Part shown: piece by piece, positions 1 to 64,000 of the stretch
Numbering within the stretch: the stretch's first letter is position 1
How the letters are laid out: each line of letters starts with the position of its first letter
Virus record (IMG/VR): IMGVR_UViG_3300027969_000041
Length of the DNA stretch: 64,000 nucleotides
Origin: a virus
Lineage: Duplodnaviria > Caudoviricetes
Reading direction: 5' to 3' (one strand)
The notes under the pieces: model-generated
Seen by the model: the letters and a program-made list of their open reading frames with translations, nothing else
Told to the model about the DNA's origin: nothing
Databases searched by the model: none
Translations under genes and position numbers: made by a program

Positions 1-2
1 TT

Positions 3-2672
3 TTACTCAAACGAGAAAAGCGAACCAAACGTATTTGTTTGGGTAGTAGAGTCTAGATCCCAGTCTAGTACTCCAATAAGGTTATCAAGTTTATTATTGA
101 TAATAGTTGCTTCCATTTCAGCATGATCAAATGGCAGATCTTGGAACCATTTAGGTAAGCGTAGTTCATCTACAGGATATGCAATACTGGTGTAACCTAA
201 CGGATTAGCTTTCACTTTGCAGACAATAACTTTCATACCATCTACTATTTGCATAGAATACTTGTCGCCGTTCATACGACGAAGGGTATTCCAATTAATA
301 CTAGCCCGAACGTGTCCTGGCATATTTGCCTTACCGGACTTTTCTTCTTTCTTTTGGTATTCAGCAATGTTGTTGGCACGTTTAGGACTACCCTTCTCCC
401 ATCCAGGACGAGATTTGAACTCAGTTCTAAATTCACTGATGCGATCTAGAATTTCTGTTTCTTGTGCGTTGTTAAGTACCTTTGTTAGAATCTCTTCTAA
501 GAATTTCTGCATAAATTCTGGTGTGTCACTACGCTTAAGATCTAAACCCATGGCCTTAATTTTACCTGGCTTGCCATCTACATCACTGCGTTTGCCTTCT
601 TTGTCATAGTACAACACAGCATATCGTTTTTTAGTAATAAACAATCCCTTGATGGCAACAATCTCGCGGCCTGCTTTAATAACTTCACCACGACTCTTTG
701 GACAGTGGTGTGCATCCAACATAAACTGCGGAAATGTACTATTAACTTCTTCAGCAATTGTATCATACAACTGTACTACAGTATCTTTATTCCATGTTAT
801 CTCTTTCTTTTCAATTTCCTTACGGAGACTTGAATAAGCACTAAAATAAGCAGAGTCTGTATCACCGTAGATAATACTTTTGCCTAAGTGATCATACTCG
901 CCCGTAACTACTTCATTGATTTTACTAGCCATGTGTCGAGCAATGCCGCGGCCTGTAAGGGTAGTGGATTGACCAATTCGATTATCAAAGAAGCGACAAC
1001 CGGCGTTAAGAATGGCACCATACAAACTATTAAGCAAAATCTTTTTAACGAGCTGTCGCTTGTCCCAATATTCTTCTTCAATTTTATTACCTGCCTTAAT
1101 TGCATCCTTAAGTTTTGCCTGCATCTCTTTACGCTCTGCGTACCACCGTTTTAGCAATCCAGGAATAATACCTTCACGTTCATGAGTAATGATTGTACCA
1201 TTAGCACTAAGCATCCACGGCTTACCACTTTCAAATATTAGTTCGTAGATTTGTGCTCCACTCATAATATCAGTTTCACCGTTTTCCCAGTCAATGATAA
1301 TGTCGTGACTGCGATCTTGAGTCATAACAAATTCATATTCGTTAGCACCAAACTTGCCCTCCCATGCAGCCGCAAAAGAGTTACCTTTGGCAATCTTTTC
1401 TTCGATTTCCGCTTTAGTATAATCTTGGCGTAACTGTCCTACAATGGTTTCTGGACCCATGTTCAATGCACGAATTACAGATGGATACAAACTGTTAATG
1501 TCCATTGATCCAATATAATCGTGCAGTCCTTTTTTAGGATAAGCAACATACGCACCAGCGGCCTGATTAACAGCGTCCTCGTCACGCTTAGGGCGACTAG
1601 GAACAATAAGTCCCCTTGCATGGGATTCGTTTACAATAGCCTGTTCAGTAACAGCGACAGCACCCATTGTAGTTTGTAGTAACACAGTATTCTCATGTGC
1701 AATAGTACTGGCAAGATCTAAGAACTTTAATTTTTTATCTAGCTTGTTTAACAATGCCGTATCTTGTCTATTATATTCAATAAACTTTCGGAAGTCATTG
1801 TTATAAAGTTGATCTAGTGTACCTTCGTAGACTGTCTTGCTCTCACCTACCTCAGTTTCTCCGATGGCATCCAGTCGATAAGTGTGTCGTTCTTCGTATG
1901 TGTACTTGCGGTACAATTCGAGACTATCCAAATGAACACGACCAACAAGGTCATAAGTAACAGCCGCTTTTCCATATTTTTCGTATTCTCTTTTCTTAGG
2001 GAATTGATCCCACAAACAAAATCTACGTGTATCTTCTTTGCTGAGAACTTTAGTAACACGATTAACAGTATAGGGGATATCAAAACCTTCGCTATTCCAC
2101 CCACTGAGTACATCGCTATCCTGAATTAAATCTAAGAACGCATCTAACATCTCCGCTTCTGTTTCGAACAACATAGTGTTAGGAAACTCTTTGACTTGTT
2201 CTTCTGCTTGCTCCATAGTCAGTGTCTTTGGCGGAACTGCAAGACATACTAGTGTATCCAACCATTGTAGGTGAACAGCAATAGCAGTGATTGGCATAAA
2301 AGCATCTTCTGGAGTGCTATAGCCACGTTCTGGATCAAAGTCCACCTCGATATCAAAAAATGCTACATTGAGTTTTGGAGCATCCTTGCCTAGATAGTTT
2401 TCTTCTAGACAACGGAATACTGGATTGATGTCACTTTCAAATAATTTGTGACTACTGTGAATTTTTTGTTCTTTGACAAACTCTTTCCAGTTACGTGCAG
2501 TAACTTTGTTAAGATTGTCTCCGTAAATGGATTTATACTTACCCCGTTGGTCTGGGTAATAGAACATATACTTTGCAGGATATTCTTGATAAAGTCTACC
2601 CTTCTTTGGATCACGTTCGATAACCTGAACAATGTCCTTTTCTCGGTCCCACCGAGCATCTACATAACTCAT
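3..2672 (-). CDS. Family B DNA polymerase (T4 gp43-like)
   Basis: Exo motifs DIEVD, NSEGFDIPY, YNRQD; pol motifs DINSLYPS, KILLNSLYG, YGDTDS. Start moved to MSYV at 2672 after an AAGGAG RBS. Confidence 0.97.
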   Translation of the reverse strand: MSYVDARWDREKDIVQVIERDPKKGRLYQEYPAKYMFYYPDQRGKYKSIYGDNLNKVTARNWKEFVKEQKIHSSHKLFESDINPVFRCLEENYLGKDAPKLNVAFFDIEVDFDPERGYSTPEDAFMPITAIAVHLQWLDTLVCLAVPPKTLTMEQAEEQVKEFPNTMLFETEAEMLDAFLDLIQDSDVLSGWNSEGFDIPYTVNRVTKVLSKEDTRRFCLWDQFPKKREYEKYGKAAVTYDLVGRVHLDSLELYRKYTYEERHTYRLDAIGETEVGESKTVYEGTLDQLYNNDFRKFIEYNRQDTALLNKLDKKLKFLDLASTIAHENTVLLQTTMGAVAVTEQAIVNESHARGLIVPSRPKRDEDAVNQAAGAYVAYPKKGLHDYIGSMDINSLYPSVIRALNMGPETIVGQLRQDYTKAEIEEKIAKGNSFAAAWEGKFGANEYEFVMTQDRSHDIIIDWENGETDIMSGAQIYELIFESGKPWMLSANGTIITHEREGIIPGLLKRWYAERKEMQAKLKDAIKAGNKIEEEYWDKRQLVKKILLNSLYGAILNAGCRFFDNRIGQSTTLTGRGIARHMASKINEVVTGEYDHLGKSIIYGDTDSAYFSAYSSLRKEIEKKEITWNKDTVVQLYDTIAEEVNSTFPQFMLDAHHCPKSRGEVIKAGREIVAIKGLFITKKRYAVLYYDKEGKRSDVDGKPGKIKAMGLDLKRSDTPEFMQKFLEEILTKVLNNAQETEILDRISEFRTEFKSRPGWEKGSPKRANNIAEYQKKEEKSGKANMPGHVRASINWNTLRRMNGDKYSMQIVDGMKVIVCKVKANPLGYTSIAYPVDELRLPKWFQDLPFDHAEMEATIINNKLDNLIGVLDWDLDSTTQTNTFGSLFSFE

Positions 2673-2743
2673 ATTTTCTCCTTTGTGTAATTTGCGGCCT
2701 ACACATACCTCTATGATCATTTGTGGCTGATCAAACCTTTCTC

Positions 2744-3034
2744 TTACATATTTATTAGTCTAATGTAGCCAATAAGATCAATAGTGACTAATAGAATATA
2801 ATTTGCTACCATACCTGTACTCTTACGTGTCCAAGCAGCCCATCCAAAGATGGCGCATTGTGTAATGAATATTGGATATAACCAAATAAACAATGGATCA
2901 GTTGCGCCGGCGGCAAGTGTAAGAGAGCAGCCGAGACTCATAGCCCATGCTGTAATTTCTAAAACAAAACGAGTAGGCCAAACTTTATAATCGGTCTTAG
3001 CCCATTCTATAATACCACTTAACAATTTATTCAT
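2744..3034 (-). CDS. Small membrane protein
   Basis: 96-aa ORF with about three hydrophobic segments, overlapping the upstream gene. Confidence 0.7.
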   Translation of the reverse strand: MNKLLSGIIEWAKTDYKVWPTRFVLEITAWAMSLGCSLTLAAGATDPLFIWLYPIFITQCAIFGWAAWTRKSTGMVANYILLVTIDLIGYIRLINM

Positions 3035-3659
3035 CGAGATTTTCTAACAACAAGTTAATGTTAATTACCATTCTATATTCGCTGTCTACCGGCGTCCAAT
3101 TGCAATGATAGTATGTAGAATCGAATATAAAAAGTTGTCCTTGCTTGGGTGTAACTTCCATTAATACTTTTGGCATTTCATCTAACTGTGTAAAAATATT
3201 TGTTTTTTTATCAAATAAAACAGTATTGCCATCAGCTGTGTTTACATAATATAATAGCGATATAAACTTTGAACCTTTTGGAAGAGCAACATTTTCTGGT
3301 ATTGTCATATCAGTATGAGGTGTTCTTAGACTTGATGTTTTATCTGGTGTATCAAAGTTTGCCTGTGCTCGTTCAACATAGTTAACAACATAATCTGTTC
3401 CTTCTAAGAACTTAAAAAGTATATAGTCAACTATCTTAACATTTTTATTAAGAGGCTGTCCGCCCTGAATAAAATAATAACTAAAAATATGTCGATCTGC
3501 AGGAAACACATCGTTACAGATTGCTGGATCGACTGAATGCGGCCTAAAAGACCATAGGCCTTCTGCTTTTAGTGTTTCTAAAAGAAATTCCTGATCTTCT
3601 TCATCTAAAAAATTATCGATTACAATTGGATCGAAATCTTTTTTAAGTTGAATAGGCAT
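3027..3659 (-). CDS. 2OG-Fe(II) oxygenase-like protein
   Basis: PHTD ... YYH facial triad, LLYYVN and RMVININ strands typical of phage 2OG oxygenases. Confidence 0.8.
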   Translation of the reverse strand: MPIQLKKDFDPIVIDNFLDEEDQEFLLETLKAEGLWSFRPHSVDPAICNDVFPADRHIFSYYFIQGGQPLNKNVKIVDYILFKFLEGTDYVVNYVERAQANFDTPDKTSSLRTPHTDMTIPENVALPKGSKFISLLYYVNTADGNTVLFDKKTNIFTQLDEMPKVLMEVTPKQGQLFIFDSTYYHCNWTPVDSEYRMVININLLLENLDE

Positions 3660-3928
3660 TAGTCTTCCTTGCGAAAACTATGACCGCTGATGTCGACAAT
3701 AGTTTCAAGATCGTCAAACTCGCGGAATACTTGATCCCATGTATCTTTCTGTGCAATCTTAATTGCTTTTTTAATCACGCTAGGTTTAACTTCTAGTTCT
3801 TCTGCTACTGCTTTAATTGTTTCGTTCAATCCTTCTGTAAGGTCTTGAATCTCTTGCATGACAGTCATGCCTTCTGCTACGATTTGTTTAATCTTAGCTT
3901 GTTCCGGTGCGCCAAATGCTTTGCCCAT
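3659..3928 (-). CDS. DsbA/GapR-like dsDNA-binding protein
   Basis: Coiled coil followed by VAEELEVKPSVIKKAIKIA; start moved to 3928 after AAGGAG. Confidence 0.6.
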   Translation of the reverse strand: MGKAFGAPEQAKIKQIVAEGMTVMQEIQDLTEGLNETIKAVAEELEVKPSVIKKAIKIAQKDTWDQVFREFDDLETIVDISGHSFRKED

Positions 3929-3977
3929 AAAAAATCTCCTTGTAAGTAAGTATATACTAAGCAAGGAGACAAGTCAA
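3929..3977 (-). promoter_or_regulatory. sigma70 promoter inside an RBS-occluding, terminator-like hairpin
   Basis: TTGACT(3977-3972)-N17-TATACT(3954-3949); 8-bp inverted repeat 3935-3942/3962-3969 followed by T6. Confidence 0.8.
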
Positions 3978-3985
3978 TGGTTATT

Positions 3986-4528
3986 TTATAAACGGGCGTC
4001 TATAATATTCCAATTGATAATTTTCCAATGATTTGTGAGATACCCTTTTTTGTCTGCTTGATAATCCAATGCCCAAGCATGTTCCCACCAATCGATTAAT
4101 AATATTATATCGTTCTTAATTTGATGATTGACAATAGTTTTGATCTCACCATTCTTGGCAAGATACACCCATCCACTGCCCTGTATGCCCATGGCAACTT
4201 TGGTAAATTCTTCTTTGAACTGGTCAAATGATTTGAAATGTTGCTCAATAAACTCTTTGGATGCTCCAACTGGTTCGTTTGTTTCATCTGGAATTTGTAG
4301 TTGCGGAAAATAGATACTATGTAAGTATGCACCTGCTTCGTTAAAATCTAAGTCACCTTCGCCTGCGTTGAAACGATTAACATAAGTTCTGTACAGTTTG
4401 CCATAATGATAATCTATAGCGTCTTCGCTTAGGCAAGGCTCTAGCGCATCGCGAGCATAGGATAACTTCACTTGTTCAAGTGGTTTAACCTCTTTACCCT
4501 CTACAACATATTTTATAAAATTAAACAT
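3986..4528 (-). CDS. Fe/Mn superoxide dismutase
   Basis: HYGKLYRTYV, LHSIYF, GIQGSGWVYL, DWWEHAW; all four metal ligands appear present. Confidence 0.93.
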   Translation of the reverse strand: MFNFIKYVVEGKEVKPLEQVKLSYARDALEPCLSEDAIDYHYGKLYRTYVNRFNAGEGDLDFNEAGAYLHSIYFPQLQIPDETNEPVGASKEFIEQHFKSFDQFKEEFTKVAMGIQGSGWVYLAKNGEIKTIVNHQIKNDIILLIDWWEHAWALDYQADKKGYLTNHWKIINWNIIDARL

Positions 4529-5127
4529 TATTTCTTTTTACCTGAACGCATATTGGCTTGCCAATGTGCAAGTTGCCCTTTACGACCACCTTGTTTGGCA
4601 ATCTTTCTTAAACTGCTGATACTAGCATGTTTAGGAATACCGTGTCTAGCACTATCACCTTTGTCTTGCGGATTACGACCGTCAGCGAAGTTTTCCTCTA
4701 CATCCTGCTGACCTTCTATAGTCAATCTGTCTAATGCTATCGGATTTAATACAACATTTGGTTTCAAGCCCTTGCTGCTGGCATAGGCCACATACACTTG
4801 ATCTGTAGGTTCTATAACAAAACTTACACAATGCTTACCGGGCCAGTCTGGTTTGCCCACACTAAACCAAATGCCTATGACAGGAATAAATGGATGTTCA
4901 TCTGTGCTCAACCGACCATATTCTCGTTCGCCTGTGGCATCACGGCGTGGCTTTAGTCCTCCACTTTTCTTAATTGCTTCTAGCCTATTAGTACAATGAT
5001 AAACTCGTTGACCTACTATGTCCTGTCCAGGAAATAGATTTGTACCAGGAATATTCTTGGGGGGTCTAAGTCCTTGGTAGTTGGTAAATCCTTCGGCAAA
5101 GTTTTCAATTAGTTCTTGAATTTTCAT
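4528..5127 (-). CDS. Putative head-internal protein: ADP-ribosyltransferase-like domain plus basic C-terminal module
   Basis: VYHCT..IKKSGGLKP..GIWFS resembles ART/PARP-like strands; N-terminus MKIQELIE; start 5127 after AGAGG. Confidence 0.55.
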   Translation of the reverse strand: MKIQELIENFAEGFTNYQGLRPPKNIPGTNLFPGQDIVGQRVYHCTNRLEAIKKSGGLKPRRDATGEREYGRLSTDEHPFIPVIGIWFSVGKPDWPGKHCVSFVIEPTDQVYVAYASSKGLKPNVVLNPIALDRLTIEGQQDVEENFADGRNPQDKGDSARHGIPKHASISSLRKIAKQGGRKGQLAHWQANMRSGKKK

Positions 5128-5128
5128 A

Positions 5129-5716
5129 TTACCTCTTAGGAGGTTGAGCACTGGCTACCATGCCGTTATAGTCAGCGTTCTTAAATTGAGGAATAGTATT
5201 CATAGCAATAGTTTCAGCTTCTCTAGCATGACTTGCTTTAATTTTAACTGCTGGTATCTCAGGAAACTCTAAACTGTAGACCCAAAATTCAAGTCCGGGT
5301 TTAGTCACTGTAAATGATTCCCCGTAGTGTTGTAGGTCCCAACTTGGTAATAATCTTTTTACCATTTTTGCGTATAAGCCTTGTCTTGAACCTTCTTTGG
5401 CAGCAAAGGTTAATCGTCTTACTGCGCCTTTTCTATCTGCTAGGAATGTTTTTAGAATATCAACTACTGTACCAAAAACTTCTGCGGCATTGCCCGTACC
5501 TGTAACACCCCATGTAGCATTTCCAGAAGATTCTACTTTAGCTGTAAATTCAATTTCCCAATCTCCCGGCGCCTCGTCCGAATCTTGTGCAGCAAAGAAT
5601 TTATAAGGAACTCCGCCAATTTCAAAATTAGCTATTGCTTGGTTGTCATCTTGAAATGTCCACTGCCATTGTTTATTGCCAGTGAACAATTCTGCAATAA
5701 ATTCATCGGCTCTCAT
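5129..5716 (-). CDS. Putative head-internal protein (possible GNAT-like fold)
   Basis: Starts MRADEFIAE at an ATGA overlap, resembling the T4 capsid-targeting sequence; the fold call is weak. Confidence 0.55.
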   Translation of the reverse strand: MRADEFIAELFTGNKQWQWTFQDDNQAIANFEIGGVPYKFFAAQDSDEAPGDWEIEFTAKVESSGNATWGVTGTGNAAEVFGTVVDILKTFLADRKGAVRRLTFAAKEGSRQGLYAKMVKRLLPSWDLQHYGESFTVTKPGLEFWVYSLEFPEIPAVKIKASHAREAETIAMNTIPQFKNADYNGMVASAQPPKR

Positions 5717-6507
5717 TCGCAGTTCCACTTTCTTAATGCTAGAGCTTTGCGTGTAGGTTCACCGTTGGGCTTTTTCATTGGCCCTTTACTGCCACCCATT
5801 CTAGCACAAAATGATTTACGACGCTTGGCCGCCTTGCTTCCGGGTTTAAGTTTGCTAGGTTTAGTAGTAACTGCTGTTTGTAATTTGCTGCCTGGATTTT
5901 CTCTACGATAGCTAGCAACACCTTTAGCATTTAAGCCACCGTTCTTGTTCTTGCCTGCCTTGCGATGCCAAGCAGCTGATTCGGCAACATGACCATCTAA
6001 GAATGTATCGGCAAACTTTTTACAAAGAGTGCGTATAGCAGGATTGCGAGTTTCTTCTAAAGTAAATGTGCGTTCATCATGCTTATCATCACCTTGACTT
6101 GGGTCTTGATATCCGCAATATACTTTATGTACTATGGAGTCATTAATTAGTTCTGTACAGCTTTCGCCATAGCGTCCGTCTGCTGTAATATCACTGTGCT
6201 CGCTACATGGACTAAGAGTTGTAATAATGATACTACCTTTTGGCACAGGTTGACCATAATTACTTTCATATTCTTCAATGGCAGCTCTTTCTGCGTGTAC
6301 TCGACTACCATCTTCGTTGGGATAATTTACAGAGGCAGCTAAATTATTATCAGGATCTAGAACACCGGCAGCAACCATACCGTAGTGTTTGCTGTCCTCT
6401 TGTTGTCCTTCGATAACCATCTCACATAACTTAACTAGTATTTGATCTAGTTTTTCGTGGTTATGTATTTCGTAGTCATCTGACTCTAATAAATCGGTTA
6501 TTTTCAT
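5713..6507 (-). CDS. Zn-dependent deaminase (RibD/CDA-like) fused to a basic phage module
   Basis: HAERAAI and TTLSPC..C motifs; C-terminal SAAWHRKAGKN...RKWNC basic module after GHVAE. Confidence 0.8.
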   Translation of the reverse strand: MKITDLLESDDYEIHNHEKLDQILVKLCEMVIEGQQEDSKHYGMVAAGVLDPDNNLAASVNYPNEDGSRVHAERAAIEEYESNYGQPVPKGSIIITTLSPCSEHSDITADGRYGESCTELINDSIVHKVYCGYQDPSQGDDKHDERTFTLEETRNPAIRTLCKKFADTFLDGHVAESAAWHRKAGKNKNGGLNAKGVASYRRENPGSKLQTAVTTKPSKLKPGSKAAKRRKSFCARMGGSKGPMKKPNGEPTRKALALRKWNCE

Positions 6508-7859
6508 TTCTTCTTAGGAACACGGATTGGTAGTTTGCTGATGTCGTGACCTTGGTCTGCATTGGCAAATTCTTGTCCAACGTTTTGTTTGACTTTTACT
6601 TTTTGTGCAAATTGTGGATTATTTGCAACACCTACCATTAAGTTATGCTGTGCTTGACTAACAGAACGCTCTAACATGTTTGTCAGTGATTCCATATAAG
6701 CATCTTCATCTACTAGAGATATCATAGCATTAGAAAGATCTACACCGGCTGCTGCCTGTCCTCTGCCCCATTTAATTAAGTTACTACGACCCGTAATAGG
6801 TTGAGGATTTAATGGCTTACCGTCAATGGTAAGATTGTATTTTCTAAATTCTCTAGGATCATCTTCGCCTTCGGGATCTCTTGGCCCCCGACTAAACCCT
6901 GTAGTGTTGGCGTGATAGTTATTCCTATATACCCCTTCTACCTTGGCTTTTAATTCTGCTAAACGGGCTTGTAATTCTTCCTTCATTAAAGAATCATTGC
7001 CAGTCTGACGTTCTACTTCACGCTCTTTATCACTGATCATAAAGTTCATAATACCAACAACTGATTCTTGTGCCTGACTAAGTTTCATCTGTACCCATTC
7101 TGGTAAATCTTCTTCATCACCGATAGCATGTTCTAAATGTTTTAAGACTCGTAGCATAGTATGGATTTGATTCTTTACAAAACTACCTTCCATACTGTCG
7201 TGGTCTTGTGGATCAATGGTATCTAATTCTGTATCCGATACGTTGCCTTGATCGTCTTCCGCCACACCTTGCCCTAATGGACTTTTTGGTGGAACATATT
7301 TCTTTCCAGTCCTCGGATCCACTCTCTGCGAGGGGTGATTTCCATAGCCTTGTTCCGCCACACCTTGCTGATCTTTTTGTAACCAATCATAAACACTTAC
7401 TAGGTCACTGGGAAAGTCTTCGTCATAGTTAAATACAGACATAGCTCTTTTATTACCTAGGTCTTTTACTGCTATAGGCCAAGCTGCATCTAATATTGCG
7501 TTCTCGTCTTTGATATTTGGATTTGCGCCAAACACTTGTTTTGCTAAATCTTCAGCATATGAAGATTCTGCTAGAGGCTTTTTATGTTTTACATCACCTT
7601 GCTTCATTGCTTTTTTCTTATCTTTGTGTTGACCAGCACCACCCATCTTGGCGTTCTTAGCAACAAAGTTACGAGGCTTTGGAGTTTCTTTCTTTTCTTG
7701 TGCAAGGATGTTATCGCCCGGTGGGTTGCGTCTTTGCATACCGCCTAGTGTACTATCCATACTTGCAATGTCGCTTGTACTAGAACTTCCACCTGTTGCG
7801 CTTTCTAATGTGTAAACAGTTTGTTCTTTAGATTTTGTAACTTTAAATTCGTGTTTCAT
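6504..7859 (-). CDS. Modular putative head-internal polyprotein
   Basis: Short modules separated by TLE, LAE, QGVAE (twice), MKE, MLE; no catalytic motif recognised. Confidence 0.6.
   Translation of the reverse strand: MKHEFKVTKSKEQTVYTLESATGGSSSTSDIASMDSTLGGMQRRNPPGDNILAQEKKETPKPRNFVAKNAKMGGAGQHKDKKKAMKQGDVKHKKPLAESSYAEDLAKQVFGANPNIKDENAILDAAWPIAVKDLGNKRAMSVFNYDEDFPSDLVSVYDWLQKDQQGVAEQGYGNHPSQRVDPRTGKKYVPPKSPLGQGVAEDDQGNVSDTELDTIDPQDHDSMEGSFVKNQIHTMLRVLKHLEHAIGDEEDLPEWVQMKLSQAQESVVGIMNFMISDKEREVERQTGNDSLMKEELQARLAELKAKVEGVYRNNYHANTTGFSRGPRDPEGEDDPREFRKYNLTIDGKPLNPQPITGRSNLIKWGRGQAAAGVDLSNAMISLVDEDAYMESLTNMLERSVSQAQHNLMVGVANNPQFAQKVKVKQNVGQEFANADQGHDISKLPIRVPKKK
7257..7271 (-). repeat. QGVAE junction repeat, copy 1
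   Basis: CAAGGTGTGGCGGAA on the minus strand. Confidence 0.9.
7353..7367 (-). repeat. QGVAE junction repeat, copy 2
   Basis: CAAGGTGTGGCGGAA, identical to copy 1. Confidence 0.9.
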
Positions 7860-8212
7860 TTTTTCATCCAGTTTGCTACAGGACTTACAGTATATACGTT
7901 GTCCATTTCTTGACTGCGACTATTAGTCCAAACTTGCTTACTACCGTCACCAACTTGTTGTGAAGCATAATTAATGATATCCATTTCGGCCTCTGTGTAA
8001 GGTGCTAATAACGGATCACCACCGATCCAGTTTTCTGCTTTAGTAGGAAATTCAGGAGCACCTGCCATTGCCAATCCAAAACGATAATGTAACCGAGCAC
8101 TGCCGTGATTCATATTCTGTGCAGGCATTGTGGTTACACTTCTCATAGAAGACTTTACATTTTTAGAAATCTTCTTTATCCCGCCTTCGACAACAAATTC
8201 TTGTGCTCTCAT
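7856..8212 (-). CDS. Putative head-internal protein
   Basis: Starts MRAQEFVVE, a CTS-like N-terminus. Confidence 0.6.
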   Translation of the reverse strand: MRAQEFVVEGGIKKISKNVKSSMRSVTTMPAQNMNHGSARLHYRFGLAMAGAPEFPTKAENWIGGDPLLAPYTEAEMDIINYASQQVGDGSKQVWTNSRSQEMDNVYTVSPVANWMKK

Positions 8213-8213
8213 A

Positions 8214-8654
8214 TTAATTACTCTTTAGACTAGCACGTAGGAACCAACCGTGTTTTTCGTGTGCGTCCATGCGTTCTGCTAGGAAATTGCTGAAGCCATG
8301 CTTACCGGCAGCTTCTGCGGCATCGTATGTTTTCTTTAGGATAATAATCATCTTTTCATTATCCATTAATAATTCTTGCATCATTGCACCTGGAAGAAGA
8401 ATTTCAGTTTCGTCTTCTACCTTGCTCAACATATTAAACCGTGATAAACTAGCAGGAGTATATGTTTCTATTTTGCGAATATTTTCTGCAAAGTTGTCAA
8501 TGCTGCCGTATACTTCTGTATAGATAACATCAAATAATTGATGATATTCGTAAAAGTCTTTACCTTCTACATTCCAGTGAAAGTTCTGTGCTTTTAGCGC
8601 AAAACTAAATTCACTGGCGAAGGCAATTTTTGCAATTTGTTGTAGCTGTTCCAT
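8214..8654 (-). CDS. dps: Dps/ferritin-like protein
   Basis: KAQNFHWNVEG, EYHQLFD, D..AE.IR, HEKHGWFL; start moved to 8654. Confidence 0.93.
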   Translation of the reverse strand: MEQLQQIAKIAFASEFSFALKAQNFHWNVEGKDFYEYHQLFDVIYTEVYGSIDNFAENIRKIETYTPASLSRFNMLSKVEDETEILLPGAMMQELLMDNEKMIIILKKTYDAAEAAGKHGFSNFLAERMDAHEKHGWFLRASLKSN

Positions 8655-8661
8655 GATACTA

Positions 8662-8670
8662 TATTTATTA
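8662..8670 (-). promoter_or_regulatory. T4-like late promoter (TAATAAATA)
   Basis: Motif 7 nt before the dps ATG; similar to T4 TATAAATA. Confidence 0.6.
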
Positions 8671-8922
8671 TTTTCCAAACCATAACTTAAACCATTCATC
8701 TGTGCCTGGTTTAATGTTTTGTTCTCGTTGTATTTGCCCTTTATTGCTGCCTACAACAGGCTGTCTTAGTGTAGCTCTATATTCTGATAGGCGCTCTGCA
8801 ACCCCTAATCCACCCATCATAGCGGCAGCTTTTAATTCGTGTATAGGATCTTCCGGAGCAAGATAAGCATCTTCTGCACTATCTTGTACTAGATCATCTA
8901 CGGTTATTCTGTATTGCTTCAT
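8668..8922 (-). CDS. Hypothetical phage protein
   Basis: 84-aa ORF ending IKPGTDEWFKLWFG, in operon. Confidence 0.75.
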   Translation of the reverse strand: MKQYRITVDDLVQDSAEDAYLAPEDPIHELKAAAMMGGLGVAERLSEYRATLRQPVVGSNKGQIQREQNIKPGTDEWFKLWFGK

Positions 8923-11900
8923 TTACAATAATCTTATTGATCAATGCATCCATGATGTTTTGTACATCTTCGCTTACAGGCACATACTTATTCTCGCTGA
9001 TCTTTTTACAACTACCTTCTTCGCCTCGTGCTTTACCTGGAACTTTTCTAAAACCTGTCCAGCACTTATCGTAGATTTTACTGTTGCCGTGTGCTTCGCA
9101 CATACCACAATCTGGGCATACTGCTTCCATGTCAATGCTTTCATCGTGCTTCTTTTTACCGGCACAGTGAGCCTTTTGTGAGAATCCTTTTGGATGACTG
9201 CAATTGATACTGCTCTTGTACTTTTGACTCCACTCTTCCGCCACTCCTTGATGTATTCGTGTCAAATCACTAGTAAGTACATCTTTAGTAATACCACCAA
9301 AGTCAGACAAAATTGTAATGCGAGAATATTTACGATCTTTTGATTGGGCTTCAATCTTTGCTTTTCGTCCTAGGTAAGATACTATATCACCAACTCCTAG
9401 TTGTTTAACTGTTGCGCCGCCTAGGTTAACTGGCGTATCACCTGCAAAGTTGCCTTGTGGTCCCCATGGATCATCGTTTGCTGATTCACCTTGCTGTTTT
9501 TGTTTTTCGGCCCATTGCTTTTCAAACTCTGCTTTTGCTTGTGCAGCTCTTTCTTTACTTGCGTCGGACTTTTGTTTTTGTTGATCCCAAGCCTTGCCTA
9601 ATTTTGCGGCAGCACTTGTACGAGTAGTCTCAGTAAGTCGAGGGCGAATTAATGCTGTGGATAATCTTTCAGCAACTGGTTGTGCTACCGGAGCAGGTTG
9701 TTGTACTGCGGGTTGTTGTGCAGGTTGTTGTGCTGGTGGTTGTATTTGCATCTTATTCCCCGAAATGTCCATTAAATGTTTAATCCAGTTTGGTGGAAGT
9801 TTTTGAGCACCATAATTTCCGCCGTTAAATCCGTTATTCCAAAAAGCAAATTTTTGTTCTGCTGTTTCAGTAGGAACCCATTTGCCCTTGGTTACCTCTA
9901 CAGAACTTTGAGATAGTGCTTGACGCATTTTGGTAAAACTCATACCGCTGCCGCCAGCCGCTTCATCTCGTTCTGTAACTTCTACTTCTATTTTAACATG
10001 CTCGTACCCTGGAAACTTTCTAACTTTCATTAACGACGCCCGGAACTGTTCGGCCATTGCTTTTCTGTCCTTACCTACTACTATCCAAACTGTATCGTAT
10101 CTTGGAGGTTTTCCTGGTAGAGGATTAATCAATTCATGCTTAATCTTTTGAAGTAAAGATCCGCCGTCGTGATCTACTGTTGAAATATTTTTAGCATATT
10201 GAGGATATAACTTATTCCATGTTTGTACTTTAACTGCTGGAGGAATAGGATCATCCGGGCCTTCAGCATTGCCAATGAACAAATAAGGATCACCACCTGT
10301 TTTATTTGCCAGTGCAATAGCCTCACTAAACAGTTGTTGATGTCCCATGTGACCAACTAAACTACCGACAGCGACTACTGCTGTTTTACTTTCGCCCCTC
10401 GGGCGTTCTGTTCTGGCACTGGCCATAGCAGCGTTCTTAGCACTGATAACATCGCGCTGTTCTTGGCTAGTAACTTTGATAGGACCTAGGCGACTATTGA
10501 TAACAATGCCTTCGTAGTCTTTGCCTAATATATCTTTACCAATAATATTAGGATCTTCAATAATGGCTTTTTCTAATGACAGCTTAATAGGTTGTAGTTT
10601 TTCTTCAACTTCTCTTTTAAGTTGTTGACTTACACGATCACGCTTGCCTGATGTATCACTGACAATCTGTTTTAATTCTTCGATGTTGTCCAATGGATTA
10701 ATAAGTTCAGTAACATCCAGTCCTTCTTTTTGTGTAAGACTATTATCAATAAACATTACACTACCACTGCTACCTACACTTAATAATTCTTTGATAAACT
10801 TATTAGAATCTTCTAGGTCTTCTCCTGTGCCAGCATCTGTGACACGGAATGGTACTAACGCAAGTTGTACACCTTCTGGTAATTTGTCATACTGTATACC
10901 TACAAATTTTAATTTACCTTCTGGAGTTTCTGTAGCAAACGGCAAATACAATACTTCGCAGGTTACTTGTTTGTTAACTAAAAACTCCGCACCTAGTTTG
11001 CTGTCTACTAATTGAATAGCATTCATCATTTCGTTGAATAGTTGATCAAACAACTGAGCACGACCTAGTATATCTGGATCAGTTGTACCTTTTTGTTTAT
11101 GGTATGCTAGGAAACCTGCTTGATAGCGCGGCTCAGTACGGCTAGTACCCATAAAAGGTTTGCCGTCTGCGTTCTTACCGAAGCGACCACCAAATCCATC
11201 TACTTTAACATTTAACGGAATATTCTGTAATCTAAAACTTCCATTACCGTCGCTTATTTCATCTAGTAGATCTAAAAAATCAGGTGCCTTTAGATCACGA
11301 AGGTGTGGCATACCTTTGCGTAGCTGTGCTTTAACTTCTGCTTCTGCTAATGGTTGAGCGGGCTTCTTGGCATTAAACGCAGCTTCATAATCTTTGGCCA
11401 TTTGTAAAACTTGCTTACGCATGTTCTTCATACCTGTTTGGTCTAACAGATAATCTATGGCTGTCATTTTTGTTTTGAAATCAGTCGTTGGATCATCGGC
11501 ATCGATCATTTGAGCGCCTTTGCCAAAGTTAATCTTTAAGAATTCATTAACTACAATTTGATGTTGATCGGGCGTAAAATATTGTTTCATTAATTCTACA
11601 CTGCCAACAAAGCTGGCCATCATTTTAGTTTGATTGCCTTCGGCAGGTGTACCAAAGAACTGCTCAAATTGTAGACTCATGTCTTTGATATATTCACTGT
11701 CTTTTGGCTCCAACGGAACCATTACAGGAACACCGTTAATTTCTAACGGAATATTTTCTTCTGGAGTAGGTTGGCGATATTTGGCACGAACCCCACCGCC
11801 TCCTACACTAGCTACAGCAAAACTAAAATTGGCATCGTGGAATGGCGGTGGCGGACTATCTAAATCTGCAACATACTCTTTGCCGTCGTCGCCTCCGAAT

Positions 11901-12682
11901 ATTCTAACACCCTTTTTCTTACCGGCACCTGTTACTTTAGCAATATATTTGTCAGTAGGAGCAACTTTGGCCAATGAACGATACAGCCATTGACGGAATA
12001 CACCCTTCATACCTACTTCTAGATCTTCCCAAGCACTACCATGACTTACCTGTGCCCATTCTGTAGGAATTTCAAATCCTCTAGCATCTGTGGTATAATC
12101 ACTAAATTCTAAATCAACTTGTAAAGTAATAGGCGGTTCGTGTACTTGCCATAATGCTAACCATTGGTCACTTCCCTTTTTTGTACCTAACAATGTAGCA
12201 CTACCAATATTAGCGCCGATGTTTTTATGTACAAATTCTTCTATCTGTGGTTCTAATCTGCGATCAATTTGTGTATCAATGTCGCCGACTTTTTTCTTTA
12301 CACGTTGAAAGTCTTTGTCAGCGACGCCAATCTCTTTTGGGTTAGTATCTGACTCGGGCTGATTTGGATTAAATCTAGGATTTGGTTGACGCAACTGCAT
12401 AAACCATTTACTGCTTCCGCTAATAAATGTTTCTACTTCTTTTTCAATTAACTCTGGACTCCAAATTGGTCTGCCGTATTGTTTAGTGAATAAGTTATTG
12501 ATATCGACTAATAGTTGTTTTACCGCAGGCTGCATAGCGGCACGGTTCTTTGAATCTATTTTACCTGCACTATAGGTGCCTGGCACGCCGGTCCATCCAA
12601 CAGTAGGTGTACCTGCAGCAGTATGACTGGCAAGGTTACCGCCTTCGTTGATTTGTTTTTTGAATATATCCCTCAGTATCAT
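8894..12682 (-). CDS. 1262-aa multidomain protein: pol-beta-like NTase + ligase-like NTase + HIGH nucleotidyltransferase + small Cys modules
   Basis: GSS..GDIDTQID..QVDLE; KVDG..EVLY..EGIVI..IKV; GHMGH..SFTKMR. Confidence 0.7.
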   Translation of the reverse strand: MILRDIFKKQINEGGNLASHTAAGTPTVGWTGVPGTYSAGKIDSKNRAAMQPAVKQLLVDINNLFTKQYGRPIWSPELIEKEVETFISGSSKWFMQLRQPNPRFNPNQPESDTNPKEIGVADKDFQRVKKKVGDIDTQIDRRLEPQIEEFVHKNIGANIGSATLLGTKKGSDQWLALWQVHEPPITLQVDLEFSDYTTDARGFEIPTEWAQVSHGSAWEDLEVGMKGVFRQWLYRSLAKVAPTDKYIAKVTGAGKKKGVRIFGGDDGKEYVADLDSPPPPFHDANFSFAVASVGGGGVRAKYRQPTPEENIPLEINGVPVMVPLEPKDSEYIKDMSLQFEQFFGTPAEGNQTKMMASFVGSVELMKQYFTPDQHQIVVNEFLKINFGKGAQMIDADDPTTDFKTKMTAIDYLLDQTGMKNMRKQVLQMAKDYEAAFNAKKPAQPLAEAEVKAQLRKGMPHLRDLKAPDFLDLLDEISDGNGSFRLQNIPLNVKVDGFGGRFGKNADGKPFMGTSRTEPRYQAGFLAYHKQKGTTDPDILGRAQLFDQLFNEMMNAIQLVDSKLGAEFLVNKQVTCEVLYLPFATETPEGKLKFVGIQYDKLPEGVQLALVPFRVTDAGTGEDLEDSNKFIKELLSVGSSGSVMFIDNSLTQKEGLDVTELINPLDNIEELKQIVSDTSGKRDRVSQQLKREVEEKLQPIKLSLEKAIIEDPNIIGKDILGKDYEGIVINSRLGPIKVTSQEQRDVISAKNAAMASARTERPRGESKTAVVAVGSLVGHMGHQQLFSEAIALANKTGGDPYLFIGNAEGPDDPIPPAVKVQTWNKLYPQYAKNISTVDHDGGSLLQKIKHELINPLPGKPPRYDTVWIVVGKDRKAMAEQFRASLMKVRKFPGYEHVKIEVEVTERDEAAGGSGMSFTKMRQALSQSSVEVTKGKWVPTETAEQKFAFWNNGFNGGNYGAQKLPPNWIKHLMDISGNKMQIQPPAQQPAQQPAVQQPAPVAQPVAERLSTALIRPRLTETTRTSAAAKLGKAWDQQKQKSDASKERAAQAKAEFEKQWAEKQKQQGESANDDPWGPQGNFAGDTPVNLGGATVKQLGVGDIVSYLGRKAKIEAQSKDRKYSRITILSDFGGITKDVLTSDLTRIHQGVAEEWSQKYKSSINCSHPKGFSQKAHCAGKKKHDESIDMEAVCPDCGMCEAHGNSKIYDKCWTGFRKVPGKARGEEGSCKKISENKYVPVSEDVQNIMDALINKIIVNEAIQNNRR
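9236..9250 (-). repeat. QGVAE junction repeat, copy 3
   Basis: CAAGGAGTGGCGGAA, one mismatch to copies 1 and 2. Confidence 0.9.
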
Positions 12683-12683
12683 G

Positions 12684-13058
12684 TTAGCGTCCTAACTTGT
12701 ACTTATCTTTGACTACATCTTCACGGAAGTGATTGAATAACTTTTCGCAGAGTTCTTTGCGTAATTCTTCTGTGAATGTTTTTTCAGGACGACCTGTTAA
12801 CTTTTTGTGATGATAGTATTCCATGCAACCTTTGTTAACCATAGGTAAGAATTCTTTAATACATTGTTCTTTGTCTAACTCTTCTTTCATACTCTGATGC
12901 TTCATCTTTTTTGCAATGGGCAAGGCATAGTCTTTGTGTAGTTTATCGTGATCTAGAATGTACCAAAATAGGTCATCGTGCATCTCTTTGTCGTCACTAT
13001 TTTTAGACATCTCTTTGCTGATATCTATTGTTTTTCCAAAAAATTCATTTAATAACAT
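12684..13058 (-). CDS. Hypothetical protein, first gene of the cargo operon
   Basis: 124-aa ORF starting MLLNEFF, downstream of a late-promoter motif. Confidence 0.75.
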   Translation of the reverse strand: MLLNEFFGKTIDISKEMSKNSDDKEMHDDLFWYILDHDKLHKDYALPIAKKMKHQSMKEELDKEQCIKEFLPMVNKGCMEYYHHKKLTGRPEKTFTEELRKELCEKLFNHFREDVVKDKYKLGR

Positions 13059-13111
13059 ATAATTAATATACCTAGATTTCGTGAGAACAGGATATACTCT
13101 CTCGTATAGAG

Positions 13112-13120
13112 TATTTATTA
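13112..13120 (-). promoter_or_regulatory. T4-like late promoter (TAATAAATA)
   Basis: Intergenic, about 54 nt upstream of 13058. Confidence 0.65.
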
Positions 13121-13140
13121 CAAGTTGATCAAACGGAAAT

Positions 13141-13536
13141 TTAGTGATTGACTAGTACTGATTGTACAGTACCAGCATTTATTTGAACTTTGCCACGAAC
13201 CCACACAAAATTGCCTGTAAAATTAAAGCAATCTACTGTGCTAGTAGACCTATTATCTATTAATCTATATGAAACTCTTGTATCTATTATATCGAACCAG
13301 TCAGTAGCTACAGGCTCAGATGCAAGGGTTGCTTGGGTTGTCATAGTACCAACAAACAAAGGAGAAGCAGTATACATAACAGTATGCATGCCATCGCCGC
13401 TACTAAAATATCCGTCGCCTTTGACTTTATCACTGACATATACTAGTGTAGTTGTGGCGGTGTTTGGATAAACAACCTGTACAGACGGGTTGCCGTTGGT
13501 GTTTGTAAAAAGAAAAGTTTGACTTAGTGCTGGCAT
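13141..13536 (-). CDS. Putative virion structural protein
   Basis: Beta-rich, Thr-rich 131 aa; ATAAATA at 13546-13552 just upstream. Confidence 0.6.
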   Translation of the reverse strand: MPALSQTFLFTNTNGNPSVQVVYPNTATTTLVYVSDKVKGDGYFSSGDGMHTVMYTASPLFVGTMTTQATLASEPVATDWFDIIDTRVSYRLIDNRSTSTVDCFNFTGNFVWVRGKVQINAGTVQSVLVNH

Positions 13537-13548
13537 AGTAAAGTATAT

Positions 13549-14220
13549 TTATGCCACTATTAGGTTCTCTCTTAGTACATATTCTTCTACAACCCGAACA
13601 TTATTACCTAAAAATAGACCAAACATGGCCAGTGTTTTATCATCCTCAACATACATAAATGGTGCTTGTACATAGGCGTTTCTGCCAGATAACCATCTAC
13701 TTGTAGAGTCTGCAATAGATATACTGCTGCCATATTTTTTAGCCCATTCTAAGAACTTAGGTCTAGAATCTAATGGCATGTTTGGTCTAAAGTTTATCTT
13801 GTATCTATATTTGTCATACGGAAAATTACTACAAATAACTTTCTTTTTACCACTGGACAGCATGAATTCTAGTTCTTCGTCGCTATCTGGCCCTGTAACT
13901 GCTTTGAGCCATTTGCCCATGTCTTTAACGATAGCATCTTTTAATTCACGATCCTTGCAAAAGAAGTTAAAATGACTTCCCTCTGCACGAATCTGTAAAT
14001 CCTTGTCTAGATAAGGTTCAACTACATTTAAAAATTCAATCACACAGGCTTTTTCCTGATCGGAGGATTTAACCCATGTGTTTGTTTTCTGTGCTGCCCA
14101 ATGTCTAGTGCCTTCTGCGCCAAGCCTAATAATCATACTAGACCTAGTTAGGATACATTCAATCTTAAAAGGCCACTTACCGTAGTAGAGCTTATTGATT
14201 TTCTGCTTCAGCCGGCTCAT
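13549..14220 (-). CDS. Hypothetical protein
   Basis: 223-aa ORF coupled to clpA. Confidence 0.75.
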   Translation of the reverse strand: MSRLKQKINKLYYGKWPFKIECILTRSSMIIRLGAEGTRHWAAQKTNTWVKSSDQEKACVIEFLNVVEPYLDKDLQIRAEGSHFNFFCKDRELKDAIVKDMGKWLKAVTGPDSDEELEFMLSSGKKKVICSNFPYDKYRYKINFRPNMPLDSRPKFLEWAKKYGSSISIADSTSRWLSGRNAYVQAPFMYVEDDKTLAMFGLFLGNNVRVVEEYVLRENLIVA

Positions 14221-16471
14221 CTTTGACCTTCATAATAGGCATAATATCAATGATATTAAGTTTTAGCTCGTTATTTGCAACTGTGACTTCGACTACGCCA
14301 CCGTTAATTAACTTACCAAACAATATCTCTTTACTCAGAGGCTTTTTAATCATTTCATCAATAGTACGTTGCAGTGGGCGAGCACCCATCTTACTGTCAA
14401 ACCCTTTGCTGATCAAGTACTCAACTGCTTCTGTGTTAGGTTTAACATGGATATTCTTATCTTTGACTAATGCATTAAGTTCGTCGATAAACTTCTTAAC
14501 AATTTTAATCATTGTTTGTTGATCTAACTTGCCAAACTTGATAACACCATCTAACCGATTACGGAATTCTGGAGCAAAGAACTTATTAACAGCGTCTTTC
14601 GGATCGCTATCGCGTTCCAAACTGCCAAAGCCGACGCTGTTCTTTTCAGCATCGGCAGCACCTAAGTTACTGGTTAGAATAACAATGGCATTACGACCAT
14701 CTGCTTTCTTACCATTACTGCCGGTGATAAAACCGTTATCCATTAATTGTAATAAAATAGTCAACACATCTGGGTGTGCTTTTTCAACTTCGTCTAGTAA
14801 TAGTACACAGTTAGGGCTTTCTTGCAAGCTGGTAATCAGCTGACCAGCATTGTCGTCAAACCCTACATAGCCCGGAGGAGCACCGATGAACTTGGCAACA
14901 CTGTGTTTCTCTTGAAATTCACTCATATCAAATCGTACAAGTTTGGTATTAAGATTTGCAGCCAGTTGTTTGGCAGCTTCTGTTTTGCCTACACCCGTCG
15001 GGCCTACAAATAAGAAGCTACCAATAGGTTTGTTAGGTGATTTTAAACCTGCTTGTGCAATAAACACTTTATCCAACAATGTTTCGATGGCTTTTTCCTG
15101 ACCATAGACCTTGGCTTTCATGTTCTTTTCTAGAGTTGCTAGATTAGCACCTTCTTTATTTGTTAGTTGTTCAACTGGCAATCCAGCAATACGACTAACT
15201 TCGAACAAAATTTCTTCATGATCAACAACACCGTCTTCTTGATCTTTGACTTTAAATCTAGCACAGGCACAGTCGATTAAGTCAATTGCTTTATCGGGCA
15301 ACTTCTTATCGCTCATATACTTGATAGAATATTTTACACTGTCAATAATTGCTTGATTAGTGATCTTAACACCGTGATGTTTTTCGTAATACTTCTTAAG
15401 ACCTTTAATAATCTTAATAGCAGTTGCTTCGTTAGGCTCATCTATGGTAACACGCTGGAATCGACGCATTAATGCACGATCCTTTTCAAAGTGTTTACGA
15501 TATTCTTCCCATGTGGTACTTGCTACAACTTTAATTGTTCCTTTACCTAGAGCAGATTTAAGCATATTGGCCATATCGTTGCTACTACCGTTGGCTGCTC
15601 CAGCCCCATTCATCATGTGTGCTTCGTCTATGAACAAGATACACTTGCCTTTTTTCTCAATAGCCCCAATAACAGTTTTGAGTCTTTCTTCAAAATCACC
15701 ACGATACTTGCTGCCTGCAAGCATAGCACTAATGTCTAGGCTATAAACAGTATGGTCCTGAATAAACTTAGGCACATTACCTTCAACAATCTTACGGGCA
15801 AGCCCTTCTGCGATGGCAGTTTTACCCACACCTGGATCACCAATCATAATAGCATTGGCTTTTGTACGGCGAGCAAGTACTAGTTGAATATCTTCAATCT
15901 CTTTTTCGCGACCAATAACAGGGTCAATCTTTCTATTCTTTGCTTTAGCTGTAAGATTAGTACAGAATTGTACAATCATCTTTTCTAGTTGTGCAGTTTG
16001 TCGAGATATACCCGGATCATCTGTAACTTGTTCTTCTTTGATAATTTCTTTCTTAATAAAACTAATGAATTGATCTTTGTCAATGTTAGCTTTACGAACA
16101 AAGTAACTAGCATGACTCTTTTTTTCTGCAAACATACTAATAAAACAATCAGCAGGTTCGATAATTTGACGACCACTAAACAATACATGTGTGAACGCAC
16201 GATTTAACATGCGGTCTACTGTGCTGGTCTTTTTAGGTTTTTCAGTATCAGCGTTGACAATTTCTTTTAGTTCATTAGAAATATATTGTTCGACATCGTC
16301 TTTTAAGACCTTGACATCTGTTCCGAAAGAAGTTAGTAGTTTTACAAACGATTCGTTATTCAGCATACTGAATAAAAAATGTTCTAGTGTAACGTACTCG
16401 TGACTATTCACACTGGCTACTTGTACAGCCTTTTCAAAGATTTCTTCTAGGTCTTTATTTGGTTCTAACAT
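14192..16471 (-). CDS. clpA: ATP-dependent Clp protease ATP-binding subunit (ClpA-type)
   Basis: Clp-N domain, Walker A GDPGVGKT and [29 protein letters not shown] loop, no ClpB middle domain. Confidence 0.95.
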
Positions 16472-16971
16472 TAACGATATTTCCTTTTTTGTGTTTTCTT
16501 AACTGCCAGTGCCCATTTAAGGGTACTAACACGATCTTGGAATACAATACCTTCTAAATGATCTAATTCATGTAAGAAGCATTTGCAATTATATCCGTCA
16601 AATTCACTTTCTTGCCACTCACCCTTGGAGTTTTGCCAGCGAGCAAGTATTTTCTTAGGACGCTTTATATTAACATAAATGCCGGGGAAACTCAAACATC
16701 CTTCCTCCACATCTTCTACTATATCTACAGTAGCAACAACCATTGGATTGAAGAATGCCTGTGCGGCATCGGGGTAGTCTCTGTGTCCCATAACAAACAT
16801 ACGAGCAGGGATTCCGACTTGATTTGCGGCAAGTCCAATGCCGTCATGTGCCAGCATTGTTTTGATCATATCTTTTTCTAACTGTACTGGATCTAGACTA
16901 GGATTAGAAAAATCAAATTCGGGTAATTGTTCTCTTAATAACGGAGAAGGAAATTTATGTATGTGTAACAT
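16471..16971 (-). CDS. def: Peptide deformylase
   Basis: GIGLAANQ, EGCLS, HELDHL motifs. Confidence 0.97.
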   Translation of the reverse strand: MLHIHKFPSPLLREQLPEFDFSNPSLDPVQLEKDMIKTMLAHDGIGLAANQVGIPARMFVMGHRDYPDAAQAFFNPMVVATVDIVEDVEEGCLSFPGIYVNIKRPKKILARWQNSKGEWQESEFDGYNCKCFLHELDHLEGIVFQDRVSTLKWALAVKKTQKRKYR

Positions 16972-16976
16972 ATTAT

Positions 16977-17795
16977 TTAAGAGAAAAGTTGTTTAATAAT
17001 ATCACGTTGATACTCGTTTAATGTTGGTACTGTTATGTTAAGTTGAATTAACATACGACCTTTAAAACGATGATCGCTAATATGTGGCATACCGTAACCA
17101 TTTGCTGCCAACATTTGTCCTGGTTGTGTTCCCGGCTTAACTTCTATTTCTAAAGTCTTGCCATCTATTGTATCTACGGTAATAGTTTTACCTATCATTG
17201 CATCGATACAGCTAACATCTATAGACCTAATTAAATCGTCACCTTGTCGAGTGAATATTGGGTGCGGATATATATGAACACTAAGATGAATATCACCTCG
17301 GGGTATATTTGGAATACTATCATCGCCCATGCTAGCTAATCGCAGAGTTGTTCCGTCTTGCACACCTGCAGGAATTTTAACATCAATTAACTGTTCTTTA
17401 CCGCTGGGTAATACAATATTTGCCATTAGGTCCTTGCCACTGAACGCTTCTTCTAAAGAGATGTCGGTTCGCATATTCAATGTTCGGTTGCGTTGTTGTC
17501 TACGCCCTCCAAACATATCTCCAAATGGTCCTCCTCCAAAAGCATTGAATATATCTTCAAAGCCCGGGGGCATTCCTCCTCCGAATTGCTGGAATCCTTG
17601 AGGCATGGGATTATCGTATTGTTGTCGTTTTTGCGGATCACTGAGTGTGCGATATGCTTCTTCAACTTCTTGAAATTTAGCTGTATCACCACCTCTATCC
17701 GGATGATGGTTTGCCGCCATCTTTCGATAGGCCCGTTTAATTTCGTCTGGTGTAGCGCCTCGATTAACGCCTAATGTTTGATAAAAGTCTGTCAT
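16977..17795 (-). CDS. DnaJ/CbpA-type J-domain chaperone without Zn finger
   Basis: J-domain with HPD, G/F-rich linker, DnaJ C-terminal domain. Confidence 0.95.
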   Translation of the reverse strand: MTDFYQTLGVNRGATPDEIKRAYRKMAANHHPDRGGDTAKFQEVEEAYRTLSDPQKRQQYDNPMPQGFQQFGGGMPPGFEDIFNAFGGGPFGDMFGGRRQQRNRTLNMRTDISLEEAFSGKDLMANIVLPSGKEQLIDVKIPAGVQDGTTLRLASMGDDSIPNIPRGDIHLSVHIYPHPIFTRQGDDLIRSIDVSCIDAMIGKTITVDTIDGKTLEIEVKPGTQPGQMLAANGYGMPHISDHRFKGRMLIQLNITVPTLNEYQRDIIKQLFS

Positions 17796-17802
17796 AATTG
17801 AA

Positions 17803-17845
17803 AAAAGGTATAGTAAATTATACTATACCTTTTGGGCAATGTCAA
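17803..17845 (-). promoter_or_regulatory. Consensus sigma70 promoter overlapping a 13-bp terminator-like inverted repeat
   Basis: TTGACA(17845-17840)-N17-TATAAT(17822-17817); arms 17803-17815 and 17821-17833. Confidence 0.85.
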
Positions 17846-17850
17846 GAATT

Positions 17851-18060
17851 TTATTTCTTAGCTGGCGGAACTTCTGTGCCCTCTAACTTTTTATGTACCT
17901 TAATTTTCTTGCAATCTTGTTTTGCTTTACCATCTTTATCCAAAACTGGTTTACCAGCTTTGTCTACTTTATCGTGGCAAACTTCTTTTATTTCTGCTTC
18001 AGCAATTGCTGGACCGGATAAAAGTAAACATAGGCCTGCTACAAATATAATATTTTTCAT
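17851..18060 (-). CDS. Small exported Lys-rich protein
   Basis: Signal-peptide-like N-terminus, two Cys. Confidence 0.7.
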   Translation of the reverse strand: MKNIIFVAGLCLLLSGPAIAEAEIKEVCHDKVDKAGKPVLDKDGKAKQDCKKIKVHKKLEGTEVPPAKK

Positions 18061-18072
18061 AATTTTAATTCC

Positions 18073-18627
18073 TTATAATAATGGTTGTGGTTCTTGGGCA
18101 GGAGCCGGCTTACCGCCAAATCCTGTTACGACTGCTGGTCCTGTTGAGATTGGAGTTGTCCCCCAGCTTGGTGTTGAATTAACTGGCCCACCCGCTGGCG
18201 CTCCAAATCCTGAATTGCTACCAAAGCCTGTTGGTGCTGGTGCTGGTGAATTAAAACCGCCGGGGTTGCCGAATCCTCCTGCTGACGGTTGGCCAAATGT
18301 TGCTGACCCGCTCTGAAATCCTGTTGCTGGTGTTTGTAGTCCGCCATTGTTGGCTCCTCCTAGTTTTTCTTGAGTACGACCAAATGCCGCAATACCTAAT
18401 ACAGCACCCATAGCAATATGGAATAGTCCTGCACCTTGAAGTGTTAAAGGATTCCATTGCGTGATATTAGTATGAGTGAAGGTCTGTAATAGACTCCATA
18501 AGATTGGAAATACAATCATGTCCATGGTACATACTAACATGTACATCCAACCCATCATTGGACGCCATTTACTGTTCATCCAATCTTCTTTTTTTGATTC
18601 GCTTGCGCTTTTTACTTCTTCTGCCAT
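18073..18627 (-). CDS. 3TM holin-like protein
   Basis: KWRPMMGWMY..TM..GAVLGIAAFGRTQEK, as in GTA-type 3TM holins; Gly/Pro-rich tail. Confidence 0.75.
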   Translation of the reverse strand: MAEEVKSASESKKEDWMNSKWRPMMGWMYMLVCTMDMIVFPILWSLLQTFTHTNITQWNPLTLQGAGLFHIAMGAVLGIAAFGRTQEKLGGANNGGLQTPATGFQSGSATFGQPSAGGFGNPGGFNSPAPAPTGFGSNSGFGAPAGGPVNSTPSWGTTPISTGPAVVTGFGGKPAPAQEPQPLL

Positions 18628-18651
18628 TTGTCGCTCCTAGTGTTTGTTATG

Positions 18652-19215
18652 TTAGAACCAAAGGTATAAGCCGTTTAGACTTAATAGTATTCCGACGCCA
18701 GCAACTACAAAACTGCCCCAGAACATGGCTACACTAACTGCTAAAATACTTGCTGATAGTACAACAATGGCTAATTGATAGGCAGTGCTTGCATATCCAA
18801 TCCAAGGGCTGGATTTTTTAGCCTCTTCGCGGGCAGCCTCCATTTCTCTTGCTTTAACAGCAATTTCTTTCTTGTCAGAATCCATGCGCTCTTTCTCAGC
18901 TTGGAATTCTGCTTTTAGTTTTGGATCAGCTGTTGTCTTTGCGGCAATTTCATATGTAACACCGCGACCTGCTTTGGCTTGATACTGTGCCCAAGTGTTA
19001 TTAGCACCTAGTGTGTTGTTTAATACTGTGCTGGACAATTTGCCACCATACCATGCGTTGACTGCCAGCAACAATGCGAATACGGAAATAACCATACCTG
19101 CTTTGTCTTTTAATTTTGCTTCACGCTCTGAACGTGAACCTGCCGGTGGCTTAGGTGCATCCGGATCTTTTGCTTGTTTAGTTACTAAATTTAGTACTGA
19201 ATCTATTAGTGCCAT
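18652..19215 (-). CDS. DUF4337-like membrane protein
   Basis: TM, WAQYQAK, coiled coil, two more TMs. Confidence 0.65.
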   Translation of the reverse strand: MALIDSVLNLVTKQAKDPDAPKPPAGSRSEREAKLKDKAGMVISVFALLLAVNAWYGGKLSSTVLNNTLGANNTWAQYQAKAGRGVTYEIAAKTTADPKLKAEFQAEKERMDSDKKEIAVKAREMEAAREEAKKSSPWIGYASTAYQLAIVVLSASILAVSVAMFWGSFVVAGVGILLSLNGLYLWF

Positions 19216-19230
19216 TTATTTTGCTCCTTA

Positions 19231-19419
19231 TTAAACTACGGCCATTGCAATGTTACATGCTTGTACGACATATCTAAATAAAACTTCATTGCCTGCACAT
19301 TCTTGAGCAGCACGAATATCTCTAATCTCTTGAAGTAGATAATTTCTTTCATCTAAACTAATATTGCCCATTTGGCATTGTTCAGTGATACTTTGAATTT
19401 CTTGTTCTAACGGATGCAT
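19231..19419 (-). CDS. Hypothetical protein
   Basis: 62-aa ORF translationally coupled in the lysis region. Confidence 0.7.
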   Translation of the reverse strand: MHPLEQEIQSITEQCQMGNISLDERNYLLQEIRDIRAAQECAGNEVLFRYVVQACNIAMAVV

Positions 19420-19769
19420 TATCTACCCTCCCATGCAGACTTGGCTGCGTCTATTCTTTGTTTTGCGGTCTTCTTTCCTAGTTCGCAGAAAGTTTTCGAA
19501 CCACCTTTACTCATGCGTTCTATATGCTTTTCTAATCCTCTAAGATTAGTAGACTGTGGATCTTGTCGCCACTCTGTGTACTTTGCTAGTTGTTCTGTAA
19601 TAGGATGTATTTCGGACCATGTTGGTTTTTCACAATCTTGTTTTTCCACGGAAAGGTCAACTGCTACAAGTTGATTGAACATTACTGGATCGTGGGGTCT
19701 TGGCCAGTATTCTTTAATAGTAGAACATCCACTCAGTGCTATTACCGCTATTAATAAAAGATGTTTCAT
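19419..19769 (-). CDS. Lipoprotein
   Basis: Lipobox ALSGC. Confidence 0.75.
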   Translation of the reverse strand: MKHLLLIAVIALSGCSTIKEYWPRPHDPVMFNQLVAVDLSVEKQDCEKPTWSEIHPITEQLAKYTEWRQDPQSTNLRGLEKHIERMSKGGSKTFCELGKKTAKQRIDAAKSAWEGR

Positions 19770-20395
19770 TAGTGAGTACCTAATACGTGCAAGGCATGTT
19801 CATAATGCTTGATGCGATCGTCTAATCCAATTGTACCACCGTTGATACGTTTGGTTAATGTTAGGATATCGCTTTTGTCGGCCCACTGATTTAAATTGTT
19901 AGCTTCCCAAAACCAGCAAGCACTTTGTACAGCACCTTCAAATGTTGCTAGGAATTCTGGAATATCTTCTACAGGTGTTTCAATACTGTCAGCAAAATTC
20001 TGATAATTTTGTTTGCCTGTTAATTGAATTAGTCCACGACCGCAATAACGGAATCCGTCACCGCTGGCTTCTGGTCCATTGCCCATTCGTCCGCCATAGA
20101 CACGATTGGCAATCATCTCCGGCTTTTGTGCGTATTGATTAGCAAGATCGTCATTGGGGAAATACTTAGGAAATACCTTGCGTAATGTTACAGCACGATA
20201 ATTTAAGTTTTCTTTTAACGCTCTAAAGCCACCACTTTCATGAGAGCATTGAGCAATAAAGGCTGCTACACGATGCGGGGTGTTAATATCGTAGTCTGGT
20301 AATGCTTGCTCTAAGGCATGATACCAATGATCTAAGTATGGATTACCTGGTAATAGTTGAGCCAGTTGCTCTCTTGATAAAATAAAATCTGACAT
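19769..20395 (-). CDS. Glycoside hydrolase family 19 endolysin
   Basis: AAFIAQCSHESGG, ENLNY, RGRGLIQLTG-like GRGLIQLTG, TKRINGG. Confidence 0.93.
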   Translation of the reverse strand: MSDFILSREQLAQLLPGNPYLDHWYHALEQALPDYDINTPHRVAAFIAQCSHESGGFRALKENLNYRAVTLRKVFPKYFPNDDLANQYAQKPEMIANRVYGGRMGNGPEASGDGFRYCGRGLIQLTGKQNYQNFADSIETPVEDIPEFLATFEGAVQSACWFWEANNLNQWADKSDILTLTKRINGGTIGLDDRIKHYEHALHVLGTH

Positions 20396-20664
20396 TACTT
20401 ATTAGCTTCCTCTGAAATAATTTTTTGTATTTGATACCATTCTTGCCATCCTTCTGCGACAATAACACATTGATAATATGTAGAATAGTTTTTAACCACA
20501 ACTTTTAGCAAATCTGCTAACGAAGTTGTATCGTTTGCTACCATATCTAAGTCTGGACATTTAAACATTAACTTACTAGGCGCTTCTGGGAATTTTTGTT
20601 TAACAGGAACTGTTGTAGAACATGCAGCTAGGAACACAGTTAGTACAAGGATAATTTTTTTCAT
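20395..20664 (-). CDS. Outer-membrane spanin (Rz1-like lipoprotein)
   Basis: Lipobox LAAC, Pro-rich, next to the endolysin. Confidence 0.75.
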   Translation of the reverse strand: MKKIILVLTVFLAACSTTVPVKQKFPEAPSKLMFKCPDLDMVANDTTSLADLLKVVVKNYSTYYQCVIVAEGWQEWYQIQKIISEEANK

Positions 20665-21110
20665 TTCTTATCTCCTCCAGCCGCCTTGTTCATTTGCGCT
20701 GCCGCATTATGAATTTCAATTGCTTCTTTAGGCAACGGGCAAATTTCTACAAATTTTGTAATTTCGGTGTTTCTATCAATGTACTTGATAATTTCCTCGC
20801 CCTTTTCCTTAATCACTTTAGTTTTGGTGATTATTTTTTCTTCAATTTTTACATTCTCTTCTTTGCTTTTTTCGTCAGCAATTGCTAATTTAGCTTCTAG
20901 TTCTTTAACACGCACCTGCCATTTTTCTTCATTGCTGGCAGCACCTAAGAACCAAACACTAATAACTAGAGCAACTGCTCCACCTATTTGTAATAGCAAT
21001 TTGTAAGGTTTTAAAATGTATGATAACCCAATTGACCCTATACCTGCAAAAAATAATAACGTCCAGAACCAGTCCGGAAGGAACGAAAGTATCCATGTAA
21101 GTTGCCACAT
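20661..21110 (-). CDS. Inner-membrane spanin (Rz-like)
   Basis: N-terminal TMs, coiled coil, C-terminal Cys. Confidence 0.7.
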   Translation of the reverse strand: MWQLTWILSFLPDWFWTLLFFAGIGSIGLSYILKPYKLLLQIGGAVALVISVWFLGAASNEEKWQVRVKELEAKLAIADEKSKEENVKIEEKIITKTKVIKEKGEEIIKYIDRNTEITKFVEICPLPKEAIEIHNAAAQMNKAAGGDKK

Positions 21111-21111
21111 A

Positions 21112-21870
21112 TTACCACCTATCTTTTTCTATGACTACAGCTTGTTTGCCGTTCCTAATTAAAAACTTATTTCCAATTTTATTGATATCGTAGTTACCGA
21201 TATACTTATTTAAGAACAGTACTTGACTTTGACTACTTTCATCTAAAGATAGTCTTCCAGGAACTGTATTTTTAACATCGTCGTATTCACCAATTGCAAT
21301 GAATTTTGCTTGAATAGGACCAGCATACGGTCTGCTAAATGTTATTGTGTTATTCTCTGCAAGCTCTACATCAACAGCACCTTGATCAAAAAAACCTTTA
21401 ACATCAATTGATTTAATTTCTGTGATCTTAGCAGCGTATTCTGCAGGAGTTGTAGGAATGTTTTCTAGTACAGCTTCTTCGTTGAATTCTACACTGTTAG
21501 GATTTTTTTGGTATCTGAAACGCCAGTCTCTAAATCCACACAAATGACTAACTCCGCTTAACAGGTCTTTCATTTGATAAGGAAGTTCCGGAGTACGTTC
21601 CATTTCAACAAACACTTGATATTGACCATCGTGTTCTTCACCCGCGCTCATATCAGCATCAAGAATAAAAGGATAACCTTTTTCAATAAATTCCATTAAG
21701 TCAGTTGCGGGATATTTTTCTTTAACACGGAATCCTAAAACTACAATGTCTGCATCCTCGCCCATCTTACTGCGATATTGATCTACAGTGAATATATCAC
21801 TAACTAATTCTTTTAGATCACCGTAGCGTAATCCTTCTGTTAAGATGTTATTGTGTTGGTTGTTCGACAT
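21112..21870 (-). CDS. Hypothetical phage protein
   Basis: 252 aa; N-terminus NILTE|G is a possible maturation site. Confidence 0.75.
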   Translation of the reverse strand: MSNNQHNNILTEGLRYGDLKELVSDIFTVDQYRSKMGEDADIVVLGFRVKEKYPATDLMEFIEKGYPFILDADMSAGEEHDGQYQVFVEMERTPELPYQMKDLLSGVSHLCGFRDWRFRYQKNPNSVEFNEEAVLENIPTTPAEYAAKITEIKSIDVKGFFDQGAVDVELAENNTITFSRPYAGPIQAKFIAIGEYDDVKNTVPGRLSLDESSQSQVLFLNKYIGNYDINKIGNKFLIRNGKQAVVIEKDRW

Positions 21871-22375
21871 TCTGTGGTTCCTCTTGTGCTACTTCGTTGG
21901 CTTCTAGGTCTTCAGTGTTGCTATAACGCATCATCTCAACATGCTGATTATGATCACGATTTTCTTTGCCAATGTAGACATCTTGCATTAGTTTCTTAGG
22001 CATAGTAATTTCTACAGTCCAAATAGGATGTGCATCAATTTTGCCTTTTTTGGTACCTGGGCGGAAATCGCCTGGTTCTTTAATTTTTCTAGGAAGTAAG
22101 ATATCTTCCTTTTTATAAACTACTTGGCATCCGTAGCCAAATAAACGCTTTGCACCTTCGGGATCAGGCATTTCTTGGTCGTCCCACATGAATGTACATT
22201 TAACACCGTATCTAGAAACTTCAGGGCCTGCAATTAATTCACCTTCTTCCCAGTTTTTAAATACATAGATATCTAATTCGTCGATAACACGCTCGAAGTC
22301 TTTTAATACTTTGAACGCACTATTATTCTCGCTGAGAGTTTGTAGGTTTTTAATTACATCAACAATATCGTGCAT
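21848..22375 (-). CDS. Hypothetical late protein
   Basis: 175 aa, downstream of a perfect TATAAATA. Confidence 0.75.
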   Translation of the reverse strand: MHDIVDVIKNLQTLSENNSAFKVLKDFERVIDELDIYVFKNWEEGELIAGPEVSRYGVKCTFMWDDQEMPDPEGAKRLFGYGCQVVYKKEDILLPRKIKEPGDFRPGTKKGKIDAHPIWTVEITMPKKLMQDVYIGKENRDHNQHVEMMRYSNTEDLEANEVAQEEPQNVEQPTQ

Positions 22376-22394
22376 GGTGGTTTCCGTTATTGTA

Positions 22395-22402
22395 TATTTA
22401 TA
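22395..22402 (-). promoter_or_regulatory. T4-type late promoter TATAAATA
   Basis: Exact consensus about 20 nt upstream of the ATG at 22375. Confidence 0.75.
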
Positions 22403-22522
22403 CCGAGATAACTTCTAAAATCTATTAATTTATTGGATCCATTTTTGGTGTATTTGAGCATACTTTTGAAGTTCGGATGTAAATATCTATGCAGATCGAT
22501 CTTCATTCATAGGGAGGTACAA

Positions 22523-23278
22523 TTGCCTAGAGCTAGAAGACACGAAAAAAATCAGTCACAGCGAGATCCTCGTTTTGTAACTGAAACAAATAACTTGATC
22601 CAGATCAAGCCATATTTGAAAAGAAAGCAGCAAGTCACGATTGTTCCACGGAACTTATCGCAGGAAAATTATCTTGAATTGCTAAAAAATCCCAAGAAAT
22701 ACATTGTTTTTGCCATAGGACCTGCGGGTACGGGTAAAACTATGTTGGCTGTACAGATGGCTATAAAACTGTTCAAAGAGGGGGTGATCAATAAAATTAT
22801 TGTTACACGACCAGCTGTCAGCGTAGATGAAGAACATGGGTTCTTACCAGGAGACCTTAATGCCAAGATGGCTCCTTGGACAAGACCTATATTTGACGTA
22901 TTTGAAGAATATTACCATCCAAAAGAAATAGCGGAAATGCTAGAGGATGGAGTGATTGAAATATCACCATTGGCCTATATGAGGGGCCGCACGTTCAAGA
23001 ATGCTTTTGTTGTTGCAGACGAAATGCAGAACGCCACACCGTCACAGATGAAAATGTTGTTAACACGACTAGGAGATAATTCTAGAATGGTAGTTACAGG
23101 AGACTTAAATCAAGCAGACAGACCACGTGAGAACGGGTTGCTAGAATTTTGCAGTTTATTCGGCCGAGGAGGTGAGTATCGGATGATTGCTATGGCACAG
23201 TTTGAAATTAGAGATGTGGAACGTCACCCTGTAGTTAAAGAAATCTTAAAAATATATAAGGAAGATTCTATCGAGTAA
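22523..23278 (+). CDS. phoH: PhoH-like ATPase
   Basis: GPAGTGKT, RPAV, YMRGRTF, DEMQN, GDLNQAD; TTG start after GGAGG. Confidence 0.95.
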   Translation: MPRARRHEKNQSQRDPRFVTETNNLIQIKPYLKRKQQVTIVPRNLSQENYLELLKNPKKYIVFAIGPAGTGKTMLAVQMAIKLFKEGVINKIIVTRPAVSVDEEHGFLPGDLNAKMAPWTRPIFDVFEEYYHPKEIAEMLEDGVIEISPLAYMRGRTFKNAFVVADEMQNATPSQMKMLLTRLGDNSRMVVTGDLNQADRPRENGLLEFCSLFGRGGEYRMIAMAQFEIRDVERHPVVKEILKIYKEDSIE

Positions 23279-23299
23279 CCCCAAACTCAATTCAACAGA

Positions 23300-23339
23300 A
23301 AACCGCATAGTAATCGATCTGCAAACGACTATGCGGTTT
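23300..23339. terminator. Putative bidirectional intrinsic terminator
   Basis: 12-bp inverted repeat AAACCGCATAGT/ACTATGCGGTTT between convergent genes. Confidence 0.75.
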
Positions 23340-23343
23340 CTTG

Positions 23344-24270
23344 TTATTGTAAGCGAGCTAATTTTACAAGTGTGGCTGCAAGATTTATCTCAGGATCTGC
23401 AATCAATGTATGATCTACTAATCCTTGTTTAATTACAAGTAATGCTGAATCTTTTTGTTCTTCGCTTTGACCAAACAAATCTAAATTCTGATACATCCAT
23501 GTATAGATGTCTTCAATCTCTTCTGGACGCACTCGACCGCACAATAATGTACGTGCTTCTTTGATCTTGCCCTTCTTAAACAATTCAACCATATCAATCT
23601 TATAATCAGCGGCAGCACTGTCTCCAGCTGTAGGAGTGGCAAGTTTTTTATCTTCTGTAATGTTTTGTTGTACTTGATTAATACATTTACGCAAATCTGG
23701 ATATGTTAGTTTGACATAAGTGTCAAGTGTATCCATATCAAAATCAATATTTTCTGTAAGCAAAATAGTTGCTACACGAGCAGTAAATTCTACTTGGTCA
23801 GTTTTCTCAACATGGTAACCTTGGCACCGACTGTGAATAGCAGGAATAATTTTGTTACGATAGTTACAAGTTAGAATGAATCTACTTGTGCTAGAGTACG
23901 TTTCCATTAATCCACGCAAGATAGCCTGCGATGCAGGGGTTAGATAATCGGCTTCGTCTAAGAGCACAACCTTAAATGGACCAAATGGAATCATTTGTAC
24001 AAAGTTTGTAATCTTATCTCGCATGTCGTCAATACGATTTTCTCTAGATGCGTTCATTTCTAACACATCGTAGTCTTCGATACCTAGTTCGTGTAACAAC
24101 ACCTTTGCCAGCGTTGTCTTACCAATACCTGCACTGCCACTAAACAACAAATGTGGAATACTGCTTTCTTTAATCCAAGCCTTGACCTGACGTTTTTGAG
24201 ACTCGTCCTTAAACACATAATCTTCAATTGTTTTAGGTCGATATTTTTCAACCCATAGTTCTTTAGCCAT
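23344..24270 (-). CDS. Clamp loader small subunit (RFC / T4 gp44-like)
   Basis: WVEKYRP, GSAGIGKT, LDEAD, SRC, YPDLR; start moved to 24270. Confidence 0.95.
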   Translation of the reverse strand: MAKELWVEKYRPKTIEDYVFKDESQKRQVKAWIKESSIPHLLFSGSAGIGKTTLAKVLLHELGIEDYDVLEMNASRENRIDDMRDKITNFVQMIPFGPFKVVLLDEADYLTPASQAILRGLMETYSSTSRFILTCNYRNKIIPAIHSRCQGYHVEKTDQVEFTARVATILLTENIDFDMDTLDTYVKLTYPDLRKCINQVQQNITEDKKLATPTAGDSAAADYKIDMVELFKKGKIKEARTLLCGRVRPEEIEDIYTWMYQNLDLFGQSEEQKDSALLVIKQGLVDHTLIADPEINLAATLVKLARLQ

Positions 24271-24541
24271 TATTTGGAACCCTTGTAAAGATGTGCCAGA
24301 CACCTGATTCGTGATGTACAGTATTAAGGAATCTAAATACTCCACCTGTCATGTCAAGTGGTTCGCCAGTTCCGAAGATTCTAAATTCACGATCTTCGAC
24401 TTCTTCTTCCTCAGAGTTTACAGCCGCCCAGATGCAAAGTAGATTTCCTTGAAACTCTGCGGTAAACGGATCTGCCCCAACAGGCATTTTTATAAGTTGT
24501 GTACCTGTTACATCTAACTGATACTTGTAAATTGTTTTCAT
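24263..24541 (-). CDS. Hypothetical protein
   Basis: MKTIYKY..; start at a TAATG overlap. Confidence 0.7.
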   Translation of the reverse strand: MKTIYKYQLDVTGTQLIKMPVGADPFTAEFQGNLLCIWAAVNSEEEEVEDREFRIFGTGEPLDMTGGVFRFLNTVHHESGVWHIFTRVPNNG

Positions 24542-24792
24542 TATACTACTTCCTCTAAAATTCCTAATATTTCTGCTAGGATTAACAACCAACCTACTAG
24601 AGATAATCCTGCCATAATAAGTGCAGCCCCTGCGGAAATTCGTACAGCACTTTTTACAACACTGACATAAAAATGCCCTTTGCTTGTGTCCTTAGGCTGG
24701 ATGTTTAGCATAGGAGAATGATGCGGGCACCGTCCTTGATTGTAATCACAGTCTGGACTATATTCTTTATTGCAAGTCTTACATTTATCCAC
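24541..24792 (-). CDS. Small membrane protein with Cys-rich N-terminus
   Basis: CKTC..C..CPHH then a TM hairpin; GTG start inferred. Confidence 0.6.
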   Translation of the reverse strand: MDKCKTCNKEYSPDCDYNQGRCPHHSPMLNIQPKDTSKGHFYVSVVKSAVRISAGAALIMAGLSLVGWLLILAEILGILEEVV

Positions 24793-25078
24793 GCAGACTC
24801 TCCAAGGTAATAATTTTACCCAAACATTCACCAAGGTCTTGATCATGCCCAACAATGTGTAGTTGTTGAAAACTGCGATCTTTCTGTCTATCGTACATAT
24901 GAGTTTGTACCACAGTACCACCGTTGGCTCTAAAAATGTTAAAACGTAATGGTTCACCGTCTAGTTCGTGACTGTCTCTTGCGCTAACAACTGAGTTCCC
25001 GCCAAGTTTAGAACTAACATATTCAACGTCGTCATCTCTGTTTAACCAGTCGCGAAGTCGTCGCTTAAGCCATCTCAT
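24785..25078 (-). CDS. Hypothetical protein
   Basis: 97-aa coupled ORF. Confidence 0.7.
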   Translation of the reverse strand: MRWLKRRLRDWLNRDDDVEYVSSKLGGNSVVSARDSHELDGEPLRFNIFRANGGTVVQTHMYDRQKDRSFQQLHIVGHDQDLGECLGKIITLESLRG

Positions 25079-25278
25079 TCAGATAACCCTTTGGCTAGTG
25101 TACGCATTTCTTCATCAGTCATAAAGAAATTATAAGTTGATGAAAAATCAACATCACCTTCTTTATTTTTAGATTCTTGTATAAATTCAACAGAATTTAA
25201 ATTTGATGGGCTAAGGCATTTCCAAGACTTAACACGGAGTCGAAATGCTTGATCTTCTTTAACTACAAAGTTTTTCAT
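25075..25278 (-). CDS. Hypothetical protein
   Basis: 67-aa ORF with ATGA overlaps. Confidence 0.7.
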   Translation of the reverse strand: MKNFVVKEDQAFRLRVKSWKCLSPSNLNSVEFIQESKNKEGDVDFSSTYNFFMTDEEMRTLAKGLSE

Positions 25279-25739
25279 TGTTTATTCCTTTCTGATTCTG
25301 CTACACGTTTACGGAGACTACTACTACTAAATGAATGATCTCGATGATTGAATACATGTACCATACCTCGACCGGCGCCTTCATTACGACCTGTGAAATT
25401 TGTATCTTCGTACTCAACTCCTAGTATACGCACATCTAGGGGTAATGTCAAGATTAAATCAATCAAATCTTGCTCAGTGCTATAGACTACAATTTCGTCA
25501 ACATATCGGCAAGCACCTAGAGTAATTTGTCGTTCAACTATTGTCTGAACAGGTTTATTTTTAGTATCCGGACGATCAATAGTTGGATCAGTTTGTAATC
25601 CGCAAATTAAGTAATCACAATGATTCTTGGCTTCTGCTAGCATAGCAATATGCCCTGCGTGAAGTAGGTCAAACGTTGAACAGGTAAACCCTACTGTTAA
25701 TCCTTGCTCTTTGAGCTCTTTTATTTTATTAAATATCAT
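25275..25739 (-). CDS. TagD-like cytidylyltransferase, copy 1
   Basis: STFDLLHAGH, YLICGLQ, YVDEI, SSSSLR. Confidence 0.9.
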   Translation of the reverse strand: MIFNKIKELKEQGLTVGFTCSTFDLLHAGHIAMLAEAKNHCDYLICGLQTDPTIDRPDTKNKPVQTIVERQITLGACRYVDEIVVYSTEQDLIDLILTLPLDVRILGVEYEDTNFTGRNEGAGRGMVHVFNHRDHSFSSSSLRKRVAESERNKQ

Positions 25740-25971
25740 TTTTGAGAATTTTTATAACTTTTTTCTTTTCTTGCTCTCGTAACCACTCATCCTCGCCTGA
25801 GAATGTAGGGCACCTTTTTAAAGCATCATCTAAAATCCATTTTATCCTATACAAATCTTGTTTGGTATAAAAGCTGGTAAATCCGTCATTACGAGGATCA
25901 CTGCACTCATAGACGGCACAATTAATTTGTTTAGCGATGTCTGCAACATCCCATGATTTTTTAAATCCCAT
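25729..25971 (-). CDS. Hypothetical protein (probably leaderless mRNA)
   Basis: 80 aa; ATG 6 nt after the -10 box. Confidence 0.7.
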   Translation of the reverse strand: MGFKKSWDVADIAKQINCAVYECSDPRNDGFTSFYTKQDLYRIKWILDDALKRCPTFSGEDEWLREQEKKKVIKILKNDI

Positions 25972-25977
25972 GTACTA

Positions 25978-26014
25978 ATTATAGAGACAAAACAAGGGTC
26001 TGTCAAGACCCTTG
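25978..26014 (-). promoter_or_regulatory. Consensus sigma70 promoter with its -35 box as the loop of a terminator-like hairpin
   Basis: CAAGGGTC-TTGACA-GACCCTTG-TTTT; TTGACA-N17-TATAAT. Confidence 0.85.
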
Positions 26015-26029
26015 ATTGCCAAGTGTTAA

Positions 26030-26410
26030 TTAACCTGGGATGTTAAAGTTAAAGTTTGATCCAGCCCCAACAGCGTGGTTACGCTGTGCGCCACTTGGTT
26101 TTTCATCTGCTGACATTAGAATAGCATTTAGATCGGCAAGTCGGATAACAATGTCGTTGCCTTCCGGTGTTCGATAGTTAATACCGCGACTCCAACGACC
26201 GTGTTCAAGTAAGATCCATTCTCCTACTTTTACATCTATTTGGTTTGGCCCAATTGCATATACCTTGGCCCAGCGTGGATGAATGCCTGTGCTTTTACCG
26301 TCATCGGAGGGTAGAAAAATTCCACCTACTGATTTTTCTATTCCAAATTCCATCTCATGAACTAAAACTTTGTTGTCCAATGGACGTAATGTGCCTTCTA
26401 CTGGTTTCAT
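26030..26410 (-). CDS. GroES-like co-chaperonin
   Basis: LRPLDNKVLV, GGIFLP, VYAIGP, VKVGEWIL. Confidence 0.85.
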   Translation of the reverse strand: MKPVEGTLRPLDNKVLVHEMEFGIEKSVGGIFLPSDDGKSTGIHPRWAKVYAIGPNQIDVKVGEWILLEHGRWSRGINYRTPEGNDIVIRLADLNAILMSADEKPSGAQRNHAVGAGSNFNFNIPG

Positions 26411-26710
26411 TTATTCCTCGGATTTCTTATTAGATTTTGTAGTAACCGCTGGAGCAGGTGTTACTACAACAGATTCTGGAACAATTATTTCTTCTTCAAC
26501 TACTTCAGTGACTACCATGGGCTTTGCATTTGGATTATCTTCATAATAATCTGCTACAATATCTTCACGCCTGCGAATAATTTTACCACCGGTGCCTAAT
26601 TCGTCACCACGTGCGTTGACATTCATGTTGCCGATTGCCGGCATCAATTCGTTTTGTCGCATTAGTTTTTCCATATCTACGACTTTGCCCTGCATTGTTT
26701 TGTATGACAT
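26411..26710 (-). CDS. Hypothetical protein
   Basis: 99-aa ORF after TAGGAG. Confidence 0.75.
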   Translation of the reverse strand: MSYKTMQGKVVDMEKLMRQNELMPAIGNMNVNARGDELGTGGKIIRRREDIVADYYEDNPNAKPMVVTEVVEEEIIVPESVVVTPAPAVTTKSNKKSEE

Positions 26711-26719
26711 TATAGTCTC

Positions 26720-27241
26720 CTATTTCAAAAATTCTTTTATATCTAACTCATATTTAATTGAGTCAACTTTATGTACGCCTAACAAGTATAGCACATAACT
26801 GGCTACGCTACTACCTCGACCTACACCCCATACAATGTTGTTTTCTCGCATCGTATCTACCAAGTATTTAAGGTAATACAATAGGTCCATCATATTATGT
26901 TGGATAAACAATTCTAGTTCTTCACTTACTCTATTAGTCTGTTCTTTAGTACTGCACATCCCATAAAGCATTTCTACTAAATTTGGACAATAGTCGTTGG
27001 GCATAAACCAATTAGATTGATTATATTTGTCAAACGATTTTAGATCTACATTTGGATCTATTTCTAGTTTTTCAAGGTCGGGCAGTCTGTCTGCATTAAG
27101 TCTGCGAGCATTATTATATTGCTCAATGACACTGTCACTGTCAATATACACATTTTCTAATGTGTCAATCTTTTGATTGTATAGTGCGGAAAATGCTTCT
27201 TGCTCAGTTACTTCTACTTGACTGTATTGGTTAAGTTTCAC
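26720..27241 (-). CDS. Short DNA polymerase III alpha (DnaE)-like fragment
   Basis: RVSEELELF, WGVGRGSSVASYVLYLLGVHKVD; ends before PDIDxD. Confidence 0.85.
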   Translation of the reverse strand: MKLNQYSQVEVTEQEAFSALYNQKIDTLENVYIDSDSVIEQYNNARRLNADRLPDLEKLEIDPNVDLKSFDKYNQSNWFMPNDYCPNLVEMLYGMCSTKEQTNRVSEELELFIQHNMMDLLYYLKYLVDTMRENNIVWGVGRGSSVASYVLYLLGVHKVDSIKYELDIKEFLK

Positions 27242-27782
27242 TTAGACCACCTTTGATAATTCTCGGTTCGAAACGAGGACCATCGCTGATGTTCAAATCT
27301 TCCCATGACGTTGTGTCGCCTGAGCCTGTATTCACTGAATCTGTATTCCACCAATGATCGCCTTGTAAATCTAATCCGGATTCTGCCGGATGTGATATAC
27401 TATACTGTACACGATCGCCTACTAGACTGTCAATAGTAAAGTGACTAATATGGAAATATTTTTCTGTAATTTTTAAGAATTTAGCAAACAATACACACCC
27501 AACATAGAAGTCATACGGATCATCTGGTAAATGTACTATGTTTGTTTCCATTTCTTTTAGAGATGGTAATAGCGGATGTTTGGAACATATAACAATACTA
27601 TTTTCCAAATACTCGTCTACAAACTGTCTTATTTTTCTAAATCCCAACCCTATATTATTGATCTGTCCAATTGGTTCAACAGCAATAGTAATGTTGTAAA
27701 GATTTGAAAGGATTAAGTTATCGGTTACTAAGGTACAGCTAAATTCTGTGGGCCATACTACTTGATCTGCGTCAGTCAACAT
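27231..27782 (-). CDS. Hypothetical protein
   Basis: 183-aa coupled ORF. Confidence 0.75.
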   Translation of the reverse strand: MLTDADQVVWPTEFSCTLVTDNLILSNLYNITIAVEPIGQINNIGLGFRKIRQFVDEYLENSIVICSKHPLLPSLKEMETNIVHLPDDPYDFYVGCVLFAKFLKITEKYFHISHFTIDSLVGDRVQYSISHPAESGLDLQGDHWWNTDSVNTGSGDTTSWEDLNISDGPRFEPRIIKGGLSET

Positions 27783-28014
27783 TAATTAAATCGTCCAAGC
27801 CTTTGTTTTGTTTTTTCAACATCGTTTGTGAATTTTCCATCTGTCTACGATGTTGTTCGGTTCTATATGTATCTAATGCTACTACAATTTGTTGTGCAGC
27901 CCCACCTTGACCCATGCGAGCAGCAATATGATATTTGCGACTAAGATCTAGAATTTTATTTTCTAGATCTTGATCTTTTAATTTGCTAGGGTCGTCTAAT
28001 AACGGATGATACAT
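27772..28014 (-). CDS. Hypothetical protein
   Basis: 80-aa coupled ORF. Confidence 0.75.
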   Translation of the reverse strand: MYHPLLDDPSKLKDQDLENKILDLSRKYHIAARMGQGGAAQQIVVALDTYRTEQHRRQMENSQTMLKKQNKGLDDLINVD

Positions 28015-28022
28015 AAGTTAAT

Positions 28023-29633
28023 TTATATATAAGTGAATATGCTAGTTCCAGTTCCTGATCCTGCGGCATTGTATACTACAACATTTACTGTGCCTGAGCT
28101 TGCGGCAGCAGTTGTTCCTTGAATACTTGTGATATTAAGTACAGCAAAACCTGTTACAGGTACACCGCCAATTTGTGCCGCAGTAGCACCTGTAAAGTTT
28201 GAGCCGGAGATAATAACGGTAGTTCCGCCAGTGCGCGGCCCTGATGATGGACTAATAGTTATTCCGCTAGGTGGTAAACTTGTTGCCGCAACCTGGAATG
28301 ATAGACTTCCTGTCTTTGTTAATACTCCGCCATCGCTACTATCTGTAATAGAATAAGGGATTATAACACTTCCTGATGCAGTTGGCGTTCCTGATACAAT
28401 TAATGTGTTGCCTGCATTGATAGATATTCCACTAACTGATTGATATCCGCTGACATTCCAACTGTAAGGAGAAGTTCCGCCGGATACTGTAATAGTTTGA
28501 TTGTATGATGATCCAACTACTCCGTCAGGCAATGATGTAGGATTAATTGACAATACGCTAGTATTCCCTGTTCCGCTAGATAGAACGTTTAATGTATACG
28601 ATGAAGTTGAGCTATGCCCTGCTGTATCTGTTGCAGTAATAGTAAACGGTAAGGTTCCGACAGTTGACGGATTATAGCTTAAGAATCCAGTTGAGCTATT
28701 TAAGCTAGAACCTATACCAGAAGATGACCAAGAGTATACACCGTTACCACCACTCGCAGAAAATTGCAGGGTATATACTACTCCGACAACAGCATTGCCG
28801 ATAGTAGAAGGGCTAATAGTAATAGAGTTTCCTCCAACTGTGCCTGTGCCAGTTGGAGAAATTGTTAATTTTAAGATTTGTTGAAGATTAAAACTAAATG
28901 CATAGTATCCTTCTCCTCTTTCAGGATCATCATTTTGTCGGAATTCGGATGTATAAAACCCGTCCTTTATTGTTAACGGAGTATAAGAATGAGTAAGATT
29001 TCTACCAGACCATGCTTTTTCAACTACTCTAGCTCTAGGCCAATTAGTTATTACTTCAGATTTTACAGGAGACATTGTAACCGTTGCACCAATGTCTCCG
29101 TGATAACCTTGATATTTTACTTTATACAATGCATTAACACCATCTGCCGCAACGGAGACTCCTTCGTTGGTACTGGCGTTAGTTACTCCAACTCCAGTTG
29201 GAGTAGCAGCAGAATAATCTACAACTAACCAACCGTCAATCAATGAGCCGACTGTAATAACAGTTGTATCAAATGCTGGCAAGGTATAGCTAGTCGAAGT
29301 GTTTACATATACAGAACTTGTACTTCCGTATTCGCCAATTTTAACAGCGATTTCTTGACCTGGTGTTACATTTGGAATACCAAAAGTATTCATTCCAGCA
29401 GGAGTGGGATATGTTAATTGTAGATTATAAACACCGTCTGGTACCGTATAGGTAAAATCTCCAGCGTAGTTATATTCTTGATCTAAATTTGAACCAGCAC
29501 TTTGTGTAAGATGCCATTGACCGTTATGATGCACGTATGCATTTTTGACCAAATGCCATTGGCCAGCTTGGTGGGCATAGGTATTTTTAGTTAGGTGCCA
29601 TTGGCCAGCTTGGTGAACATATGAGTTTTGCAT
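28023..29633 (-). CDS. Tail/virion protein with Ig-like repeats and a C-terminal IPT/TIG domain
   Basis: LPDGVVGSSYNQTI, GTLPFTITATD, ISPSSGPRTGGTTVIISGSNF; start at a TAATG overlap. Confidence 0.8.
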   Translation of the reverse strand: MQNSYVHQAGQWHLTKNTYAHQAGQWHLVKNAYVHHNGQWHLTQSAGSNLDQEYNYAGDFTYTVPDGVYNLQLTYPTPAGMNTFGIPNVTPGQEIAVKIGEYGSTSSVYVNTSTSYTLPAFDTTVITVGSLIDGWLVVDYSAATPTGVGVTNASTNEGVSVAADGVNALYKVKYQGYHGDIGATVTMSPVKSEVITNWPRARVVEKAWSGRNLTHSYTPLTIKDGFYTSEFRQNDDPERGEGYYAFSFNLQQILKLTISPTGTGTVGGNSITISPSTIGNAVVGVVYTLQFSASGGNGVYSWSSSGIGSSLNSSTGFLSYNPSTVGTLPFTITATDTAGHSSTSSYTLNVLSSGTGNTSVLSINPTSLPDGVVGSSYNQTITVSGGTSPYSWNVSGYQSVSGISINAGNTLIVSGTPTASGSVIIPYSITDSSDGGVLTKTGSLSFQVAATSLPPSGITISPSSGPRTGGTTVIISGSNFTGATAAQIGGVPVTGFAVLNITSIQGTTAAASSGTVNVVVYNAAGSGTGTSIFTYI

Positions 29634-31048
29634 TAGATAATTTGATACCAAATGTCGCCATCAACACCACCTGTCGGTGCGCTGTATGAAACTGTTCTTG
29701 CTCCAAATCCGTTTGTACCTAAAACCATTGAGGATGCAGTGGTAGCATAGACTGCATTAACAGCATAGGTTGCAGTAGTAGCATAACTTGCAGTTGTGGC
29801 ACGAGCAACAAACGTTGTACTGCTATTGACAAAATTATAAACAAATTCTGCTGTGGCAACCACTGTAGAAGTTGTACCAACTGGTTGTGTAGTTGCAGTG
29901 CTTGAACCTAGAGCACGTGGGTTACCGGAGTTGTCACCACTGATCTGTATTTTATTAATTAGTCCGGCATCTGCATCTGCAAAGATAATAAATGCAGTAC
30001 TAGTATTTGCATAAACTTGACCTTTAAGTTCTCGGGTAGAAGATGTTGTAGCTGTTGGTAATGTACTTGTAAGATTAAGAGCTAGATTTTGTCCTGTGAA
30101 TGTTGGATTAACAAAAGTAATTTGATCACCAAGTGTCATAGAACTATAAGGCAATGCTGCTGTAGGGGTAACATAGTTAGTTACTGTGTTCAATGCTCCT
30201 ACTACATATTTTGTAGATGTAGAACCTATGTAAATTAATGCACCGTTAGAAATCCCAGTAGTTGAATTAACTTTGAATGCATAAGAACCAAAGTCTGGAC
30301 TTTGATTATATGTCTTAACAACTACGTTAGGAACTAACGCAATTGACCCTAATTGTCCGTTTGATGATACTATAGTTTCTGCAGTTGTACTTGTGCTATA
30401 AGTATTAGCACCTATCTTATTCCAATTAGTTGATGTCGATGCATTGTATCCGACTTGTTTAACAAAGTATCGTGGATCTCTGTTTGAAACGGATTCTTCA
30501 CTCCATAGTTCAAACATATTGGTACCTGGATACAGGTTATATATCACACTAGAACCAGTTGACGTAGAGTCTAATGATCTAAACTTGTCATTGGAAAAAT
30601 TAATACTAGTATCAATAACATCATCGGGCGTTACAACTAACGTTAATCTTCCTGAATTTCCGGATGATGCTCCCGGCCAGTTAATTACATTTAGATTATG
30701 TAAGCCGGCAGTAATAGACATTGCCTGATATCCACCTGCGGCATAGTCAATGATGATATCTTCTGTTTGTAGTGGCAATTCGACTAAGGTAACAGAGCTG
30801 TTTTCTAAGTTTACATCTTTAATCGTGTTACCATAAAAGGATGTAGTTTCGTTGGTCTTAATTGCATTAATATTAAGATCTTTAACTCCTTCATTTACTG
30901 CTTTAATTGCTCCGTGAATATTTGCCCATTGATCTCTAAAGCCCTGTGAATCATTGTCTACACCGGGTATAGGGAATGTGCTTAGATCATTGATCTTAGC
31001 CAAATAATTTGTAGCTGAACTAATAGCTGTTGTTGCGTTGGTTGTCAC
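29633..31048 (-). CDS. Virion structural / tail-associated protein
   Basis: FPIPGVDNDSQGFRD N-terminus; Ser/Thr-rich; ends GGVDGDIWYQ. Confidence 0.7.
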   Translation of the reverse strand: MTTNATTAISSATNYLAKINDLSTFPIPGVDNDSQGFRDQWANIHGAIKAVNEGVKDLNINAIKTNETTSFYGNTIKDVNLENSSVTLVELPLQTEDIIIDYAAGGYQAMSITAGLHNLNVINWPGASSGNSGRLTLVVTPDDVIDTSINFSNDKFRSLDSTSTGSSVIYNLYPGTNMFELWSEESVSNRDPRYFVKQVGYNASTSTNWNKIGANTYSTSTTAETIVSSNGQLGSIALVPNVVVKTYNQSPDFGSYAFKVNSTTGISNGALIYIGSTSTKYVVGALNTVTNYVTPTAALPYSSMTLGDQITFVNPTFTGQNLALNLTSTLPTATTSSTRELKGQVYANTSTAFIIFADADAGLINKIQISGDNSGNPRALGSSTATTQPVGTTSTVVATAEFVYNFVNSSTTFVARATTASYATTATYAVNAVYATTASSMVLGTNGFGARTVSYSAPTGGVDGDIWYQII

Positions 31049-31088
31049 TGTATAACTCCGTTCTCCCTAATATTTAACCTGGTAAACA

Positions 31089-33926
31089 TTAAGGTAATTT
31101 TTTCTTAATTTCGTCTATTTCTGTTTTAAGCTCTTTAATTGCTTCAATTACTAGACCGATAATGTTACCGTAGGCAACAGAATATAATCCGTTTTCGTTT
31201 AATCTCACAGCTTCAGGTAGAACAGATAATAATTCCTGCGCAATAACACCTGTACTGTCCACGCCGTCGTCGATACGAGTAAACAATACACCTCGTAATT
31301 TTAGAAGTTTATCTAGGGCATTTTCAATAGTTCTAATGTTAGTCTTTGTTCGTTCGTCTGATGTTATAGTAACGTCTACAAACTGTGGTGAACCGCCCGT
31401 TGTCAAGTTTTGTGTCATTGACAGGCTAAGAGTACTACCAGAAAAACTGCCCTGAACACCGTTATTACCGCTAACAGTTATGCTAGCAATACCGCCCGGA
31501 CCTGATGGACCGCTTGGACCACTTACATTACTAGGTTGATTACTGGCTGCATTACTTGCAGGACCTGATGGACCGCTCGGCCCTTGACTTCCTTGATTCC
31601 CTTGGTTACCTTGATTCCCTTGGTTACCTTGATTTCCTTGAGGACCTGATGGTCCACTTGGACCTTGATTTCCTTGAGGACCTGATGGTCCACTTGGACC
31701 TTGACTGCCTGGATTACCTTGATTACCTGGATTACCTTGATTACCTGGATTACCGGCTGCATTACTTCCAGGCCCTGATGGTCCTTGTGCGCCACTCGGA
31801 CCTTGAGGTCCACTTGGTCCTGATGTATTGCTACCTGGACCACTTGGACCTTGACTTCCTTGGTTGCCGTTTGGACCACTTGGACCACTTGGTCCTTGTG
31901 CTCCTGCACCCGAAGGTCCGCTCGGACCAGATACAGTACTTGGAGTGTTATTTGTAGGTCCTGATGGTCCTGATGGACCACTTGGACCAGCTGCATTACT
32001 TCCAGGACCCTGTGGTCCACTCGGTCCTTGTGGACCCGATGGTCCAGATACAGTACTTGGAGTGTTATTTGTAGGTCCTTGTGGACCCGATGGTCCACTT
32101 GGACCTTGAGGTCCTTGTGCGCCACTTGGTCCTTGCGGACCACTTATTGCACTGGCTGCTCCGCTCGGTCCTTGTGGACCTTGAGGTCCTTGTGCGCCAC
32201 TTGGTCCTTGCGGGCCCGACACAGTACTTCCTGCACCGCTTGGTCCTTGTGGACCTTGAGGTCCTTGTGAGCCAGTAGGTCCTTGTGGGCCTTGTACACC
32301 CTGCGGACCCATAACAGTTCCGAGGTCAATCCATGAAACTCCGTTCCAATACCATATATGATTATTAGTTGTTAATTGATAAGCATCACCTACTTGTGCT
32401 CCGGCCGCATAGCCAGCTAATTCTGATGTATTACCAATTGTACCTCTAACAATAACAAACTGTCCAATAGGTCCTTGCGGTCCCTGAGGTCCTTGCGGGC
32501 CACTTGGTCCTTGATTACCTATTGGTCCCTGAGGTCCTTGCGGTCCCTGAGGTCCTTGCGGTCCACTTGGCCCTGACATATTACTGTCAACACCCGCAGT
32601 ACCTTGATTTCCTCGCGGTCCACTTGGTCCTTGCGGGCCACTTGGCCCTTGTGGTCCCTGTGGGCCTTGAGCACCTGACGGGCCACTTGGTCCCTGAACT
32701 CCTTGTGGTCCAACAAACGGCCCTACGTCAGTCCAGCCACTTCCGTCGTAAACATACAAGTGACCGTTGCTAGATATAATGTATCCATCATTAATTTGCG
32801 GGTTAACAATGGAGTTTAGATCAGATACATTGGCTCTAGTGCCTTTAACTACTAATGCTGCACCTACTGGGCCACTTGGTCCCTGAGGTCCCTGCGGACC
32901 TTGTGGTCCTTGTGCTCCTTGATTTCCTTGATTCCCTTGAGGACCTGATGGACCTGATGGTCCTTGCGGGCCTTGAGGACCTTGTGGCCCACGCGGCCCT
33001 GATGGTCCAGATGGACCGCTTGGTCCTTGTGGTCCTGATGGACCTGATCCTGTGAATTCTACACCATTTTGATAAAGTTTGCCGCCAAAGTAAATGTCCT
33101 TGGCAACACCTAATCCACCTGAAACTACGGCTGCTCCTGTAGTAGTTGATACAGCATTTGTAGTTGTAGTAACGAGTACTTTAGGAACAGATAATGCACC
33201 TGTGCTGGCTAGGTAACTTAAATTACTGTCAACACCCGGAGTTAGATAAGATCCTGGTCCTGCTGCTAATGTAGGATAATAAACTGTAGTAGTATTGCTA
33301 AGATCACTAATTAATACTTTAATTGCTTGACCTGCATTATCAGGAACAATAGTAGATGTACTGACCCAAGTAGCAGTAGTTCCATTACTTTGCAATAGAT
33401 ACCCGGTAGGACCTATTCCAATGAATCCTGTAGTATTAGGTGCTGTTTGATAAGGAATGCTACCTGTAGAACCACCGGCAATGTTTGTGAGTAATGTAGA
33501 CACAGGTCCTTGAGGACCTTGATTACCGCGTGATCCTTGAGGGCCACTTGGTCCCTGATTCCCAGGATTTCCCTGATTCCCAGGAACACCGATTGGTCCT
33601 TGTGGTCCCTGTACTCCACTTGGTCCACTTGGCCCTTGCGGCCCCTGAGGTCCTTGCGGTCCACTTGGTCCCGATGGGCCACTTGGTCCCGATGGGCCTT
33701 GCGGTCCCTGCGGTCCCTGAGCACCTGATGGTCCTTGAGGTCCACTCGGGCCTTGTGGTCCTTGAGGACCGGGATCGCCTTGAAGTTGTAATAACTCAGC
33801 TGCCTGTTCTGCTGTTAAGTATTGTTCTACAGATGAATCTGCTACGATAAACTTGGTCTCACCAAGCGTAGGTGTGGTTAAATTAGTGTCTAAAACCTGG
33901 GGCAGCGGTGATCTGTTAGTGGTCAT
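31089..33926 (-). CDS. Collagen-like tail fibre with C-terminal intramolecular chaperone (peptidase S74-like)
   Basis: Long Gly-Pro-Gln/Gly-Pro-Ser runs; SDERTK..GVIAQEL..VAYGN..EAIKEL. Confidence 0.9.
31495..33780 (-). repeat. Collagen-coding 9-nt-period repeats, including a 36-bp direct repeat
   Basis: GGACC/GGTCC periodicity; identical copies at 31927-31962 and 32044-32079. Confidence 0.9.
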
Positions 33927-33987
33927 TTGTTTAGGTACCTATCATTATATATGCAATAGTATATTTATTAAATCAAAAACTAGGAGA

Positions 33988-34383
33988 TTACCAATTTGTG
34001 ATATTTGTTGCAGTGTTTCCTAATCTAATCCATGTGTTTGTTGCCACACAAACATATAGATAATTATTGTTATACGACATTGATCCTGCAATTCCGGTAC
34101 TAGTTGAGTGAGCTATTGTGGCATTATTTGCAGCAACGACCGGACCTGAAGGACCGGACGGTCCACTTACTGTGCTAGTTGGTCCTTGCGGTCCCTGCGG
34201 GCCACGAATACCTGTAATACCATCTAATCCTCTAGGACCTGTTGAACCAGTATCTCCTTTTGCTAAGGTAGTTAGCTGTGACAACGACATTTGTTTGGTT
34301 CTATTATCAGCACGATCGATTACGGGAATTAGCACATCAGTGGCTGTACTGCTTAATTGAGGTAATTTGTTAATAGTGGTCAT
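33988..34383 (-). CDS. Short collagen-containing tail protein
   Basis: INKLPQL N-terminus, GPQGPQ, YLYVCVATNTWIR C-terminus. Confidence 0.8.
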   Translation of the reverse strand: MTTINKLPQLSSTATDVLIPVIDRADNRTKQMSLSQLTTLAKGDTGSTGPRGLDGITGIRGPQGPQGPTSTVSGPSGPSGPVVAANNATIAHSTSTGIAGSMSYNNNYLYVCVATNTWIRLGNTATNITNW

Positions 34384-34386
34384 GTG

Positions 34387-37300
34387 TTATTCTCTAGTTA
34401 GCGGGTCAGTTTTATCAGTGGGTAGCTGAGCAAATTGCCACCCGTCTGTGCCAAATAGGTACTTATCTGATGCGATACTATCTCCCAGCGACTGACGTTC
34501 TAATAATAGATATTTAGCTGTAGAACTATCGGCAGTTTCTTGTACAATTAATCTATCAACTTCAAAATCTAACTTTTTAAAGTCAAATCCGCTGAGTTTA
34601 ATACGGCTGATAATTTTATCACCTTGGCCGGGTAACGCATAGCATAGCGGTATTGCTCTAATATAATTAGGTACGTTATAATCTCCAGCTTGAGGAGTAC
34701 GCATAAATTTTGGATAGTTATATTCATTAACAGAGATTGCTTCACCGTTTTGTAACTGTATTGATTTGAGCTGTTTTCTCATGTTTTCTAAACTACTAGG
34801 ATAGTACACATCACTGTTATTTTCTACAAATTCACTGACACTAACTCCCAAATTATTAACTAGGTCGTCTGCAATATCTACATATATTACTTCGTAGATA
34901 ACTGATCCTGCTCTATCCGCAGCAATGGCTTTTTTAATATCACCAAAATACAATTTCTTTCTATAGAAATTTTCCCGTAACGCAGGCATGTAATCATCTA
35001 AATTGATACGCTCTATTCCAAATTCTAACATTACTTTAATGTCATGTTGTACACCAAAGTTAGGATCAAAGTATCTATAGATCAATTTAGGGTCAAATGT
35101 AAAAGAATTAGCAATAAAATCCCTATATTCATCTCGTTTTTGCTGTGTAAAGAATGGTTTAGCGTAGATTTTAGTAAATGTATTATCTGTATAGGTAACT
35201 GTACCTATAGCAACAGAACTTGTTGATGTAATTAAGGTAACAGTTTGTGTACCTGTGTAAGTATATGTAATAAGAATAGCGCCTCTTCCTCCTATTCCTG
35301 CATAGTGCGCTCCTTGCCCTATGCCACCAGCACCACCGCCACCGCCAAATAACGCACCATTTATGTCATTATTTGTAGATGTCGTTGTGTAAAATGCATT
35401 TCTACCACCATACCCACCTACTCCGGCAGCAGAACCTAATACACTTGCACTACCACCATACCCGCCTAACCCATATACACTGTCACCGTTATTACCTTTA
35501 CCAGTTCTACCGCCCGATCCACCACCTCCAACGCCACCACCGTTATATACTTCGGGGTTACTAATGCCGCCTTCACCACCTACTGCAAATTCAACTGAGG
35601 TATAATTTGTCAATGTACTAGTTCCGGTAAATCCATTACCGCCTACTGTTCCTTCACCGGCCGATGCGCCAATAATAAATGGTCCAAAGAATGTATTACC
35701 ACCGAATAAAGTTATACTTCTGTCAGTCCATCCTACTGAATATGTAATACTAGTCCCCGAAGTTAATTGTACATTATTAATTTTAGTATAACCGCCACCG
35801 CCGCCGCCGAAGTGTCCTCGATTTACTAATCCGTTTGCGCCCGGTCCCCAAACTTCGATGGTATTATTGCGAGTGAAATCTGCAGGTACTACCCAAGTTG
35901 TGCCAGTTGTTAGCAACACAACTTTTGTAGAAGTGCCAGTTGAGTGAAAAGTAGATGTTGTAGAATATGTTGTAACAGTTTTATAAATTGTAGTAGAAGA
36001 TTTTGTAGTTCCTTGTACGCTTAATGTAAACACTTTTTCTATTGAACTTAATTCGTAAACATCGCTGGCAGAAACTGTAAATGTGTATGTTCCGGTATTT
36101 TCAGTGTAGACTACCTGTCCAGATAAACTACCATCTCTTTCTAATGTTAGACCAGTGGGCAATGTTCCGCTAATTAAGGAATATTTTATACTATAATCCG
36201 TGTTTAATTGTTGAGCTACAACTGCTAGATCGCTGGTTATACCTAATTCTATACTACCTAAACTACTAGTAGACACCCATTCGATGGTACTCTCTACCTC
36301 TCCCTTTACCGCTAGTGTAAACGTGTTTACAGCAGTAGTGGTAGTTGTTAAATTATATGGAGTTAAAGTTCCCGGATTATTGGGGTTAAATTTAATTGTT
36401 CCTGTTTTACTGGCTTGTACTGTTATTGAATAGTTACGAGTATAAGCTGGCTGGTAAGGAATGTATCCATAGATGTACCCTTTCTCTGAGTCGAACATTA
36501 ATCCTTCTGGTAATCTAGATACAATCGACCCACCTTGTATAATACTGTAAGTAATTGTTCCTACATACGGAGCAGGATCATAAATTGTTACCGGTAATTG
36601 ATGATTGTTTCCTGCCCTAATAACTCCTAGGTCTGTGCCATTTAACCACTGCATAGATTGTAGGCTGAATCTAGCATTAGTAGGAACTGTGACTCCGGCA
36701 CTGGTCATTGATGTTACTGTGTTGTACAAAATTTCTGTACTCGATACCATGATCTTAAAAGTGCGTTCTGTATTAGTAACTCCGTCGGTGGCAATAACTC
36801 TAAATCTATATATTTTAGGAATACCGGGAGTAGTTGCCCCTGATACAATAAGAGGAGAAACTACATCGTGATCATAGGTATAACTATCGTAGCTTTCGTC
36901 GTCGTAACCACCAGTAGAAGAAATCTGACTGTTATATGTTAATGTATCTTTGATAAAGCCTGTAATTCTACCAGACCTATCCATGGTTAAACCTGGCGGT
37001 AATTTTCCTGCTTTTGAAGGAATGTAGTATATTATTGTACTGCCTGCTGGAGCTTCAACTGGAGTGGCCAATAACTGAAAATCAACCCATTGATCGTTTA
37101 AAGCATATTGCTCACTATTCACGCCAACTGTTAAGAATCCTGCAGGTGTTGCCCACGCAGGATTATCTCTTCCACTTACATCAACTGTAAAAGTTCGATC
37201 TGCTACGCCTAGGATATTGGTTGCTCTAACTACAAATTTATTAGTGGTAGTGTTTAGAACAGCAGTAGGCGCTCCGTAAATCGTACCAGTAGATGATATT

Positions 37301-37443
37301 GATAATCCACTGGGTAAACTGCCAGTTAACAGCTTGTAGGATATGTTTGTGCCAGATGCTACTACTCTAGTGGTCGTAGAAACCAGTTCTGTAGCAGTGA
37401 ATAAGAACCCTGAGGGGGTTATCCAAGATGGAATAGAAGTCAT
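34387..37443 (-). CDS. Baseplate/virion protein with Ig-like repeats and a glycine-rich insert
   Basis: GSLPSGLSISSTG and GTLPTGLTLE repeats; central Gly-rich domain. Confidence 0.8.
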   Translation of the reverse strand: MTSIPSWITPSGFLFTATELVSTTTRVVASGTNISYKLLTGSLPSGLSISSTGTIYGAPTAVLNTTTNKFVVRATNILGVADRTFTVDVSGRDNPAWATPAGFLTVGVNSEQYALNDQWVDFQLLATPVEAPAGSTIIYYIPSKAGKLPPGLTMDRSGRITGFIKDTLTYNSQISSTGGYDDESYDSYTYDHDVVSPLIVSGATTPGIPKIYRFRVIATDGVTNTERTFKIMVSSTEILYNTVTSMTSAGVTVPTNARFSLQSMQWLNGTDLGVIRAGNNHQLPVTIYDPAPYVGTITYSIIQGGSIVSRLPEGLMFDSEKGYIYGYIPYQPAYTRNYSITVQASKTGTIKFNPNNPGTLTPYNLTTTTTAVNTFTLAVKGEVESTIEWVSTSSLGSIELGITSDLAVVAQQLNTDYSIKYSLISGTLPTGLTLERDGSLSGQVVYTENTGTYTFTVSASDVYELSSIEKVFTLSVQGTTKSSTTIYKTVTTYSTTSTFHSTGTSTKVVLLTTGTTWVVPADFTRNNTIEVWGPGANGLVNRGHFGGGGGGYTKINNVQLTSGTSITYSVGWTDRSITLFGGNTFFGPFIIGASAGEGTVGGNGFTGTSTLTNYTSVEFAVGGEGGISNPEVYNGGGVGGGGSGGRTGKGNNGDSVYGLGGYGGSASVLGSAAGVGGYGGRNAFYTTTSTNNDINGALFGGGGGAGGIGQGAHYAGIGGRGAILITYTYTGTQTVTLITSTSSVAIGTVTYTDNTFTKIYAKPFFTQQKRDEYRDFIANSFTFDPKLIYRYFDPNFGVQHDIKVMLEFGIERINLDDYMPALRENFYRKKLYFGDIKKAIAADRAGSVIYEVIYVDIADDLVNNLGVSVSEFVENNSDVYYPSSLENMRKQLKSIQLQNGEAISVNEYNYPKFMRTPQAGDYNVPNYIRAIPLCYALPGQGDKIISRIKLSGFDFKKLDFEVDRLIVQETADSSTAKYLLLERQSLGDSIASDKYLFGTDGWQFAQLPTDKTDPLTRE

Positions 37444-37496
37444 GAGCTTTAGGTTTACCTTGTATAGAGGTATTTACCTAAATTAGCTCTGATAAA

Positions 37497-37805
37497 TTAG
37501 TGCAGAGTTCTGTTCTCTAATTGATGTACATCTTCAATTCCGAACATTTCTAGTATTAGTTGAACTTCTTCGGGCGGTTGTTCCATGAGATTTTCTGGAA
37601 TCATTAGGCTTTTTAAGCTCCCATCTGAACTGATTATGAATCCAAAATCTCCAGGTTTTAGATCCTCATCTTCATCAATTTCGACAACTTGGCCAGCGGT
37701 TGTTATAGGTTGGGTAGGAATGGGTTTTTCCTTGCTGAGTTTAGACAGAACGCCTATTGCACGTTGAATTATCAACTGCGTTAATTCAGAGAATATTTTT
37801 TTCAC
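37497..37805 (-). CDS. Hypothetical late protein
   Basis: GTG start just after TATAAATA (37817-37810). Confidence 0.65.
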   Translation of the reverse strand: MKKIFSELTQLIIQRAIGVLSKLSKEKPIPTQPITTAGQVVEIDEDEDLKPGDFGFIISSDGSLKSLMIPENLMEQPPEEVQLILEMFGIEDVHQLENRTLH

Positions 37806-37809
37806 ATGG

Positions 37810-37829
37810 TATTTATAGAGAGTTAAATA
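37810..37829. promoter_or_regulatory. Back-to-back late promoters
   Basis: TATAAATA on minus (37817-37810) and TAAATA on plus (37824-37829), facing divergent genes. Confidence 0.6.
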
Positions 37830-37859
37830 TACATACATTTTTATAAAGGAATCCTTAAA

Positions 37860-38198
37860 ATGGAAATCATTATTGCTCTCGTAATTGCAGCCGGTTTAGT
37901 ATACTGGTTCTTCTTTCGTACAAAAGACGAAGTTGTTAAAACAGTTTCACCGATGCCAGTTGGTATCGAAGCTGTAGTAGCTACTCCAGTAGCTGAAGAA
38001 GCTAAACCTACAGTTGAATATGTAGAAGCTACGGTTGAACTAGCACCTGTTGCAGTTGCAACTAGTGTGACTGTTGAAGCTGCCCCTGCTAAGAAGCCCC
38101 GTAAACCACGTGCCCCTAAAGCAGAAGCCACAGCTAAAAAGCCAGCCGCAAAAAAAGCAGCCCCTGCTGCCAAGAAGACTGTCTCAAAGAAGGCCTAA
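37860..38198 (+). CDS. Membrane-anchored protein with H1-like Ala/Lys/Pro tail
   Basis: N-terminal TM; PAKKPRKPRAPKAE..KKAAPAAKK. Confidence 0.8.
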   Translation: MEIIIALVIAAGLVYWFFFRTKDEVVKTVSPMPVGIEAVVATPVAEEAKPTVEYVEATVELAPVAVATSVTVEAAPAKKPRKPRAPKAEATAKKPAAKKAAPAAKKTVSKKA

Positions 38199-39212
38199 TT
38201 CTTTAGCTTGATTAGCTAGTTCAAAGCTGGCTAAATTTTTACCCTTCGATTCGGCCATGATGTCGAATTGATCTAGAAAGCTCAATGCCCATTCATTAAC
38301 TGCTGTATTCCAGTAGAAGTTTGAATGTGCTCTGAGCTTTCCTTTTTTGTAACCATCTTCCATTAACGGAAGAAGAGCGGGGCGTTGTAATCCGGAATGG
38401 CCGATAAGTACATCCTCGCAACTGACGGAGTAATGTATAACAGGACGCACACCGCGCCAGCTATCGATAATCCTTTTAATACGGTCGTCGTTTTCATTTA
38501 TATATTCTCCTGTGTGTATCCAATGATGGTGTATGTCTAACACCAAAGCGAGATCGTTCCCGAGTTCAAGGCTTGAGTCGATGCCCCACGAGATTTCGTC
38601 ATTCTCAATTGTGATGCAGTTTCTTGCCTCGGTGCTGAGTCTTGGGATAACTCTTTTGATACCCTCGGGACCGGCCCTACCAGCGATGTGGACATTGATC
38701 TTAAAGTCTTGGAAGGTTCGACCATAACCCATCCAACGTGCCATGTCAGCATGATATTCAAACTCCTCTATACTTCGATCTACAATATCTGGGTTATCAC
38801 TTGCCAGCACAGTAAACTGACCAGGATGAAAAGACAACCGAACGCCGTTCTTGCGAGCCAGATCTCCCACGGTTCGAAACTCTCTTTCGAGATATGCTCT
38901 AATGTCGCTAGTCCGCCAAAACCAAGACCAATCACGCTGAGTATACACAGGTAATATATCGCTGCCGAGTCGTACCATTCTAAGATTTTCATCAAGTGCT
39001 CCTACACGGTTGACGAGCTTGCGAGCAGCTTCAATGTTACCTACCATTAGGTCCCATAGTTTTTGTTCCGCAACTTCTTTGCTCTGTCTATTTAACCATG
39101 CAACAGTAGTGGAGCCTGTATTGTATTGTTTGGCATCATCTTTGGGTTTAATGCCATCTACTTGTCCTGCGTGATCAATCCACTTGCAAGCAAATCCAAT
39201 TTTCTTAGTCAT
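38184..39212 (-). CDS. uvsE: UV DNA damage endonuclease (UvsE/UvdE)
   Basis: IGFAC, RLGSD, RLSFHPGQF, TIENDE, VLDIHHH, RAHS, MAESKGK. Confidence 0.93.
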   Translation of the reverse strand: MTKKIGFACKWIDHAGQVDGIKPKDDAKQYNTGSTTVAWLNRQSKEVAEQKLWDLMVGNIEAARKLVNRVGALDENLRMVRLGSDILPVYTQRDWSWFWRTSDIRAYLEREFRTVGDLARKNGVRLSFHPGQFTVLASDNPDIVDRSIEEFEYHADMARWMGYGRTFQDFKINVHIAGRAGPEGIKRVIPRLSTEARNCITIENDEISWGIDSSLELGNDLALVLDIHHHWIHTGEYINENDDRIKRIIDSWRGVRPVIHYSVSCEDVLIGHSGLQRPALLPLMEDGYKKGKLRAHSNFYWNTAVNEWALSFLDQFDIMAESKGKNLASFELANQAKELGLL

Positions 39213-39375
39213 TTTTTACTTTCTGAATGCTCCAAGAGCCGTCCTTGTTGTCTATCCAATCTAGTATATCGCCTTCTTTCCATCCCTGCATATCTAAAAA
39301 GTCTTGAGGTAACGGCATTACTAAATCTCCGCTGCCATCGTCGGCTTCTTCTACAGTTACAGTCCAATGTGTCAT
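39205..39375 (-). CDS. AbrB/MazE-like small DNA-binding protein (56 aa, missing from the ORF track)
   Basis: Hand translation MTHWTVTVEEADDGSGDLVMPLPQDFLDMQGWKEGDILDW..; overlaps both neighbours. Confidence 0.7.
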   Translation of the reverse strand: MTHWTVTVEEADDGSGDLVMPLPQDFLDMQGWKEGDILDWIDNKDGSWSIQKVKND

Positions 39376-39647
39376 AGTTGATTCCTTGTAAGTGCGTGAT
39401 GAACTAAAAATGCTTTAAAAGCCTTGTAGACAGCAGCCGCTTCTTTTTCGTCTGCTTCTACTTTTACACCTCTAACATAAAAACCATCTTCAGTAACTTT
39501 CAGCATTTCTAATTGACCTGCGTGAAATACAATGTTGTTTTCCGGAGGAGCAGTCACTGATAAAACTGGTGTAGGGCGTGGATCGTTGATAACGAACATT
39601 TCTGGAAATGCCTTTTCAACTTCTTGTGCAATAAAACCCTGTTTCAT
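39372..39647 (-). CDS. Hypothetical protein (probably leaderless mRNA)
   Basis: 91 aa; ATG 6 nt after the -10 box. Confidence 0.7.
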   Translation of the reverse strand: MKQGFIAQEVEKAFPEMFVINDPRPTPVLSVTAPPENNIVFHAGQLEMLKVTEDGFYVRGVKVEADEKEAAAVYKAFKAFLVHHALTRNQL

Positions 39648-39653
39648 GTTACT

Positions 39654-39682
39654 ATTTTACACTACTTTGCGGAAATAGTCAA
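39654..39682 (-). promoter_or_regulatory. sigma70 promoter
   Basis: TTGACT-N17-TAAAAT. Confidence 0.75.
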
Positions 39683-40264
39683 TCAGTATTTAGAATACCA
39701 ACCAGTTAAGATGTATTTTGGTTCTGTATAAACTGTAAGTCCGCGGTGTGGATGAGTCATACCTGCAGGCCAAATAACCACAGTACCTTGTGTTGGACGA
39801 ATACGCTTCTTTTGATATAAGAATTCAGTCTCTCCCTCACCTTCGGGCATGTCATTCAAATAAATCATCCATACTAATTCTCGATTGTATGTTTCGGCTC
39901 TGTCACCGTTTTCATAATGCCAAACATGATATCCACCCATAGGCAAAGTCCTCTGCATTTTAAGACATTTATTATTGGTTAATTTAATATTGTTTAGCTG
40001 TCCAAATTCGTGTATATATTCCATTAAACAATCATGCAGGTAGTATAAGTATTTGCTGGCTAAATCGGACACTCCTAATTGCGGTGTTTCTAAAAATATG
40101 GCAAGATCTTTGCGCCCTAAATTTGAATTATCAAACTGTTTATCGTTGTTATGAACATATTCTTTTAATTCTGAGTTATTGATAATTTCTTCAAATACTT
40201 TAATTGTTGCTTGACAATCTTCTGCAGATACATGGCCAGGCCATGTTCTAATAAAATTTTCCAT
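39683..40264 (-). CDS. 2OG-Fe(II) oxygenase (prolyl-hydroxylase-like)
   Basis: YHVWHYE, MIYLND, GETEF, THPHRG, KYILTGW. Confidence 0.92.
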   Translation of the reverse strand: MENFIRTWPGHVSAEDCQATIKVFEEIINNSELKEYVHNNDKQFDNSNLGRKDLAIFLETPQLGVSDLASKYLYYLHDCLMEYIHEFGQLNNIKLTNNKCLKMQRTLPMGGYHVWHYENGDRAETYNRELVWMIYLNDMPEGEGETEFLYQKKRIRPTQGTVVIWPAGMTHPHRGLTVYTEPKYILTGWYSKY

Positions 40265-40268
40265 GATA

Positions 40269-40745
40269 TTATCCTTTGTTAATTAATACCGGCGAATGTT
40301 GTGGTAATGAACTAGCAGGATCTTCTTTTTTAGCTTCCAATGTTGCTACCCTTGAACGCAATTCACTTGATGAGTAAACATGTTGTCTTTTATGATAATG
40401 TAATTTAATACCATTATCAATACACCATTGTTTTCCTGTAAAATCTCTGTTTAAATATTCGTCGCTGAGAAATCGAATATCTATTGTTTGCGTCATTAAT
40501 AATTGTAACAAATCAAACTCTGTTTCGTAGATTAATATTTCGTCAACATATTTACACCCTTGTAATTGAACATATCTTTCGTATGAGCTTTGTACAGGTT
40601 TATTTTTAATTCCAGGACGATCTACTGTAGGATCAATTTGAAGTGCAACTATTAGATAGTCGCAGAGTTGCTTTTCCATTTTAAGCATGGTAACATGCCC
40701 TGCATGGAGTAAATCAAAACTACTACAGTTAAAACCTATTTTCAT
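40269..40745 (-). CDS. TagD-like cytidylyltransferase, copy 2
   Basis: SSFDLLHAGH, YVDEI, SSSELR. Confidence 0.9.
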   Translation of the reverse strand: MKIGFNCSSFDLLHAGHVTMLKMEKQLCDYLIVALQIDPTVDRPGIKNKPVQSSYERYVQLQGCKYVDEILIYETEFDLLQLLMTQTIDIRFLSDEYLNRDFTGKQWCIDNGIKLHYHKRQHVYSSSELRSRVATLEAKKEDPASSLPQHSPVLINKG

Positions 40746-40890
40746 TCTTATCTTTTACTGGTTCTACAATCCCGTATTGTTTATACAGCCATTGAATAAA
40801 TCTTTCAACTTCTTTGCTAGGATATGGATATGCTTGGTATGCTATAGTTACTCGTTCAAGCCAATCTTTATCAATCATTTTATTTTTCAT
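40729..40890 (-). CDS. Small hypothetical protein (53 aa, missing from the ORF track)
   Basis: Hand translation MKNKMIDKDWLERVTIAYQAYPYPSKEVERFIQWLYKQYG..; fills the gap. Confidence 0.6.
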   Translation of the reverse strand: MKNKMIDKDWLERVTIAYQAYPYPSKEVERFIQWLYKQYGIVEPVKDKNENRF

Positions 40891-41096
40891 TTTTTTGTAT
40901 TAACTGATATTGTATAATATTGTAAAATAACTTCACCCCAATTACCGCCGCCTTGTTTGTACAAATGGTTAACTTGTTTGGCACTGTCTCTAATTAATAG
41001 TTCAGCAAACTTTTCTAAAGGAATGAATATGTTATCTGGTAATTCATTTAATCTTAATCCAGACTGTTCGGCGAGTTCTTCGATTTTTTTATTCAT
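40887..41096 (-). CDS. Hypothetical protein
   Basis: 69 aa; IEELAEQSG..LEKFAELLIRD. Confidence 0.7.
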   Translation of the reverse strand: MNKKIEELAEQSGLRLNELPDNIFIPLEKFAELLIRDSAKQVNHLYKQGGGNWGEVILQYYTISVNTKK

Positions 41097-41099
41097 ACT

Positions 41100-41270
41100 T
41101 TACCAATGCCTTATAACACCTGCTATAATAAAACAATTTGTTATTATATAGCATAATACAATGGCAGTACGGATAAAAGCAATCTTGTCTGCCTCTCTAT
41201 CTGTACTGCCAGATTTTTCACCTAGGGCTTTTGCCCAAAGCTTCCAAAGGTTATGCAAATAGATCTTCAT
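41100..41270 (-). CDS. Small membrane protein
   Basis: WKLWAKALGEK..TM; start uncertain. Confidence 0.6.
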   Translation of the reverse strand: MKIYLHNLWKLWAKALGEKSGSTDREADKIAFIRTAIVLCYIITNCFIIAGVIRHW

Positions 41271-41757
41271 TCCATTCACGATGCCCTTCACGGAACGCCA
41301 TGTTAGCCTGTGTTTCACGAACTTCTACACGATAACACCACAGTCTAGCCGCTTCACCCGGTCCCCACATTTCTGGAATGTAAACGCCGTTGACATACTT
41401 ATATAGCATATCGCTCAATGCTTCGCATCCTAATGCCGGTAGAATAACGATTTTAGCCATATTTTTTTCTTGTAGCATTTTGAATGTACCTAGTTCTGGA
41501 TCATCCTGTGCAACAATAAGTGTATGATCAAATTGATCTTCTAATGTTTTCTTTAGTTCTTTTAAACCACCATAGTCGGCCGCCCAATTGCGAACATCTA
41601 GGTCGTTGGTGCCAAAGTAAAATTTCATACTAAATGAATAGCCGTGAATTAGATTACAATGACTATCACTTCGCCATTGGCGATAAGCGCAAGGGAATGC
41701 GTCGTGATATTCTTTGGTGCTTGTGTACTTGTACAGTACTGGTTGTAGGTTTGCCAT
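41251..41757 (-). CDS. queD: QueD / 6-pyruvoyl-tetrahydropterin synthase-like protein
   Basis: CAYRQW..HCNLIHGYS, FDHT, GCE, VRET. Confidence 0.85.
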   Translation of the reverse strand: MANLQPVLYKYTSTKEYHDAFPCAYRQWRSDSHCNLIHGYSFSMKFYFGTNDLDVRNWAADYGGLKELKKTLEDQFDHTLIVAQDDPELGTFKMLQEKNMAKIVILPALGCEALSDMLYKYVNGVYIPEMWGPGEAARLWCYRVEVRETQANMAFREGHREWNEDLFA

Positions 41758-41830
41758 AATTTTCTCCTATGTTAATTTTAGCATAGGCAGCAGAGTTTGT
41801 ATACCGGGATGAAAGCCGAAGGCCGGTTAG
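41758..41830 (-). ncRNA. Candidate preQ1-I-like riboswitch / structured leader
   Basis: ACCGG-CCUUCGGCUUUCAUC-CCGGU-AUACAAAC, then a CCUAUG/CAUAGG hairpin over the SD. Confidence 0.5.
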
Positions 41831-41832
41831 TG

Positions 41833-42006
41833 TTATTTAAGGTTTTTAACTTCCTGTTTAACAATTTTTAGATCTTCTTTGATCTCGTTAATCATATTAA
41901 TTTCTGCTTGACGATTACAATACAATTGTGCTAATGTAATAGCAAATAGACTCCATCCTATAAACCCACCTGCTATTAAAAATCCTATTATTAAATTATT
42001 TGCCAT
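41833..42006 (-). CDS. Small membrane protein
   Basis: N-terminal TM plus coiled coil; start 42006 after GGAG. Confidence 0.65.
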   Translation of the reverse strand: MANNLIIGFLIAGGFIGWSLFAITLAQLYCNRQAEINMINEIKEDLKIVKQEVKNLK

Positions 42007-42067
42007 AATGTTTTCTCCCATAAGTGTCAATATTTACTTAAACTTAAGAGAGGATTTAGTCCACAGT

Positions 42068-42652
42068 TTATCGTTTGTCAACAATCTTATCGCAGAGTCC
42101 GTAGGCTAGTGCTTCTTCTGCACTCATAAATGTGTCACGATCCATGTCCTTTTCGAACTCTTCATATGTTTTACCCACTGTATTATGTTTAACATATAGT
42201 TTGGTTAGCATATCTTTCATTTTGGTAATCTCTTGGTATTGAATAGCAATGTCACTTTGCATACCACGGGCACCACCACTTGGTTGATGAATCATATGGC
42301 GAGCATGGGGCAACATATAACGCTTACCCGGACTACCTGCTTGTGCTAGGAAACTGCCCATTGAGCAGGCTTGACCCATAACATAGGTACAAATATCTGG
42401 TTTGACAAACTGCATGACATCATAGATTGCCATTCCGCTGGTTATAACACCACCTGGACTATTGATATAAAAATGAATATCTTTTTCGCTGTCTTGACTT
42501 TCAAGATGCAGTATTTGAGCAACAATTAAATTACTGCTAATATCATCAACTCCACCGTTAAGGAATACGATGCGCTCGTTGAGCAATCGGCTAAAAATAT
42601 CAAAGGCACGTTCGCCTTGCCCGGTCTTTTCGACCACCATTGGTACTAACAT
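42068..42652 (-). CDS. clpP: ATP-dependent Clp protease proteolytic subunit
   Basis: DIFSRLL, YINSPGG, ACSMGS, MIHQP, DRD triad. Confidence 0.97.
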
Positions 42653-42653
42653 A

Positions 42654-43076
42654 TTAAAATTCATCCTTTAAAATTTTTGTAGAATTACTTAATCCGGCAA
42701 CAATTTGGAATTGTTCCCATGCTTTTTTCACAGCAGGCCTACTTTCTAGTTCTTCTGCTGGTAAACTTGCTTCGAGCCAGTAGTAGGGCAATCGATGTGG
42801 ATGTGCTCCAAACTGGCGAGGCTGATGTAACAGGCCCCTGCTATATAGTTCTTTGGATACATATCGAAACTTTTCTTCGTCCTTGTCTGTGTAGCGACTC
42901 CACTCGGGGTTACTCCATCCGCCGTGGTGATGATATCCCTGCCAGATACCACCCCACTGTTCGTCGTTGTTGGGGTCGAAATTTGTACGAGCAACAATGA
43001 CTAATACATCATTGATGTCTACCTTGCCGTCTATAATGTCTCTAACACATCGACTATAACTAAGTCCTATTTTCAT
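42654..43076 (-). CDS. Hypothetical protein
   Basis: 140-aa ORF; [12 protein letters not shown]. Confidence 0.75.
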
Positions 43077-43489
43077 AGGTTAATCCTTTCTTTTTTACGG
43101 GATTCAATTTCGTTAAAATGCTCGTCACAAACATTTTTAATCCAACCTGTGGTTTGTTTGGTAGAAGGTACTCCACAGATTTCGCAGGTGTTACTTGCCC
43201 AAGATTCTGCCATACTAACCATACCACGGACTTGTTCGTCCCCGCCATCATAGTAGAATCGCAGTCCGCCAAACTTTTCTTTGATTTGATGTACAACTAC
43301 CTGCGGCACAATATTGCCATACTTTGTTCTCCAGTCAATATGATGTTGTATCTGGCTACATAGGCTTTCAACAATAGGCCACCATCCTTCACCTACAGCA
43401 ACCTCGCCATAGGGCTCTGAAAACATTTTAGGAAATTGCTCTTCTAAACGCTGAACAAATTTGTCGTACTTGTCAACCTCATTTTCCAT
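43073..43489 (-). CDS. Hypothetical phage protein
   Basis: GEGWW, QIKEKFGGLRFY, CEICG. Confidence 0.8.
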   Translation of the reverse strand: MENEVDKYDKFVQRLEEQFPKMFSEPYGEVAVGEGWWPIVESLCSQIQHHIDWRTKYGNIVPQVVVHQIKEKFGGLRFYYDGGDEQVRGMVSMAESWASNTCEICGVPSTKQTTGWIKNVCDEHFNEIESRKKERINL

Positions 43490-43724
43490 TGTTCTTCTCC
43501 TGGTCGTAGGCCTTTACCATACGATACAATGGTTCCATGCGTTCTTGAAATACATCAGGCGCCTGAAGTGCCGTCCGTTGCATATCCCATACGGTTGGAT
43601 AGTGTCGTAGTAGAGATCTCGCTCGTTCCTTAATTGTTTTAGGAATTCTGGGGGTATTGCAAATATCAGTAAGAAACTGAATTGTCTGCACTACTGCACG
43701 ATACCGTTCATCCGGCAATGTCAT
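43479..43724 (-). CDS. Hypothetical protein
   Basis: MTLPDERYRAV..LRHYP; start moved to 43724. Confidence 0.75.
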   Translation of the reverse strand: MTLPDERYRAVVQTIQFLTDICNTPRIPKTIKERARSLLRHYPTVWDMQRTALQAPDVFQERMEPLYRMVKAYDQEKNNGK

Positions 43725-44262
43725 ATGCAGTTTTCTTTTCTTTAAGCAAGTTGACAAATCCTTCATCGGCTAACTTCTCACGCAGAATTTGTTCAACAAA
43801 GTCGTTGAATGTCATGTCGGCGTCGTGTGCTGCCTTAAACAATACCATTAATTCTGTTTCTGGCAGGTCAATTGGAATGCTAACGCGAGTGTCGTACTCT
43901 TCCCCAGCAACTACTGCTAGACCTTTTTGGATCCAGTCATCGTCGGATTCAAGATCAATGTAATCTACATTTTCCCATGCTTCTACCATCCAGCTATTCT
44001 TTGATTTAGCTTCTTCTTCAAATATTTCTTTATAAGCAGGATTGATCATACGATATGCACGATTATTTTGGTAGTCGTGTATTTGAACTTCGTATACTTC
44101 TTGTGACTTTTGATCAAAAACAACACTGAGACTATGCCCTGCCTGCTCACCATTCCAGCTGTCTAATGTATAGGCATCGGACCCATAGCAGTCCCAACCG
44201 TAGTTACCACCTTCGGTAATTCGATAATTGACAACTTCCATCCATTCTTTTAAAGTAATCAT
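43708..44262 (-). CDS. Hypothetical protein
   Basis: 184-aa coupled ORF. Confidence 0.8.
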   Translation of the reverse strand: MITLKEWMEVVNYRITEGGNYGWDCYGSDAYTLDSWNGEQAGHSLSVVFDQKSQEVYEVQIHDYQNNRAYRMINPAYKEIFEEEAKSKNSWMVEAWENVDYIDLESDDDWIQKGLAVVAGEEYDTRVSIPIDLPETELMVLFKAAHDADMTFNDFVEQILREKLADEGFVNLLKEKKTAYDIAG

Positions 44263-44492
44263 TTTACATCCTTAAGTTTTTGGTTAATTTCTTTTATCAG
44301 CTCTACTGCAACACATAGAGCCTGGCTTGCGTCAAAATTAGTAAGTACGCATCTGTTATAACTTTTTGGGTCTTCAATAATAGCAATTACATCTGCTAAA
44401 ATCAACTCGGCGAATTTTTCGTAATTAAAGTTGAGACCAAATTCGTTGTGTTCCCAACACTGGGGTTCAAGTTGTTTAATTCGTTCGTTCAT
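44259..44492 (-). CDS. Hypothetical protein
   Basis: MNERIKQL..YEKFAELI. Confidence 0.75.
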   Translation of the reverse strand: MNERIKQLEPQCWEHNEFGLNFNYEKFAELILADVIAIIEDPKSYNRCVLTNFDASQALCVAVELIKEINQKLKDVK

Positions 44493-45706
44493 TTATACAC
44501 CTTCAAAATAACTGTGTCTTCGTTAAAGCGACCGTTTAGTATAGTCTCTGTAGTTTTGACACTCTTAGCAAACCAAGTCTCGAATCTCTTCTGCGTATTT
44601 TGCTCTTTGAACTCTTTGATCTGTTCCGGAGGCTTACGCAGAGTCTTTTGTTCACTCTTGGCAGTAAAGTCAGTTAACGATGTACCTTTAACACCAAGTC
44701 CTTCTGAGCTTGTAGCAATGTAATAACCAATCTTACGAGTCTTAACATTGTAGACTACAACACCTTGGGCACCGACAATCTGTGCAGGAGGAGTTGACAC
44801 AATAGCCAACTTATCATCCTTGGCACAGAATTTAAGTTTAGCTACAATCTGTTCTGCAGGCTTGATCTTCTTAGCACGAGGCTTCTTCAAGATTTTAGCT
44901 TCTGCGGTAATCTGTTCACAGGCTGTCATAATACCTTCATAGAAAGCAATCAGCTTGTTAACATTTTTACGGCTGACATGCTTGTAACCTTCTTTCAATT
45001 GAGCATCCGCTTCGCCACTGGCTAGTTCCTGTAACTCCGCCATACCACGAGCAAAGAAAGTCTTAATGAAACGAGCATGGGCGGCTTTGGCACCTTTGCC
45101 TCGCAACAGATTAACAATCTTAAATGCTTTGGGATCAAATGCTTCCGGATCAGTGATCCAAGAGTCGATGGCATAGTCAATGTCTTCACTCATCTCACCT
45201 GCGGTTTCACGCAGACGATCTTGAATGTTTGGCACATAGACTTCGGTTTTAATCACTGGTTTGGCTGTTTCTGTTTCGTCTATGTCGTCTTTACCTTGCT
45301 CAACAATTCGGGCAATTTCTTTACGCAACCACAATGTACTATCACGACCTTCGTTAAATCCATCATGTATTTTAGGCATACCTCGTTGCAAACATGCGGC
45401 CACTGCGGCCACAGTCATTGAACAACGGTTGTCTTTGGTCTTCTTAAAAGCCGCAATTTCAGCTTTGGTATAATCGTTAAGAGCCATCCAGTTAATGATC
45501 TGAGGCTTGAGCTCTTTAGTAGTCTTTTCTAAACGGTAGTATTCCATAGCACCACGGAAGTGCTTGGTAAACTGAGCACCTGTCCAAGATTCAGCACCAT
45601 CCCACTTAGGGCTGTAGTCCCGTTTGGCATTCTCACGGATGCTTACGCTAGTGATCTTTTCTTTTTTAACCTTGGGTTTAATCTTAATGCCTGCTACTGT
45701 TGCCAT
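44489..45706 (-). CDS. Hypothetical early protein
   Basis: 405 aa, strong promoter and AGGAG RBS. Confidence 0.85.
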   Translation of the reverse strand: MATVAGIKIKPKVKKEKITSVSIRENAKRDYSPKWDGAESWTGAQFTKHFRGAMEYYRLEKTTKELKPQIINWMALNDYTKAEIAAFKKTKDNRCSMTVAAVAACLQRGMPKIHDGFNEGRDSTLWLRKEIARIVEQGKDDIDETETAKPVIKTEVYVPNIQDRLRETAGEMSEDIDYAIDSWITDPEAFDPKAFKIVNLLRGKGAKAAHARFIKTFFARGMAELQELASGEADAQLKEGYKHVSRKNVNKLIAFYEGIMTACEQITAEAKILKKPRAKKIKPAEQIVAKLKFCAKDDKLAIVSTPPAQIVGAQGVVVYNVKTRKIGYYIATSSEGLGVKGTSLTDFTAKSEQKTLRKPPEQIKEFKEQNTQKRFETWFAKSVKTTETILNGRFNEDTVILKVYK

Positions 45707-45737
45707 TTTGCACTCCTGTTTGTTAGTGTATGTATAT

Positions 45738-45766
45738 ATTATACAGGGTTTTTTATTCTATGTCAA
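45738..45766 (-). promoter_or_regulatory. Consensus sigma70 promoter
   Basis: TTGACA-N17-TATAAT. Confidence 0.85.
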
Positions 45767-46064
45767 GCTCGGTATTACCGGATTTGTCCAAATATTCGCT
45801 ATATTTTAACAGGAACATTATCCGCTTTGGTTCATTGTAGAAATCCAAATGTATAGTTTTTACACAATATTTGGTATTGTACCCAACATTTCTGCGGTCG
45901 CCTTTGACATCATGCTCAAACCATTCTTCATGTGTTCTGCTAGTAAAGCCCAAGACTTCTCGCATCCTGTTGCGAATTAACAACACACCGGGGGGATGCT
46001 CTTTGGCAATTTGATTGTAGATTTTAAGCCAGCTTGCTTCGGATAAAACTACAGGCTTGCTCAT
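45753..46064 (-). CDS. Hypothetical protein
   Basis: 103-aa coupled ORF. Confidence 0.75.
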   Translation of the reverse strand: MSKPVVLSEASWLKIYNQIAKEHPPGVLLIRNRMREVLGFTSRTHEEWFEHDVKGDRRNVGYNTKYCVKTIHLDFYNEPKRIMFLLKYSEYLDKSGNTELDIE

Positions 46065-46627
46065 TAGAACTCATCATTTTGAGCTACAACTATCCAACCT
46101 AACTTTTTAAGGTCTTCTCGTATCTCATCAGTTACTACACTTTCGGAAACAAATGCCTGTCCTTCTTTATAGGAGATTTGGTCTTCTTCTGTAAGATTAT
46201 TAAATTCTTCCGGAGACAATTCATCATTGCCTCGAATACCACTACAGTACCAATCAATATAATCGCCTTGTTCACGCATGTCAGCAATGATACCCCCGGC
46301 ACTTCTCCAAGAGGCACTCCAGCGTTGATCTTTTAGAATAGGCATAACATCTAACTTTTGAAAGTCGTTATTACATATTGCGGCATAGAGATTTTGAGAG
46401 TAGATTCGACTTTCACGGACCTTGTCTAAAATCCAGTCAGTGCTACGGAGGTCATATTCCATATTATCTTTTTGCCATTCTGGATCTATCATATTTTCCT
46501 CATCTTGCTCTCGCCAAGTTTTATACATTCGAATATAGTCGGGATTGGGCTCCTTACCTTCTTCCTCGCAACGTTTGATATACCCTTCTTTTTGAAAGGT
46601 ATGACGATCGGGACTTTTTGATATCAT
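46064..46627 (-). CDS. Hypothetical protein
   Basis: SWRSAGGIIAD..YIDWYCSG. Confidence 0.8.
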   Translation of the reverse strand: MISKSPDRHTFQKEGYIKRCEEEGKEPNPDYIRMYKTWREQDEENMIDPEWQKDNMEYDLRSTDWILDKVRESRIYSQNLYAAICNNDFQKLDVMPILKDQRWSASWRSAGGIIADMREQGDYIDWYCSGIRGNDELSPEEFNNLTEEDQISYKEGQAFVSESVVTDEIREDLKKLGWIVVAQNDEF

Positions 46628-46836
46628 TGCAACACTCGGGGACCAGAAGACATCTGACTTTGTAGTTTGGCATATTCTGTCGGATCGAGATCATCTAGGT
46701 CATCTGATTGTTCTAGTAACTCCCCAGACTCGGCCATACGATGAATCTCAGCTATCAATTTGTTGAGCTCTTCTTGAGTACCATCGAAGCTATCAAATGC
46801 ACCGGGTGCAAATTCAATTTTAATTTTTTTGGTCAT
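46624..46836 (-). CDS. Hypothetical protein
   Basis: 70-aa acidic ORF. Confidence 0.7.
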   Translation of the reverse strand: MTKKIKIEFAPGAFDSFDGTQEELNKLIAEIHRMAESGELLEQSDDLDDLDPTEYAKLQSQMSSGPRVLQ

Positions 46837-47002
46837 TAATTTCTTTTGGAGTTAGGGGTCTAGTTCTACAAAATAAACATTCACGGTCGTTACAAATATC
46901 TTCTAACCAATCATTGCATGGTTTGCAATAAAAGCTATCAAAATCTGCTATATAAGATTTAGGTGTCCTACATTTGGGACATTTTAGATCATTCAGGTCC
47001 AT
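46820..47002 (-). CDS. Small Cys-rich (Zn-finger-like) protein
   Basis: CPKC, CKPC, C..CLFC. Confidence 0.7.
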   Translation of the reverse strand: MDLNDLKCPKCRTPKSYIADFDSFYCKPCNDWLEDICNDRECLFCRTRPLTPKEINDQKN

Positions 47003-47835
47003 AGTGATTGGCGAACTTTAATAAGACGAATCATCATTACCTCATCTTCTTTTTCATAATCTGCTTCCAATCTTTGAAGAAGTTTATGAGCCTTGTCGCT
47101 TTGCTTTTTAAGCACAGGATCTTTCTCACCACTGAAACTTAGTCGGCCACCATTTGCTTCACGTTGTGCTTCACAGTAAGCAGTCCATCCACTGGCTTCA
47201 TACGGATCACGACGATTGCGATAAGTTTCAGTCCACCATAGGTACAATTCTTTTATTTCTCGAGCATTTTTAGCCTGCCCAGTTAGTTCACCGTAGCCTT
47301 TGTCTCCACTGTGTACACCCCAGTCTTCAGTCATACGCAATTCGCCAGCCCAATTCAAGTGATCTAATCCTGCTTCGGGGCAACGCCATGTACGCCAGCG
47401 AAACCAACCAGCGGCCCAGAATGGCGCCTTGTATTTCTTCCGTGCTTCGTCGTCCCAGGCTATGTGGCTCCATGCTTGTTCGATTTCAACAAAGTCCACA
47501 AGTTCGTTAAACAAGCACGGGAGAAACCTATTACCCACGTCGCTCCAATCACCAGGACGGATATCCCTAGCATGAGCAGTAAGGCTATGAGTACGAGTAA
47601 CCCACCGATTATTGATGTAATATTTGATATCATAAATTTTCCTTACAGGCCAAGTAACAAAATCTTGAAGATAGCTAAGACCTTCTTCGGCTAGCCAATA
47701 ACGAATTCTATGATTAAGTTCAGCGTTCTTTGTCCATTCATCCCAATCTTCCGCAGTCTTGGCTCCTCCTTTTGATGTGCCGCGAAGCCAATCTGCGAAA
47801 GGACTACAACTCCAATAATTTGTGTGGTGTGCCAT
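46993..47835 (-). CDS. Hypothetical Trp-rich protein
   Basis: 280-aa ORF. Confidence 0.8.
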   Translation of the reverse strand: MAHHTNYWSCSPFADWLRGTSKGGAKTAEDWDEWTKNAELNHRIRYWLAEEGLSYLQDFVTWPVRKIYDIKYYINNRWVTRTHSLTAHARDIRPGDWSDVGNRFLPCLFNELVDFVEIEQAWSHIAWDDEARKKYKAPFWAAGWFRWRTWRCPEAGLDHLNWAGELRMTEDWGVHSGDKGYGELTGQAKNAREIKELYLWWTETYRNRRDPYEASGWTAYCEAQREANGGRLSFSGEKDPVLKKQSDKAHKLLQRLEADYEKEDEVMMIRLIKVRQSLWT

Positions 47836-47836
47836 T

Positions 47837-48247
47837 TTATTTGCTCATTAGTTTCATCATTGTGCGTACATGAACGCGATCTTTTTCTTTTTCATCTTCG
47901 GGCAGTTGATCGTAGGGTACATGTTGTGCCGCAGTATAATCGTCTTTTGGGTTACGCTTCATCCATTCAATATGAATGTACTCTGCGGCTTGCTCAATAT
48001 TGTTAGGAAATTTAGTTACAGCTTCTGCGGCAGCTTTACCTGCGGCTAAATTTTCTTGTTGTGCTGTTGGGTGTAATTCCTCAAAAGGCACATTAATATC
48101 CGCTTTTGGACCACCGTTTTTGCTTCTTATCCTAGGAACATTTTGTTCATTTGGTGGCAATGATCTACGCCATTCTTCGTGTGCTGAACTAGCAAATTGC
48201 GTAACGGCATTCTCTGCCAATACAATGTTGATAAACTCACGGATCAT
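47837..48247 (-). CDS. RyR-domain-like protein
   Basis: AHEEW, IHIEW, HVPYDQLPEDEKEKDR. Confidence 0.7.
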   Translation of the reverse strand: MIREFINIVLAENAVTQFASSAHEEWRRSLPPNEQNVPRIRSKNGGPKADINVPFEELHPTAQQENLAAGKAAAEAVTKFPNNIEQAAEYIHIEWMKRNPKDDYTAAQHVPYDQLPEDEKEKDRVHVRTMMKLMSK

Positions 48248-48933
48248 TTACGATCTCCAAAAAGTTGTAATAGGTTAATAAACAAGTTGATGAAATCCAT
48301 ATATAGCGTTAGTGCTCCGCGAATTTCTGCACTATCACTAGTTTCCATACTAAGTTCTTCTCGAATCTTTTGTGTGTCATAGGCAGTTAAGCCAAGGAAG
48401 ATAATAATGGCCAGTGCAGAGATTACCATCTGCATTACAGTACTACCAATAAAGATATTAACAATGCTGGCAATGATGATAGCAATTAAACCAACAAACA
48501 TGAATTTGCCAAGACTGTCTAGGCTCTGTTTGGTAAAGTACCCGTAGCCACTCATTACACCAAACAATACGGCTGCACCCATAAAGGCACTGACAATACT
48601 ACCTATAGTGAATATGGCAAAGATTGTGGCAAAACTTAATCCCATTAGGGCCGCAAAGCCATGTAGACAAAGTTGTGCTACCCCTTTACTAGGATTGTTA
48701 CCTAGCACATAACTAACACCAAAGATTGCCGCAAGTGGTGAAAAGATCACAATCCATTTCATCCAACCTGTAAAAAAGAATGCCAACAACTCTGGGCTAG
48801 AGCCTACAAAGTAACTGACAAACATTGATACAATAACAGCAAGACTCATGTGTCCATACACACGACCCATTGCTGAGTTAATTTCGCTGGCAGAACGATA
48901 TGTCATTCCGCCTGTATAAGTTGTTCCAAACAT
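48244..48933 (-). CDS. Bax inhibitor-1 / YccA family membrane protein
   Basis: Seven TMs, TAYDTQ, ALTLYMDFINLF; start moved to 48933. Confidence 0.92.
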   Translation of the reverse strand: MFGTTYTGGMTYRSASEINSAMGRVYGHMSLAVIVSMFVSYFVGSSPELLAFFFTGWMKWIVIFSPLAAIFGVSYVLGNNPSKGVAQLCLHGFAALMGLSFATIFAIFTIGSIVSAFMGAAVLFGVMSGYGYFTKQSLDSLGKFMFVGLIAIIIASIVNIFIGSTVMQMVISALAIIIFLGLTAYDTQKIREELSMETSDSAEIRGALTLYMDFINLFINLLQLFGDRK

Positions 48934-48973
48934 ATTATTTTCCTTTATAGTAAAAATCCTGTTTATGTATTTA

Positions 48974-49002
48974 ATTATACACAAAACAGGAGTGATTGTC
49001 AA
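48974..49002 (-). promoter_or_regulatory. Consensus sigma70 promoter followed by TAAATA
   Basis: TTGACA-N17-TATAAT, then TAAATA at 48973-48968. Confidence 0.8.
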
Positions 49003-49359
49003 TTACTTTTTAACAAAAGTTTTCAAATCTGGCGGAGCCCATCCGACAGGTTTAAGCACTTTGCCATCTTCCCGTTTTCGAACCTTACCTGTTTCTTTAT
49101 CAATCTTAGCAAAGTTAGTACGCATAACTTCTTTCCAAGCACCTTCTGCGTCCCACCCGGCACTATGTATAGCACCAATAGTAACAACTAAAATATCAAT
49201 TAGCGCATCTAATGTTTCAACATCATCTGGCGCATCTTTAAGTTCTCGGTATTCTTCATCAATTAAATTCATATACATATCAAATTGATTTTGATCACCG
49301 GTGACACTTTGGTCACACGCCTTCATAAATTTTTCCTGATCACGAAATGGATTTGTCAT
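49003..49359 (-). CDS. MazG-like / PRA-PH NTP pyrophosphohydrolase
   Basis: LIDEEYREL, DALID, EVMRTNFAK, REDGKVLKP. Confidence 0.85.
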   Translation of the reverse strand: MTNPFRDQEKFMKACDQSVTGDQNQFDMYMNLIDEEYRELKDAPDDVETLDALIDILVVTIGAIHSAGWDAEGAWKEVMRTNFAKIDKETGKVRKREDGKVLKPVGWAPPDLKTFVKK

Positions 49360-49360
49360 A

Positions 49361-49594
49361 TTATCCTCGTCCTGTTGTTGTTTTATTAATTGAGGGACCG
49401 GTGCTGGTAAAGTCAATTCCGGCCATCCGACCTTCATACATTTTACCATTCCATGTCATAGGTAACTTTACACTTTTGTTTAGTACCACAGTTAAGTTTT
49501 GTCGTTCTTTAAACTCGTGTACTGCTGCCTCTACTGTTTTACTTGAGTTTGCTTGTTTAACGGTACAAGTCTCACCGTATCTTGTTACTTCCAT
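49361..49594 (-). CDS. Hypothetical protein
   Basis: 77-aa ORF. Confidence 0.75.
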   Translation of the reverse strand: MEVTRYGETCTVKQANSSKTVEAAVHEFKERQNLTVVLNKSVKLPMTWNGKMYEGRMAGIDFTSTGPSINKTTTGRG

Positions 49595-49892
49595 CGTTGC
49601 CCCATCTTAGATAAAATTCGCTTAGTTTCTTTGCTTCGAGCTCTGCTACTACAATATATAAATGCCCGTAAGTGTGGGCATCTACTTGCCTGTGCCACAC
49701 TGGAACTTCAATTGCATGTTCCATGACAAACTTACCTTGTTCACTCTCTTGCCAGTTCCATAACGGTTCTGCGGCATATAAGTCTGGATCTTCAACATCG
49801 CCCATACTAAATTTATGTACAACTGTCTTGTGAATTTCTTTCACAATCTCTTGCCCATCTTGTTCAACGACTTGGAATCTTACTGTACCCAT
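49572..49892 (-). CDS. Hypothetical protein
   Basis: DVEDPDLYAAEPL motif. Confidence 0.75.
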   Translation of the reverse strand: MGTVRFQVVEQDGQEIVKEIHKTVVHKFSMGDVEDPDLYAAEPLWNWQESEQGKFVMEHAIEVPVWHRQVDAHTYGHLYIVVAELEAKKLSEFYLRWGNDGSNKIR

Positions 49893-50215
49893 ATTAGATG
49901 AAATAATGTTATAAATTTTTCAGCATCGCGCTTTGATTTAAACTGCCACATATCCCATGCAATTCTATTACAGTCTTTCCATTTTGTTAGTTCTTTTTCA
50001 GTCCACTCGATAATGTCGTCTAACATAATAGATCCGGAATTTATAGTATATGATCCTCCAGAATCATGATGCCATTCTTCTTCGAGAGTTAATGTCCAAC
50101 GATTTTTTATTTTTGTTAGAACTGTTTTGATGGTAGGACCTTTTTCCATTGAGTATTTCAAATCATCATAGTCTGGATACACTTGTCCTATCATTTGGAC
50201 CCATGCAGAATTCAT
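49880..50215 (-). CDS. Hypothetical protein
   Basis: 111-aa coupled ORF. Confidence 0.7.
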   Translation of the reverse strand: MNSAWVQMIGQVYPDYDDLKYSMEKGPTIKTVLTKIKNRWTLTLEEEWHHDSGGSYTINSGSIMLDDIIEWTEKELTKWKDCNRIAWDMWQFKSKRDAEKFITLFHLIWVQ

Positions 50216-50694
50216 TATACTTTTTTCTTACGAGCAAAGTTTCGACGCTTGGGTTTAGCATCCTTAACTAATAGTGGAGTATGGCTAGCATCCTGTCTTG
50301 ATTTTTCAAGTGCGGCATGAATAGCATCTGGACTAATATCGTCTTCGGCAAAACTGCCCATACCGTCGTGTCCGTCATCTGTGAATTCTTCTTCACTGTT
50401 TGAAATAATTGACATACCAGTTCTAGCCAGCATACGATGTGCCGCATCTGGATTTTCAAATGCTTCTCGCAGACTACCTACATGACCATCTTTAGTTTGG
50501 CTAATAGTCTGCCATGTTCGAATCTCAAGCAAAGGTTCTATCTCTGTAGGAATAGATACAACATAGTGCATATCATTATATCCTTCGATATTAAATGACT
50601 TAACTACAGTACCTTGTGTAGATTTATCATTAGCTCGACGAACACCGTAAATCCAAACGACCTCGCCTACGTTGTATCTCTTTTTAACTGTCAT
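50215..50694 (-). CDS. Hypothetical protein (SH3-like N-terminus)
   Basis: YNVGEVVWI..GTVV. Confidence 0.7.
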   Translation of the reverse strand: MTVKKRYNVGEVVWIYGVRRANDKSTQGTVVKSFNIEGYNDMHYVVSIPTEIEPLLEIRTWQTISQTKDGHVGSLREAFENPDAAHRMLARTGMSIISNSEEEFTDDGHDGMGSFAEDDISPDAIHAALEKSRQDASHTPLLVKDAKPKRRNFARKKKV

Positions 50695-50700
50695 AATTTA

Positions 50701-50865
50701 TCAAGCCGGGGCTTGCTCTTTGCTTTTAACTTCGAGAAGATCTTTAACGAATTTGATAGCCTTGCGGTCAGTATCATATACATATTCTTGATCTTCATCT
50801 TCGTCGGTACGCAAAGTAACGATAACACCGTTTTTAACTTTGCGTATTTCAATAGATTCAAACAT
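50701..50865 (-). CDS. Small hypothetical protein (54 aa, missing from the ORF track)
   Basis: Hand translation MFESIEIRKVKNGVIVTLRTDEDEDQEYVYD.. Confidence 0.65.
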   Translation of the reverse strand: MFESIEIRKVKNGVIVTLRTDEDEDQEYVYDTDRKAIKFVKDLLEVKSKEQAPA

Positions 50866-50879
50866 AGGAATCCTTTCTT

Positions 50880-51605
50880 TTATTTTGGCACACTTAGGTT
50901 ATAGTTAAAGTGGAAAATACCGATGTGTGCTGTATCTCGGCTTAACTCTTGATCACACCAAATCTCATAGCCTGCCTTTTGAGCCTGCTGGCAGAAGAAA
51001 ATATCTTCACCAATTTCTAAATTAAGGTGTGGAACATATTCTTGCAAGTAATGAGGTTGTGGAATTTTTTCGTAAACTTCACGCTTACATAATACCATAC
51101 CGTGCGGTAAAACATCAATTAGTTCCATTGCTGGACTATTATCAGTTGTTTGAAACTCTGTGAAAGATCCTGCTTTACCACTCATACCGGTAAAGTTAGG
51201 ATTAGGAAAACGTCGACGACGATAGTTAGCACCAACAATAGGTTTGTCGCGAGCCAACAGACGCATAGGTGCGTCAATCGGGAATTTCATATCACTGTCA
51301 ACCCACCAAATATAGTCAAAGTCTGACTTCAAAAAGATGTCAACTAAGTTTCGTCGAGCAATAGTGATAACACTACCGATGTTAAATGCACAGTTAATTT
51401 TAATGCCATTGGCAACCATATTGGCTGCGGCCATAGCCAAGTGCTGTGCAAATTCAGCATTAACCATTTCCATTGCCGGAACTGCAATCATAACACTAGG
51501 ACGTTGACCTGGTTGTTGTGCAGGTTGCCCCATTGTACGTTGCATTGTCGCAGCCGCCGTAGGTGTCTGGCGCTGTGGAATGTTTAGTTTACCTTTGTTT
51601 TTCAT
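50880..51605 (-). CDS. GT-A glycosyltransferase-like protein
   Basis: VMIAVP, IARRNLV, WWVDSDM; sigma70-like TTGCAA-N17-TACTAT upstream. Confidence 0.75.
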   Translation of the reverse strand: MKNKGKLNIPQRQTPTAAATMQRTMGQPAQQPGQRPSVMIAVPAMEMVNAEFAQHLAMAAANMVANGIKINCAFNIGSVITIARRNLVDIFLKSDFDYIWWVDSDMKFPIDAPMRLLARDKPIVGANYRRRRFPNPNFTGMSGKAGSFTEFQTTDNSPAMELIDVLPHGMVLCKREVYEKIPQPHYLQEYVPHLNLEIGEDIFFCQQAQKAGYEIWCDQELSRDTAHIGIFHFNYNLSVPK

Positions 51606-51668
51606 TTTCTTCCTTTGTTATATATAGTAACATATTTCTTGTTAATTTGCAAATTTATTTTTGCCAAT

Positions 51669-52415
51669 TTACAGTTCACCGAATTGTCCATTTTGTCCGC
51701 CCCATCCTCCGAGGAGCCAAAGTACTTCGACGCATGGTTTATCCTGTATCACAAAATGATACAATAAACATTCGAAGTCTATTATTTTTGCTAGTTCTGG
51801 ATTATTAATATAGTATTCATACATTACTGTCAACGATTGGTTAAAGTCATCTAGTAATTCTCTACCTACAGCATATGATGTACTAGGTGTCCAAAATAAT
51901 TTTCCATTGTTTTTTAGCAAATCGGGATAACCCCACCATTCTAACCAATCCCATACTTTTGTATACTTAGAAATATATTTGTTGGTATTTTCTTGATTCA
52001 ATACTGAGGTATCTACATCTGTGTAAAAATACCGACCACTAACCTTAATAAAATAATCGTACTCTTTAAGTTCATTAATATAATGTTTTAAAAATAATAT
52101 GGTTGCCGCAGTTTCACAAGTACCTTTTGAAGTATTAGTTCTACATAGATGTGTAACAACTGGATCTAATTCTTCAGCAGACACAACTTCTAAGTTACTG
52201 ACATAATTTAAATCATTGCGGATTTTATCTACATTATGTCCTATCTCAAATAGAAATATTTTTGACTCTGGAAACAGCAATCGGATACTAGCAATAGTAA
52301 ATTGTGTTTGCCTAAATCGTTCTTCTGCCGAAAAGGCACTCCTAACTGGCGTATGTCCAAATCCATTCGTGCTATCTACATTGATAACAGAACTAATATA
52401 AAATGCAAGTTTCAT
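51669..52415 (-). CDS. Possible glycosyltransferase-like protein
   Basis: RFRQTQFTIASIR, FIKVSGRY; weak call. Confidence 0.5.
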   Translation of the reverse strand: MKLAFYISSVINVDSTNGFGHTPVRSAFSAEERFRQTQFTIASIRLLFPESKIFLFEIGHNVDKIRNDLNYVSNLEVVSAEELDPVVTHLCRTNTSKGTCETAATILFLKHYINELKEYDYFIKVSGRYFYTDVDTSVLNQENTNKYISKYTKVWDWLEWWGYPDLLKNNGKLFWTPSTSYAVGRELLDDFNQSLTVMYEYYINNPELAKIIDFECLLYHFVIQDKPCVEVLWLLGGWGGQNGQFGEL

Positions 52416-53162
52416 TTAACGAGGCGCAAATTCTTGTTGTAATTTGATATTATCAAAAAACTCTTTTTTAGTATTGCCGTCATCTTTGAATGCACCTTTG
52501 AGTACAGTTGTCTGTGTTAATGAACTATGCGCCATAATGCCGCGATTCTCACAGCATCCGTGTACTGCCTGGATGTAAACACCTAGGTCTTTGGCTCCTG
52601 TGGCTTTTTCGATTTCCCTAGCAATGTCATTACAAAGTTCCTCCTGGAGAGTACCTCGACGGGCACACCACTGTGCGATGCGAGTGTACTTGCTGAGTCC
52701 GATGAGTTTCTCAGCGGCAATAATGCCAATATAAGCAACCCCACTAACGGGTTGGTGATGATGGCTACACATACTGCGAAGCTCACTACGAACAACAAGC
52801 ATACCTTCATAACGGTCCGCTGAGTCGTTGGGAAATGCTGTTGCGTCTGGTGCTGGTTCATATCTTCCTGCCATAATTTCATTAAAGTACATTTTAGCAA
52901 GTCGTCTCGCTGTACCTTTACTGTTAGGATCGTCTTCACGATCAATAAGCAAACGATCTAGCACTAATTCAAATGCTTCTGTAGCTTCGTCAATCAGTTG
53001 TTCTTTGTTATAGTCGTTAACATATTCGCTAATGTTATCGCCTGCCCAAAACCTTTTTCCGTCGCGTCTCATCTTTGCGCGAAGATAGTTACCTAAATAC
53101 TGCTCTTCTTGATAGCCGCCATCGCCTGCCATTGCGTCTAACCCTGTTTGTCTATTTGTCAT
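52416..53162 (-). CDS. folE: GTP cyclohydrolase I
   Basis: TARRLAKMY, SMCSHH, GLSKYTR, LQEEL, HGCCENRG. Confidence 0.96.
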   Translation of the reverse strand: MTNRQTGLDAMAGDGGYQEEQYLGNYLRAKMRRDGKRFWAGDNISEYVNDYNKEQLIDEATEAFELVLDRLLIDREDDPNSKGTARRLAKMYFNEIMAGRYEPAPDATAFPNDSADRYEGMLVVRSELRSMCSHHHQPVSGVAYIGIIAAEKLIGLSKYTRIAQWCARRGTLQEELCNDIAREIEKATGAKDLGVYIQAVHGCCENRGIMAHSSLTQTTVLKGAFKDDGNTKKEFFDNIKLQQEFAPR

Positions 53163-53237
53163 TATAATTGTTCTCCGATGTTAAGGCAGTGGATTGCCAT
53201 ATGTATTAATAGTACAGTATTATTTAGGTTCTGTCAA
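53163..53237 (-). promoter_or_regulatory. sigma70 promoter plus structured folE leader
   Basis: TTGACA-N17-TACTAT; GGCA-AUCCAC-UGCC-UUAACAUC-GGAG. Confidence 0.6.
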
Positions 53238-54128
53238 CCGTAGTAGTGTATTTTTTCTAACAGCGGCATCCAATACCATCATGCTAGCACCTACTTCTTC
53301 TGCGTATTTGAGTAAGGCAGCTGTGTCTTTTGGAAAGCAAGCACCACCGAAGCCGAATAATCCATCAGGACCTGGCACCCTCAAGTGGCTTGAACCAATT
53401 CTTGAATCTAAATTGACCATACTTATCACAGTATTGTAGTTCATACCGCCTGCTATTGCAACATTATGTATTTCATTCATAAATGATACTTTAGTTGCTA
53501 GATATGTATTGATAGTATACTTGGCTAGGGCGGCTTCATCAATGGTGCAGAAGCGAACATTTTCACCGATGCCAGGTTGTCCCCAGCGAATAATACGTTC
53601 TGCATCTCGTTGATATGCACCCACACAACCGCCAATGATAGCAAACTTGCCGTTAGCATAATCTCTACTAGCATCTGCGGCAGTTAAAAACTCAGGAGCA
53701 TGGACTAGATTTTTATGTTTTGTCTGTAGTGCTTTATAAACACTAGGAGGTGCTGTACTTTTGCTAATTATAACTCCATTGTATCCTAAAGATGCAAGTT
53801 TATCTAATGCACTTTCTAGATAGCTAGTATCGCAACTGCCATCATCGCCTTGTGGACTGGGAACACATATAAACACACCTTCGCAGTCTAACAGATCTTC
53901 ATACTTGCCCTGCAGGCCTTTAGGAGGATCTACCAAAATTAGATCACAGGCATGTTCCATGTTATCTCTAATAGCACTGCCGACAAATCCCAATCCGACA
54001 ATACCAACCTTTGGCGGCTTATTAAAAAACATTTTATTTTCTTTCTTTATATTAATATAATTATCTGCAACTTCATCAGCAAAGATAATTTTTGCACCAC
54101 CTAAAGTACCGGGCATGTCAAGAGTCAT
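53220..54128 (-). CDS. UDP-glucose/GDP-mannose dehydrogenase family protein
   Basis: GLGFVG, ICVPSP, KST, PEFL, GFGGACFPKD; start could be 54032. Confidence 0.92.
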   Translation of the reverse strand: MTLDMPGTLGGAKIIFADEVADNYINIKKENKMFFNKPPKVGIVGLGFVGSAIRDNMEHACDLILVDPPKGLQGKYEDLLDCEGVFICVPSPQGDDGSCDTSYLESALDKLASLGYNGVIISKSTAPPSVYKALQTKHKNLVHAPEFLTAADASRDYANGKFAIIGGCVGAYQRDAERIIRWGQPGIGENVRFCTIDEAALAKYTINTYLATKVSFMNEIHNVAIAGGMNYNTVISMVNLDSRIGSSHLRVPGPDGLFGFGGACFPKDTAALLKYAEEVGASMMVLDAAVRKNTLLRLTEPK

Positions 54129-54352
54129 TTAGTAAGCCCCGCAAAAATAAGTTCGCGCTCTGTAACACTGGCCACAGGTTGTAGCCATCCATTTTTTATA
54201 GCTTCCATAATTATTAATTTATGATGTCTTGGACAGGTATTGCTTATTTCAAATCCCGCTCGGGGAGTGATAGTTAATCTGTCTTGGATCATAAAATTAG
54301 GATCTTCTTGCCTAATTGTGTGTACTTGGCTTTTGTAAACGGTGTATGTCAT
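54125..54352 (-). CDS. Hypothetical protein (probably leaderless mRNA)
   Basis: TTGATC-N17-TATAAT-N6-ATG. Confidence 0.7.
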   Translation of the reverse strand: MTYTVYKSQVHTIRQEDPNFMIQDRLTITPRAGFEISNTCPRHHKLIIMEAIKNGWLQPVASVTERELIFAGLTK

Positions 54353-54387
54353 GCTACTATTATAGCATGAAATCTATGCTAGATCAA

Positions 54388-55122
54388 TTAGCGACTTATC
54401 CAATCTTTGGCTCGATACGGCTTGCCCATTTTAGCATATGGTATATAACGCATGACCTTTTTCTTTACCCGTTTAATAATAACATGATTATGATCGTAAT
54501 TAAATGCTTTAAGATACATTCTCCAGCAATTAAATTTGCGTCTCATACCTTTTTGGTCTTCGCTGAGATATGCAATAACTTGTTCTTCGTTATTGTTGAA
54601 CTTATCCATTAGTTCACAGGCAATGTTAAATCCGTAGGCATCTATTTCATCACGGTTACCTAAGTACTCCTGTTCTTGCCGTTGTTCAGTTTTTTCTGCA
54701 CTACTGGCATAATCTGGAAGTTCTTTGAACTTTCTACTACGATATTGTCTCATATGTATAAGTTCGTGTAAGATAGTATCTGCAAACAATGCACACATTC
54801 TGTAGAATCGTTGATGGGTTACATATACAGATCCGATAAGAGGATTATAAACAAATACAATTTCTATACATTGTCTACGAGCTTTGTCATCATCGCTGTA
54901 GTAAGCACCACCTGTGTATACATGCCCAAAATCTACTTTTGTATCAGAACGCTTGATAACTTTTACAGGAAGTTGAGATTTAATATGTTTGGAAATTATA
55001 CTATGGAATTTAGAATTGGTTAATTCCTGTCCAACTAGTTTGGGTGAAATTTCAGCCAAAAATTGTATTAGACCTTGACGATCTAGCATTGACCAATCAA
55101 ACTTTGCAGTATTTCTAGCCAT
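54388..55122 (-). CDS. Zincin-like metallopeptidase-domain protein
   Basis: LHELIHMRQ and EIDAYG. Confidence 0.7.
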   Translation of the reverse strand: MARNTAKFDWSMLDRQGLIQFLAEISPKLVGQELTNSKFHSIISKHIKSQLPVKVIKRSDTKVDFGHVYTGGAYYSDDDKARRQCIEIVFVYNPLIGSVYVTHQRFYRMCALFADTILHELIHMRQYRSRKFKELPDYASSAEKTEQRQEQEYLGNRDEIDAYGFNIACELMDKFNNNEEQVIAYLSEDQKGMRRKFNCWRMYLKAFNYDHNHVIIKRVKKKVMRYIPYAKMGKPYRAKDWISR

Positions 55123-55222
55123 TGTACAGCCTTTATAGTACCCAAATATTTAGCTGGGCATAGTTTCTATTATACAATTACTTTTGGTTATGTCAAATAA
55201 ATACTACTATAATTATTAATCC

Positions 55223-55957
55223 ATGCTAAATTTTCTAGAAATTTTACAAAACGGAATTACTATTGCTAGTTCGGGCACCAGTAGTGGTAAATCCAAAGAA
55301 TATTACCAAAATCCCAAAAAATTAGAATCTGCTAACAAAGTATCTTTGGAGGCCCAGCATATAAATTCCGATAGTAAAATTTATACCTGTTGCAATATCA
55401 AACATGCAGGCGGGCTGTTAGCTCAAACATTGCCTGCCCTTAGCCTAGGAGCAACAGTAGATATTGTACCCTTTAACGCTTATAGGTTTATTGCAGATAT
55501 AGGCAATTATACGCATACTCATATAACACCATTGCATGCCAGGGCAATCATGTTAACCAAAGGTTTTGAAAATTTAGATCTTTCAGGAGTTTGGATTACC
55601 TGCGGGGCTGACCCAGTCTCTTGGGAAATTATAGAAGAATTTGTAAAACGTGGTGCAACATTTATGGTTAACTGGGGTATGAGTGAAATTGGACCAATTG
55701 CGATCAATATAGTATTTGATAATATGGAAAAAGTTAAAAGATACAAAGAATTGTCGCCCCCGAATGCAAGTATTTTAGGCAACACTGCATGGTGCCAATA
55801 CAAAATAGTTGATGAAGAACTAGTAGTAAGCGGAGATATTTGTATTTTTAATGGTTGGTATTGTACTAAAGATCGTGTAGTAGATATAGAAGGTACTCTA
55901 TATTATCTTGGGAGAACTAATAAGGAACTAGATTTGTGGGAATCAAAAAAAAGTTAA
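55223..55957 (+). CDS. Minimal ANL-family adenylate-forming enzyme
   Basis: SSGTSSGKSK (A3), WGMSEIG (A5), TKD (A7), YLGR (A8); no C-terminal lid. Confidence 0.8.
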   Translation: MLNFLEILQNGITIASSGTSSGKSKEYYQNPKKLESANKVSLEAQHINSDSKIYTCCNIKHAGGLLAQTLPALSLGATVDIVPFNAYRFIADIGNYTHTHITPLHARAIMLTKGFENLDLSGVWITCGADPVSWEIIEEFVKRGATFMVNWGMSEIGPIAINIVFDNMEKVKRYKELSPPNASILGNTAWCQYKIVDEELVVSGDICIFNGWYCTKDRVVDIEGTLYYLGRTNKELDLWESKKS

Positions 55958-56526
55958 CAACAGTACTTTATTCTGATATCCATAAACCGTCTCTAGAAAA
56001 GTTTTGTAAATTGTGTCAAGAGCAGGGATATAAAAACAATCAAAGTTTAGATGCAATAAAACTTGAATGGTGTTTAGATCAAGGCGGTCAATTTTTTCTA
56101 ACGTATATAGATGATATAATTGTTAGTATTAGTGGTTGTCATCCGTTGCCAGAAATAAGCAAGGATACTTATCGTATTTTGTTTAGGGGAGCAACTCTTC
56201 ACCAATATCAGAATCATCTAGGAATCATGAGCAAAACGCACATGACTTCGATTCCCTTTTACACACATATTCCATTAGCAATCAATTGGACAAATTTATT
56301 AGGAAATAAGCAATTAGTTATAACAACTAACTGGGATAATTCTAATGTTGTTTCTATGAATAAAAGCCACAAGGTATTGGGCCTACTTGCAAAACAGGGA
56401 ATAGTCGATTGCTTAATTGAAAAAACTGAATTATTTTATACTGAACAAACAGTGTGGCAACTAAACAAGGATAGATATACTGAAGTTAGAAATCAGTTCA
56501 AGCAACGGAATAATATAGATGACTGA
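55936..56526 (+). CDS. GNAT-like acyltransferase
   Basis: IVSISGCH..YRILFRGATL..; fold inferred. Confidence 0.5.
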   Translation: MGIKKKLTTVLYSDIHKPSLEKFCKLCQEQGYKNNQSLDAIKLEWCLDQGGQFFLTYIDDIIVSISGCHPLPEISKDTYRILFRGATLHQYQNHLGIMSKTHMTSIPFYTHIPLAINWTNLLGNKQLVITTNWDNSNVVSMNKSHKVLGLLAKQGIVDCLIEKTELFYTEQTVWQLNKDRYTEVRNQFKQRNNIDD

Positions 56527-57256
56527 TCATAAAAACTATCTATTCATACTTGCAAATCAAGGTGCCGGTGGACATCGCCTAGGTAGGTTAATCAGCACAC
56601 TTGACTCAGTGTACTGGTATGCATCTGAAAAAAATGGAATAACCCCTAACCAATTATTTCTTGATTATAGTCCTAATCGTGTATCAGGTAAAGATATCAG
56701 TGAATATCATTATGATAGATTAATTGGAGAACATACAGTTCCCTTAGTAGGAGAACGTATAGAAGTTTGGTGGAACAAAACTGACATAGATTTTTACTAT
56801 AATTCTGTATGGGCATCGAGGATGTCTAAATTTTCTGATATCTTAGACACACAATATCTACATTGGGTATTACACGACACCCCCTTATCCATGCTAAACA
56901 GATTTTCAAATGCAAAAGTTATTTCTCTAATTGACACAGACATAGATAGTGTCGCTGATCGATATTTGAAAACTACGGCAAAGTTTCCGGCATACTATAA
57001 ATTGCCCGGCCTCAAACCAGATTACAAAAATCAATATGCACAAGATGTATGTGCGTTAGAAAAAAAGAACCCAGGGGCAACCTTGCAAGATTTATGGGAA
57101 TATCAAAACCCTAAACAGAACTATTTGCAATTTGTTAAAAATAAACTAGCGTTAGATAATAACCAGCGTATAAAAACAGATCACCCCAGGCATTTAAAAA
57201 TAACCTGGGGTAATCTAGATCTAATATCAATTGAGAAGTTTATAAAACTACCTTAA
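56519..57256 (+). CDS. P-loop sulfotransferase/kinase-like protein
   Basis: LFILANQGAGGHRLGRL, then helical body. Confidence 0.45.
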   Translation: MTDHKNYLFILANQGAGGHRLGRLISTLDSVYWYASEKNGITPNQLFLDYSPNRVSGKDISEYHYDRLIGEHTVPLVGERIEVWWNKTDIDFYYNSVWASRMSKFSDILDTQYLHWVLHDTPLSMLNRFSNAKVISLIDTDIDSVADRYLKTTAKFPAYYKLPGLKPDYKNQYAQDVCALEKKNPGATLQDLWEYQNPKQNYLQFVKNKLALDNNQRIKTDHPRHLKITWGNLDLISIEKFIKLP

Positions 57257-57813
57257 GATTTTACAAACAGTCTAGTTAATATTGGACTGGTTTCGGGGAG
57301 TGGGCCGCCGTAAAACACTGACATATCAAAATTGCTCCAGTTTGAGGCAGTCATACCTGTTGCTACAGAATCCAATACTTGCAATCCATTTACGGCAGAT
57401 TGTGTAACTAACGTATCATCACCAAGTTGTTCATCGGTTAAACCTGTAACTCGCGTACCCCGATTAGTTAACATTTCCTCACCCGACCTTACAAATTTTT
57501 TATAAAGATCTATTGAAATTTCGTCGTTAATACTCTTGAAGAACCAAACTCTTGTTCCAATTGGAGATTTTTCTAATAATGTTGAAAGCAGGTGGCCTGC
57601 TGCCCCAGTTCTAGAAACCGTTAACACATATTCTCCAGACTCGGACTCGGTATATGTTTTGTCAAACATAAGATTAAAAATTTCATCAAATGATCGATAA
57701 ATTAGAGTTCTAGCAAACGAACCTATAAATCTATTGATACTCAGATCATCATCTAAAGTATCTTTAAGAAGCGCATTTGTTCCGTCTAGTCCGACAAAAA
57801 TATTAAGTCTCAT
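57253..57813 (-). CDS. Hypothetical protein
   Basis: 186-aa ORF, no motif recognised. Confidence 0.7.
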   Translation of the reverse strand: MRLNIFVGLDGTNALLKDTLDDDLSINRFIGSFARTLIYRSFDEIFNLMFDKTYTESESGEYVLTVSRTGAAGHLLSTLLEKSPIGTRVWFFKSINDEISIDLYKKFVRSGEEMLTNRGTRVTGLTDEQLGDDTLVTQSAVNGLQVLDSVATGMTASNWSNFDMSVFYGGPLPETSPILTRLFVKS

Positions 57814-57845
57814 ATGTTATTTCCTAGTAGTAAACACAGTTATAA

Positions 57846-58763
57846 TTATTTAGTTGAGTTTTTTGATGCCTGTACAATAAAGTTAATTTGTTCTAGCCAT
57901 TCTCGCCCGTGTCTCTGTTTAAGCAATTCTTCAACTTTAATTTCATTATGGCGATCTATTGCTGTAGCGTTTGCTTGTAATAATTTATTGTTAAAATCTG
58001 TAATGTCCGTACACGGGGTATATGTATTAGTTAATATACCTAGGGCACAACCTTTACCAGCGTTTGTATAAACATCAACTACATCTCTTGGATTTGCTAT
58101 GCCTTTTACAACAATATCTATATCGTTATTGTCTATGTAATTTAAAAAATCTAGATCGTTAGATAATCCTAATTCCAATAGTATATTTGGCACAGACGAA
58201 TAAAATTGTATGGGAATTAAATTTTCTTTTGCAAAACTTAGTAGTCCTGCATTTTCTTCTAAGATTTTTTCGTACATGCGTGAGTCGTTGTTGTACCAGG
58301 TATATATAGGAAAGTCAATGTTCCATCCACCTACAAAATGCCACCATTTGAATGCAACTTCGTTGCCGTTGTATGACAAAATAATTTTTGCATCAGGAAA
58401 ATTTTCTCTGAGCCAATTCAAATTGTTTTTGTAACTGAACCAGTGAGACTTGATTATTTTTATACCGGTTTCCCAATTGTCAAATGGTTTTTTAATTTCT
58501 TCTACAAATTCTTCTTTAGACAGTGCGGTAAGATCTTCAAAATTTTCGCCTATTTTATTATAGGGTCCAAAATAAGCCCCTGAGTGATTTCCTACTTTTA
58601 CCACTCTTCCGCTTGGAAAAGTAACATCCATATTATATCTTGGAAGGTTATCTTTATCGCTGTTATTAATAGACGGGTGTAGTCCAATTAACGCTAAAAT
58701 TCTACTCCACTTTGATCCAGGTGCACCTGTTGCAAAAATTAAATCTTGTCCTGTATAATTCAT
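57846..58763 (-). CDS. P-loop sulfotransferase/kinase-like protein (GAPGSKWS family)
   Basis: TGAPGSKWS, GAYFGP, IKSHWF, GGWNIDFP.Y; paralogue of 62997-63701. Confidence 0.6.
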   Translation of the reverse strand: MNYTGQDLIFATGAPGSKWSRILALIGLHPSINNSDKDNLPRYNMDVTFPSGRVVKVGNHSGAYFGPYNKIGENFEDLTALSKEEFVEEIKKPFDNWETGIKIIKSHWFSYKNNLNWLRENFPDAKIILSYNGNEVAFKWWHFVGGWNIDFPIYTWYNNDSRMYEKILEENAGLLSFAKENLIPIQFYSSVPNILLELGLSNDLDFLNYIDNNDIDIVVKGIANPRDVVDVYTNAGKGCALGILTNTYTPCTDITDFNNKLLQANATAIDRHNEIKVEELLKQRHGREWLEQINFIVQASKNSTK

Positions 58764-59407
58764 TTTTTCCATATCCAAAATAATCTGTACGGGCTTCGGC
58801 TCTCTGTATTTGTTTTTAACGCAACTTTGTCTACCCAGTTTTCTTTTTTATCCCCAAATCTATTAGTTCTGGTTATCAACTCTGGCCCTGAGCATAATGT
58901 TAGATTTAATTCCTCTGTCCAACTATGTACTAAGTCGGTACTCCAGCCATAATATATATTTCTAGAATCACTATGATCTTTCATGTTGCCACGAAATATT
59001 GCATATCCACCGGGCTTTAATACTCGTTGCATTTCTAACAGTTGTTTTTCAATTAATTCTGTTGTTCCAAAATTTATACTTCCAAAGCATATAACAACAT
59101 CTGCGGTGTTATCATTGTACGGTATATGCGTTATGTCTGCTTTTATATCTGCAGAATCATTTACTAAATCAATACCTACTAAATTATCAATTAAAGATTT
59201 GTATTGATTATCGCCGCACCCAAGATCTAATACAAGAGACGGAGTAAGTCTGTTGACAAACTCAATCATTTCCATGCCGCATTTTTCGTATTTGTTAATT
59301 CTCTTTTCTATAAACTTAGTCTTGCCAAGTCTCGGATATTGAATTTGATATCTACGTTCGGGAGGAGTAAATGATTCTTTTAATTTTTTCTCTAAATCGT
59401 TGTTCAT
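58760..59407 (-). CDS. Class I SAM-dependent methyltransferase
   Basis: VLDLGCG, GID, FGSINF, RVLKPGG. Confidence 0.9.
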   Translation of the reverse strand: MNNDLEKKLKESFTPPERRYQIQYPRLGKTKFIEKRINKYEKCGMEMIEFVNRLTPSLVLDLGCGDNQYKSLIDNLVGIDLVNDSADIKADITHIPYNDNTADVVICFGSINFGTTELIEKQLLEMQRVLKPGGYAIFRGNMKDHSDSRNIYYGWSTDLVHSWTEELNLTLCSGPELITRTNRFGDKKENWVDKVALKTNTESRSPYRLFWIWKK

Positions 59408-60210
59408 ACTAGGTCAATAGTCCGTGGGCAAGTTTTTAAAAAATTGTAAGTGTTATCAGTTACACGACCAGTTATGTTTAGTGTGGGTCTATTAAAATGA
59501 CTGAAGTTTGCAGTTCCGTGAGGAATATCTCTCCACGGCCATGTTATACAATCTCCCTTCTTCCATGTTAGGTATTCATTGCCTTGTTTCCATACTTGTC
59601 CGTCATGCTGATTATCTAAGAATATAATAACACGCATTAACTTTCTCTGATCGTAATCGCACTCGGCAAATGTTCTATAGTCATCTCTTTGTTTCTTTAA
59701 TATACCACCGAAGTTATCCAGATGCCAGTAAAACATTTGTCCCGGTTTTTGTACATCAAACTTGATATTGGGTTTGCCACCGGTTAATAATGCTGGATGT
59801 TCAAACCCAAACAGATCAGACATTTGTTGCAGTAGTGGCGGTAATTCTGCATGACGTGTTCTGTTAAGTACGGTATAGGAATTTTCACCTTCGACATTAT
59901 AACCCCATCTCTTAAAATCGTTATATTCCATTGAGTTGTTGTTATCTTGTCTAGTTTCTGACCTATAGTCAAATGTTGCAGGGAATGTTTGCTCAGTCAT
60001 TGCTATAACTTCGTCTGCCCAATTTCCCGAAAATCTGCAAATAGGAACAACAACAGGAATTTCTGATGTTGTATCATCTACCGTTGGATCAAAATGATAT
60101 CGGCTAGTTGCTTTGCAAAATTCATAAAGTCCGTCAAATTTCTCGTAAGAAACTGGCTCCGCAGTTTTTAAGTTTGACCATAACTCGTAGGGGCTTTTAT
60201 CGAAATCCAT
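59404..60210 (-). CDS. 2OG-Fe(II) dioxygenase-like (cupin) protein
   Basis: PGQMFYWHLD..IPHGTAN..R; start at a TAATG overlap. Confidence 0.75.
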   Translation of the reverse strand: MDFDKSPYELWSNLKTAEPVSYEKFDGLYEFCKATSRYHFDPTVDDTTSEIPVVVPICRFSGNWADEVIAMTEQTFPATFDYRSETRQDNNNSMEYNDFKRWGYNVEGENSYTVLNRTRHAELPPLLQQMSDLFGFEHPALLTGGKPNIKFDVQKPGQMFYWHLDNFGGILKKQRDDYRTFAECDYDQRKLMRVIIFLDNQHDGQVWKQGNEYLTWKKGDCITWPWRDIPHGTANFSHFNRPTLNITGRVTDNTYNFLKTCPRTIDLV

Positions 60211-60818
60211 TATAATTTTCTCCATACCCAATATAGTCTAAACGGATTTCCGCCATTACTTCTATCAAGTTTTTGTTTTTGTTTGGTATGAACTTTGCCA
60301 ACAACTTCTAAATTAAATTTGTTGCTAAAATATTCAATATCAGTATCTTCCCAAAAATAGTTATTCTTAAAAGTTGAGGTTAATTGATTCTCAGAATATT
60401 GATCCCATTTTTTTATAACACGCATAAAAATATGTCCATTAGTTTTAACCCACGAAAGTGCTTTATCTAAATTCTTTTCTACGTAATCTCTGTTAACAAA
60501 TTGTATACTACCTAGACATAATAATACATCAACTGAATTTACTTCTATAGGTGCATCTAAAATTGTTGATTGAAAATCTATATTAGGAAATGGATTTGCA
60601 TCAAATCCTATTAGATTTTTAATTTTGTGTTTCCACTTATTATGCCCGCAGCCTGCATCAACTACTAGGCCGGGTTCTAATTTATTAACAGCATCTACTA
60701 ACCATTTTTGATTCCAAGACTGTCGTTCACTAATAGTCTCAGGATCTTTCTTATTACTCCAGGAGTCGGGATTATATTTTTTATCTAGTCCTAATTCCCA
60801 GTATGGATCTGTTTTCAT
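60210..60818 (-). CDS. Class I SAM-dependent methyltransferase
   Basis: VVDAGCG, GFD, LGSIQF. Confidence 0.85.
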   Translation of the reverse strand: MKTDPYWELGLDKKYNPDSWSNKKDPETISERQSWNQKWLVDAVNKLEPGLVVDAGCGHNKWKHKIKNLIGFDANPFPNIDFQSTILDAPIEVNSVDVLLCLGSIQFVNRDYVEKNLDKALSWVKTNGHIFMRVIKKWDQYSENQLTSTFKNNYFWEDTDIEYFSNKFNLEVVGKVHTKQKQKLDRSNGGNPFRLYWVWRKL

Positions 60819-60838
60819 TAATTATATCTTTTGATTAT

Positions 60839-61195
60839 TTAAGTAAAGAGATTACCGAAGATAAAATAATCACAGACAAAAGTTAGTTCTGCACCTATGA
60901 ATACTGCAATCCAATAGTTTCCTATCCAACTCCATAGTTTGCGTATTACCCACCAAGCCGCTAATACTCTTAATGTGTATAAGGCATCATGCTGTAGATA
61001 ATCTAATACACCGGGTAATGCTACTGCATTAAAATAATATCCAAACACAAAAGTATCGTAGGCATAGCTGGCCTGGGCCATAACAAAAACTGCCGCAAAG
61101 AACGGCAGGAATTTGTTTAATAGTTTGACTGCAGGCCCGCTAACAATGAGCCTGTAGCTAACATAGGTAATGTTGGCAATTAGTAGTTCGAACAA
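60839..61195 (-). CDS. Membrane protein
   Basis: Three to four hydrophobic segments; TTG start. Confidence 0.7.
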   Translation of the reverse strand: MFELLIANITYVSYRLIVSGPAVKLLNKFLPFFAAVFVMAQASYAYDTFVFGYYFNAVALPGVLDYLQHDALYTLRVLAAWWVIRKLWSWIGNYWIAVFIGAELTFVCDYFIFGNLFT

Positions 61196-61197
61196 TT

Positions 61198-62157
61198 TTA
61201 TTCAGGTTTAATTTTTTTTGCAAACGGTTGCCATTGTTCGCGTAATCTATGCATCCCTGCTCGGACTCCTTCCGGAGTCTGTTCTTTAGGACTAATGAAT
61301 ATAAATTGTTCATCGTATCGTTCTTTTGTTTCTTTTGAATTAAGAACAGGAATAAAATTCTTGTGGTACCAATCCTGTACTTCTTCTGGAGTATTCTTTG
61401 GCAATATTAAATTCCAGCAAGCGTATACATTTAATCCGGGAATATAGTCCTTTATTAATTTGGCTTTTTCTAACCCCGGCATCGGTTGTTCCCCTGCGAG
61501 TGCAATTAATTTGATCTTTCCTGACTTAACCATCTGTGCGCCTACTGCAATAGGAAACACTCCAAATTCAACCTGCCCTGCTAGTACGTCAGTCATAGCC
61601 TGTGCGGGCCCTTTATACATAATAGTTTCAACAGTATCTTTATTAGGTTTGATTTTTGTAACCATATATTCAACAGCTAATTTATGCCCAGATCCGCCAA
61701 CAGCAAAATTAATCGGCCGACTACCCGACTTAATTTCAGCAATTAATTTTTCCGGGGTATCGATGTCTGATCCTAATTTGGCATAAATCCCTAATGGACT
61801 TTTACCCATATTTGTAACAGGAACAAAATCCATAGCATTAAATTTTACATAGTTTGGATACCAAATTTCTGCAGTAACGTATGTACTTTGACATGCAGGG
61901 ATACCGATATAATGACCGTCATTTTTTAATGTATTAAGATGATTCATTGCAATAGTATCACCTGCTCCTGGCTTATAATCAAATACAAATTTGACTTTTG
62001 CCTTTTCTTCCACCTGTTTAGCTAGAATTCTAAATGCAATTTCGTTGCCAGCGCCCGGTGCATTAGGAACAACAACGGTGATAGGTGCCGACGGTTCCCA
62101 AGCATGTGCAAATATTGCACTACCTAATAATAAAATCGCTGTTAAGAATTTTTTCAT
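61198..62157 (-). CDS. Bug/TctC-family solute-binding protein
   Basis: Signal peptide, VVPNAPGAG, KPGAG, YKGPAQAMTDVLAGQV. Confidence 0.92.
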   Translation of the reverse strand: MKKFLTAILLLGSAIFAHAWEPSAPITVVVPNAPGAGNEIAFRILAKQVEEKAKVKFVFDYKPGAGDTIAMNHLNTLKNDGHYIGIPACQSTYVTAEIWYPNYVKFNAMDFVPVTNMGKSPLGIYAKLGSDIDTPEKLIAEIKSGSRPINFAVGGSGHKLAVEYMVTKIKPNKDTVETIMYKGPAQAMTDVLAGQVEFGVFPIAVGAQMVKSGKIKLIALAGEQPMPGLEKAKLIKDYIPGLNVYACWNLILPKNTPEEVQDWYHKNFIPVLNSKETKERYDEQFIFISPKEQTPEGVRAGMHRLREQWQPFAKKIKPE

Positions 62158-62258
62158 GTTTATATAATCTCCTTAAATATATTTAATAGAAAAAAACAAA
62201 AGTTTTAATGAATTTTGAAACTTCTGATGAAATATTTAACAAAAATAGGAATTTTTTA

Positions 62259-62993
62259 ATGAATACTAGAATTTTTAATCTAATTGTAAAAAAATTAGAA
62301 ATCGCATTTAATTTGCCCAAGTATCAGACAGTTATAGACACTTTAGACAAAACAACCGATCTAGACAGTTTACCATGGACTCCTGCACGTTTTGACAAGT
62401 TTAGGGAATCTATTAAAAAGGAACTTCAATTTAGTGTCGTAGACCTAACAGGTACAGTTAATGAAGTTGTAGATCGCTTAGATAAGAAATACCTAAATCG
62501 ATTCTTTGGAGAAATTTGGAAACCAACTACTGAGATATATCAGTATAGCGGATGGGGATTAGTTGAAGAAATTAATAAAACAGATCCTAAGTCTGTATTA
62601 GATTTTGGGTGTGGATACAATCCGTTCAAAGGTCGTATTAAAAACCTAGTAGGTATTGATCCATATAATAATTGTGCAGACTATATGGTTGATATTTTAG
62701 AGTTCAAAGTACCTCCTGAAAGTTTTGATCATATCATTGTTTTTGGCAGTTTGAATTTTAATAGCCGTGATGAAATCAATGAAAGATTTGCAAAATTAGT
62801 CAGTGTACTAATGCCCAGAGGTAAAATGTATTTTAGAGCCAACCCCGGGATACTATGGCCTGATGGTCCTTATGTTGACATATTTCCGTGGTCGTTTGAA
62901 GTTGCCTTCGAACTAGGACAAACACATAACTTAACCTTGGAAACTTTCAAGAAAGATAACAATAATAGATTGTACTTTGTTTATAAGAAATAA
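62259..62993 (+). CDS. Class I methyltransferase with N-terminal helical (ACP-like?) domain
   Basis: VLDFGCG, GID, FGSLNF; start moved to 62259 after AGGA. Confidence 0.85.
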   Translation: MNTRIFNLIVKKLEIAFNLPKYQTVIDTLDKTTDLDSLPWTPARFDKFRESIKKELQFSVVDLTGTVNEVVDRLDKKYLNRFFGEIWKPTTEIYQYSGWGLVEEINKTDPKSVLDFGCGYNPFKGRIKNLVGIDPYNNCADYMVDILEFKVPPESFDHIIVFGSLNFNSRDEINERFAKLVSVLMPRGKMYFRANPGILWPDGPYVDIFPWSFEVAFELGQTHNLTLETFKKDNNNRLYFVYKK

Positions 62994-62996
62994 AAT

Positions 62997-63701
62997 TTAT
63001 AATTTATTTTGATTATAAATTGCAATACTTACATCTTTAGTACCTTCTGTGTGGATCAAATGTTTGTAGACCCAATCTTGTTCTACAGTATTCTCAATTT
63101 GATCCACGGTCCAATCAAAGGTTGATTTTAGATAATCTGCTGTTAGTGGTTGGATCTCAACATTCCTGCTGTTGCAGAAATTAATAATCCTGTTATTGTG
63201 TTCTGCTATCATTGCCTTCATGGTATCATCGTCTTTGTAATAAGGACGATAATCTGGATAACTAATGTTCCATCCACCTGCCCCGAACCATCCTTGTTCA
63301 CATTTTATGTCGGGGCGCAAGATCATAATGATTGGATTATTGGGCCACGTATCTGCAATATAATCTAAGTTGTGAGAGAAGAAATGGCTTTTGACTAGCA
63401 GCCTGCCGTAGCTAGAGTCTGTCCATTCTCGAGCAATACTATTTTCTACAACCTCTGGATCGAGTAAATTAATGTTGTGAAAGTCTTCTCCATATCCGTG
63501 TCCTGGTCCAAAGTAGACACCTGTATGGGTTATACTTCTTGCCAGTGGAGTTGGCCCAGTGTGCGTATATTCTCTTTCAGGAGATCGGTCTGTAATATTA
63601 AAATTTAACGACTTAATGGCTTGTAAAATATTAGCACTTCCACTCCATTTTGATCCGGGAGCTCCGGTAAACCATACTAGTCTTTCTGATAGATTATTCA
63701 T
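62997..63701 (-). CDS. P-loop sulfotransferase/kinase-like protein (GAPGSKWS family)
   Basis: TGAPGSKWS, GVYFGP, VKSHFF, GGWNISYP.Y. Confidence 0.6.
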   Translation of the reverse strand: MNNLSERLVWFTGAPGSKWSGSANILQAIKSLNFNITDRSPEREYTHTGPTPLARSITHTGVYFGPGHGYGEDFHNINLLDPEVVENSIAREWTDSSYGRLLVKSHFFSHNLDYIADTWPNNPIIMILRPDIKCEQGWFGAGGWNISYPDYRPYYKDDDTMKAMIAEHNNRIINFCNSRNVEIQPLTADYLKSTFDWTVDQIENTVEQDWVYKHLIHTEGTKDVSIAIYNQNKL

Positions 63702-63711
63702 TTAGATTATA

Positions 63712-64000
63712 TTAAAAAACTTTAACACCATTAATATCTTGCCAACGAAGGGCATCGTTCCATGAATTCACCAAAGGCTCGCCTTTAACATTCATGCTAG
63801 TATTCATTAAAATTGGACATCCACTAGCTTTATACCATGCTTCTAATAGTGCCCTAAACCTAGGGTTATCTTCTTTTTCCACAGTTTGTACCCTACTTGT
63901 ACCGTCAACATGACAGATTCCGGGCAGTAAATCGGGCCGTTTACAACGAGCCACAAACTGCATATATGGGCTAGATTTTACTGGCATATCAAAATATAGT
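63712..64000 (-). CDS. Carbamoyltransferase (NodU/CmcH-type), C-terminal part; gene runs off the window
   Basis: SPYM, HVDGTSRVQTV, LMNTSMNVKGEPLV. Confidence 0.93.
   Translation of the reverse strand, partial: LYFDMPVKSSPYMQFVARCKRPDLLPGICHVDGTSRVQTVEKEDNPRFRALLEAWYKASGCPILMNTSMNVKGEPLVNSWNDALRWQDINGVKVF

Follow-up and report, generated by a model that had tools for sequence, protein, structure and literature searches.

The window analyzed here (a 64,000-nucleotide stretch of DNA) derives from a giant uncultured jumbo phage of the T4 superfamily, with a genome of roughly 350 kb. In this window, we found ten tightly coupled genes on the minus strand at 13058-3986 (Table 1). Neighboring genes overlap or abut (ATGA or TAATG), and no terminator was found on the minus strand inside this block. 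The TAATAAATA motif that the earlier note had placed upstream of the block is present and resembles a T4 late promoter. Motifs of the form [AT]ATAAATA are located 15-35 nt ahead of virion structural and tail-fiber genes in both the window and the syntenic relative G001. The label "late" derives from the promoter-like motif before the first gene, which suggests that the block may be a late-type operon.

Table 1. Features of the ten-gene block and its upstream motif. A slash marks a proposed processing junction.
Feature	Position	Strand	Remarks
TAATAAATA, T4-late-promoter-like motif	13112-13120	-	53 nt 5' of the first ATG of the block
124-aa protein	12684-13058	-	N-terminus MLLNEFFGK, class-3 leader-like; L-N-E at residues 3-5
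Leader of 1262-aa polyprotein	12644-12682	-	MILRDIFKKQINE/GG, 13 residues; leader-bearing vs. leaderless homologues compared
Domain A (residues 14-447)	11342-12643	-	Pol-beta-like nucleotidyltransferase fold (GS...GDIDT); phrog_19290
Domain B (residues 448-745)	10448-11341	-	ligase-like; KVDG motif only
Domain C (residues 746-985)	9728-10447	-	HIGH-motif (HMGH) cytidylyl/adenylyltransferase-like; phrog_3041
Polyprotein tail	8897-9727	-	P/Q linker, fossil internal leader, helical basic part, QGVAE/, Cys-rich basic module
Fossil internal leader	9629-9667	-	PVAE/RLSTALIRPRLTE/; inside polyprotein tail
Cys-rich basic module	8897-9235	-	after QGVAE/; end of polyprotein tail
84-aa conserved protein	8668-8922	-	without leader; contains GVAE/RL
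Dps/ferritin-like protein	8214-8699	-	without leader; PF00210 (E = 8e-18, 65 bits); phrog_3636
118-aa protein	7856-8212	-	leader MRAQEFVVE/GG, 8186-8212
451-aa multi-module protein	6504-7859	-	TLE19/, DUF7230-like module, 32-aa mini-module, helical part
DUF7230-like basic module	7566-7697	-	in 451-aa protein; ends PLAE/
32-aa mini-module	7257-7367	-	in 451-aa protein; QGVAE on both flanks
264-aa protein	5713-6507	-	leader MKITDLLE/S, 6484-6507; deaminase, HVAE/, DUF6321 module
Cytidine/dCMP-deaminase domain	6112-6423	-	in 264-aa protein; PF00383
DUF6321 basic module	5716-5976	-	in 264-aa protein; PF19846
195-aa protein	5129-5716	-	leader MRADEFIAE/L, 5690-5716
199-aa protein	4528-5127	-	leader MKIQELIE/N, 5104-5127; ART-fold-like core, DVEE/, NFADG module
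ART-fold-like core	4693-5103	-	in 199-aa protein; weak fold matches
NFADG basic module	4531-4692	-	in 199-aa protein; preceded by DVEE/
Fe/Mn superoxide dismutase (SOD)	3986-4528	-	leader MFNFIKYVVE/G, 4499-4528; PF00081 (46 bits) and PF02777 (84 bits)

Seven of the ten block genes begin with a leader of 8-13 residues that has a hydrophobic-x-Glu end (INE, VVE, LLE, IAE, LIE, and VVE), and all of the similar N-termini quoted in the earlier note were recovered in their places on the minus strand. The longest ORF of the MRADEFIAE gene opens at a GTG at 5728, upstream of 5716, and the MKIQELIE gene also has an upstream GTG at 5151. Three classes of leaders were recognized, namely, MRAxEF[IV]xE, M[KR]Ix[EDQ][LI][LI]E, and M[IL]Lx[DE][FI]F...[IV]NE; the SOD leader represents a separate class, M[YF]NFIK..[LIV]xE. 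These leaders differ from one another by synonymous codons, which argues that selection acts on the protein. The note's proposal of T4-type leaders with processing at Glu gained comparative support (see below), but the typical leader is not present on the Dps, 84-aa, and 451-aa (MKHEF...) proteins, which account for three of the ten genes.

The capsid-targeting sequence (CTS) of T4 is MKTYQEFIAE (PMC8442874); the first 10 residues are enough for targeting, and the prohead protease gp21 cleaves at an L/I-X-E motif (PMC9026906). In the leader sites of the block and its homologues, P3 can also be Val or Met. A strict T4-derived pattern, M[KR]x1-3[DEQ][FLI][FLIV]x0-1E anchored at the N-terminus, matched four of the 92 ORFs in the window, all four within the block, compared to 0/400 internal Met positions in the window and 2/1640 in a 331-kb relative. 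The leaders thus occur more often than by chance and are specific to the block, and in G001 the pattern is specific as well. In T4, the same pattern matched only IPII, IPIII, and gp61.1 among 267 ORFs, with gp61.1 being a cautionary case, as it shows that a CTS-like N-terminus can also occur on an early-region gene. The N-termini of T4 gp24, gp22, gp21, and Alt are of the same [EQ][LF][LI]xE type.

The 124-aa product of the first gene matched no Pfam or PHROG family. Its homologue in G001 starts with MKLYEFFG, and an 80-aa gene located after the portal gene of G001 also opens with MLLNEF. For the putative leaders, the strongest support comes from the comparison of homologues of the 1262-aa polyprotein encoded by the second gene. 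All eight leader-bearing homologues of domain A have [ILV]-x-E directly before the conserved GGN (INE, IGE, LTE, ISE, LLE, LLE, ILE, and VNE, with leaders of 11-16 residues), whereas the three leaderless homologues from phages Ps15, BUDD, and Va1 start with M-GGN. Domain A is a free-standing gene in these three phages and in CP220; Foldseek matched it to DNA polymerase beta (probability 0.99-1.0), and it ends at a QPLAE/AEV junction (LAE447) within a low-confidence linker of the model (pLDDT <50). Domain B has homologues encoded separately in Ps15 and BUDD and is termed ligase-like on its motifs alone, with no ligase fold recovered by the fold search. Domain C matched the phrog_3041 cytidyltransferase (E = 1e-13) and, in Foldseek, PPAT and FAD synthetase (probability about 1). 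No [LIV]xE site was found between domains B and C, so the expectation of the earlier note that cleavage would yield single domains holds only in part.

Regarding the payload listed in the earlier note, the deaminase and SOD have Pfam matches, as does the ferritin/Dps of the block, and the nucleotidyltransferase folds were found by fold search, but the ART-like assignment is based on weak fold matches only. The top matches of the 199-aa model (pLDDT 63.5) are all ART-fold families, namely, CC0527, KptA/Tpt1, Tox-ART-HYD1, PARP, and DarT, at E = 0.01-0.06 and TM = 0.3-0.5. The PolyVal models (ART-PolyVal and MPTase-PolyVal) gave no Pfam match even at E = 5, and a PolyVal identity has one Atlas lead only (score 0.82). 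The deaminase match scores 36 bits (cut-off 25); the HAE motif is present, and the second motif is PC-x17-C instead of PCxxC. Both SOD matches are above cut-off, with the N-terminal hairpin domain only partly covered. The 10-residue SOD leader lies within an N-terminal extension of 19-20 residues, and of the 120 homologues closest to this SOD, 117 retain M[YF]NFIK..[LIV]xE/G. The true start of Dps is probably Met16 (8654), behind a TAATAAATA at 8670-8662, and its orthologue in the relative L002 starts with MSDLTKAAKIAF. In relatives (L090), the leader and domain of the 195-aa protein occur together with an NFADG module.

The junctions between modules follow the same rule as the leader ends. 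The residue directly ahead of the NFADG module (P1) is Glu in 105/105 cases, and V/L/I/M occupies P3 in 102/105; P2 and P4 are variable. The leader directly abuts this module in several proteins (MKIKEIINE/NFADG), and among the matches listed, 99 of the 120 NFADG-module proteins have a leader at the N-terminus. The hydrophobic-x-Glu rule was also found at the SOD leader, DUF6321, and the 118-aa module. Members of the 118-aa family (92 representatives) are either stand-alone proteins with a 9-residue leader in front or C-terminal modules preceded by [LIVM]-x-E. The DUF6321 proteins of T7-like phages and pelagiphages have no leader. The Glu and the hydrophobic residue before NFADG could belong to the module fold rather than to a protease site. 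For the VAE, LAE, LTE, and TLE links that the earlier note saw between domains, GVAE (4 vs. 0; p = 5e-4) and [LIV]AE (p = 0.006) are enriched in the block, but generic [LIV]xE is not (15.7 vs. 16.0 per 1000 residues).

The gp21-like protease that the earlier note had suggested looking for was found in relatives: a Peptidase_S77 gene is present in G001 and in all four other contigs with the NFADG module that are at least 82% complete, whereas neither this protease nor head genes were found in the 64-kb window. The relatives' Peptidase_S77 is 36% identical to T4 gp21, and their major capsid protein is a gp23 homologue (E = 1e-39). In G001, proteins of the head module start with MMSQLLNE, MDAFKQLVE, and MLLNEFIYF. 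A link to virions comes from cyanophage S-SCSM1, the NMNAT of which was detected by mass spectrometry of CsCl-purified virions (PMC9602691). This NMNAT starts with MKSFLQFLKE/A and shows weak homology to domain C (E = 8e-3 to 2e-5, 26-30% identity). Furthermore, gp029 of S-SCSM1, which carries DUF6321, has a virion-protein annotation, and DUF6321 forms the C-terminus of a cyanophage virion protein.

Taken together, the reading of these N-termini as T4-type capsid-targeting leaders, which would be removed at hydrophobic-x-Glu by a gp21-type protease that may also act on the same sites between modules, is strongly supported by comparison. The junctions fall exactly where leaderless homologues start; P1 Glu and a hydrophobic P3 are kept across leaders and junctions that vary in P2, P4, and leader length; synonymous codon differences separate the leaders; and Peptidase_S77 is present in all near-complete relatives (about 350 kb). 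The capsid is most likely loaded with the block enzymes and delivers them together with the DNA, because these enzymes carry the same kind of leader tag as the T4 proteins. Overall, we assign a probability of about 0.7 to the block being a late-type operon of prohead-core cargo, with T4-type leaders, gp21-type cleavage at [LIVM]-x-E, and proteins that leave with the DNA.

In the mechanism that we propose, the propeptide would dock each cargo protein on the scaffolding core during shell assembly. A gp21-type serine protease (Peptidase_S77) would then cleave after the Glu of [LIVM]-x-E, taking off the leader and parting the enzyme domains from small and very basic modules (NFADG, DUF6321, DUF7230-like, and Cys-rich), which probably remain with the DNA. 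The freed proteins, i.e., the Pol-beta-type nucleotidyltransferase, the ligase-like and HIGH-nucleotidyltransferase pair, the ART-fold protein, the deaminase, the SOD, and proteins without an assigned function, would stay in the head and probably exit with the DNA at infection. Packaging, cleavage, ejection, and a host-directed function are what we infer from these sequence patterns, and the "first-strike anti-defence kit" of the earlier note is a role that the cargo may have.

It is also conceivable, if rather unlikely, that the proteins are targeted and processed but act inside the particle. DNA condensation or filling of the core may be the task of the basic modules, SOD and Dps may shield the packaged genome from oxidation, and the leader-bearing parts may resemble scaffold, being degraded in part and expelled, much as gp22, gp67, and gp68 of the T4 core are broken up and then expelled (PMC9026906). 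The strong basicity of the modules, the podoviruses that encode these modules between scaffold and capsid genes, the protective nature of SOD and Dps, and two leader-bearing proteins of G001 (at 126585 and 306379) that resemble core proteins in being low-complexity and Q/A/P-rich all fit such a role. However, it is not obvious what substrate the nucleotidyltransferase, ligase-like, ART-fold, and deaminase domains would find in the capsid, Dps has no leader, and the closest precedent, T4's internal proteins together with Alt, are ejected (PMC9026906).

Several repeats would fit reshuffling of cassettes between genes, and the N-termini and junctions might be scars or substrates of this process without any role in packaging or proteolysis, which we consider improbable. 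QGVAE is encoded by an identical 15-nt word (CAAGGTGTGGCGGAA) at five sites in two phages (the source phage and one relative), such that its enrichment is partly a DNA-level repeat, and the 32-aa mini-module that it flanks is found again in an unrelated protein. The ART-like domain has a copy of ENFA[ED]G on each side, the polyprotein contains a fossil internal leader, and cargo varies among syntenic relatives. Yet the leaders and the ENFAxG copies diverge at synonymous positions, and it is the residue pattern (hydrophobic P3 and Glu P1), not a DNA word, that is kept across variable lengths and unrelated contexts. Moreover, shuffling is compatible with targeting, as proposed for the T-even ip loci. 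Least probable is that the leaders are pro-sequences or tags for another system (protease-timed activation, an N-degron for phage ClpA/ClpP, or a modifying enzyme) on enzymes that remain cytoplasmic: ClpA-like (14192-16471), DnaJ, deformylase, and ClpP genes are present in the window, but ClpA and DnaJ are conserved in Atu_ph07 (of the cultured phages with a virion proteome, the nearest one), which lacks the block, three relatives have no radical-SAM or other maturase within the block or next to it, the T4 CTS and the gp21 rule closely fit the tag and its end, and the leader-bearing NMNAT of S-SCSM1 is physically in virions.

If the capsid-cargo reading is extended to the clade of ~350-kb freshwater and marine jumbo phages, a common grammar of leader, exchangeable enzyme, and basic mini-module, reshuffled by DNA repeats, may equip capsids with a counter-defence and repair kit; we regard this extension as speculative. 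If true, short DNA-level repeats at the junctions, the 15-nt QGVAE word among them, would serve to reshuffle modules joined by prohead-protease sites. Capsids would then hold enzymes in thousands of combinations, with RNA/NAD-handling nucleotidyltransferases, a deaminase, an ART-fold protein, and SOD among the members, and this cargo would be carried into the cell along with the DNA. Tethering the cargo to the DNA for co-ejection would be the part of the NFADG and DUF6321 modules, which are roughly 90% conserved.

Among known systems, the closest precedent is T4, in which internal proteins carry a capsid-targeting sequence (Mullaney and Black, 1996). T4 IPI-III and Alt carry the CTS and are processed by gp21 (PMC9026906; PMC3012670). 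The block resembles them in the ~10-residue tag with the same residue pattern (MKTYQEFIAE vs. MRADEFIAE and MRAQEFVVE) and a hydrophobic-x-Glu end, in the gp21-type protease of its lineage, in variable cargo behind a conserved tag, and, with Alt, in a candidate ADP-ribosyltransferase-like member (weak fold matches). Unlike T4, the block has at least seven tagged genes of several leader classes in one operon, multi-domain polyproteins with internal sites, and conserved basic mini-modules attached behind protease-type junctions; its cargo consists of catalytic domains (Pol-beta nucleotidyltransferase, ligase-like, HIGH nucleotidyltransferase, deaminase, and SOD), whereas that of T4 consists of small basic inhibitors. 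It is carried by a Rak2/Atu_ph07-like jumbo phage of about 350 kb that is known here from sequence alone.

The ejection or inner-body proteins of phiKZ, 201phi2-1, and SPN3US, which are cut at S/A-x-E by a diverged gp21 homologue (PMC5694885; PMC10052503), likewise come from giant phages in which head-internal proteins are many, cleavage follows Glu, and a propeptide has several sites. However, these phages are of another lineage, and their propeptides mostly exceed 100 residues with Ser/Ala at P3, whereas the block leaders are of T4 length with Leu/Ile/Val/Met at P3. T4-like cyanophages have a homologous HIGH-type nucleotidyltransferase with the CTS-like leader MKSFLQFLKE, and the cyanophage structural protein T4-GC119 has a DUF6321 end and the same Cys-rich basic mini-modules (CW..G..C type) as the polyprotein tail. 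These proteins (NMNAT/cytidyltransferase and T4-GC119) were detected or annotated as virion proteins, in a proteome paper that does not discuss a leader or processing (PMC9602691), but they are distant (26-30% identity) and encoded by single genes scattered in the genome. Polyvalent proteins of phages and conjugative elements, which are proposed to enter the host with the DNA, also combine several effector-type domains (ART, metallopeptidase, nucleotidyltransferase, and deaminase-like) per polypeptide or cassette (Iyer et al., 2017; PMC5512222); they differ in that the block has no PolyVal Pfam match and that delivery here would use a T4-type CTS and prohead protease. Judged by its sequence, the block adds to the known T4 capsid-targeting system a variant form with an operon of putatively tagged enzymes.

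We infer that the proteins encoded by the block of ten minus-strand genes are packaged, cleaved, and injected; with a probability of about 0.70, they are cargo that is targeted to the capsid, processed by a protease, and released together with the DNA. No minus-strand terminator was found inside the block. The N-terminal leaders quoted in the earlier note are present on seven of the ten genes (Table), and the exceptions are Dps and the 84-aa and 451-aa proteins, which have no typical leader. In two of the leader genes, an upstream GTG opens the longest ORF, and the ATG-leader form is the one kept in relatives. For Dps, translation probably starts at 8654, as in its L002 orthologue, and the TAATAAATA copy upstream of Met16 may act as its own promoter.

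Coordinates of the features discussed (a slash marks a predicted cut after Glu)
Feature	Sequence	Position	Strand	Remark
Block of ten genes	window	13058-3986	-	stops and starts overlap or abut
Leader MLLNEFFGK	window		-	block gene
Leader MILRDIFKKQINE/GG	window		-	block gene, 1262-aa polyprotein
Leader MRAQEFVVE/GG	window		-	block gene
Leader MKITDLLE/S	window		-	block gene
Leader MRADEFIAE/L	window		-	block gene
Leader MKIQELIE/N	window		-	block gene
Leader MFNFIKYVVE/G	window		-	block gene
Internal polyprotein leader	window	9629-9667		PVAE/RLSTALIRPRLTE/
QGVAE word CAAGGTGTGGCGGAA	window	7257-7367, 9256		7257-7367 holds the mini-module
QGVAE word CAAGGTGTGGCGGAA	L001	5144, 5408		
Dps start	window	8654-8699		TAATAAATA in overlap of 84-aa and Dps ORFs, 8 nt before Dps Met16
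Deaminase protein	window	5713-6507		
Promoter TTGACT-17-TATACT	window	3949-3977	-	sigma70-like, directly after SOD stop codon
ClpA-like ATPase, peptide deformylase, DnaJ, ClpP	window	14192-17795, 42068-42664		
136-aa ORF outside block	window	47837-48247	-	leader-like start MIREFINIVLAE/N; no Pfam or PHROG family
Domain A, B, C genes	Ps15 (L021)	1235-4352		
Domain A, B, C genes	BUDD (L022)	987-4336		
gp61.1	T4 (L124, NC_000866)	18966-19130		
DUF6321 and tiny basic proteins	S-TIP37 (L125)	2411-2781		

Sequence comparison identifies the window as a fragment of an uncultured T4-superfamily jumbo phage, with a family-B DNA polymerase sharing 50% identity with that of Sinorhizobium phage Phosso, 46% with Agrobacterium phage Atu_ph07, and 43% with Rak2-like phages. 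In a megablast search of 50,697 phage records, the block had no nucleotide-level match. Two relatives were found in IMG/VR, namely, the 10.7-kb contig L001 and the locus L002, which lies inside the 331,570-bp contig G001 (93% complete) and has synteny around the block in common with the window; the whole of G001 was used for control counts. The payload is swapped among these relatives: L001 keeps the leader and the NFADG module but has an HExxH metallopeptidase between them, and L002 has a HAD nucleotidase but misses the SOD, deaminase, and ART-like genes. Leader-type N-termini are absent at the corresponding position from Atu_ph07 and Phosso, both examined as cultured relatives. The flanking genes are present in Atu_ph07 (gp281, gp290, and ClpA gp292), with tail-fibre and ligase genes at the position of the block. 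Because this locus has neither block nor leaders, the Atu_ph07 virion proteome was unusable as a test of cargo.

The window, G001, and T4 were scanned for leaders with a stringent pattern based on the capsid-targeting sequence (CTS) of T4. The matches in the window (4 of 92 ORFs) are confined to the block, and none was found among 400 internal Met positions. The matches in G001 (6 of 381 ORFs; internal Met, 2 of 1640) are dispersed, and none is a recognizable replication or metabolic enzyme. Among the 267 ORFs of T4, the pattern matched three (IPII, IPIII, and hypothetical gp61.1), and a looser scan found that the N-termini of T4 gp24, gp22, gp21, and Alt share [EQ][LF][LI]xE. The 54-aa gp61.1, whose gene adjoins the primase gene, starts with MKTFKEFIKE, a near-copy of the IPII/IPIII CTS, and is either a head protein so far unrecognized or a spurious match.

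Homologues of domain A, the Pol-beta-like part of the polyprotein, exist as free-standing proteins. Those of Stenotrophomonas phage Ps15, Xanthomonas phage BUDD, and Vibrio phage Va1 are leaderless and start with M-GGNV, and a leader of 11-16 residues precedes the domain in T4-like Campylobacter phage CP220, L002, the window, and six metagenomic proteins. These leaders vary in sequence and end in INE, IGE, LTE, ISE, LLE (twice), ILE, or VNE directly before GGN, with Glu at P1 in all and invariably Ile, Leu, or Val at P3. Since they end where the leaderless homologues begin, the leader is an add-on to domain A. The cleavage rule of T4 gp21 is L/I-X-E (PMC9026906), and the domain A leader ends obey the same rule. 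This coincidence of leader ends with the natural domain start is the decisive comparative support for processed cargo.

The same junction grammar recurs independently across four other families. The NFADG module, the basic C-terminal 54 residues of the 199-aa protein (starting NFADGRNPQDKGDS), is ~90% conserved in 1648 database proteins, where its partners include deaminases, GNAT, ImmA/M78 peptidases, ParB-like, HAD, and other domains. The residue before the module is Glu in 105 of 105 cases, P3 is V/L/I/M in 102 of 105, and P2 and P4 are variable. Among the matches listed, 99 of 120 NFADG-module proteins have an N-terminal leader, and in several the leader Glu directly abuts the module (MKIKEIINE/NFADG). 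Dozens of relatives annotated as "RibD-like deaminase" have the NFADG module instead of DUF6321. Members of the 118-aa family follow a 9-residue leader in some proteins and, in others, form a C-terminal module after LAE/, LSE/, MVE/, or IAE/. The SOD leader M[YF]NFIK..[LIV]xE/G is kept in 117 of the 120 closest homologues, a two-residue insertion variant included. DUF6321 is directly preceded by VAE/, NE/, VSE/, VRE/, or LTE/ in T4-type phages, and is leaderless and stand-alone in the head-gene modules of T7-like cyanophage S-TIP37 and pelagiphage HTVC023P. S-TIP37 encodes it, along with another tiny basic protein (MPAKRGLYANIHAKRKR...), between the scaffold and major capsid genes, and both are candidate DNA-associated podovirus head proteins.

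The gp21-like protease that was to be looked for is present in relatives. The head module of G001 is T4-like and contains, in order, a portal gene, an 80-aa gene with the N-terminus MLLNEFIYF, an acidic protein of 311 residues, a Peptidase_S77 at 133993-134619 with 36% identity to gp21 of T4, a scaffold-like protein of 366 residues that starts MDAFKQLVE, and a gp23 homologue (E = 1e-39) that starts MMSQLLNE and has LSE42/SATAG close to where the maturation cut falls in T4. Among 24 long IMG/VR contigs with the NFADG module, Peptidase_S77 was found in every contig of at least 82% estimated completeness; the negative ones are fragments (17-72% complete). An alternative in which the block proteins are packaged but play their role within the virion seems unlikely beside injected cargo.

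Another alternative is that the junctions are scars of shuffling without a targeting role. Generic [LIV]xE was tested for enrichment in the block and is not enriched, but GVAE is: it is found four times in the block, never in the rest of the window, and once in the entire G001. At several sites in two phages, QGVAE is encoded by an identical 15-nt word, which in the window flanks a 32-aa mini-module (QGYGNHPSQRVDPRTGKKYVPPKSPLG); the same module occurs again in the unrelated protein P0016, also with a QGVAE site on either side. The word looks like a junction for module insertion. As a DNA-level repeat flanking a recurrent mini-module, it indicates that junction repeats also aid cassette shuffling or bear its trace. 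Synonymous codon differences separate the leaders of paralogues and orthologues; conservation therefore acts on the protein, and the reading of leaders as DNA repeats was rejected. Scars of this kind, or a different tag-reading system, share the small probability left by cargo and intra-virion roles.

The motif placed upstream of the block was confirmed: TAATAAATA precedes the first gene by 53 nt. [AT]ATAAATA is found in the window and G001 at 15-35 nt ahead of genes for virion structural proteins and tail fibres and of two other leader genes. The promoter after the SOD gene suggests a separate unit read by the host polymerase, with regulator-like, 2OG oxygenase-like, and DNA polymerase genes. 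These promoter-like motifs fit a late operon without proving it. The window also encodes a ClpA-like ATPase, peptide deformylase, DnaJ, and ClpP. ClpA and DnaJ adjoin each other in Atu_ph07 too; as this neighborhood exists there without the block, we rejected ClpA adjacency as meaningful.

Pfam identifies SOD, ferritin/Dps, and deaminase plus DUF6321 in the block; searches at relaxed thresholds were uninformative for the 124-, 118-, 84-, 195-, and 199-aa proteins and for domains A and B, and none of the three polyprotein domains had a match when its sequence was searched against PDB. In a 972-residue polyprotein model (pLDDT 70), domain A resembles DNA polymerase beta and domain C resembles PPAT and FAD synthetase (Foldseek probability about 1 for both); PHROGs assigns domain C to cytidyltransferase. 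Domain B has a KVDG motif, and fold search did not recover a ligase fold from this model. Ps15 and BUDD encode the three domains in separate neighboring genes, in the order A, an extra ~320-aa gene, B, and C, adjoined by a baseplate hub gene; they are thus a functional set, fused in the window phage. The conserved four-gene set possibly acts in RNA-end or NAD chemistry. The predicted cutting of the polyprotein into single domains fits the junction of A and B, where LAE447 falls in a model segment with pLDDT <50, but no site lies between B and C. An internal leader, PMAE/MRLFNALTMPQLTE/ in the L001 counterpart, looks like the fossil leader of a once-separate downstream gene, since fused. The ART-like assignment stays tentative: matches of the 199-aa core are uniformly to ART-fold families, but they are weak and the model is low-confidence. 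The deaminase protein keeps HAE, and its zinc motif reads PC-x17-C where PCxxC is usual.

The CTS concept of T4 is in print, as is the suggestion that a CTS may load diverse proteins in T4 relatives (PMC9026906); a literature search found neither this modular leader/junction grammar nor cargo of this kind described for Rak2/Atu_ph07-like jumbo phages. If the cargo reading is true, T4 capsid targeting would be a general, evolvable delivery system rather than an oddity of three small T-even proteins, and large environmental phages would deliver ready-made enzymes before any phage gene expression. "Auxiliary" SOD, NMNAT-like transferases, and deaminases in phage genomes would then be virion cargo, not metabolism, and the leader plus [LIVM]-x-E junctions would be a sequence rule predicting injected proteins and their mature ends.

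Virion data are available for cyanophages. Mass spectrometry of CsCl-purified S-SCSM1 virions identified 45 proteins, NMNAT among them, and NMNAT-like proteins are recurrent in cyanophage virion proteomes (PMC9602691), which virion cargo would explain. The S-SCSM1 NMNAT is a weak homologue of domain C and has the N-terminus MKSFLQFLKE/AAES, with MKSFFQFLSE/AQ in its S-SM2 orthologue; the NMNAT homologue of the Rak2-like Salmonella phage Munch has no leader. S-SCSM1 gp029, a DUF6321-bearing protein annotated as a virion protein, and the block proteins are alike in being chains of the same small Cys-rich basic modules.

Follow-up and report, generated by a model that had tools for sequence, protein, structure and literature searches.

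Does a 15-nt word that recurs inside phage genes owe its conservation to the peptide it encodes, or to its DNA? The question arose from a window of 64 kb (the whole stretch analysed here), part of a 201-kb contig from an uncultured T4-like lake phage; the window encodes a T4-like DNA polymerase and an ORF with clamp-loader-type ATPase Pfam domains. A sequence-only reading had proposed that the word, which encodes QGVAE, was constrained as DNA and served as a recombination anchor that also encoded a protease site, in the manner of a protein-level integron.

Copies of the word in the window

The linkers, and the genes and modules to which they belong, are as follows.

4531–4692, minus strand: NFADG C-terminal module of 54 aa, following QDVEE
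4693–4707, minus strand: degenerate linker QDVEE, CAGGATGTAGAGGAA, preceding the NFADG module; V-x-E kept, DNA word lost
5980–5994, minus strand: non-canonical linker GHVAE, between a deaminase domain and a DUF6321 module
6504–7859, minus strand: gene of a 451-aa mosaic protein, carrying word copies 1 and 2
7257–7271, minus strand: word copy 2, exact CAAGGTGTGGCGGAA, downstream boundary of the mini-cassette
7272–7352, minus strand: 81-bp mini-cassette, QGYGNHPSQRVDPRTGKKYVPPKSPLG, 27 residues, in frame
7353–7367, minus strand: word copy 1, CAAGGTGTGGCGGAA, encoding QGVAE (residues 165–169 of the 451-aa protein), upstream boundary of the mini-cassette
7566–7580, minus strand: non-canonical linker KPLAE, after a PRNFVAKNAK...KHKK module
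8894–12682, minus strand: gene of a 1262-aa mosaic protein with a cytidyltransferase-like middle part (PHROGs), carrying word copy 3
8969–9235, minus strand: Cys-rich module EWSQKYKSSINCSHPKGF...VPVSE, residues 1150–1238, following word copy 3
9236–9250, minus strand: word copy 3, CAAGGAGTGGCGGAA, with one synonymous change (GGT to GGA), residues 1145–1149 of the 1262-aa protein, directly preceding the Cys-rich WSQKYK module

The two identical copies and the third with its single mismatch were all as first read. All three lay on the minus strand, which the earlier reading had not given and which is the coding strand of every gene in the cluster region. Matches to CAAGGTGTGGCGGAA at up to two mismatches numbered three in the window against 0.04 expected, and three were reached in 0 of 100 shuffles. 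Copies 1 and 2 were indeed direct repeats around an in-frame 81-bp segment, inside the 451-aa ORF. The word was non-palindromic, without dyad symmetry or a partner arm. The QDVEE site, also present as described, had four mismatches to the 15-mer and so was not a significant DNA match by itself. By homology it is a decayed linker; in other phages the NFADG module was preceded by QGVAE, EGVAE or QDVAE, or by other [LIVM]xE linkers. Orthologue comparison placed all four sites (three QGVAE and QDVEE) at module boundaries, as had been proposed, the boundary at QDVEE being backed by NFADG homology.

Codon usage at these sites also followed the earlier description. All three QGVAE sites used GTG GCG, while at the other 11 VAE sites in the window Val was GTA, GTT or GTC and Ala was GCA, GCT or GCC in 10 of 11; the exception, at 39066–39080 (GTT GCG), shared GCG only.

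The modules themselves were mostly of 50–80 aa and without a Pfam family; hardly any of the scanned proteins had one either. A sample of 404 modules comprised 167 families, of which 129 had a single member, and the neighbours of a module varied. The mini-cassette had no homologue in the other loci compared; the Cys-rich WSQKYK module also occurred in other phages, both within other proteins and stand-alone behind leaders resembling the T4 capsid targeting sequence (CTS). The T4 late-promoter consensus TATAAATA was absent near the cluster.

Occurrence in other phages and conservation of silent positions

Counting the 15-mer in IMG/VR viral contigs gave at least 167 exact copies in at least 120 stretches. 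At least 157 of the 167 copies listed were in frame in ORFs of at least 100 aa, that is, inside genes rather than between them. Among the listed stretches, at least 33 held two to four copies, all of them direct on the same strand with none inverted, and spacing was a multiple of three in 42 of 47 cases among the copies listed. Copies numbered 0–6 per genome and were confined to few genes; the phages that carried them belonged to two or more capsid lineages. The peptides flanking the listed copies were highly diverse. A synonymous control word occurred mostly in a few conserved protein families and had no multi-copy stretches.

Synonymous codon choice was assessed in 21 independent, unique GVAE linkers at loci picked by protein homology. 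Val was GTG in 18/21 (background 0.10, P about 1 × 10−15) and Ala was GCG in 19/21 (background 0.08, P about 3 × 10−19), so that the choice was far from random. Both are rare codons in these genomes of ~39–41% GC. Among the 158 distinct copies listed, G closed the preceding codon in 66%, and the word was followed by GGC 72 times versus GGT 18 times, against the genomes' general preference for AT-ending codons. Conservation of the flanks ended beyond about 3 nt from the word. Silent-position variants occurred in about 15–30% of copies; the alternatives were the common codons GTA and GCA, and GTC and GCC were never seen.

One account of such codons assigns the word no function as DNA: QGVAE would be a good linker or protease site, and its identical copies would reflect recent duplication and common descent. 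The peptide GVAE was indeed more conserved than the silent positions, mismatches were concentrated at third codon positions and in Q to K/E changes, and two copies 96 bp apart could come from local duplication. However, the rare codons persisted between unrelated and highly diverse modules in at least 120 stretches, the synonymous control lacked the pattern, and near-identical strains broke exactly at the word (below). The diversity of junction-bearing contigs also argues against a single recent clone. We regard this account as very improbable and already disfavoured.

Alternatively, the silent sites could serve mRNA or translation, a rare-codon, G-rich, Shine–Dalgarno-like patch pausing the ribosome between modules so that they fold or are cut separately, with indels as a by-product of repetition. 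The rarity of GTG and GCG fits this, as does the position of the word between independently folding units; an AlphaFold model of the 451-aa protein (mean pLDDT 42) is good enough only to place the junctions in predicted coil. A pause should accept any rare codon, yet the word never used GTC or GCC and varied to common codons instead. Moreover, many equally functional linkers preceded the same modules without such codons, and it was the exact word, rather than rare codons in general, that bounded polymorphic cassettes in near-identical strains. A translational role of this kind is very unlikely to be the explanation.

Breakpoints between close relatives

Three strains that were near-identical in flanking DNA over the aligned stretch differed only between two copies of the word. 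L023 had a single word and no cassette, the window had the word on either side of the 81 bp, and L022 had the word on either side of an unrelated 210 bp; a fourth locus, L024, joined the L022-type cassette to a different downstream module. When 16 orthologous proteins were aligned, the space between two (Q/E)G(V/F)xx junctions held at least six different inserts across the set, and in some sequences nothing. Similarly, in the L024 orthologue of the 1262-aa protein an unrelated segment replaced the Cys-rich module from the linker onward. Indels and swaps in orthologues thus coincided with the repeat to the nucleotide.

Alleles within populations were sought in assembled contigs of public runs; Logan unitigs break at the repeats. 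In run X1, a contig end set the downstream flank TTGCCTTGATCGTC directly before 7353, the cassette-less allele, and co-existed with a cassette-spanning contig in the same run. A contig of run X5 linked 7271 to 7353 via 210 other letters, and further unlike contig ends in public runs abutted 7272 and 7353. All of these data are metagenomic contigs, and with unitigs broken at repeats one could suppose that assemblers fused unrelated sequences at a shared short repeat. But 15 bases is shorter than assembler k-mers, alleles recurred across separate assemblies and studies (the L022 cassette in L024, run X5 and an ENA contig; the single-copy form in both L023, from JGI, and run X1), and reading frames stayed open through every junction. 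An assembly artefact is therefore extremely improbable.

Because homologous linkers did not use random codons and indels did not fall away from the repeat, the claims that the word is constrained as DNA and that it is a recombination anchor at module boundaries are both supported. Modules were also swapped at linkers without DNA conservation. L079 had the same upstream end, KKFADTFL, as at the GHVAE linker, followed by the NFADG module instead of DUF6321, and after KPLAE the orthologues differed in module, P0029 having WSQKYK there. The word is thus an aid to exchange, not a requirement.

The copies flanking a cassette often shared the same rare variant (GTA/GTA in L022, GAG/GAG in L024, GCA/GCA in L004). 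Such sharing would be expected after target-site duplication or another site-specific event, and could point to a dedicated sequence-specific enzyme (a recombinase, nuclease or template-switching polymerase) that recognises a site of ~20 nt and inserts or excises cassettes, like an integron or shufflon but inside reading frames. Nucleotide-level conservation reaching past the five codons (G at −1, GGC at +1) and the small number of copies per genome, in few genes, also suit an enzyme. Integrons and shufflons (such as R64 pilV) are exchangeable cassette arrays bounded by short repeated sites, and the shufflon swaps protein C-termini in frame; both depend on a tyrosine recombinase of their own acting at structured or inverted sites. 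Here, in contrast, the repeats were direct, with no inverted-repeat architecture, and Pfam scans of 18 window ORFs and PHROGs scans of 10 (about a quarter of the ORFs) turned up no integrase, invertase, transposase or other recombinase domain. Occurrence in at least two capsid lineages and the tolerance of silent variants also count against an enzyme, which we consider unlikely. The likeness to a protein-level integron is accordingly no more than hypothetical. We are equally doubtful of its strongest form, in which the word would be the recognition site of dedicated phage machinery, a programmed domain integron re-assorting capsid-loaded, injected small proteins such as anti-defence effectors; if true, one gene would be a swappable multi-payload delivery unit.

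The linker as a probable prohead-protease site

At the protein level, the linker fits the rule for the T4 prohead protease gp21, which is cleavage after Glu with a hydrophobic residue at P3. In 50 distinct contexts of the NFADG and WSxKYK modules, P1 was E in 50/50 and P3 was L, I, V, M or F in 44/50 (background 0.27, P = 3 × 10−19). Ten of the 50 contexts were short N-terminal leaders, for example MRINELLE|NFADG in a stand-alone 63-aa gene of L024, and MKAYEFITE likewise preceded these modules in other phages. Linker and short CTS-like leaders were thus interchangeable before the same modules. Four adjacent window genes were headed by such leaders.

5104–5127, minus strand: N-terminal leader MKIQELIE, then NFAEG, of a 199-aa protein
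5690–5716, minus strand: N-terminal leader MRADEFIAE of a 195-aa protein
6484–6507, minus strand: N-terminal leader MKITDLLE of the deaminase–DUF6321 protein
8186–8212, minus strand: N-terminal leader MRAQEFVVE of a 118-aa protein

The pattern M[KR]xx[DE][FL][ILV]xE was found in none of the ~85 window ORFs outside this cluster. MRADEFIAE compares with T4 MKTYQEFIAE, and its last six residues match the T4 IPIII capsid targeting sequence at all but one position. Leaders of the cluster genes end in hydrophobic-x-Glu, as expected of T4-type head internal proteins. In T4, the CTS is a short N-terminal leader removed by gp21 (PMC9026906, PMC3012670).

The genes for the gp21 protease (Peptidase_S77), gp22 scaffold and gp23 capsid protein were not in the 64-kb window. 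In large word-carrying contigs, a gp23-type capsid protein was found in 5 of 7 (including G002, G003, G006 and G007) and a Peptidase_S77 protease in 3 of the 5 tested (including G002 and G003). G001, a T4-type relative that lacks the word but has a homologue of 40% identity, had gp23, Peptidase_S77 and a gp22-like scaffold; the scaffold, rich in IAE/LAE sites, adjoined the protease. A complete 343-kb phage with five core-word copies (G005) had no T4-type capsid or protease match, so the word is not tied to the T4-type protease family. The linker is probably a prohead-protease site: its fit to the gp21 rule, its interchangeability with leaders and the head genes of relatives lend indirect support to that part of the sequence-only reading, while for cleavage itself the evidence is conformity to the motif. 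From this resemblance we infer that the modules would be cut apart and packaged.

Proposed mechanism and comparison with known systems

We consider it likely that the word is both a short-homology recombination joint and a prohead-protease-type linker between modules. The 15-mer is the central part of a longer word of about 20 nt, (A/G/C)AG CAA GGT GTG GCG GAA GGC, encoding a short flexible linker, QGVAE(G), by which freshwater T4-like phages join small modules into large mosaic proteins. As DNA, it would offer a patch of exact, relatively GC-rich homology within an AT-rich genome, at which short-homology recombination or template switching may occur, either between direct copies within a genome or between relatives infecting the same cell. 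With the same reading frame at every word, each event would delete, insert or swap a whole module in frame; with the word regenerated by each event, it would spread and stay uniform. Copies no longer recombining would drift to ordinary linkers, as QDVEE may have done. As protein, V-A-E|G would be read by the T4-type prohead protease; a CTS-like leader would bring the protein into the prohead, where it would be cut into modules, as T4 internal proteins are. The mechanism of recombination, the proteolysis, the packaging and the functions of the modules are what we infer from these patterns.

A length of 15–20 bases is short for ordinary homologous recombination, which counts against the recombination proposal. 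Spread and decay alone do not explain the identical rare variants in paired flanking copies.

The nearest relatives of this arrangement are found in T4-type phages. Reviews suggest that the CTS lets T4-like phages load varied proteins into the head (PMC9026906, PMC3012670). Like T4 IPI, IPII, IPIII and Alt, the cluster proteins have short leaders ending in hydrophobic-x-Glu and appear as diverse, fast-changing, putative small cargo sharing only a targeting and cleavage signal. Unlike them, the modules are chained in one frame as a predicted polyprotein, with an internal, repeated, cleavage-like motif that is conserved as DNA and marks recombination breakpoints.

Modular shuffling by promoter-early stem-loop (PeSL) elements (Arbiol et al. 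2010, PMC2839356; Comeau et al. 2014, PMC4122927) likewise involves short conserved motifs, repeated in T4-like genomes, that bound insertions, deletions and replacements between very close relatives, the pattern present here, and recombination between nearby copies is the mechanism proposed. However, PeSLs are intergenic promoter and terminator cassettes that move whole genes, whereas the word is coding, in frame, 15–20 nt long and moves modules within genes. PeSL mini-circles have been demonstrated; here no circles or back-joints were seen in the assembled contigs, a kind of data that cannot reveal them.

In the T-even tail-fibre adhesin gp38, glycine-rich motifs lie between hypervariable segments, and domains are swapped by recombination in crosses (Trojet et al. 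2011, PMC3157838). As in gp38/gp37, in-frame conserved motifs separate exchangeable segments and exchange takes place at the motifs. The gp38 motifs, though, belong to the structural core of one homologous family in fixed order, whereas one linker here joins unrelated modules in any order in many proteins and phages, with conserved rare codons. The polyvalent proteins of phages and conjugative elements described by Iyer, Aravind and co-workers in 2017 are reportedly very large, multi-domain and variable in composition; delivery together with the DNA, and perhaps processing into parts, has been proposed for them. To our knowledge no uniform DNA-conserved linker has been described for them, and they are defined by known enzymatic domains, unlike the small modules here. 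Our literature search found no paper describing such a DNA-conserved module linker.

If the proposal is right, the same short sequence has two readings: in DNA it is an in-frame recombination joint, and in protein it is probably a protease cut site. Phages would thereby build, shuffle and deliver strings of small proteins, akin to exon shuffling without introns, which would account for the diversification of a vast stock of uncharacterised small modules in large lake phages. It would carry the T4 idea of a capsid targeting sequence beyond single proteins to polyproteins, and would offer a ready-made design rule for packing several foreign proteins into T4-like capsids.

The linker word and its surroundings

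It had been claimed from the sequence alone that a 15-bp DNA repeat encoding QGVAE recurs in this region. We confirmed the repeat: the 15-mer CAAGGTGTGGCGGAA (the linker word) has two exact copies 96 bp apart, which flank an in-frame 81-bp segment (the mini-cassette, 7272-7352), and a third copy in a different gene. At two or fewer mismatches 0.04 copies would be expected in the window, and no shuffled sequence held three. A fourth site, read earlier as a degenerate copy, is a drifted linker in that it keeps V-x-E, but it is no DNA match by itself.

Linker sites and mosaic ORFs in the window (the word lies on the minus strand, which is coding for every gene of this region)
7257-7271, minus: linker word, exact copy, QGVAE, in the 451-aa ORF
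7353-7367, minus: linker word, exact copy, QGVAE, in the 451-aa ORF
9236-9250, minus: third copy, one synonymous change (GGT>GGA), in the 1262-aa ORF
4693-4707, minus: QDVEE site, four mismatches to the word
6504-7859, minus: 451-aa mosaic ORF, carrying both exact copies
8894-12682, minus: 1262-aa mosaic ORF, carrying the third copy

The window belongs to a 201-kb contig of 39% GC, and its gene content includes a T4-like DNA polymerase, a tail fibre protein, an AAA+ ATPase with clamp-loader-type domains and a Clp-type ATPase. Against GenBank phages, megablast of the region gave no match, hence no close relative there, and the only matches of a protein search were distant, partial ones to proteins of Campylobacter and cyanophages. 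The word copies lie in a minus-strand gene run flanked by the polymerase and Clp ATPase genes; this run encodes a superoxide dismutase, two unknown proteins, a deaminase fused to DUF6321, the 451-aa protein, a 118-aa protein, a ferritin/Dps-like protein (8214-8699) and the 1262-aa protein. The Clp protein is a ClpA/ClpB-type double AAA+ ATPase by Pfam, and we recognised by eye ORFs resembling peptide deformylase (EGCLSFPG motif), DnaJ and ClpP; together these are a notable proteostasis set (14192-16471, 16471-16971, 16977-17795 and 42068-42664). Auxiliary genes comprise a UvdE UV-damage endonuclease, a UDP-glucose/GDP-mannose dehydrogenase and a TctC-family periplasmic solute receptor with a signal-peptide-like N-terminus (38184-39212, 53220-54128 and 61198-62157).

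The word is constrained as DNA

The claim that other VAE sites use other codons also held: among the VAE sites of the window, GTG GCG is exclusive to the three QGVAE sites. The other eleven encode Val by GTA, GTT or GTC, and ten of them encode Ala by GCA, GCT or GCC. We then examined 21 distinct GVAE linkers from loci picked by protein homology only, which avoids circularity. Their synonymous codons were not random: GTG was used in 18/21 (background ~10% of Val codons, P ~1e-15), GCG in 19/21 (~8% of Ala codons, P ~3e-19) and GGT in 18/21 (~45% of Gly codons, P 1.4e-4). A translational pause signal at the word is a less likely explanation of this usage, as a single specific rare-codon pair is used. 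Mismatches to the word cluster at the third position of codons and at its first base (Q to K or E); the GVAE peptide is thus itself under selection, beyond the bias in DNA. Codon identity in the linker was 0.80, not clearly higher than the 0.70 of the adjoining Cys-rich module; because that module uses common codons the comparison is uninformative, and we therefore relied on the rare-codon test.

An exact scan of IMG/VR viral contigs found at least 167 copies of the word in at least 120 stretches. Among the matches listed, 157 copies were in frame as QGVAE within ORFs of 100 aa or more, 33 stretches had 2-4 copies, 42/47 spacings between copies were divisible by three, and the flanking peptides were highly diverse. 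As a control, one synonymous word of common codons was scanned in the same collection and compared for copy clustering, frame and context; the totals for the two words are not comparable, both being lower bounds. Among the matches listed, the control word never occurred twice per stretch and lay mostly within a few conserved protein families. Complete or large genomes held 0-6 copies of the linker word, restricted to few genes.

The bias extends beyond the 15-mer. Across 158 distinct copies the preceding codon ended in G in 66% (AAG/GAG/CAG), unlike most E and Q codons of these genomes, which end in A, and the following codon was GGC in 72 copies and GGT in 18, although GGT is their commonest Gly codon. 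The word is therefore about 20 nt long. That it is constrained as DNA, with a role as a recombination anchor, is well supported.

Module gains, losses and exchanges coincide with the word

Relatives of the 451-aa protein number more than a thousand and vary greatly in length and coverage. Across 16 aligned orthologues, the conserved N- and C-terminal parts had between them one of at least six different inserts or no insert, and every insert was bounded by two (Q/E)G(V/F)xx junctions. DNA was compared between the window and two related strains, L023 and L022, in which the flanking DNA is nearly identical over the aligned stretch and differences lie only between word copies. The word stands once in L023, which lacks a cassette; two copies enclose 81 bp in the window and an unrelated 210 bp in L022. 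Orthologue indels thus coincide with the repeat to the nucleotide, as the sequence-only reading had anticipated. A third related locus, L024, also has the L022-type cassette, but there the word links it to a different downstream module. The 27-residue mini-cassette itself had no homologue in any fetched locus.

Public sequencing runs gave the same alleles. In run X1 a contig end sets the downstream flank directly before 7353, which is the cassette-less allele, and another contig spans the cassette, so that both alleles are present in one run. In run X5 a contig links 7271 to 7353 through 210 other letters, and further unlike sequences adjoin 7272 and 7353 in public-run contigs. No circles were seen among these assembled contigs. 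An assembly artefact is unlikely, as identical alleles recur in independent assemblies.

The 1262-aa protein varies similarly. Its L024 orthologue is nearly identical over the first 770 residues, and the Cys-rich module (8969-9235) is swapped for an unrelated segment running from a degenerate linker, GSVEE, to VSE. The NFADG module shows a split/fused polymorphism among relatives that are otherwise syntenic: in the window (4528-5127) and in L023 it is C-terminal in a 199-aa protein, and in L024 (8138-8329) it forms a stand-alone 63-aa gene after the deaminase gene.

Anatomy of the mosaic proteins

The median segment between GVAE linkers was 81 residues long (range 32-440), and there were up to seven linkers per ORF. 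Single-linkage clustering placed 404 segments in 167 families, including 129 singletons; these figures are for qualitative use, one family being inflated because splitting at GVAE only leaves multi-module pieces. Each multi-member family had several different left and right neighbours. Pfam searches of seven of the largest multi-junction ORFs found almost nothing beyond weak matches to GNAT, DUF6321 and DUF5872. A poor AlphaFold2 model of the 451-aa protein (16 sequences, mean pLDDT 42.5) placed both linkers and the mini-cassette in predicted coil, flanked by a helix that ends at residue 165 and another that begins at 223.

How the word may mediate exchange

On the best-supported reading, the word acts as a short-homology joint, with recombination inferred from the breakpoints. 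Recombination or template switching between copies would remove, add or exchange whole modules, and the shared frame of the copies would keep the product translatable. Every exchange would regenerate the word, so its uniformity could be kept without a dedicated enzyme. Linkers that drift would lose the word and keep V-x-E, as may have happened at QDVEE (4693-4707), GHVAE (5980-5994) and GSVEE in L024.

A dedicated enzyme acting at the word is a less likely candidate. Conservation reaches past the codons of the word, and the two words flanking a cassette often share a rare variant, which simple crossing-over does not predict. Such pairs were GTA/GTA (L022:1836-1850 and 2061-2075), GAG/GAG (L024:6490-6504 and 6715-6729) and GCA/GCA (1248-1262 and 1473-1487 of L004, another fetched locus with linker-type junctions); in the window both flanking words are canonical. 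Judged from these variants, the pattern looks like target-site duplication or local gene conversion. The integron-like machinery proposed earlier was not supported. A Chi-like hotspot, pairing with the 16S rRNA 3' end, a 2A-like peptide-bond skipping signal and ribosome hopping were set aside, none having a sequence match.

Linkers, leaders and possible virion cargo

We collected 50 distinct contexts of the NFADG (4531-4692) and Cys-rich WSxKYK modules, both widespread. The residue preceding the module was Glu in 50/50, and the residue two before that Glu was L, I, V, M or F in 44/50 (background 0.27, P 3e-19). Upstream lay the canonical word, another linker or, in ten cases, a short N-terminal leader, such as MRINELLE before NFADG (the stand-alone L024 gene) or MKAYEFITE before KWSQKYK. 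Because leaders and linkers precede identical module starts, they are interchangeable there. The T4 capsid targeting sequence (CTS) has ten residues, of which residues 8 and 10 are required for processing by gp21, the prohead protease, and is common to otherwise unrelated internal proteins (PMC9026906, PMC3012670). Judged by sequence and by analogy, the pattern before the modules is that of the CTS. Four adjacent window genes start with MRADEFIAE, MRAQEFVVE, MKIQELIE and MKITDLLE, and no similar leader was found at the starts of ~85 window ORFs outside the cluster. Counting slightly against the protease-site and cargo reading, the T4 late-promoter consensus TATAAATA does not occur near the cluster and shows no enrichment across the window; this consensus is that of T4 and may not be that of these phages.

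Large word-bearing contigs were mostly T4-type phages (gp23 in 5/7; Peptidase_S77, the gp21 family, in 3/5 tested). G001, a T4-type relative, lacks the word but has a 40%-identical homologue. In G001 a gp22-like scaffold rich in IAE/LAE sites adjoins the protease, and the capsid protein has LIE before SATAG close to its N-terminus. Also counting against the protease-site and cargo reading, G005, a complete 343-kb phage with five copies of the word, had no match to gp23 or Peptidase_S77, and the word therefore crosses capsid lineages. Its copies (GGTGTGGCGGA) lie within 18 kb (162930-181230; contig of L093, 99% complete).

The 451-aa protein begins MKHEFKVT..YTLE followed by SATGGSSSTSDIASMDSTLGGMQRR (first 58 residues, 7686-7859), and this N-terminus resembles the propeptide cleavage site and N-arm region of the G001 major capsid protein (..RHLIE followed by SATAGATSAGNVATLNRVILPVIRR, L265). 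It may, from this likeness, be a capsid-protein mimic used for incorporation. Locus L005 has a similar module, GVAE followed by TATAGSTS. The Fe/Mn superoxide dismutase (3986-4528) has an N-terminal extension of ~20 residues (MFNFIKYVVEGKEVKPLEQ) with V-V-E and P-L-E, and shares the cluster of leader-bearing genes with the ferritin/Dps-like gene and the deaminase-DUF6321 fusion; these three products could be packaged enzymes. Sequence evidence makes it plausible that the linker is a protease site and that the mosaic proteins are virion cargo.

Relation to known systems

A literature search found no paper describing this linker; QGVAE matched alpha-synuclein papers only, and GVAEG with phage none. 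The nearest systems are the T4 internal proteins with their CTS, PeSL-mediated gene shuffling in T4-type phages (PMC2839356, PMC4122927) and in-frame motif recombination in the gp38 adhesin (PMC3157838). Unlike the CTS, the linker motif is repeated inside polyproteins rather than N-terminal only; unlike PeSLs, it is coding, not intergenic; and unlike the gp38 motifs, it joins unrelated modules, not segments of one protein. The linker word thus combines features of all three systems and is a member of none.

Follow-up and report, generated by a model that had tools for sequence, protein, structure and literature searches.

The window, by which we mean the whole 64,000-nucleotide stretch analysed here, comes from a virus of the Caudoviricetes (IMG/VR record IMGVR_UViG_3300027969_000041), and the sequencing runs that contain it are freshwater and lake metagenomes from several studies. 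On its minus strand it encodes a QueD/PTPS-like protein of 168 amino acids (41251-41757) that matches PF01242 at 56 bits and phrog_2389, described as 'QueD-like'. With TIGR03367, the QueD equivalog model, the protein scores 33.8 bits against a cut-off of 89. Its AUG start codon (41757-41755) follows a Shine-Dalgarno (SD) sequence, AGGAG, at 41764-41768. Further upstream on the minus strand is a 65-amino-acid open reading frame (ORF; 41833-42030), hydrophobic in its N-terminal half and likely to encode a small membrane protein, which stops 5 nt before the leader motif described here; ClpP (42068-42664) lies upstream of that ORF. The window also encodes FolE (GTP cyclohydrolase I; 52416-53162, minus strand), and at 31480-34180 it carries long 9-nt periodic repeats of the GGNCCN type in a collagen-like Gly-X-Y gene.

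The leader of the queD-like gene, on the minus strand throughout, contains a 5-bp stem, P1, formed by ACCGG (41823-41827) and CCGGU (41803-41807). P1 encloses a 15-nt loop, CCUUCGGCUUUCAUC (41822-41808), which holds L1 (CCUUC, 41818-41822), the 5' strand of P2a, the variable part of a pseudoknot helix (GGC, 41815-41817), the 5' strand of P2b, the near-invariant extension of that helix beyond a U-C mismatch (CA, 41810-41811), and L2 (UC, 41808-41809). The tail 3' of P1 reads AUACAAAC (from 41802), with AUACAAACUCUGCUGCC lying between P1 and the SD hairpin; it includes L3, AUACAAACUC (41793-41802), which is A-rich with a near-invariant UC at its end. The 3' strand of P2 (41786-41792) consists of UG (P2b), C and U (mismatches) and GCC (P2a; 41788-41786, the partner of the loop's GGC), and the P2b pairs are C41811-G41791 and A41810-U41792. 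Last comes a hairpin (41766-41787) in which CCUAUG (41787-41782) pairs across a 10-nt loop with CAUAGG (41771-41766), covering the first three bases (AGG) of the SD. The first two C's of this hairpin are the last two bases of P2. The initial annotation had described the 5-bp stem, the A-rich tail and the 6-bp hairpin on the SD, and all three are present on the minus strand where it placed them; the pairing it proposed between the loop GGC and the tail GCC is there as well, and overlaps the hairpin by two C's.

Within L1, C41821 is invariant and U41820 is 89% conserved in relatives; the first base of L1 is variable, and its length ranges from 3 to about 10 nt (alignments A2, A3 and A4). C41808, in L2, immediately precedes the 3' half of P1 and is also invariant (column 27 of A2 is C in 101 of 101 sequences).

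Folded alone with RNAfold, the window leader reaches -12.9 kcal/mol, compared with -12.66 ± 2.28 kcal/mol for shuffled versions (z -0.11), which is no excess of structure. Its P2a is also the weakest seen: GGC/GCC provides 3 bp and is followed by U-U, at a position where relatives have A-U, G-C or U-A. We judge the structure to be real because of comparative, not thermodynamic, evidence. A purely DNA-level account, in which the region is only a terminator of the upstream small ORF joined to a promoter, or P1 is a chance stem, would fit the single-sequence z-score, and scans mark a terminator-like site at 41814-41828 (opposite strand) and a promoter-like site at 41803-41775. However, the sense strand has no U-tract after P1, and many relatives have a promoter ahead of the motif and no ORF that terminates at this point. 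Given also the compensatory changes in two helices, described below, we consider a DNA signal or a chance stem very improbable.

A scan of IMG/VR with the QueD-like protein gave 594 related loci, 80 of which were kept for leader comparison, and compensatory changes were evident in the leaders of these relatives. P1 occurs as ACCGG/CCGGU, AGCGG/CCGCU, AGAGG/CCUCU, AGUGG/CCACU, UGCGG/CCGCA and ATCGG/CCGAU, and once as AGUCG/CGACU. An alignment of 47 sequences has P1 paired throughout (100%), and three of its pairs covary; when 101 sequences are aligned with a P1-only model, 99.6% of the P1 cells are paired, and the two-sided changes are AU/UA, GC/CG/UA and CG/AU/UA. The G-C pair that closes P1 never changes (G in column 7 and C in column 28 of A2, 101 of 101 sequences). 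Together with P1, the loop-to-tail helix P2 makes an H-type pseudoknot. The initial annotation had proposed looking for covariation across phage queD leaders, and it is there: four of the five P1 pairs covary in the 101 relatives and all five P2 pairs tested change on both sides, counts that come from related phages, so that the events behind them are not independent.

In the alignment fitted to P1 only, 74% of the P2 cells are paired, compared with 39-48% for the whole structure with slid partners. The covariation score of P1 and P2 together is 0.403, against 0.145 ± 0.011 for shuffled alignments (none of 500 reaches 0.403) and at most 0.105 for slid ones. When tails are permuted among sequences, the mean length of P2 falls from 3.69 bp to 3.14 ± 0.09 bp, and the maximum of 1000 permutations is 3.43 bp. 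These P2 statistics take in the AAACUCUGC class; 'cross' controls are unsuitable, the GGC/GCC core being common to them. The versions of P2 include GGCA/UGCC, GGCG/CGCC, GGCU/AGCC, GGUG/CACC, GACA/UGUC and GACGC/GUGUC, as well as GGCAU/AUGCC, GGCAU/AUGUC, AACG/CGUU, GAAC/GUUC, GACUU/AAGUC and AUGACUU/AAGUCAU. Some of these, for example GGCAU/AUGUC and GACGC/GUGUC, contain G-U pairs that are valid on the sense strand only, which points to RNA rather than DNA and counts further against the DNA-level account.

Beyond the variable part of P2 and the U-C mismatch, the loop CA can pair with the UG of a conserved UCUGC, and RNAduplex predicts this composite helix in relatives. Among 218 unique motifs, 211 have A/U at the second P2b pair and the other 7 have G/C; none mixes the two, and the G/C cases precede three different protein subfamilies. 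As modelled from the alignments, the aptamer is built of a 5-bp P1, an L1 of N-C-U plus 0-7 nt, a 2-nt L2 (mostly UC), a 10-nt L3, and a composite P2 made of a variable helix of 3-7 bp, the U-C mismatch and near-invariant C-G and A-U pairs. L3 is A-rich (UAYAAAY), with columns 35, 38-40, 42 and 43 of A2 conserved at 97-100%. About 17 unpaired positions are 82-100% conserved, and the downstream proteins share 30-98% identity. A short variant (L503, L496, L506, L513, L485, L507 and similar loci, at about 335-390) has a 4-bp P1, AAGG/CCUU, and an L3 that is 3 nt shorter, which fits an L3 that spans P1; its P2 is GGCG/CGCC, it has a helix sequestering the start codon, and it scores 11-16 bits with model R1.

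The motif is closely tied to the gene behind it. Among 120 matches listed from a pattern scan of IMG/VR, 116 had a perfect P1 and 116 had a PTPS-like ORF downstream, the proteins being 30-98% identical to that of the window. Conservation at these loci (L110-L229) is partly forced by the search pattern; sets chosen by protein are free of this bias. In one divergent subfamily chosen by protein only, the motif is present at 78 of 80 loci; of the 80 loci of a second such subfamily, 59 have a strong match, 11 have a weak one (the short variant, identically placed) and 2 are truncated by the end of the contig. The numbers of loci matched in three protein-based scans were 594, 529 and 597, in sets that may overlap, and the motif seems to be retained before a queD-like gene on considerably more than a thousand contigs of uncultured phages. 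In place of the window's whole genome we used five large relatives (157-383 kb): a search with the motif model yields a single copy in the window and a single copy per relative, and the copies in the relatives coincide with the sites of QueD-like genes from the protein search. The folE leader of the window (53162-53260, minus strand) was considered as a further copy and rejected, since model R1 has no match there; it carries a consensus-like sigma70 promoter (TTGACA-17-TACTAT) and a plain small GGCA/UGCC hairpin.

A methyltransferase gene or a cupin gene separates the motif from queD in a few contigs. At L119 (1-70, 1000-1048) a second, degenerate motif (34 bits) stands ahead of a 309-amino-acid SAM-methyltransferase-like gene that lies directly upstream of the intact motif and queD; the arrangement resembles an insertion that duplicated the leader.

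In the cultured phages searched and among the cellular-genome matches sampled, the motif is nearly absent. A blastn search of cultured phages with the motif gave no matches; the cultured phages of INPHARED contain related QueD proteins (at most 53% identity) that lack it, and queD of Acidovorax phage ACP17 has no leader. Among 120 pattern matches listed from cellular genomes, 8 had a perfect P1, which is the chance rate. The sole real copy among them, L342 (a genome_contigs record, about 2018-2070), has a GACUU/AAGUC P2, a sigma70-like promoter and a queD-like gene, and is probably a phage contig binned into a metagenome-assembled genome. On the comparative evidence, the pseudoknot in the queD-like leader is a real, strongly conserved and apparently phage-specific element, and very probably a regulatory one.

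The arrangement of the helices suggests how it would act. In the window the SD hairpin is worth -4.9 kcal/mol, and with the CC/GG pairs removed it has no fold (0.0 kcal/mol). Since the CC belongs to both P2 and the hairpin, the pseudoknot and the sequestering helix are mutually exclusive. The hairpin covaries in relatives (CCUGUG/UAUAGG, CCUAUA/UAUAGG and CUCUAUU/AAUAGAG). Other leaders have start-codon helices instead (UGUCGUC with GAUGGCA, GCCAUUG with CAAUGGC), and another leader type has an SD helix of UGUCUUGCUAU with AUAGGAGACA; every one of the four leader types allows the 3' strand of P2 to pair with the ribosome-binding site or the start codon. Across 137 leaders, pairing between the P2 3' strand and the initiation region averages -8.74 kcal/mol, against -7.05 ± 0.15 kcal/mol with permuted partners and -4.64 ± 0.15 kcal/mol with shuffled strands. 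Competition between the loop-tail pairing and the anti-SD hairpin, which the initial annotation had suggested, is thus conserved, and in the window the hairpin cannot fold without the two C's of P2.

In the mechanism we propose, a locked pseudoknot would leave the ribosome site free and the QueD-like protein would be made; with the pseudoknot not locked, the hairpin would close and translation would be off. Because P2 contributes a 3' strand complementary to the SD or AUG and does not contain the SD itself, the predicted regulatory sign is the reverse of that of preQ1-I, and switching in vivo should be in the ON direction.

Promoter-like sequences surround and enter the leader. A TAAATA box (41834-41839, minus strand) lies 6 nt upstream of P1, overlapping the TAA stop of the 65-amino-acid ORF (41835-41833), and could be a phage late-type promoter; TAAATA or TAAGTA occurs 3-24 nt upstream of P1 in 62 of 78 leaders of the window's type (type a). 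Over the whole window TAAATA is found 28 times on the coding (minus) strand and 11 times on the plus strand, with 18 of the 28 at most 120 nt ahead of the start of an ORF. The longer ATAAATA occurs 8 times where 28.5 would be expected, a threefold depletion, and all but one of its copies are on the coding strand. We take TAAATA to be a probable phage promoter box. A promoter scan also placed a sigma70-like promoter, TATACA-17-TGcTAAAAT (41775-41803, minus strand), inside the window leader; its -35 element falls in L3 and its -10, of the extended kind, within the loop of the hairpin. Of the 78 type-a leaders, 71 have such an embedded promoter scoring at least 9/12, compared with 1 of the 59 leaders of other types, and 31 of those 59 have a sigma70-like promoter (at least 9/12) just upstream of P1. 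In many relatives a near-consensus sigma70-like promoter ends 4-12 nt before P1, which places the motif at the 5' end of the mRNA. Contigs of relatives from RNA libraries extend into the leader, with the proviso that DNA carry-over could produce them and that starts are not resolvable from contigs. A transcript from the embedded promoter would lack the aptamer and the 5' half of the hairpin, so that window-type leaders may give two transcripts, with the switch acting on the longer one only.

The embedded promoter offers a ligand-free way to explain the sequestering hairpin in window-type leaders. A ligand-independent structure could be an operator for an RNA-binding protein of phage or host, or a promoter-dependent translation device, in which long transcripts would hide the SD and those from the embedded promoter would not. 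Phage T4 provides precedents of both kinds: gene 32 is autoregulated through a pseudoknot at the 5' end of its leader, and the late genes e and soc show promoter-dependent SD sequestration. Like e and soc, window-type leaders have a promoter inside the SD hairpin whose transcripts would escape sequestration, and the position of the -10 in the hairpin loop and the box upstream of P1 are both kept in most of these leaders. The T4 genes e and soc are not known to have a conserved pseudoknot upstream, as these leaders do, and the same aptamer core, with its competing pairings, is kept on the other platforms, where the embedded promoter is missing (1 of 59). A simple anti-sequestor would not need some 17 invariant unpaired bases, neighbourhood clustering found no conserved gene for an RNA-binding protein with the motif, and the regulated gene encodes a small-molecule enzyme. 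A ligand-independent structure is therefore, in our view, unlikely.

We compared the motif with known RNA families. Rfam 15 gave no match at the gathering score on the window and none at E<=10 on 601 nt of it. The sole match on a 106-nt slice was to preQ1-II (RF01054; 15.7 bits, gathering score 47), which we rejected as an artefact because only the flanks are aligned and the 69-nt core is deleted; preQ1-III (RF02680) gave none on this slice. The preQ1-I model, RF00522, run over the whole records of the five relatives at E<=10 per genome, gave a background of 9.5-21 bits (gathering score 39) and nothing at the motif loci.

The initial annotation had read the leader as a preQ1-I-like aptamer, and the likeness is considerable. 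PreQ1-I aptamers are H-type pseudoknots with a conserved P1-closing G-C pair, a specificity cytosine 5' of the P1 3' strand and an A-rich L3; the ligand is also read by an L1 uridine and the last adenine of L3 (PMC11625349). Compared with RF00522 in its types I-III (B. subtilis queC, T. tengcongensis, C. antarcticum, E. coli), the phage motif has the same H-type fold, 5-bp P1 and invariant G-C, and C41808 occupies the position of the specificity cytosine, a feature of that family (PMC11625349). As in type I, this C is usually preceded by U. An A-rich L3 with a conserved C towards its end, a downstream gene of queuosine-pathway type and predicted translational control are shared as well.

The differences are equally specific. 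PreQ1-I has U or UU as L1; the motif has N-C-U plus a variable insert, with U as the first base in 44% of sequences only and the next two bases (C, U) conserved. L3, at 10 nt, ends in U-C (99-100%), not in A, and P2 is a composite of 5-10 bp with an L2 of only 2 nt; each of L1, P2 and L3 exceeds its preQ1-I counterpart in length. P2 contains no SD and carries the anti-SD/anti-AUG strand, so that folding is predicted to turn translation ON, not OFF. The motif is also essentially confined to uncultured phages. What the motif has of preQ1-I is the H-type pseudoknot, P1, the A-rich L3 and the invariant C; family membership is not supported. The motif functions like a relative of preQ1-I yet cannot be filed as a member.

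The genes that accompany the motif bear on whether it could nonetheless be a very divergent true preQ1-I member that binds preQ1 or preQ0. Near the motif we find FolE at 33 loci, a QueE-like radical-SAM protein, identified by neighbourhood clustering, at 38 loci, and a phosphoribosyltransferase at 20 loci. The QueE-like gene is present in four of the five large relatives, including the complete 383-kb one, which has FolE-, QueD- and QueE-like genes, and homologues of the QueD-like protein in cultured phages adjoin QueC or QueE. A generic radical-SAM search for QueE was uninformative, with 14 matches in one genome (G001, a 383-kb relative of L065, where many lie at 220-236 kb). This neighbourhood and the shared hallmarks of fold speak for membership. 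In the complete 383-kb relative, however, Pfam models gave no credible match to QueC (PF06508) or to TGT/DpdA (TGT, PF01702), and a weak PP-loop gene beside QueE, considered as QueC, was rejected because it is an NAD synthase. With RF00522 silent at the motif, and with the differences in L1, L3, helix length and regulatory sign, we regard true membership as rather unlikely.

The enzyme itself may depart from QueD. Nearly all motif-linked proteins have SHC-x3-HGY in place of C-x3-HGH, L183 alone being canonical. The change from HGH to HGY replaces one zinc-binding histidine, so the enzyme chemistry may be new, and the motif-linked enzyme may differ from QueD in its metal site or its chemistry.

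We think it probable that the leader of the queD-like mRNA acts in cis as a conserved regulatory RNA, most likely a riboswitch aptamer some 45-50 nt long with ON logic. It bears the generic marks of a riboswitch: a conserved, structured aptamer in the 5' leader, a gene-specific link and mutually exclusive pairings. Counting against a riboswitch are the weak P2a of the window (3 bp and U-U) and its fold z-score, noted above, and ON logic would be unusual for a biosynthetic enzyme. Ligand binding, the identity of the ligand and the direction of switching in vivo are what we infer. The invariant unpaired bases flank the junction of P1 and P2, where a small planar ligand would stack. Because an invariant C adjoins P1, and because of the pathway, our guess is a guanine-like ligand, a 7-deazapurine or pterin, with any compound of the branch that has a guanine face as a candidate.

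ON-type translational control of this kind is familiar from the add adenine riboswitch, a cellular RNA built on a three-way junction. As in add, an aptamer competes with a helix that hides the ribosome-binding site, and ligand is predicted to open translation; unlike add, the phage motif is viral, and its switching strand is one strand of the pseudoknot.

To our knowledge, riboswitch classes found only in viruses are essentially unknown, and a literature search found no description of this motif. The initial annotation's remark that riboswitches are rarely reported in phages agrees with the literature, which calls them rare, describes a glutamine riboswitch in marine myophages, and has the few phage riboswitches on record as cellular classes carried along (PMC9004378). 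Like the glutamine riboswitch, our motif is a phage-encoded candidate metabolite sensor on a phage gene. Phages have borrowed the glutamine riboswitch from cells, where the class is known, whereas the motif has no cellular counterpart in Rfam and the 120 cellular matches listed gave none beyond chance. More tentatively, then, we suggest an uncatalogued, phage-specific riboswitch class that would sense an intermediate or precursor of the FolE/QueD-like/QueE-like pathway (GTP to 7-deazapurine or pterin) and turn the QueD-like gene ON, with the embedded host-type promoter bypassing the switch early in infection in one subtype; this is a plausible proposal that we would not yet call likely. Candidate ligands for such a class are dihydroneopterin triphosphate, CPH4, CDG, preQ0 and guanine.

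The motif is predicted to control the second enzyme of a 7-deazapurine/pterin branch with the shape of preQ1-I and the opposite sign. If it binds a ligand, it would show how a minimal aptamer fold can be re-engineered, through a longer P2, a two-base L2 and a new end of L3, and would identify a metabolite on which phages keep watch while they infect. Synthetic biology would gain a compact ON-switch.
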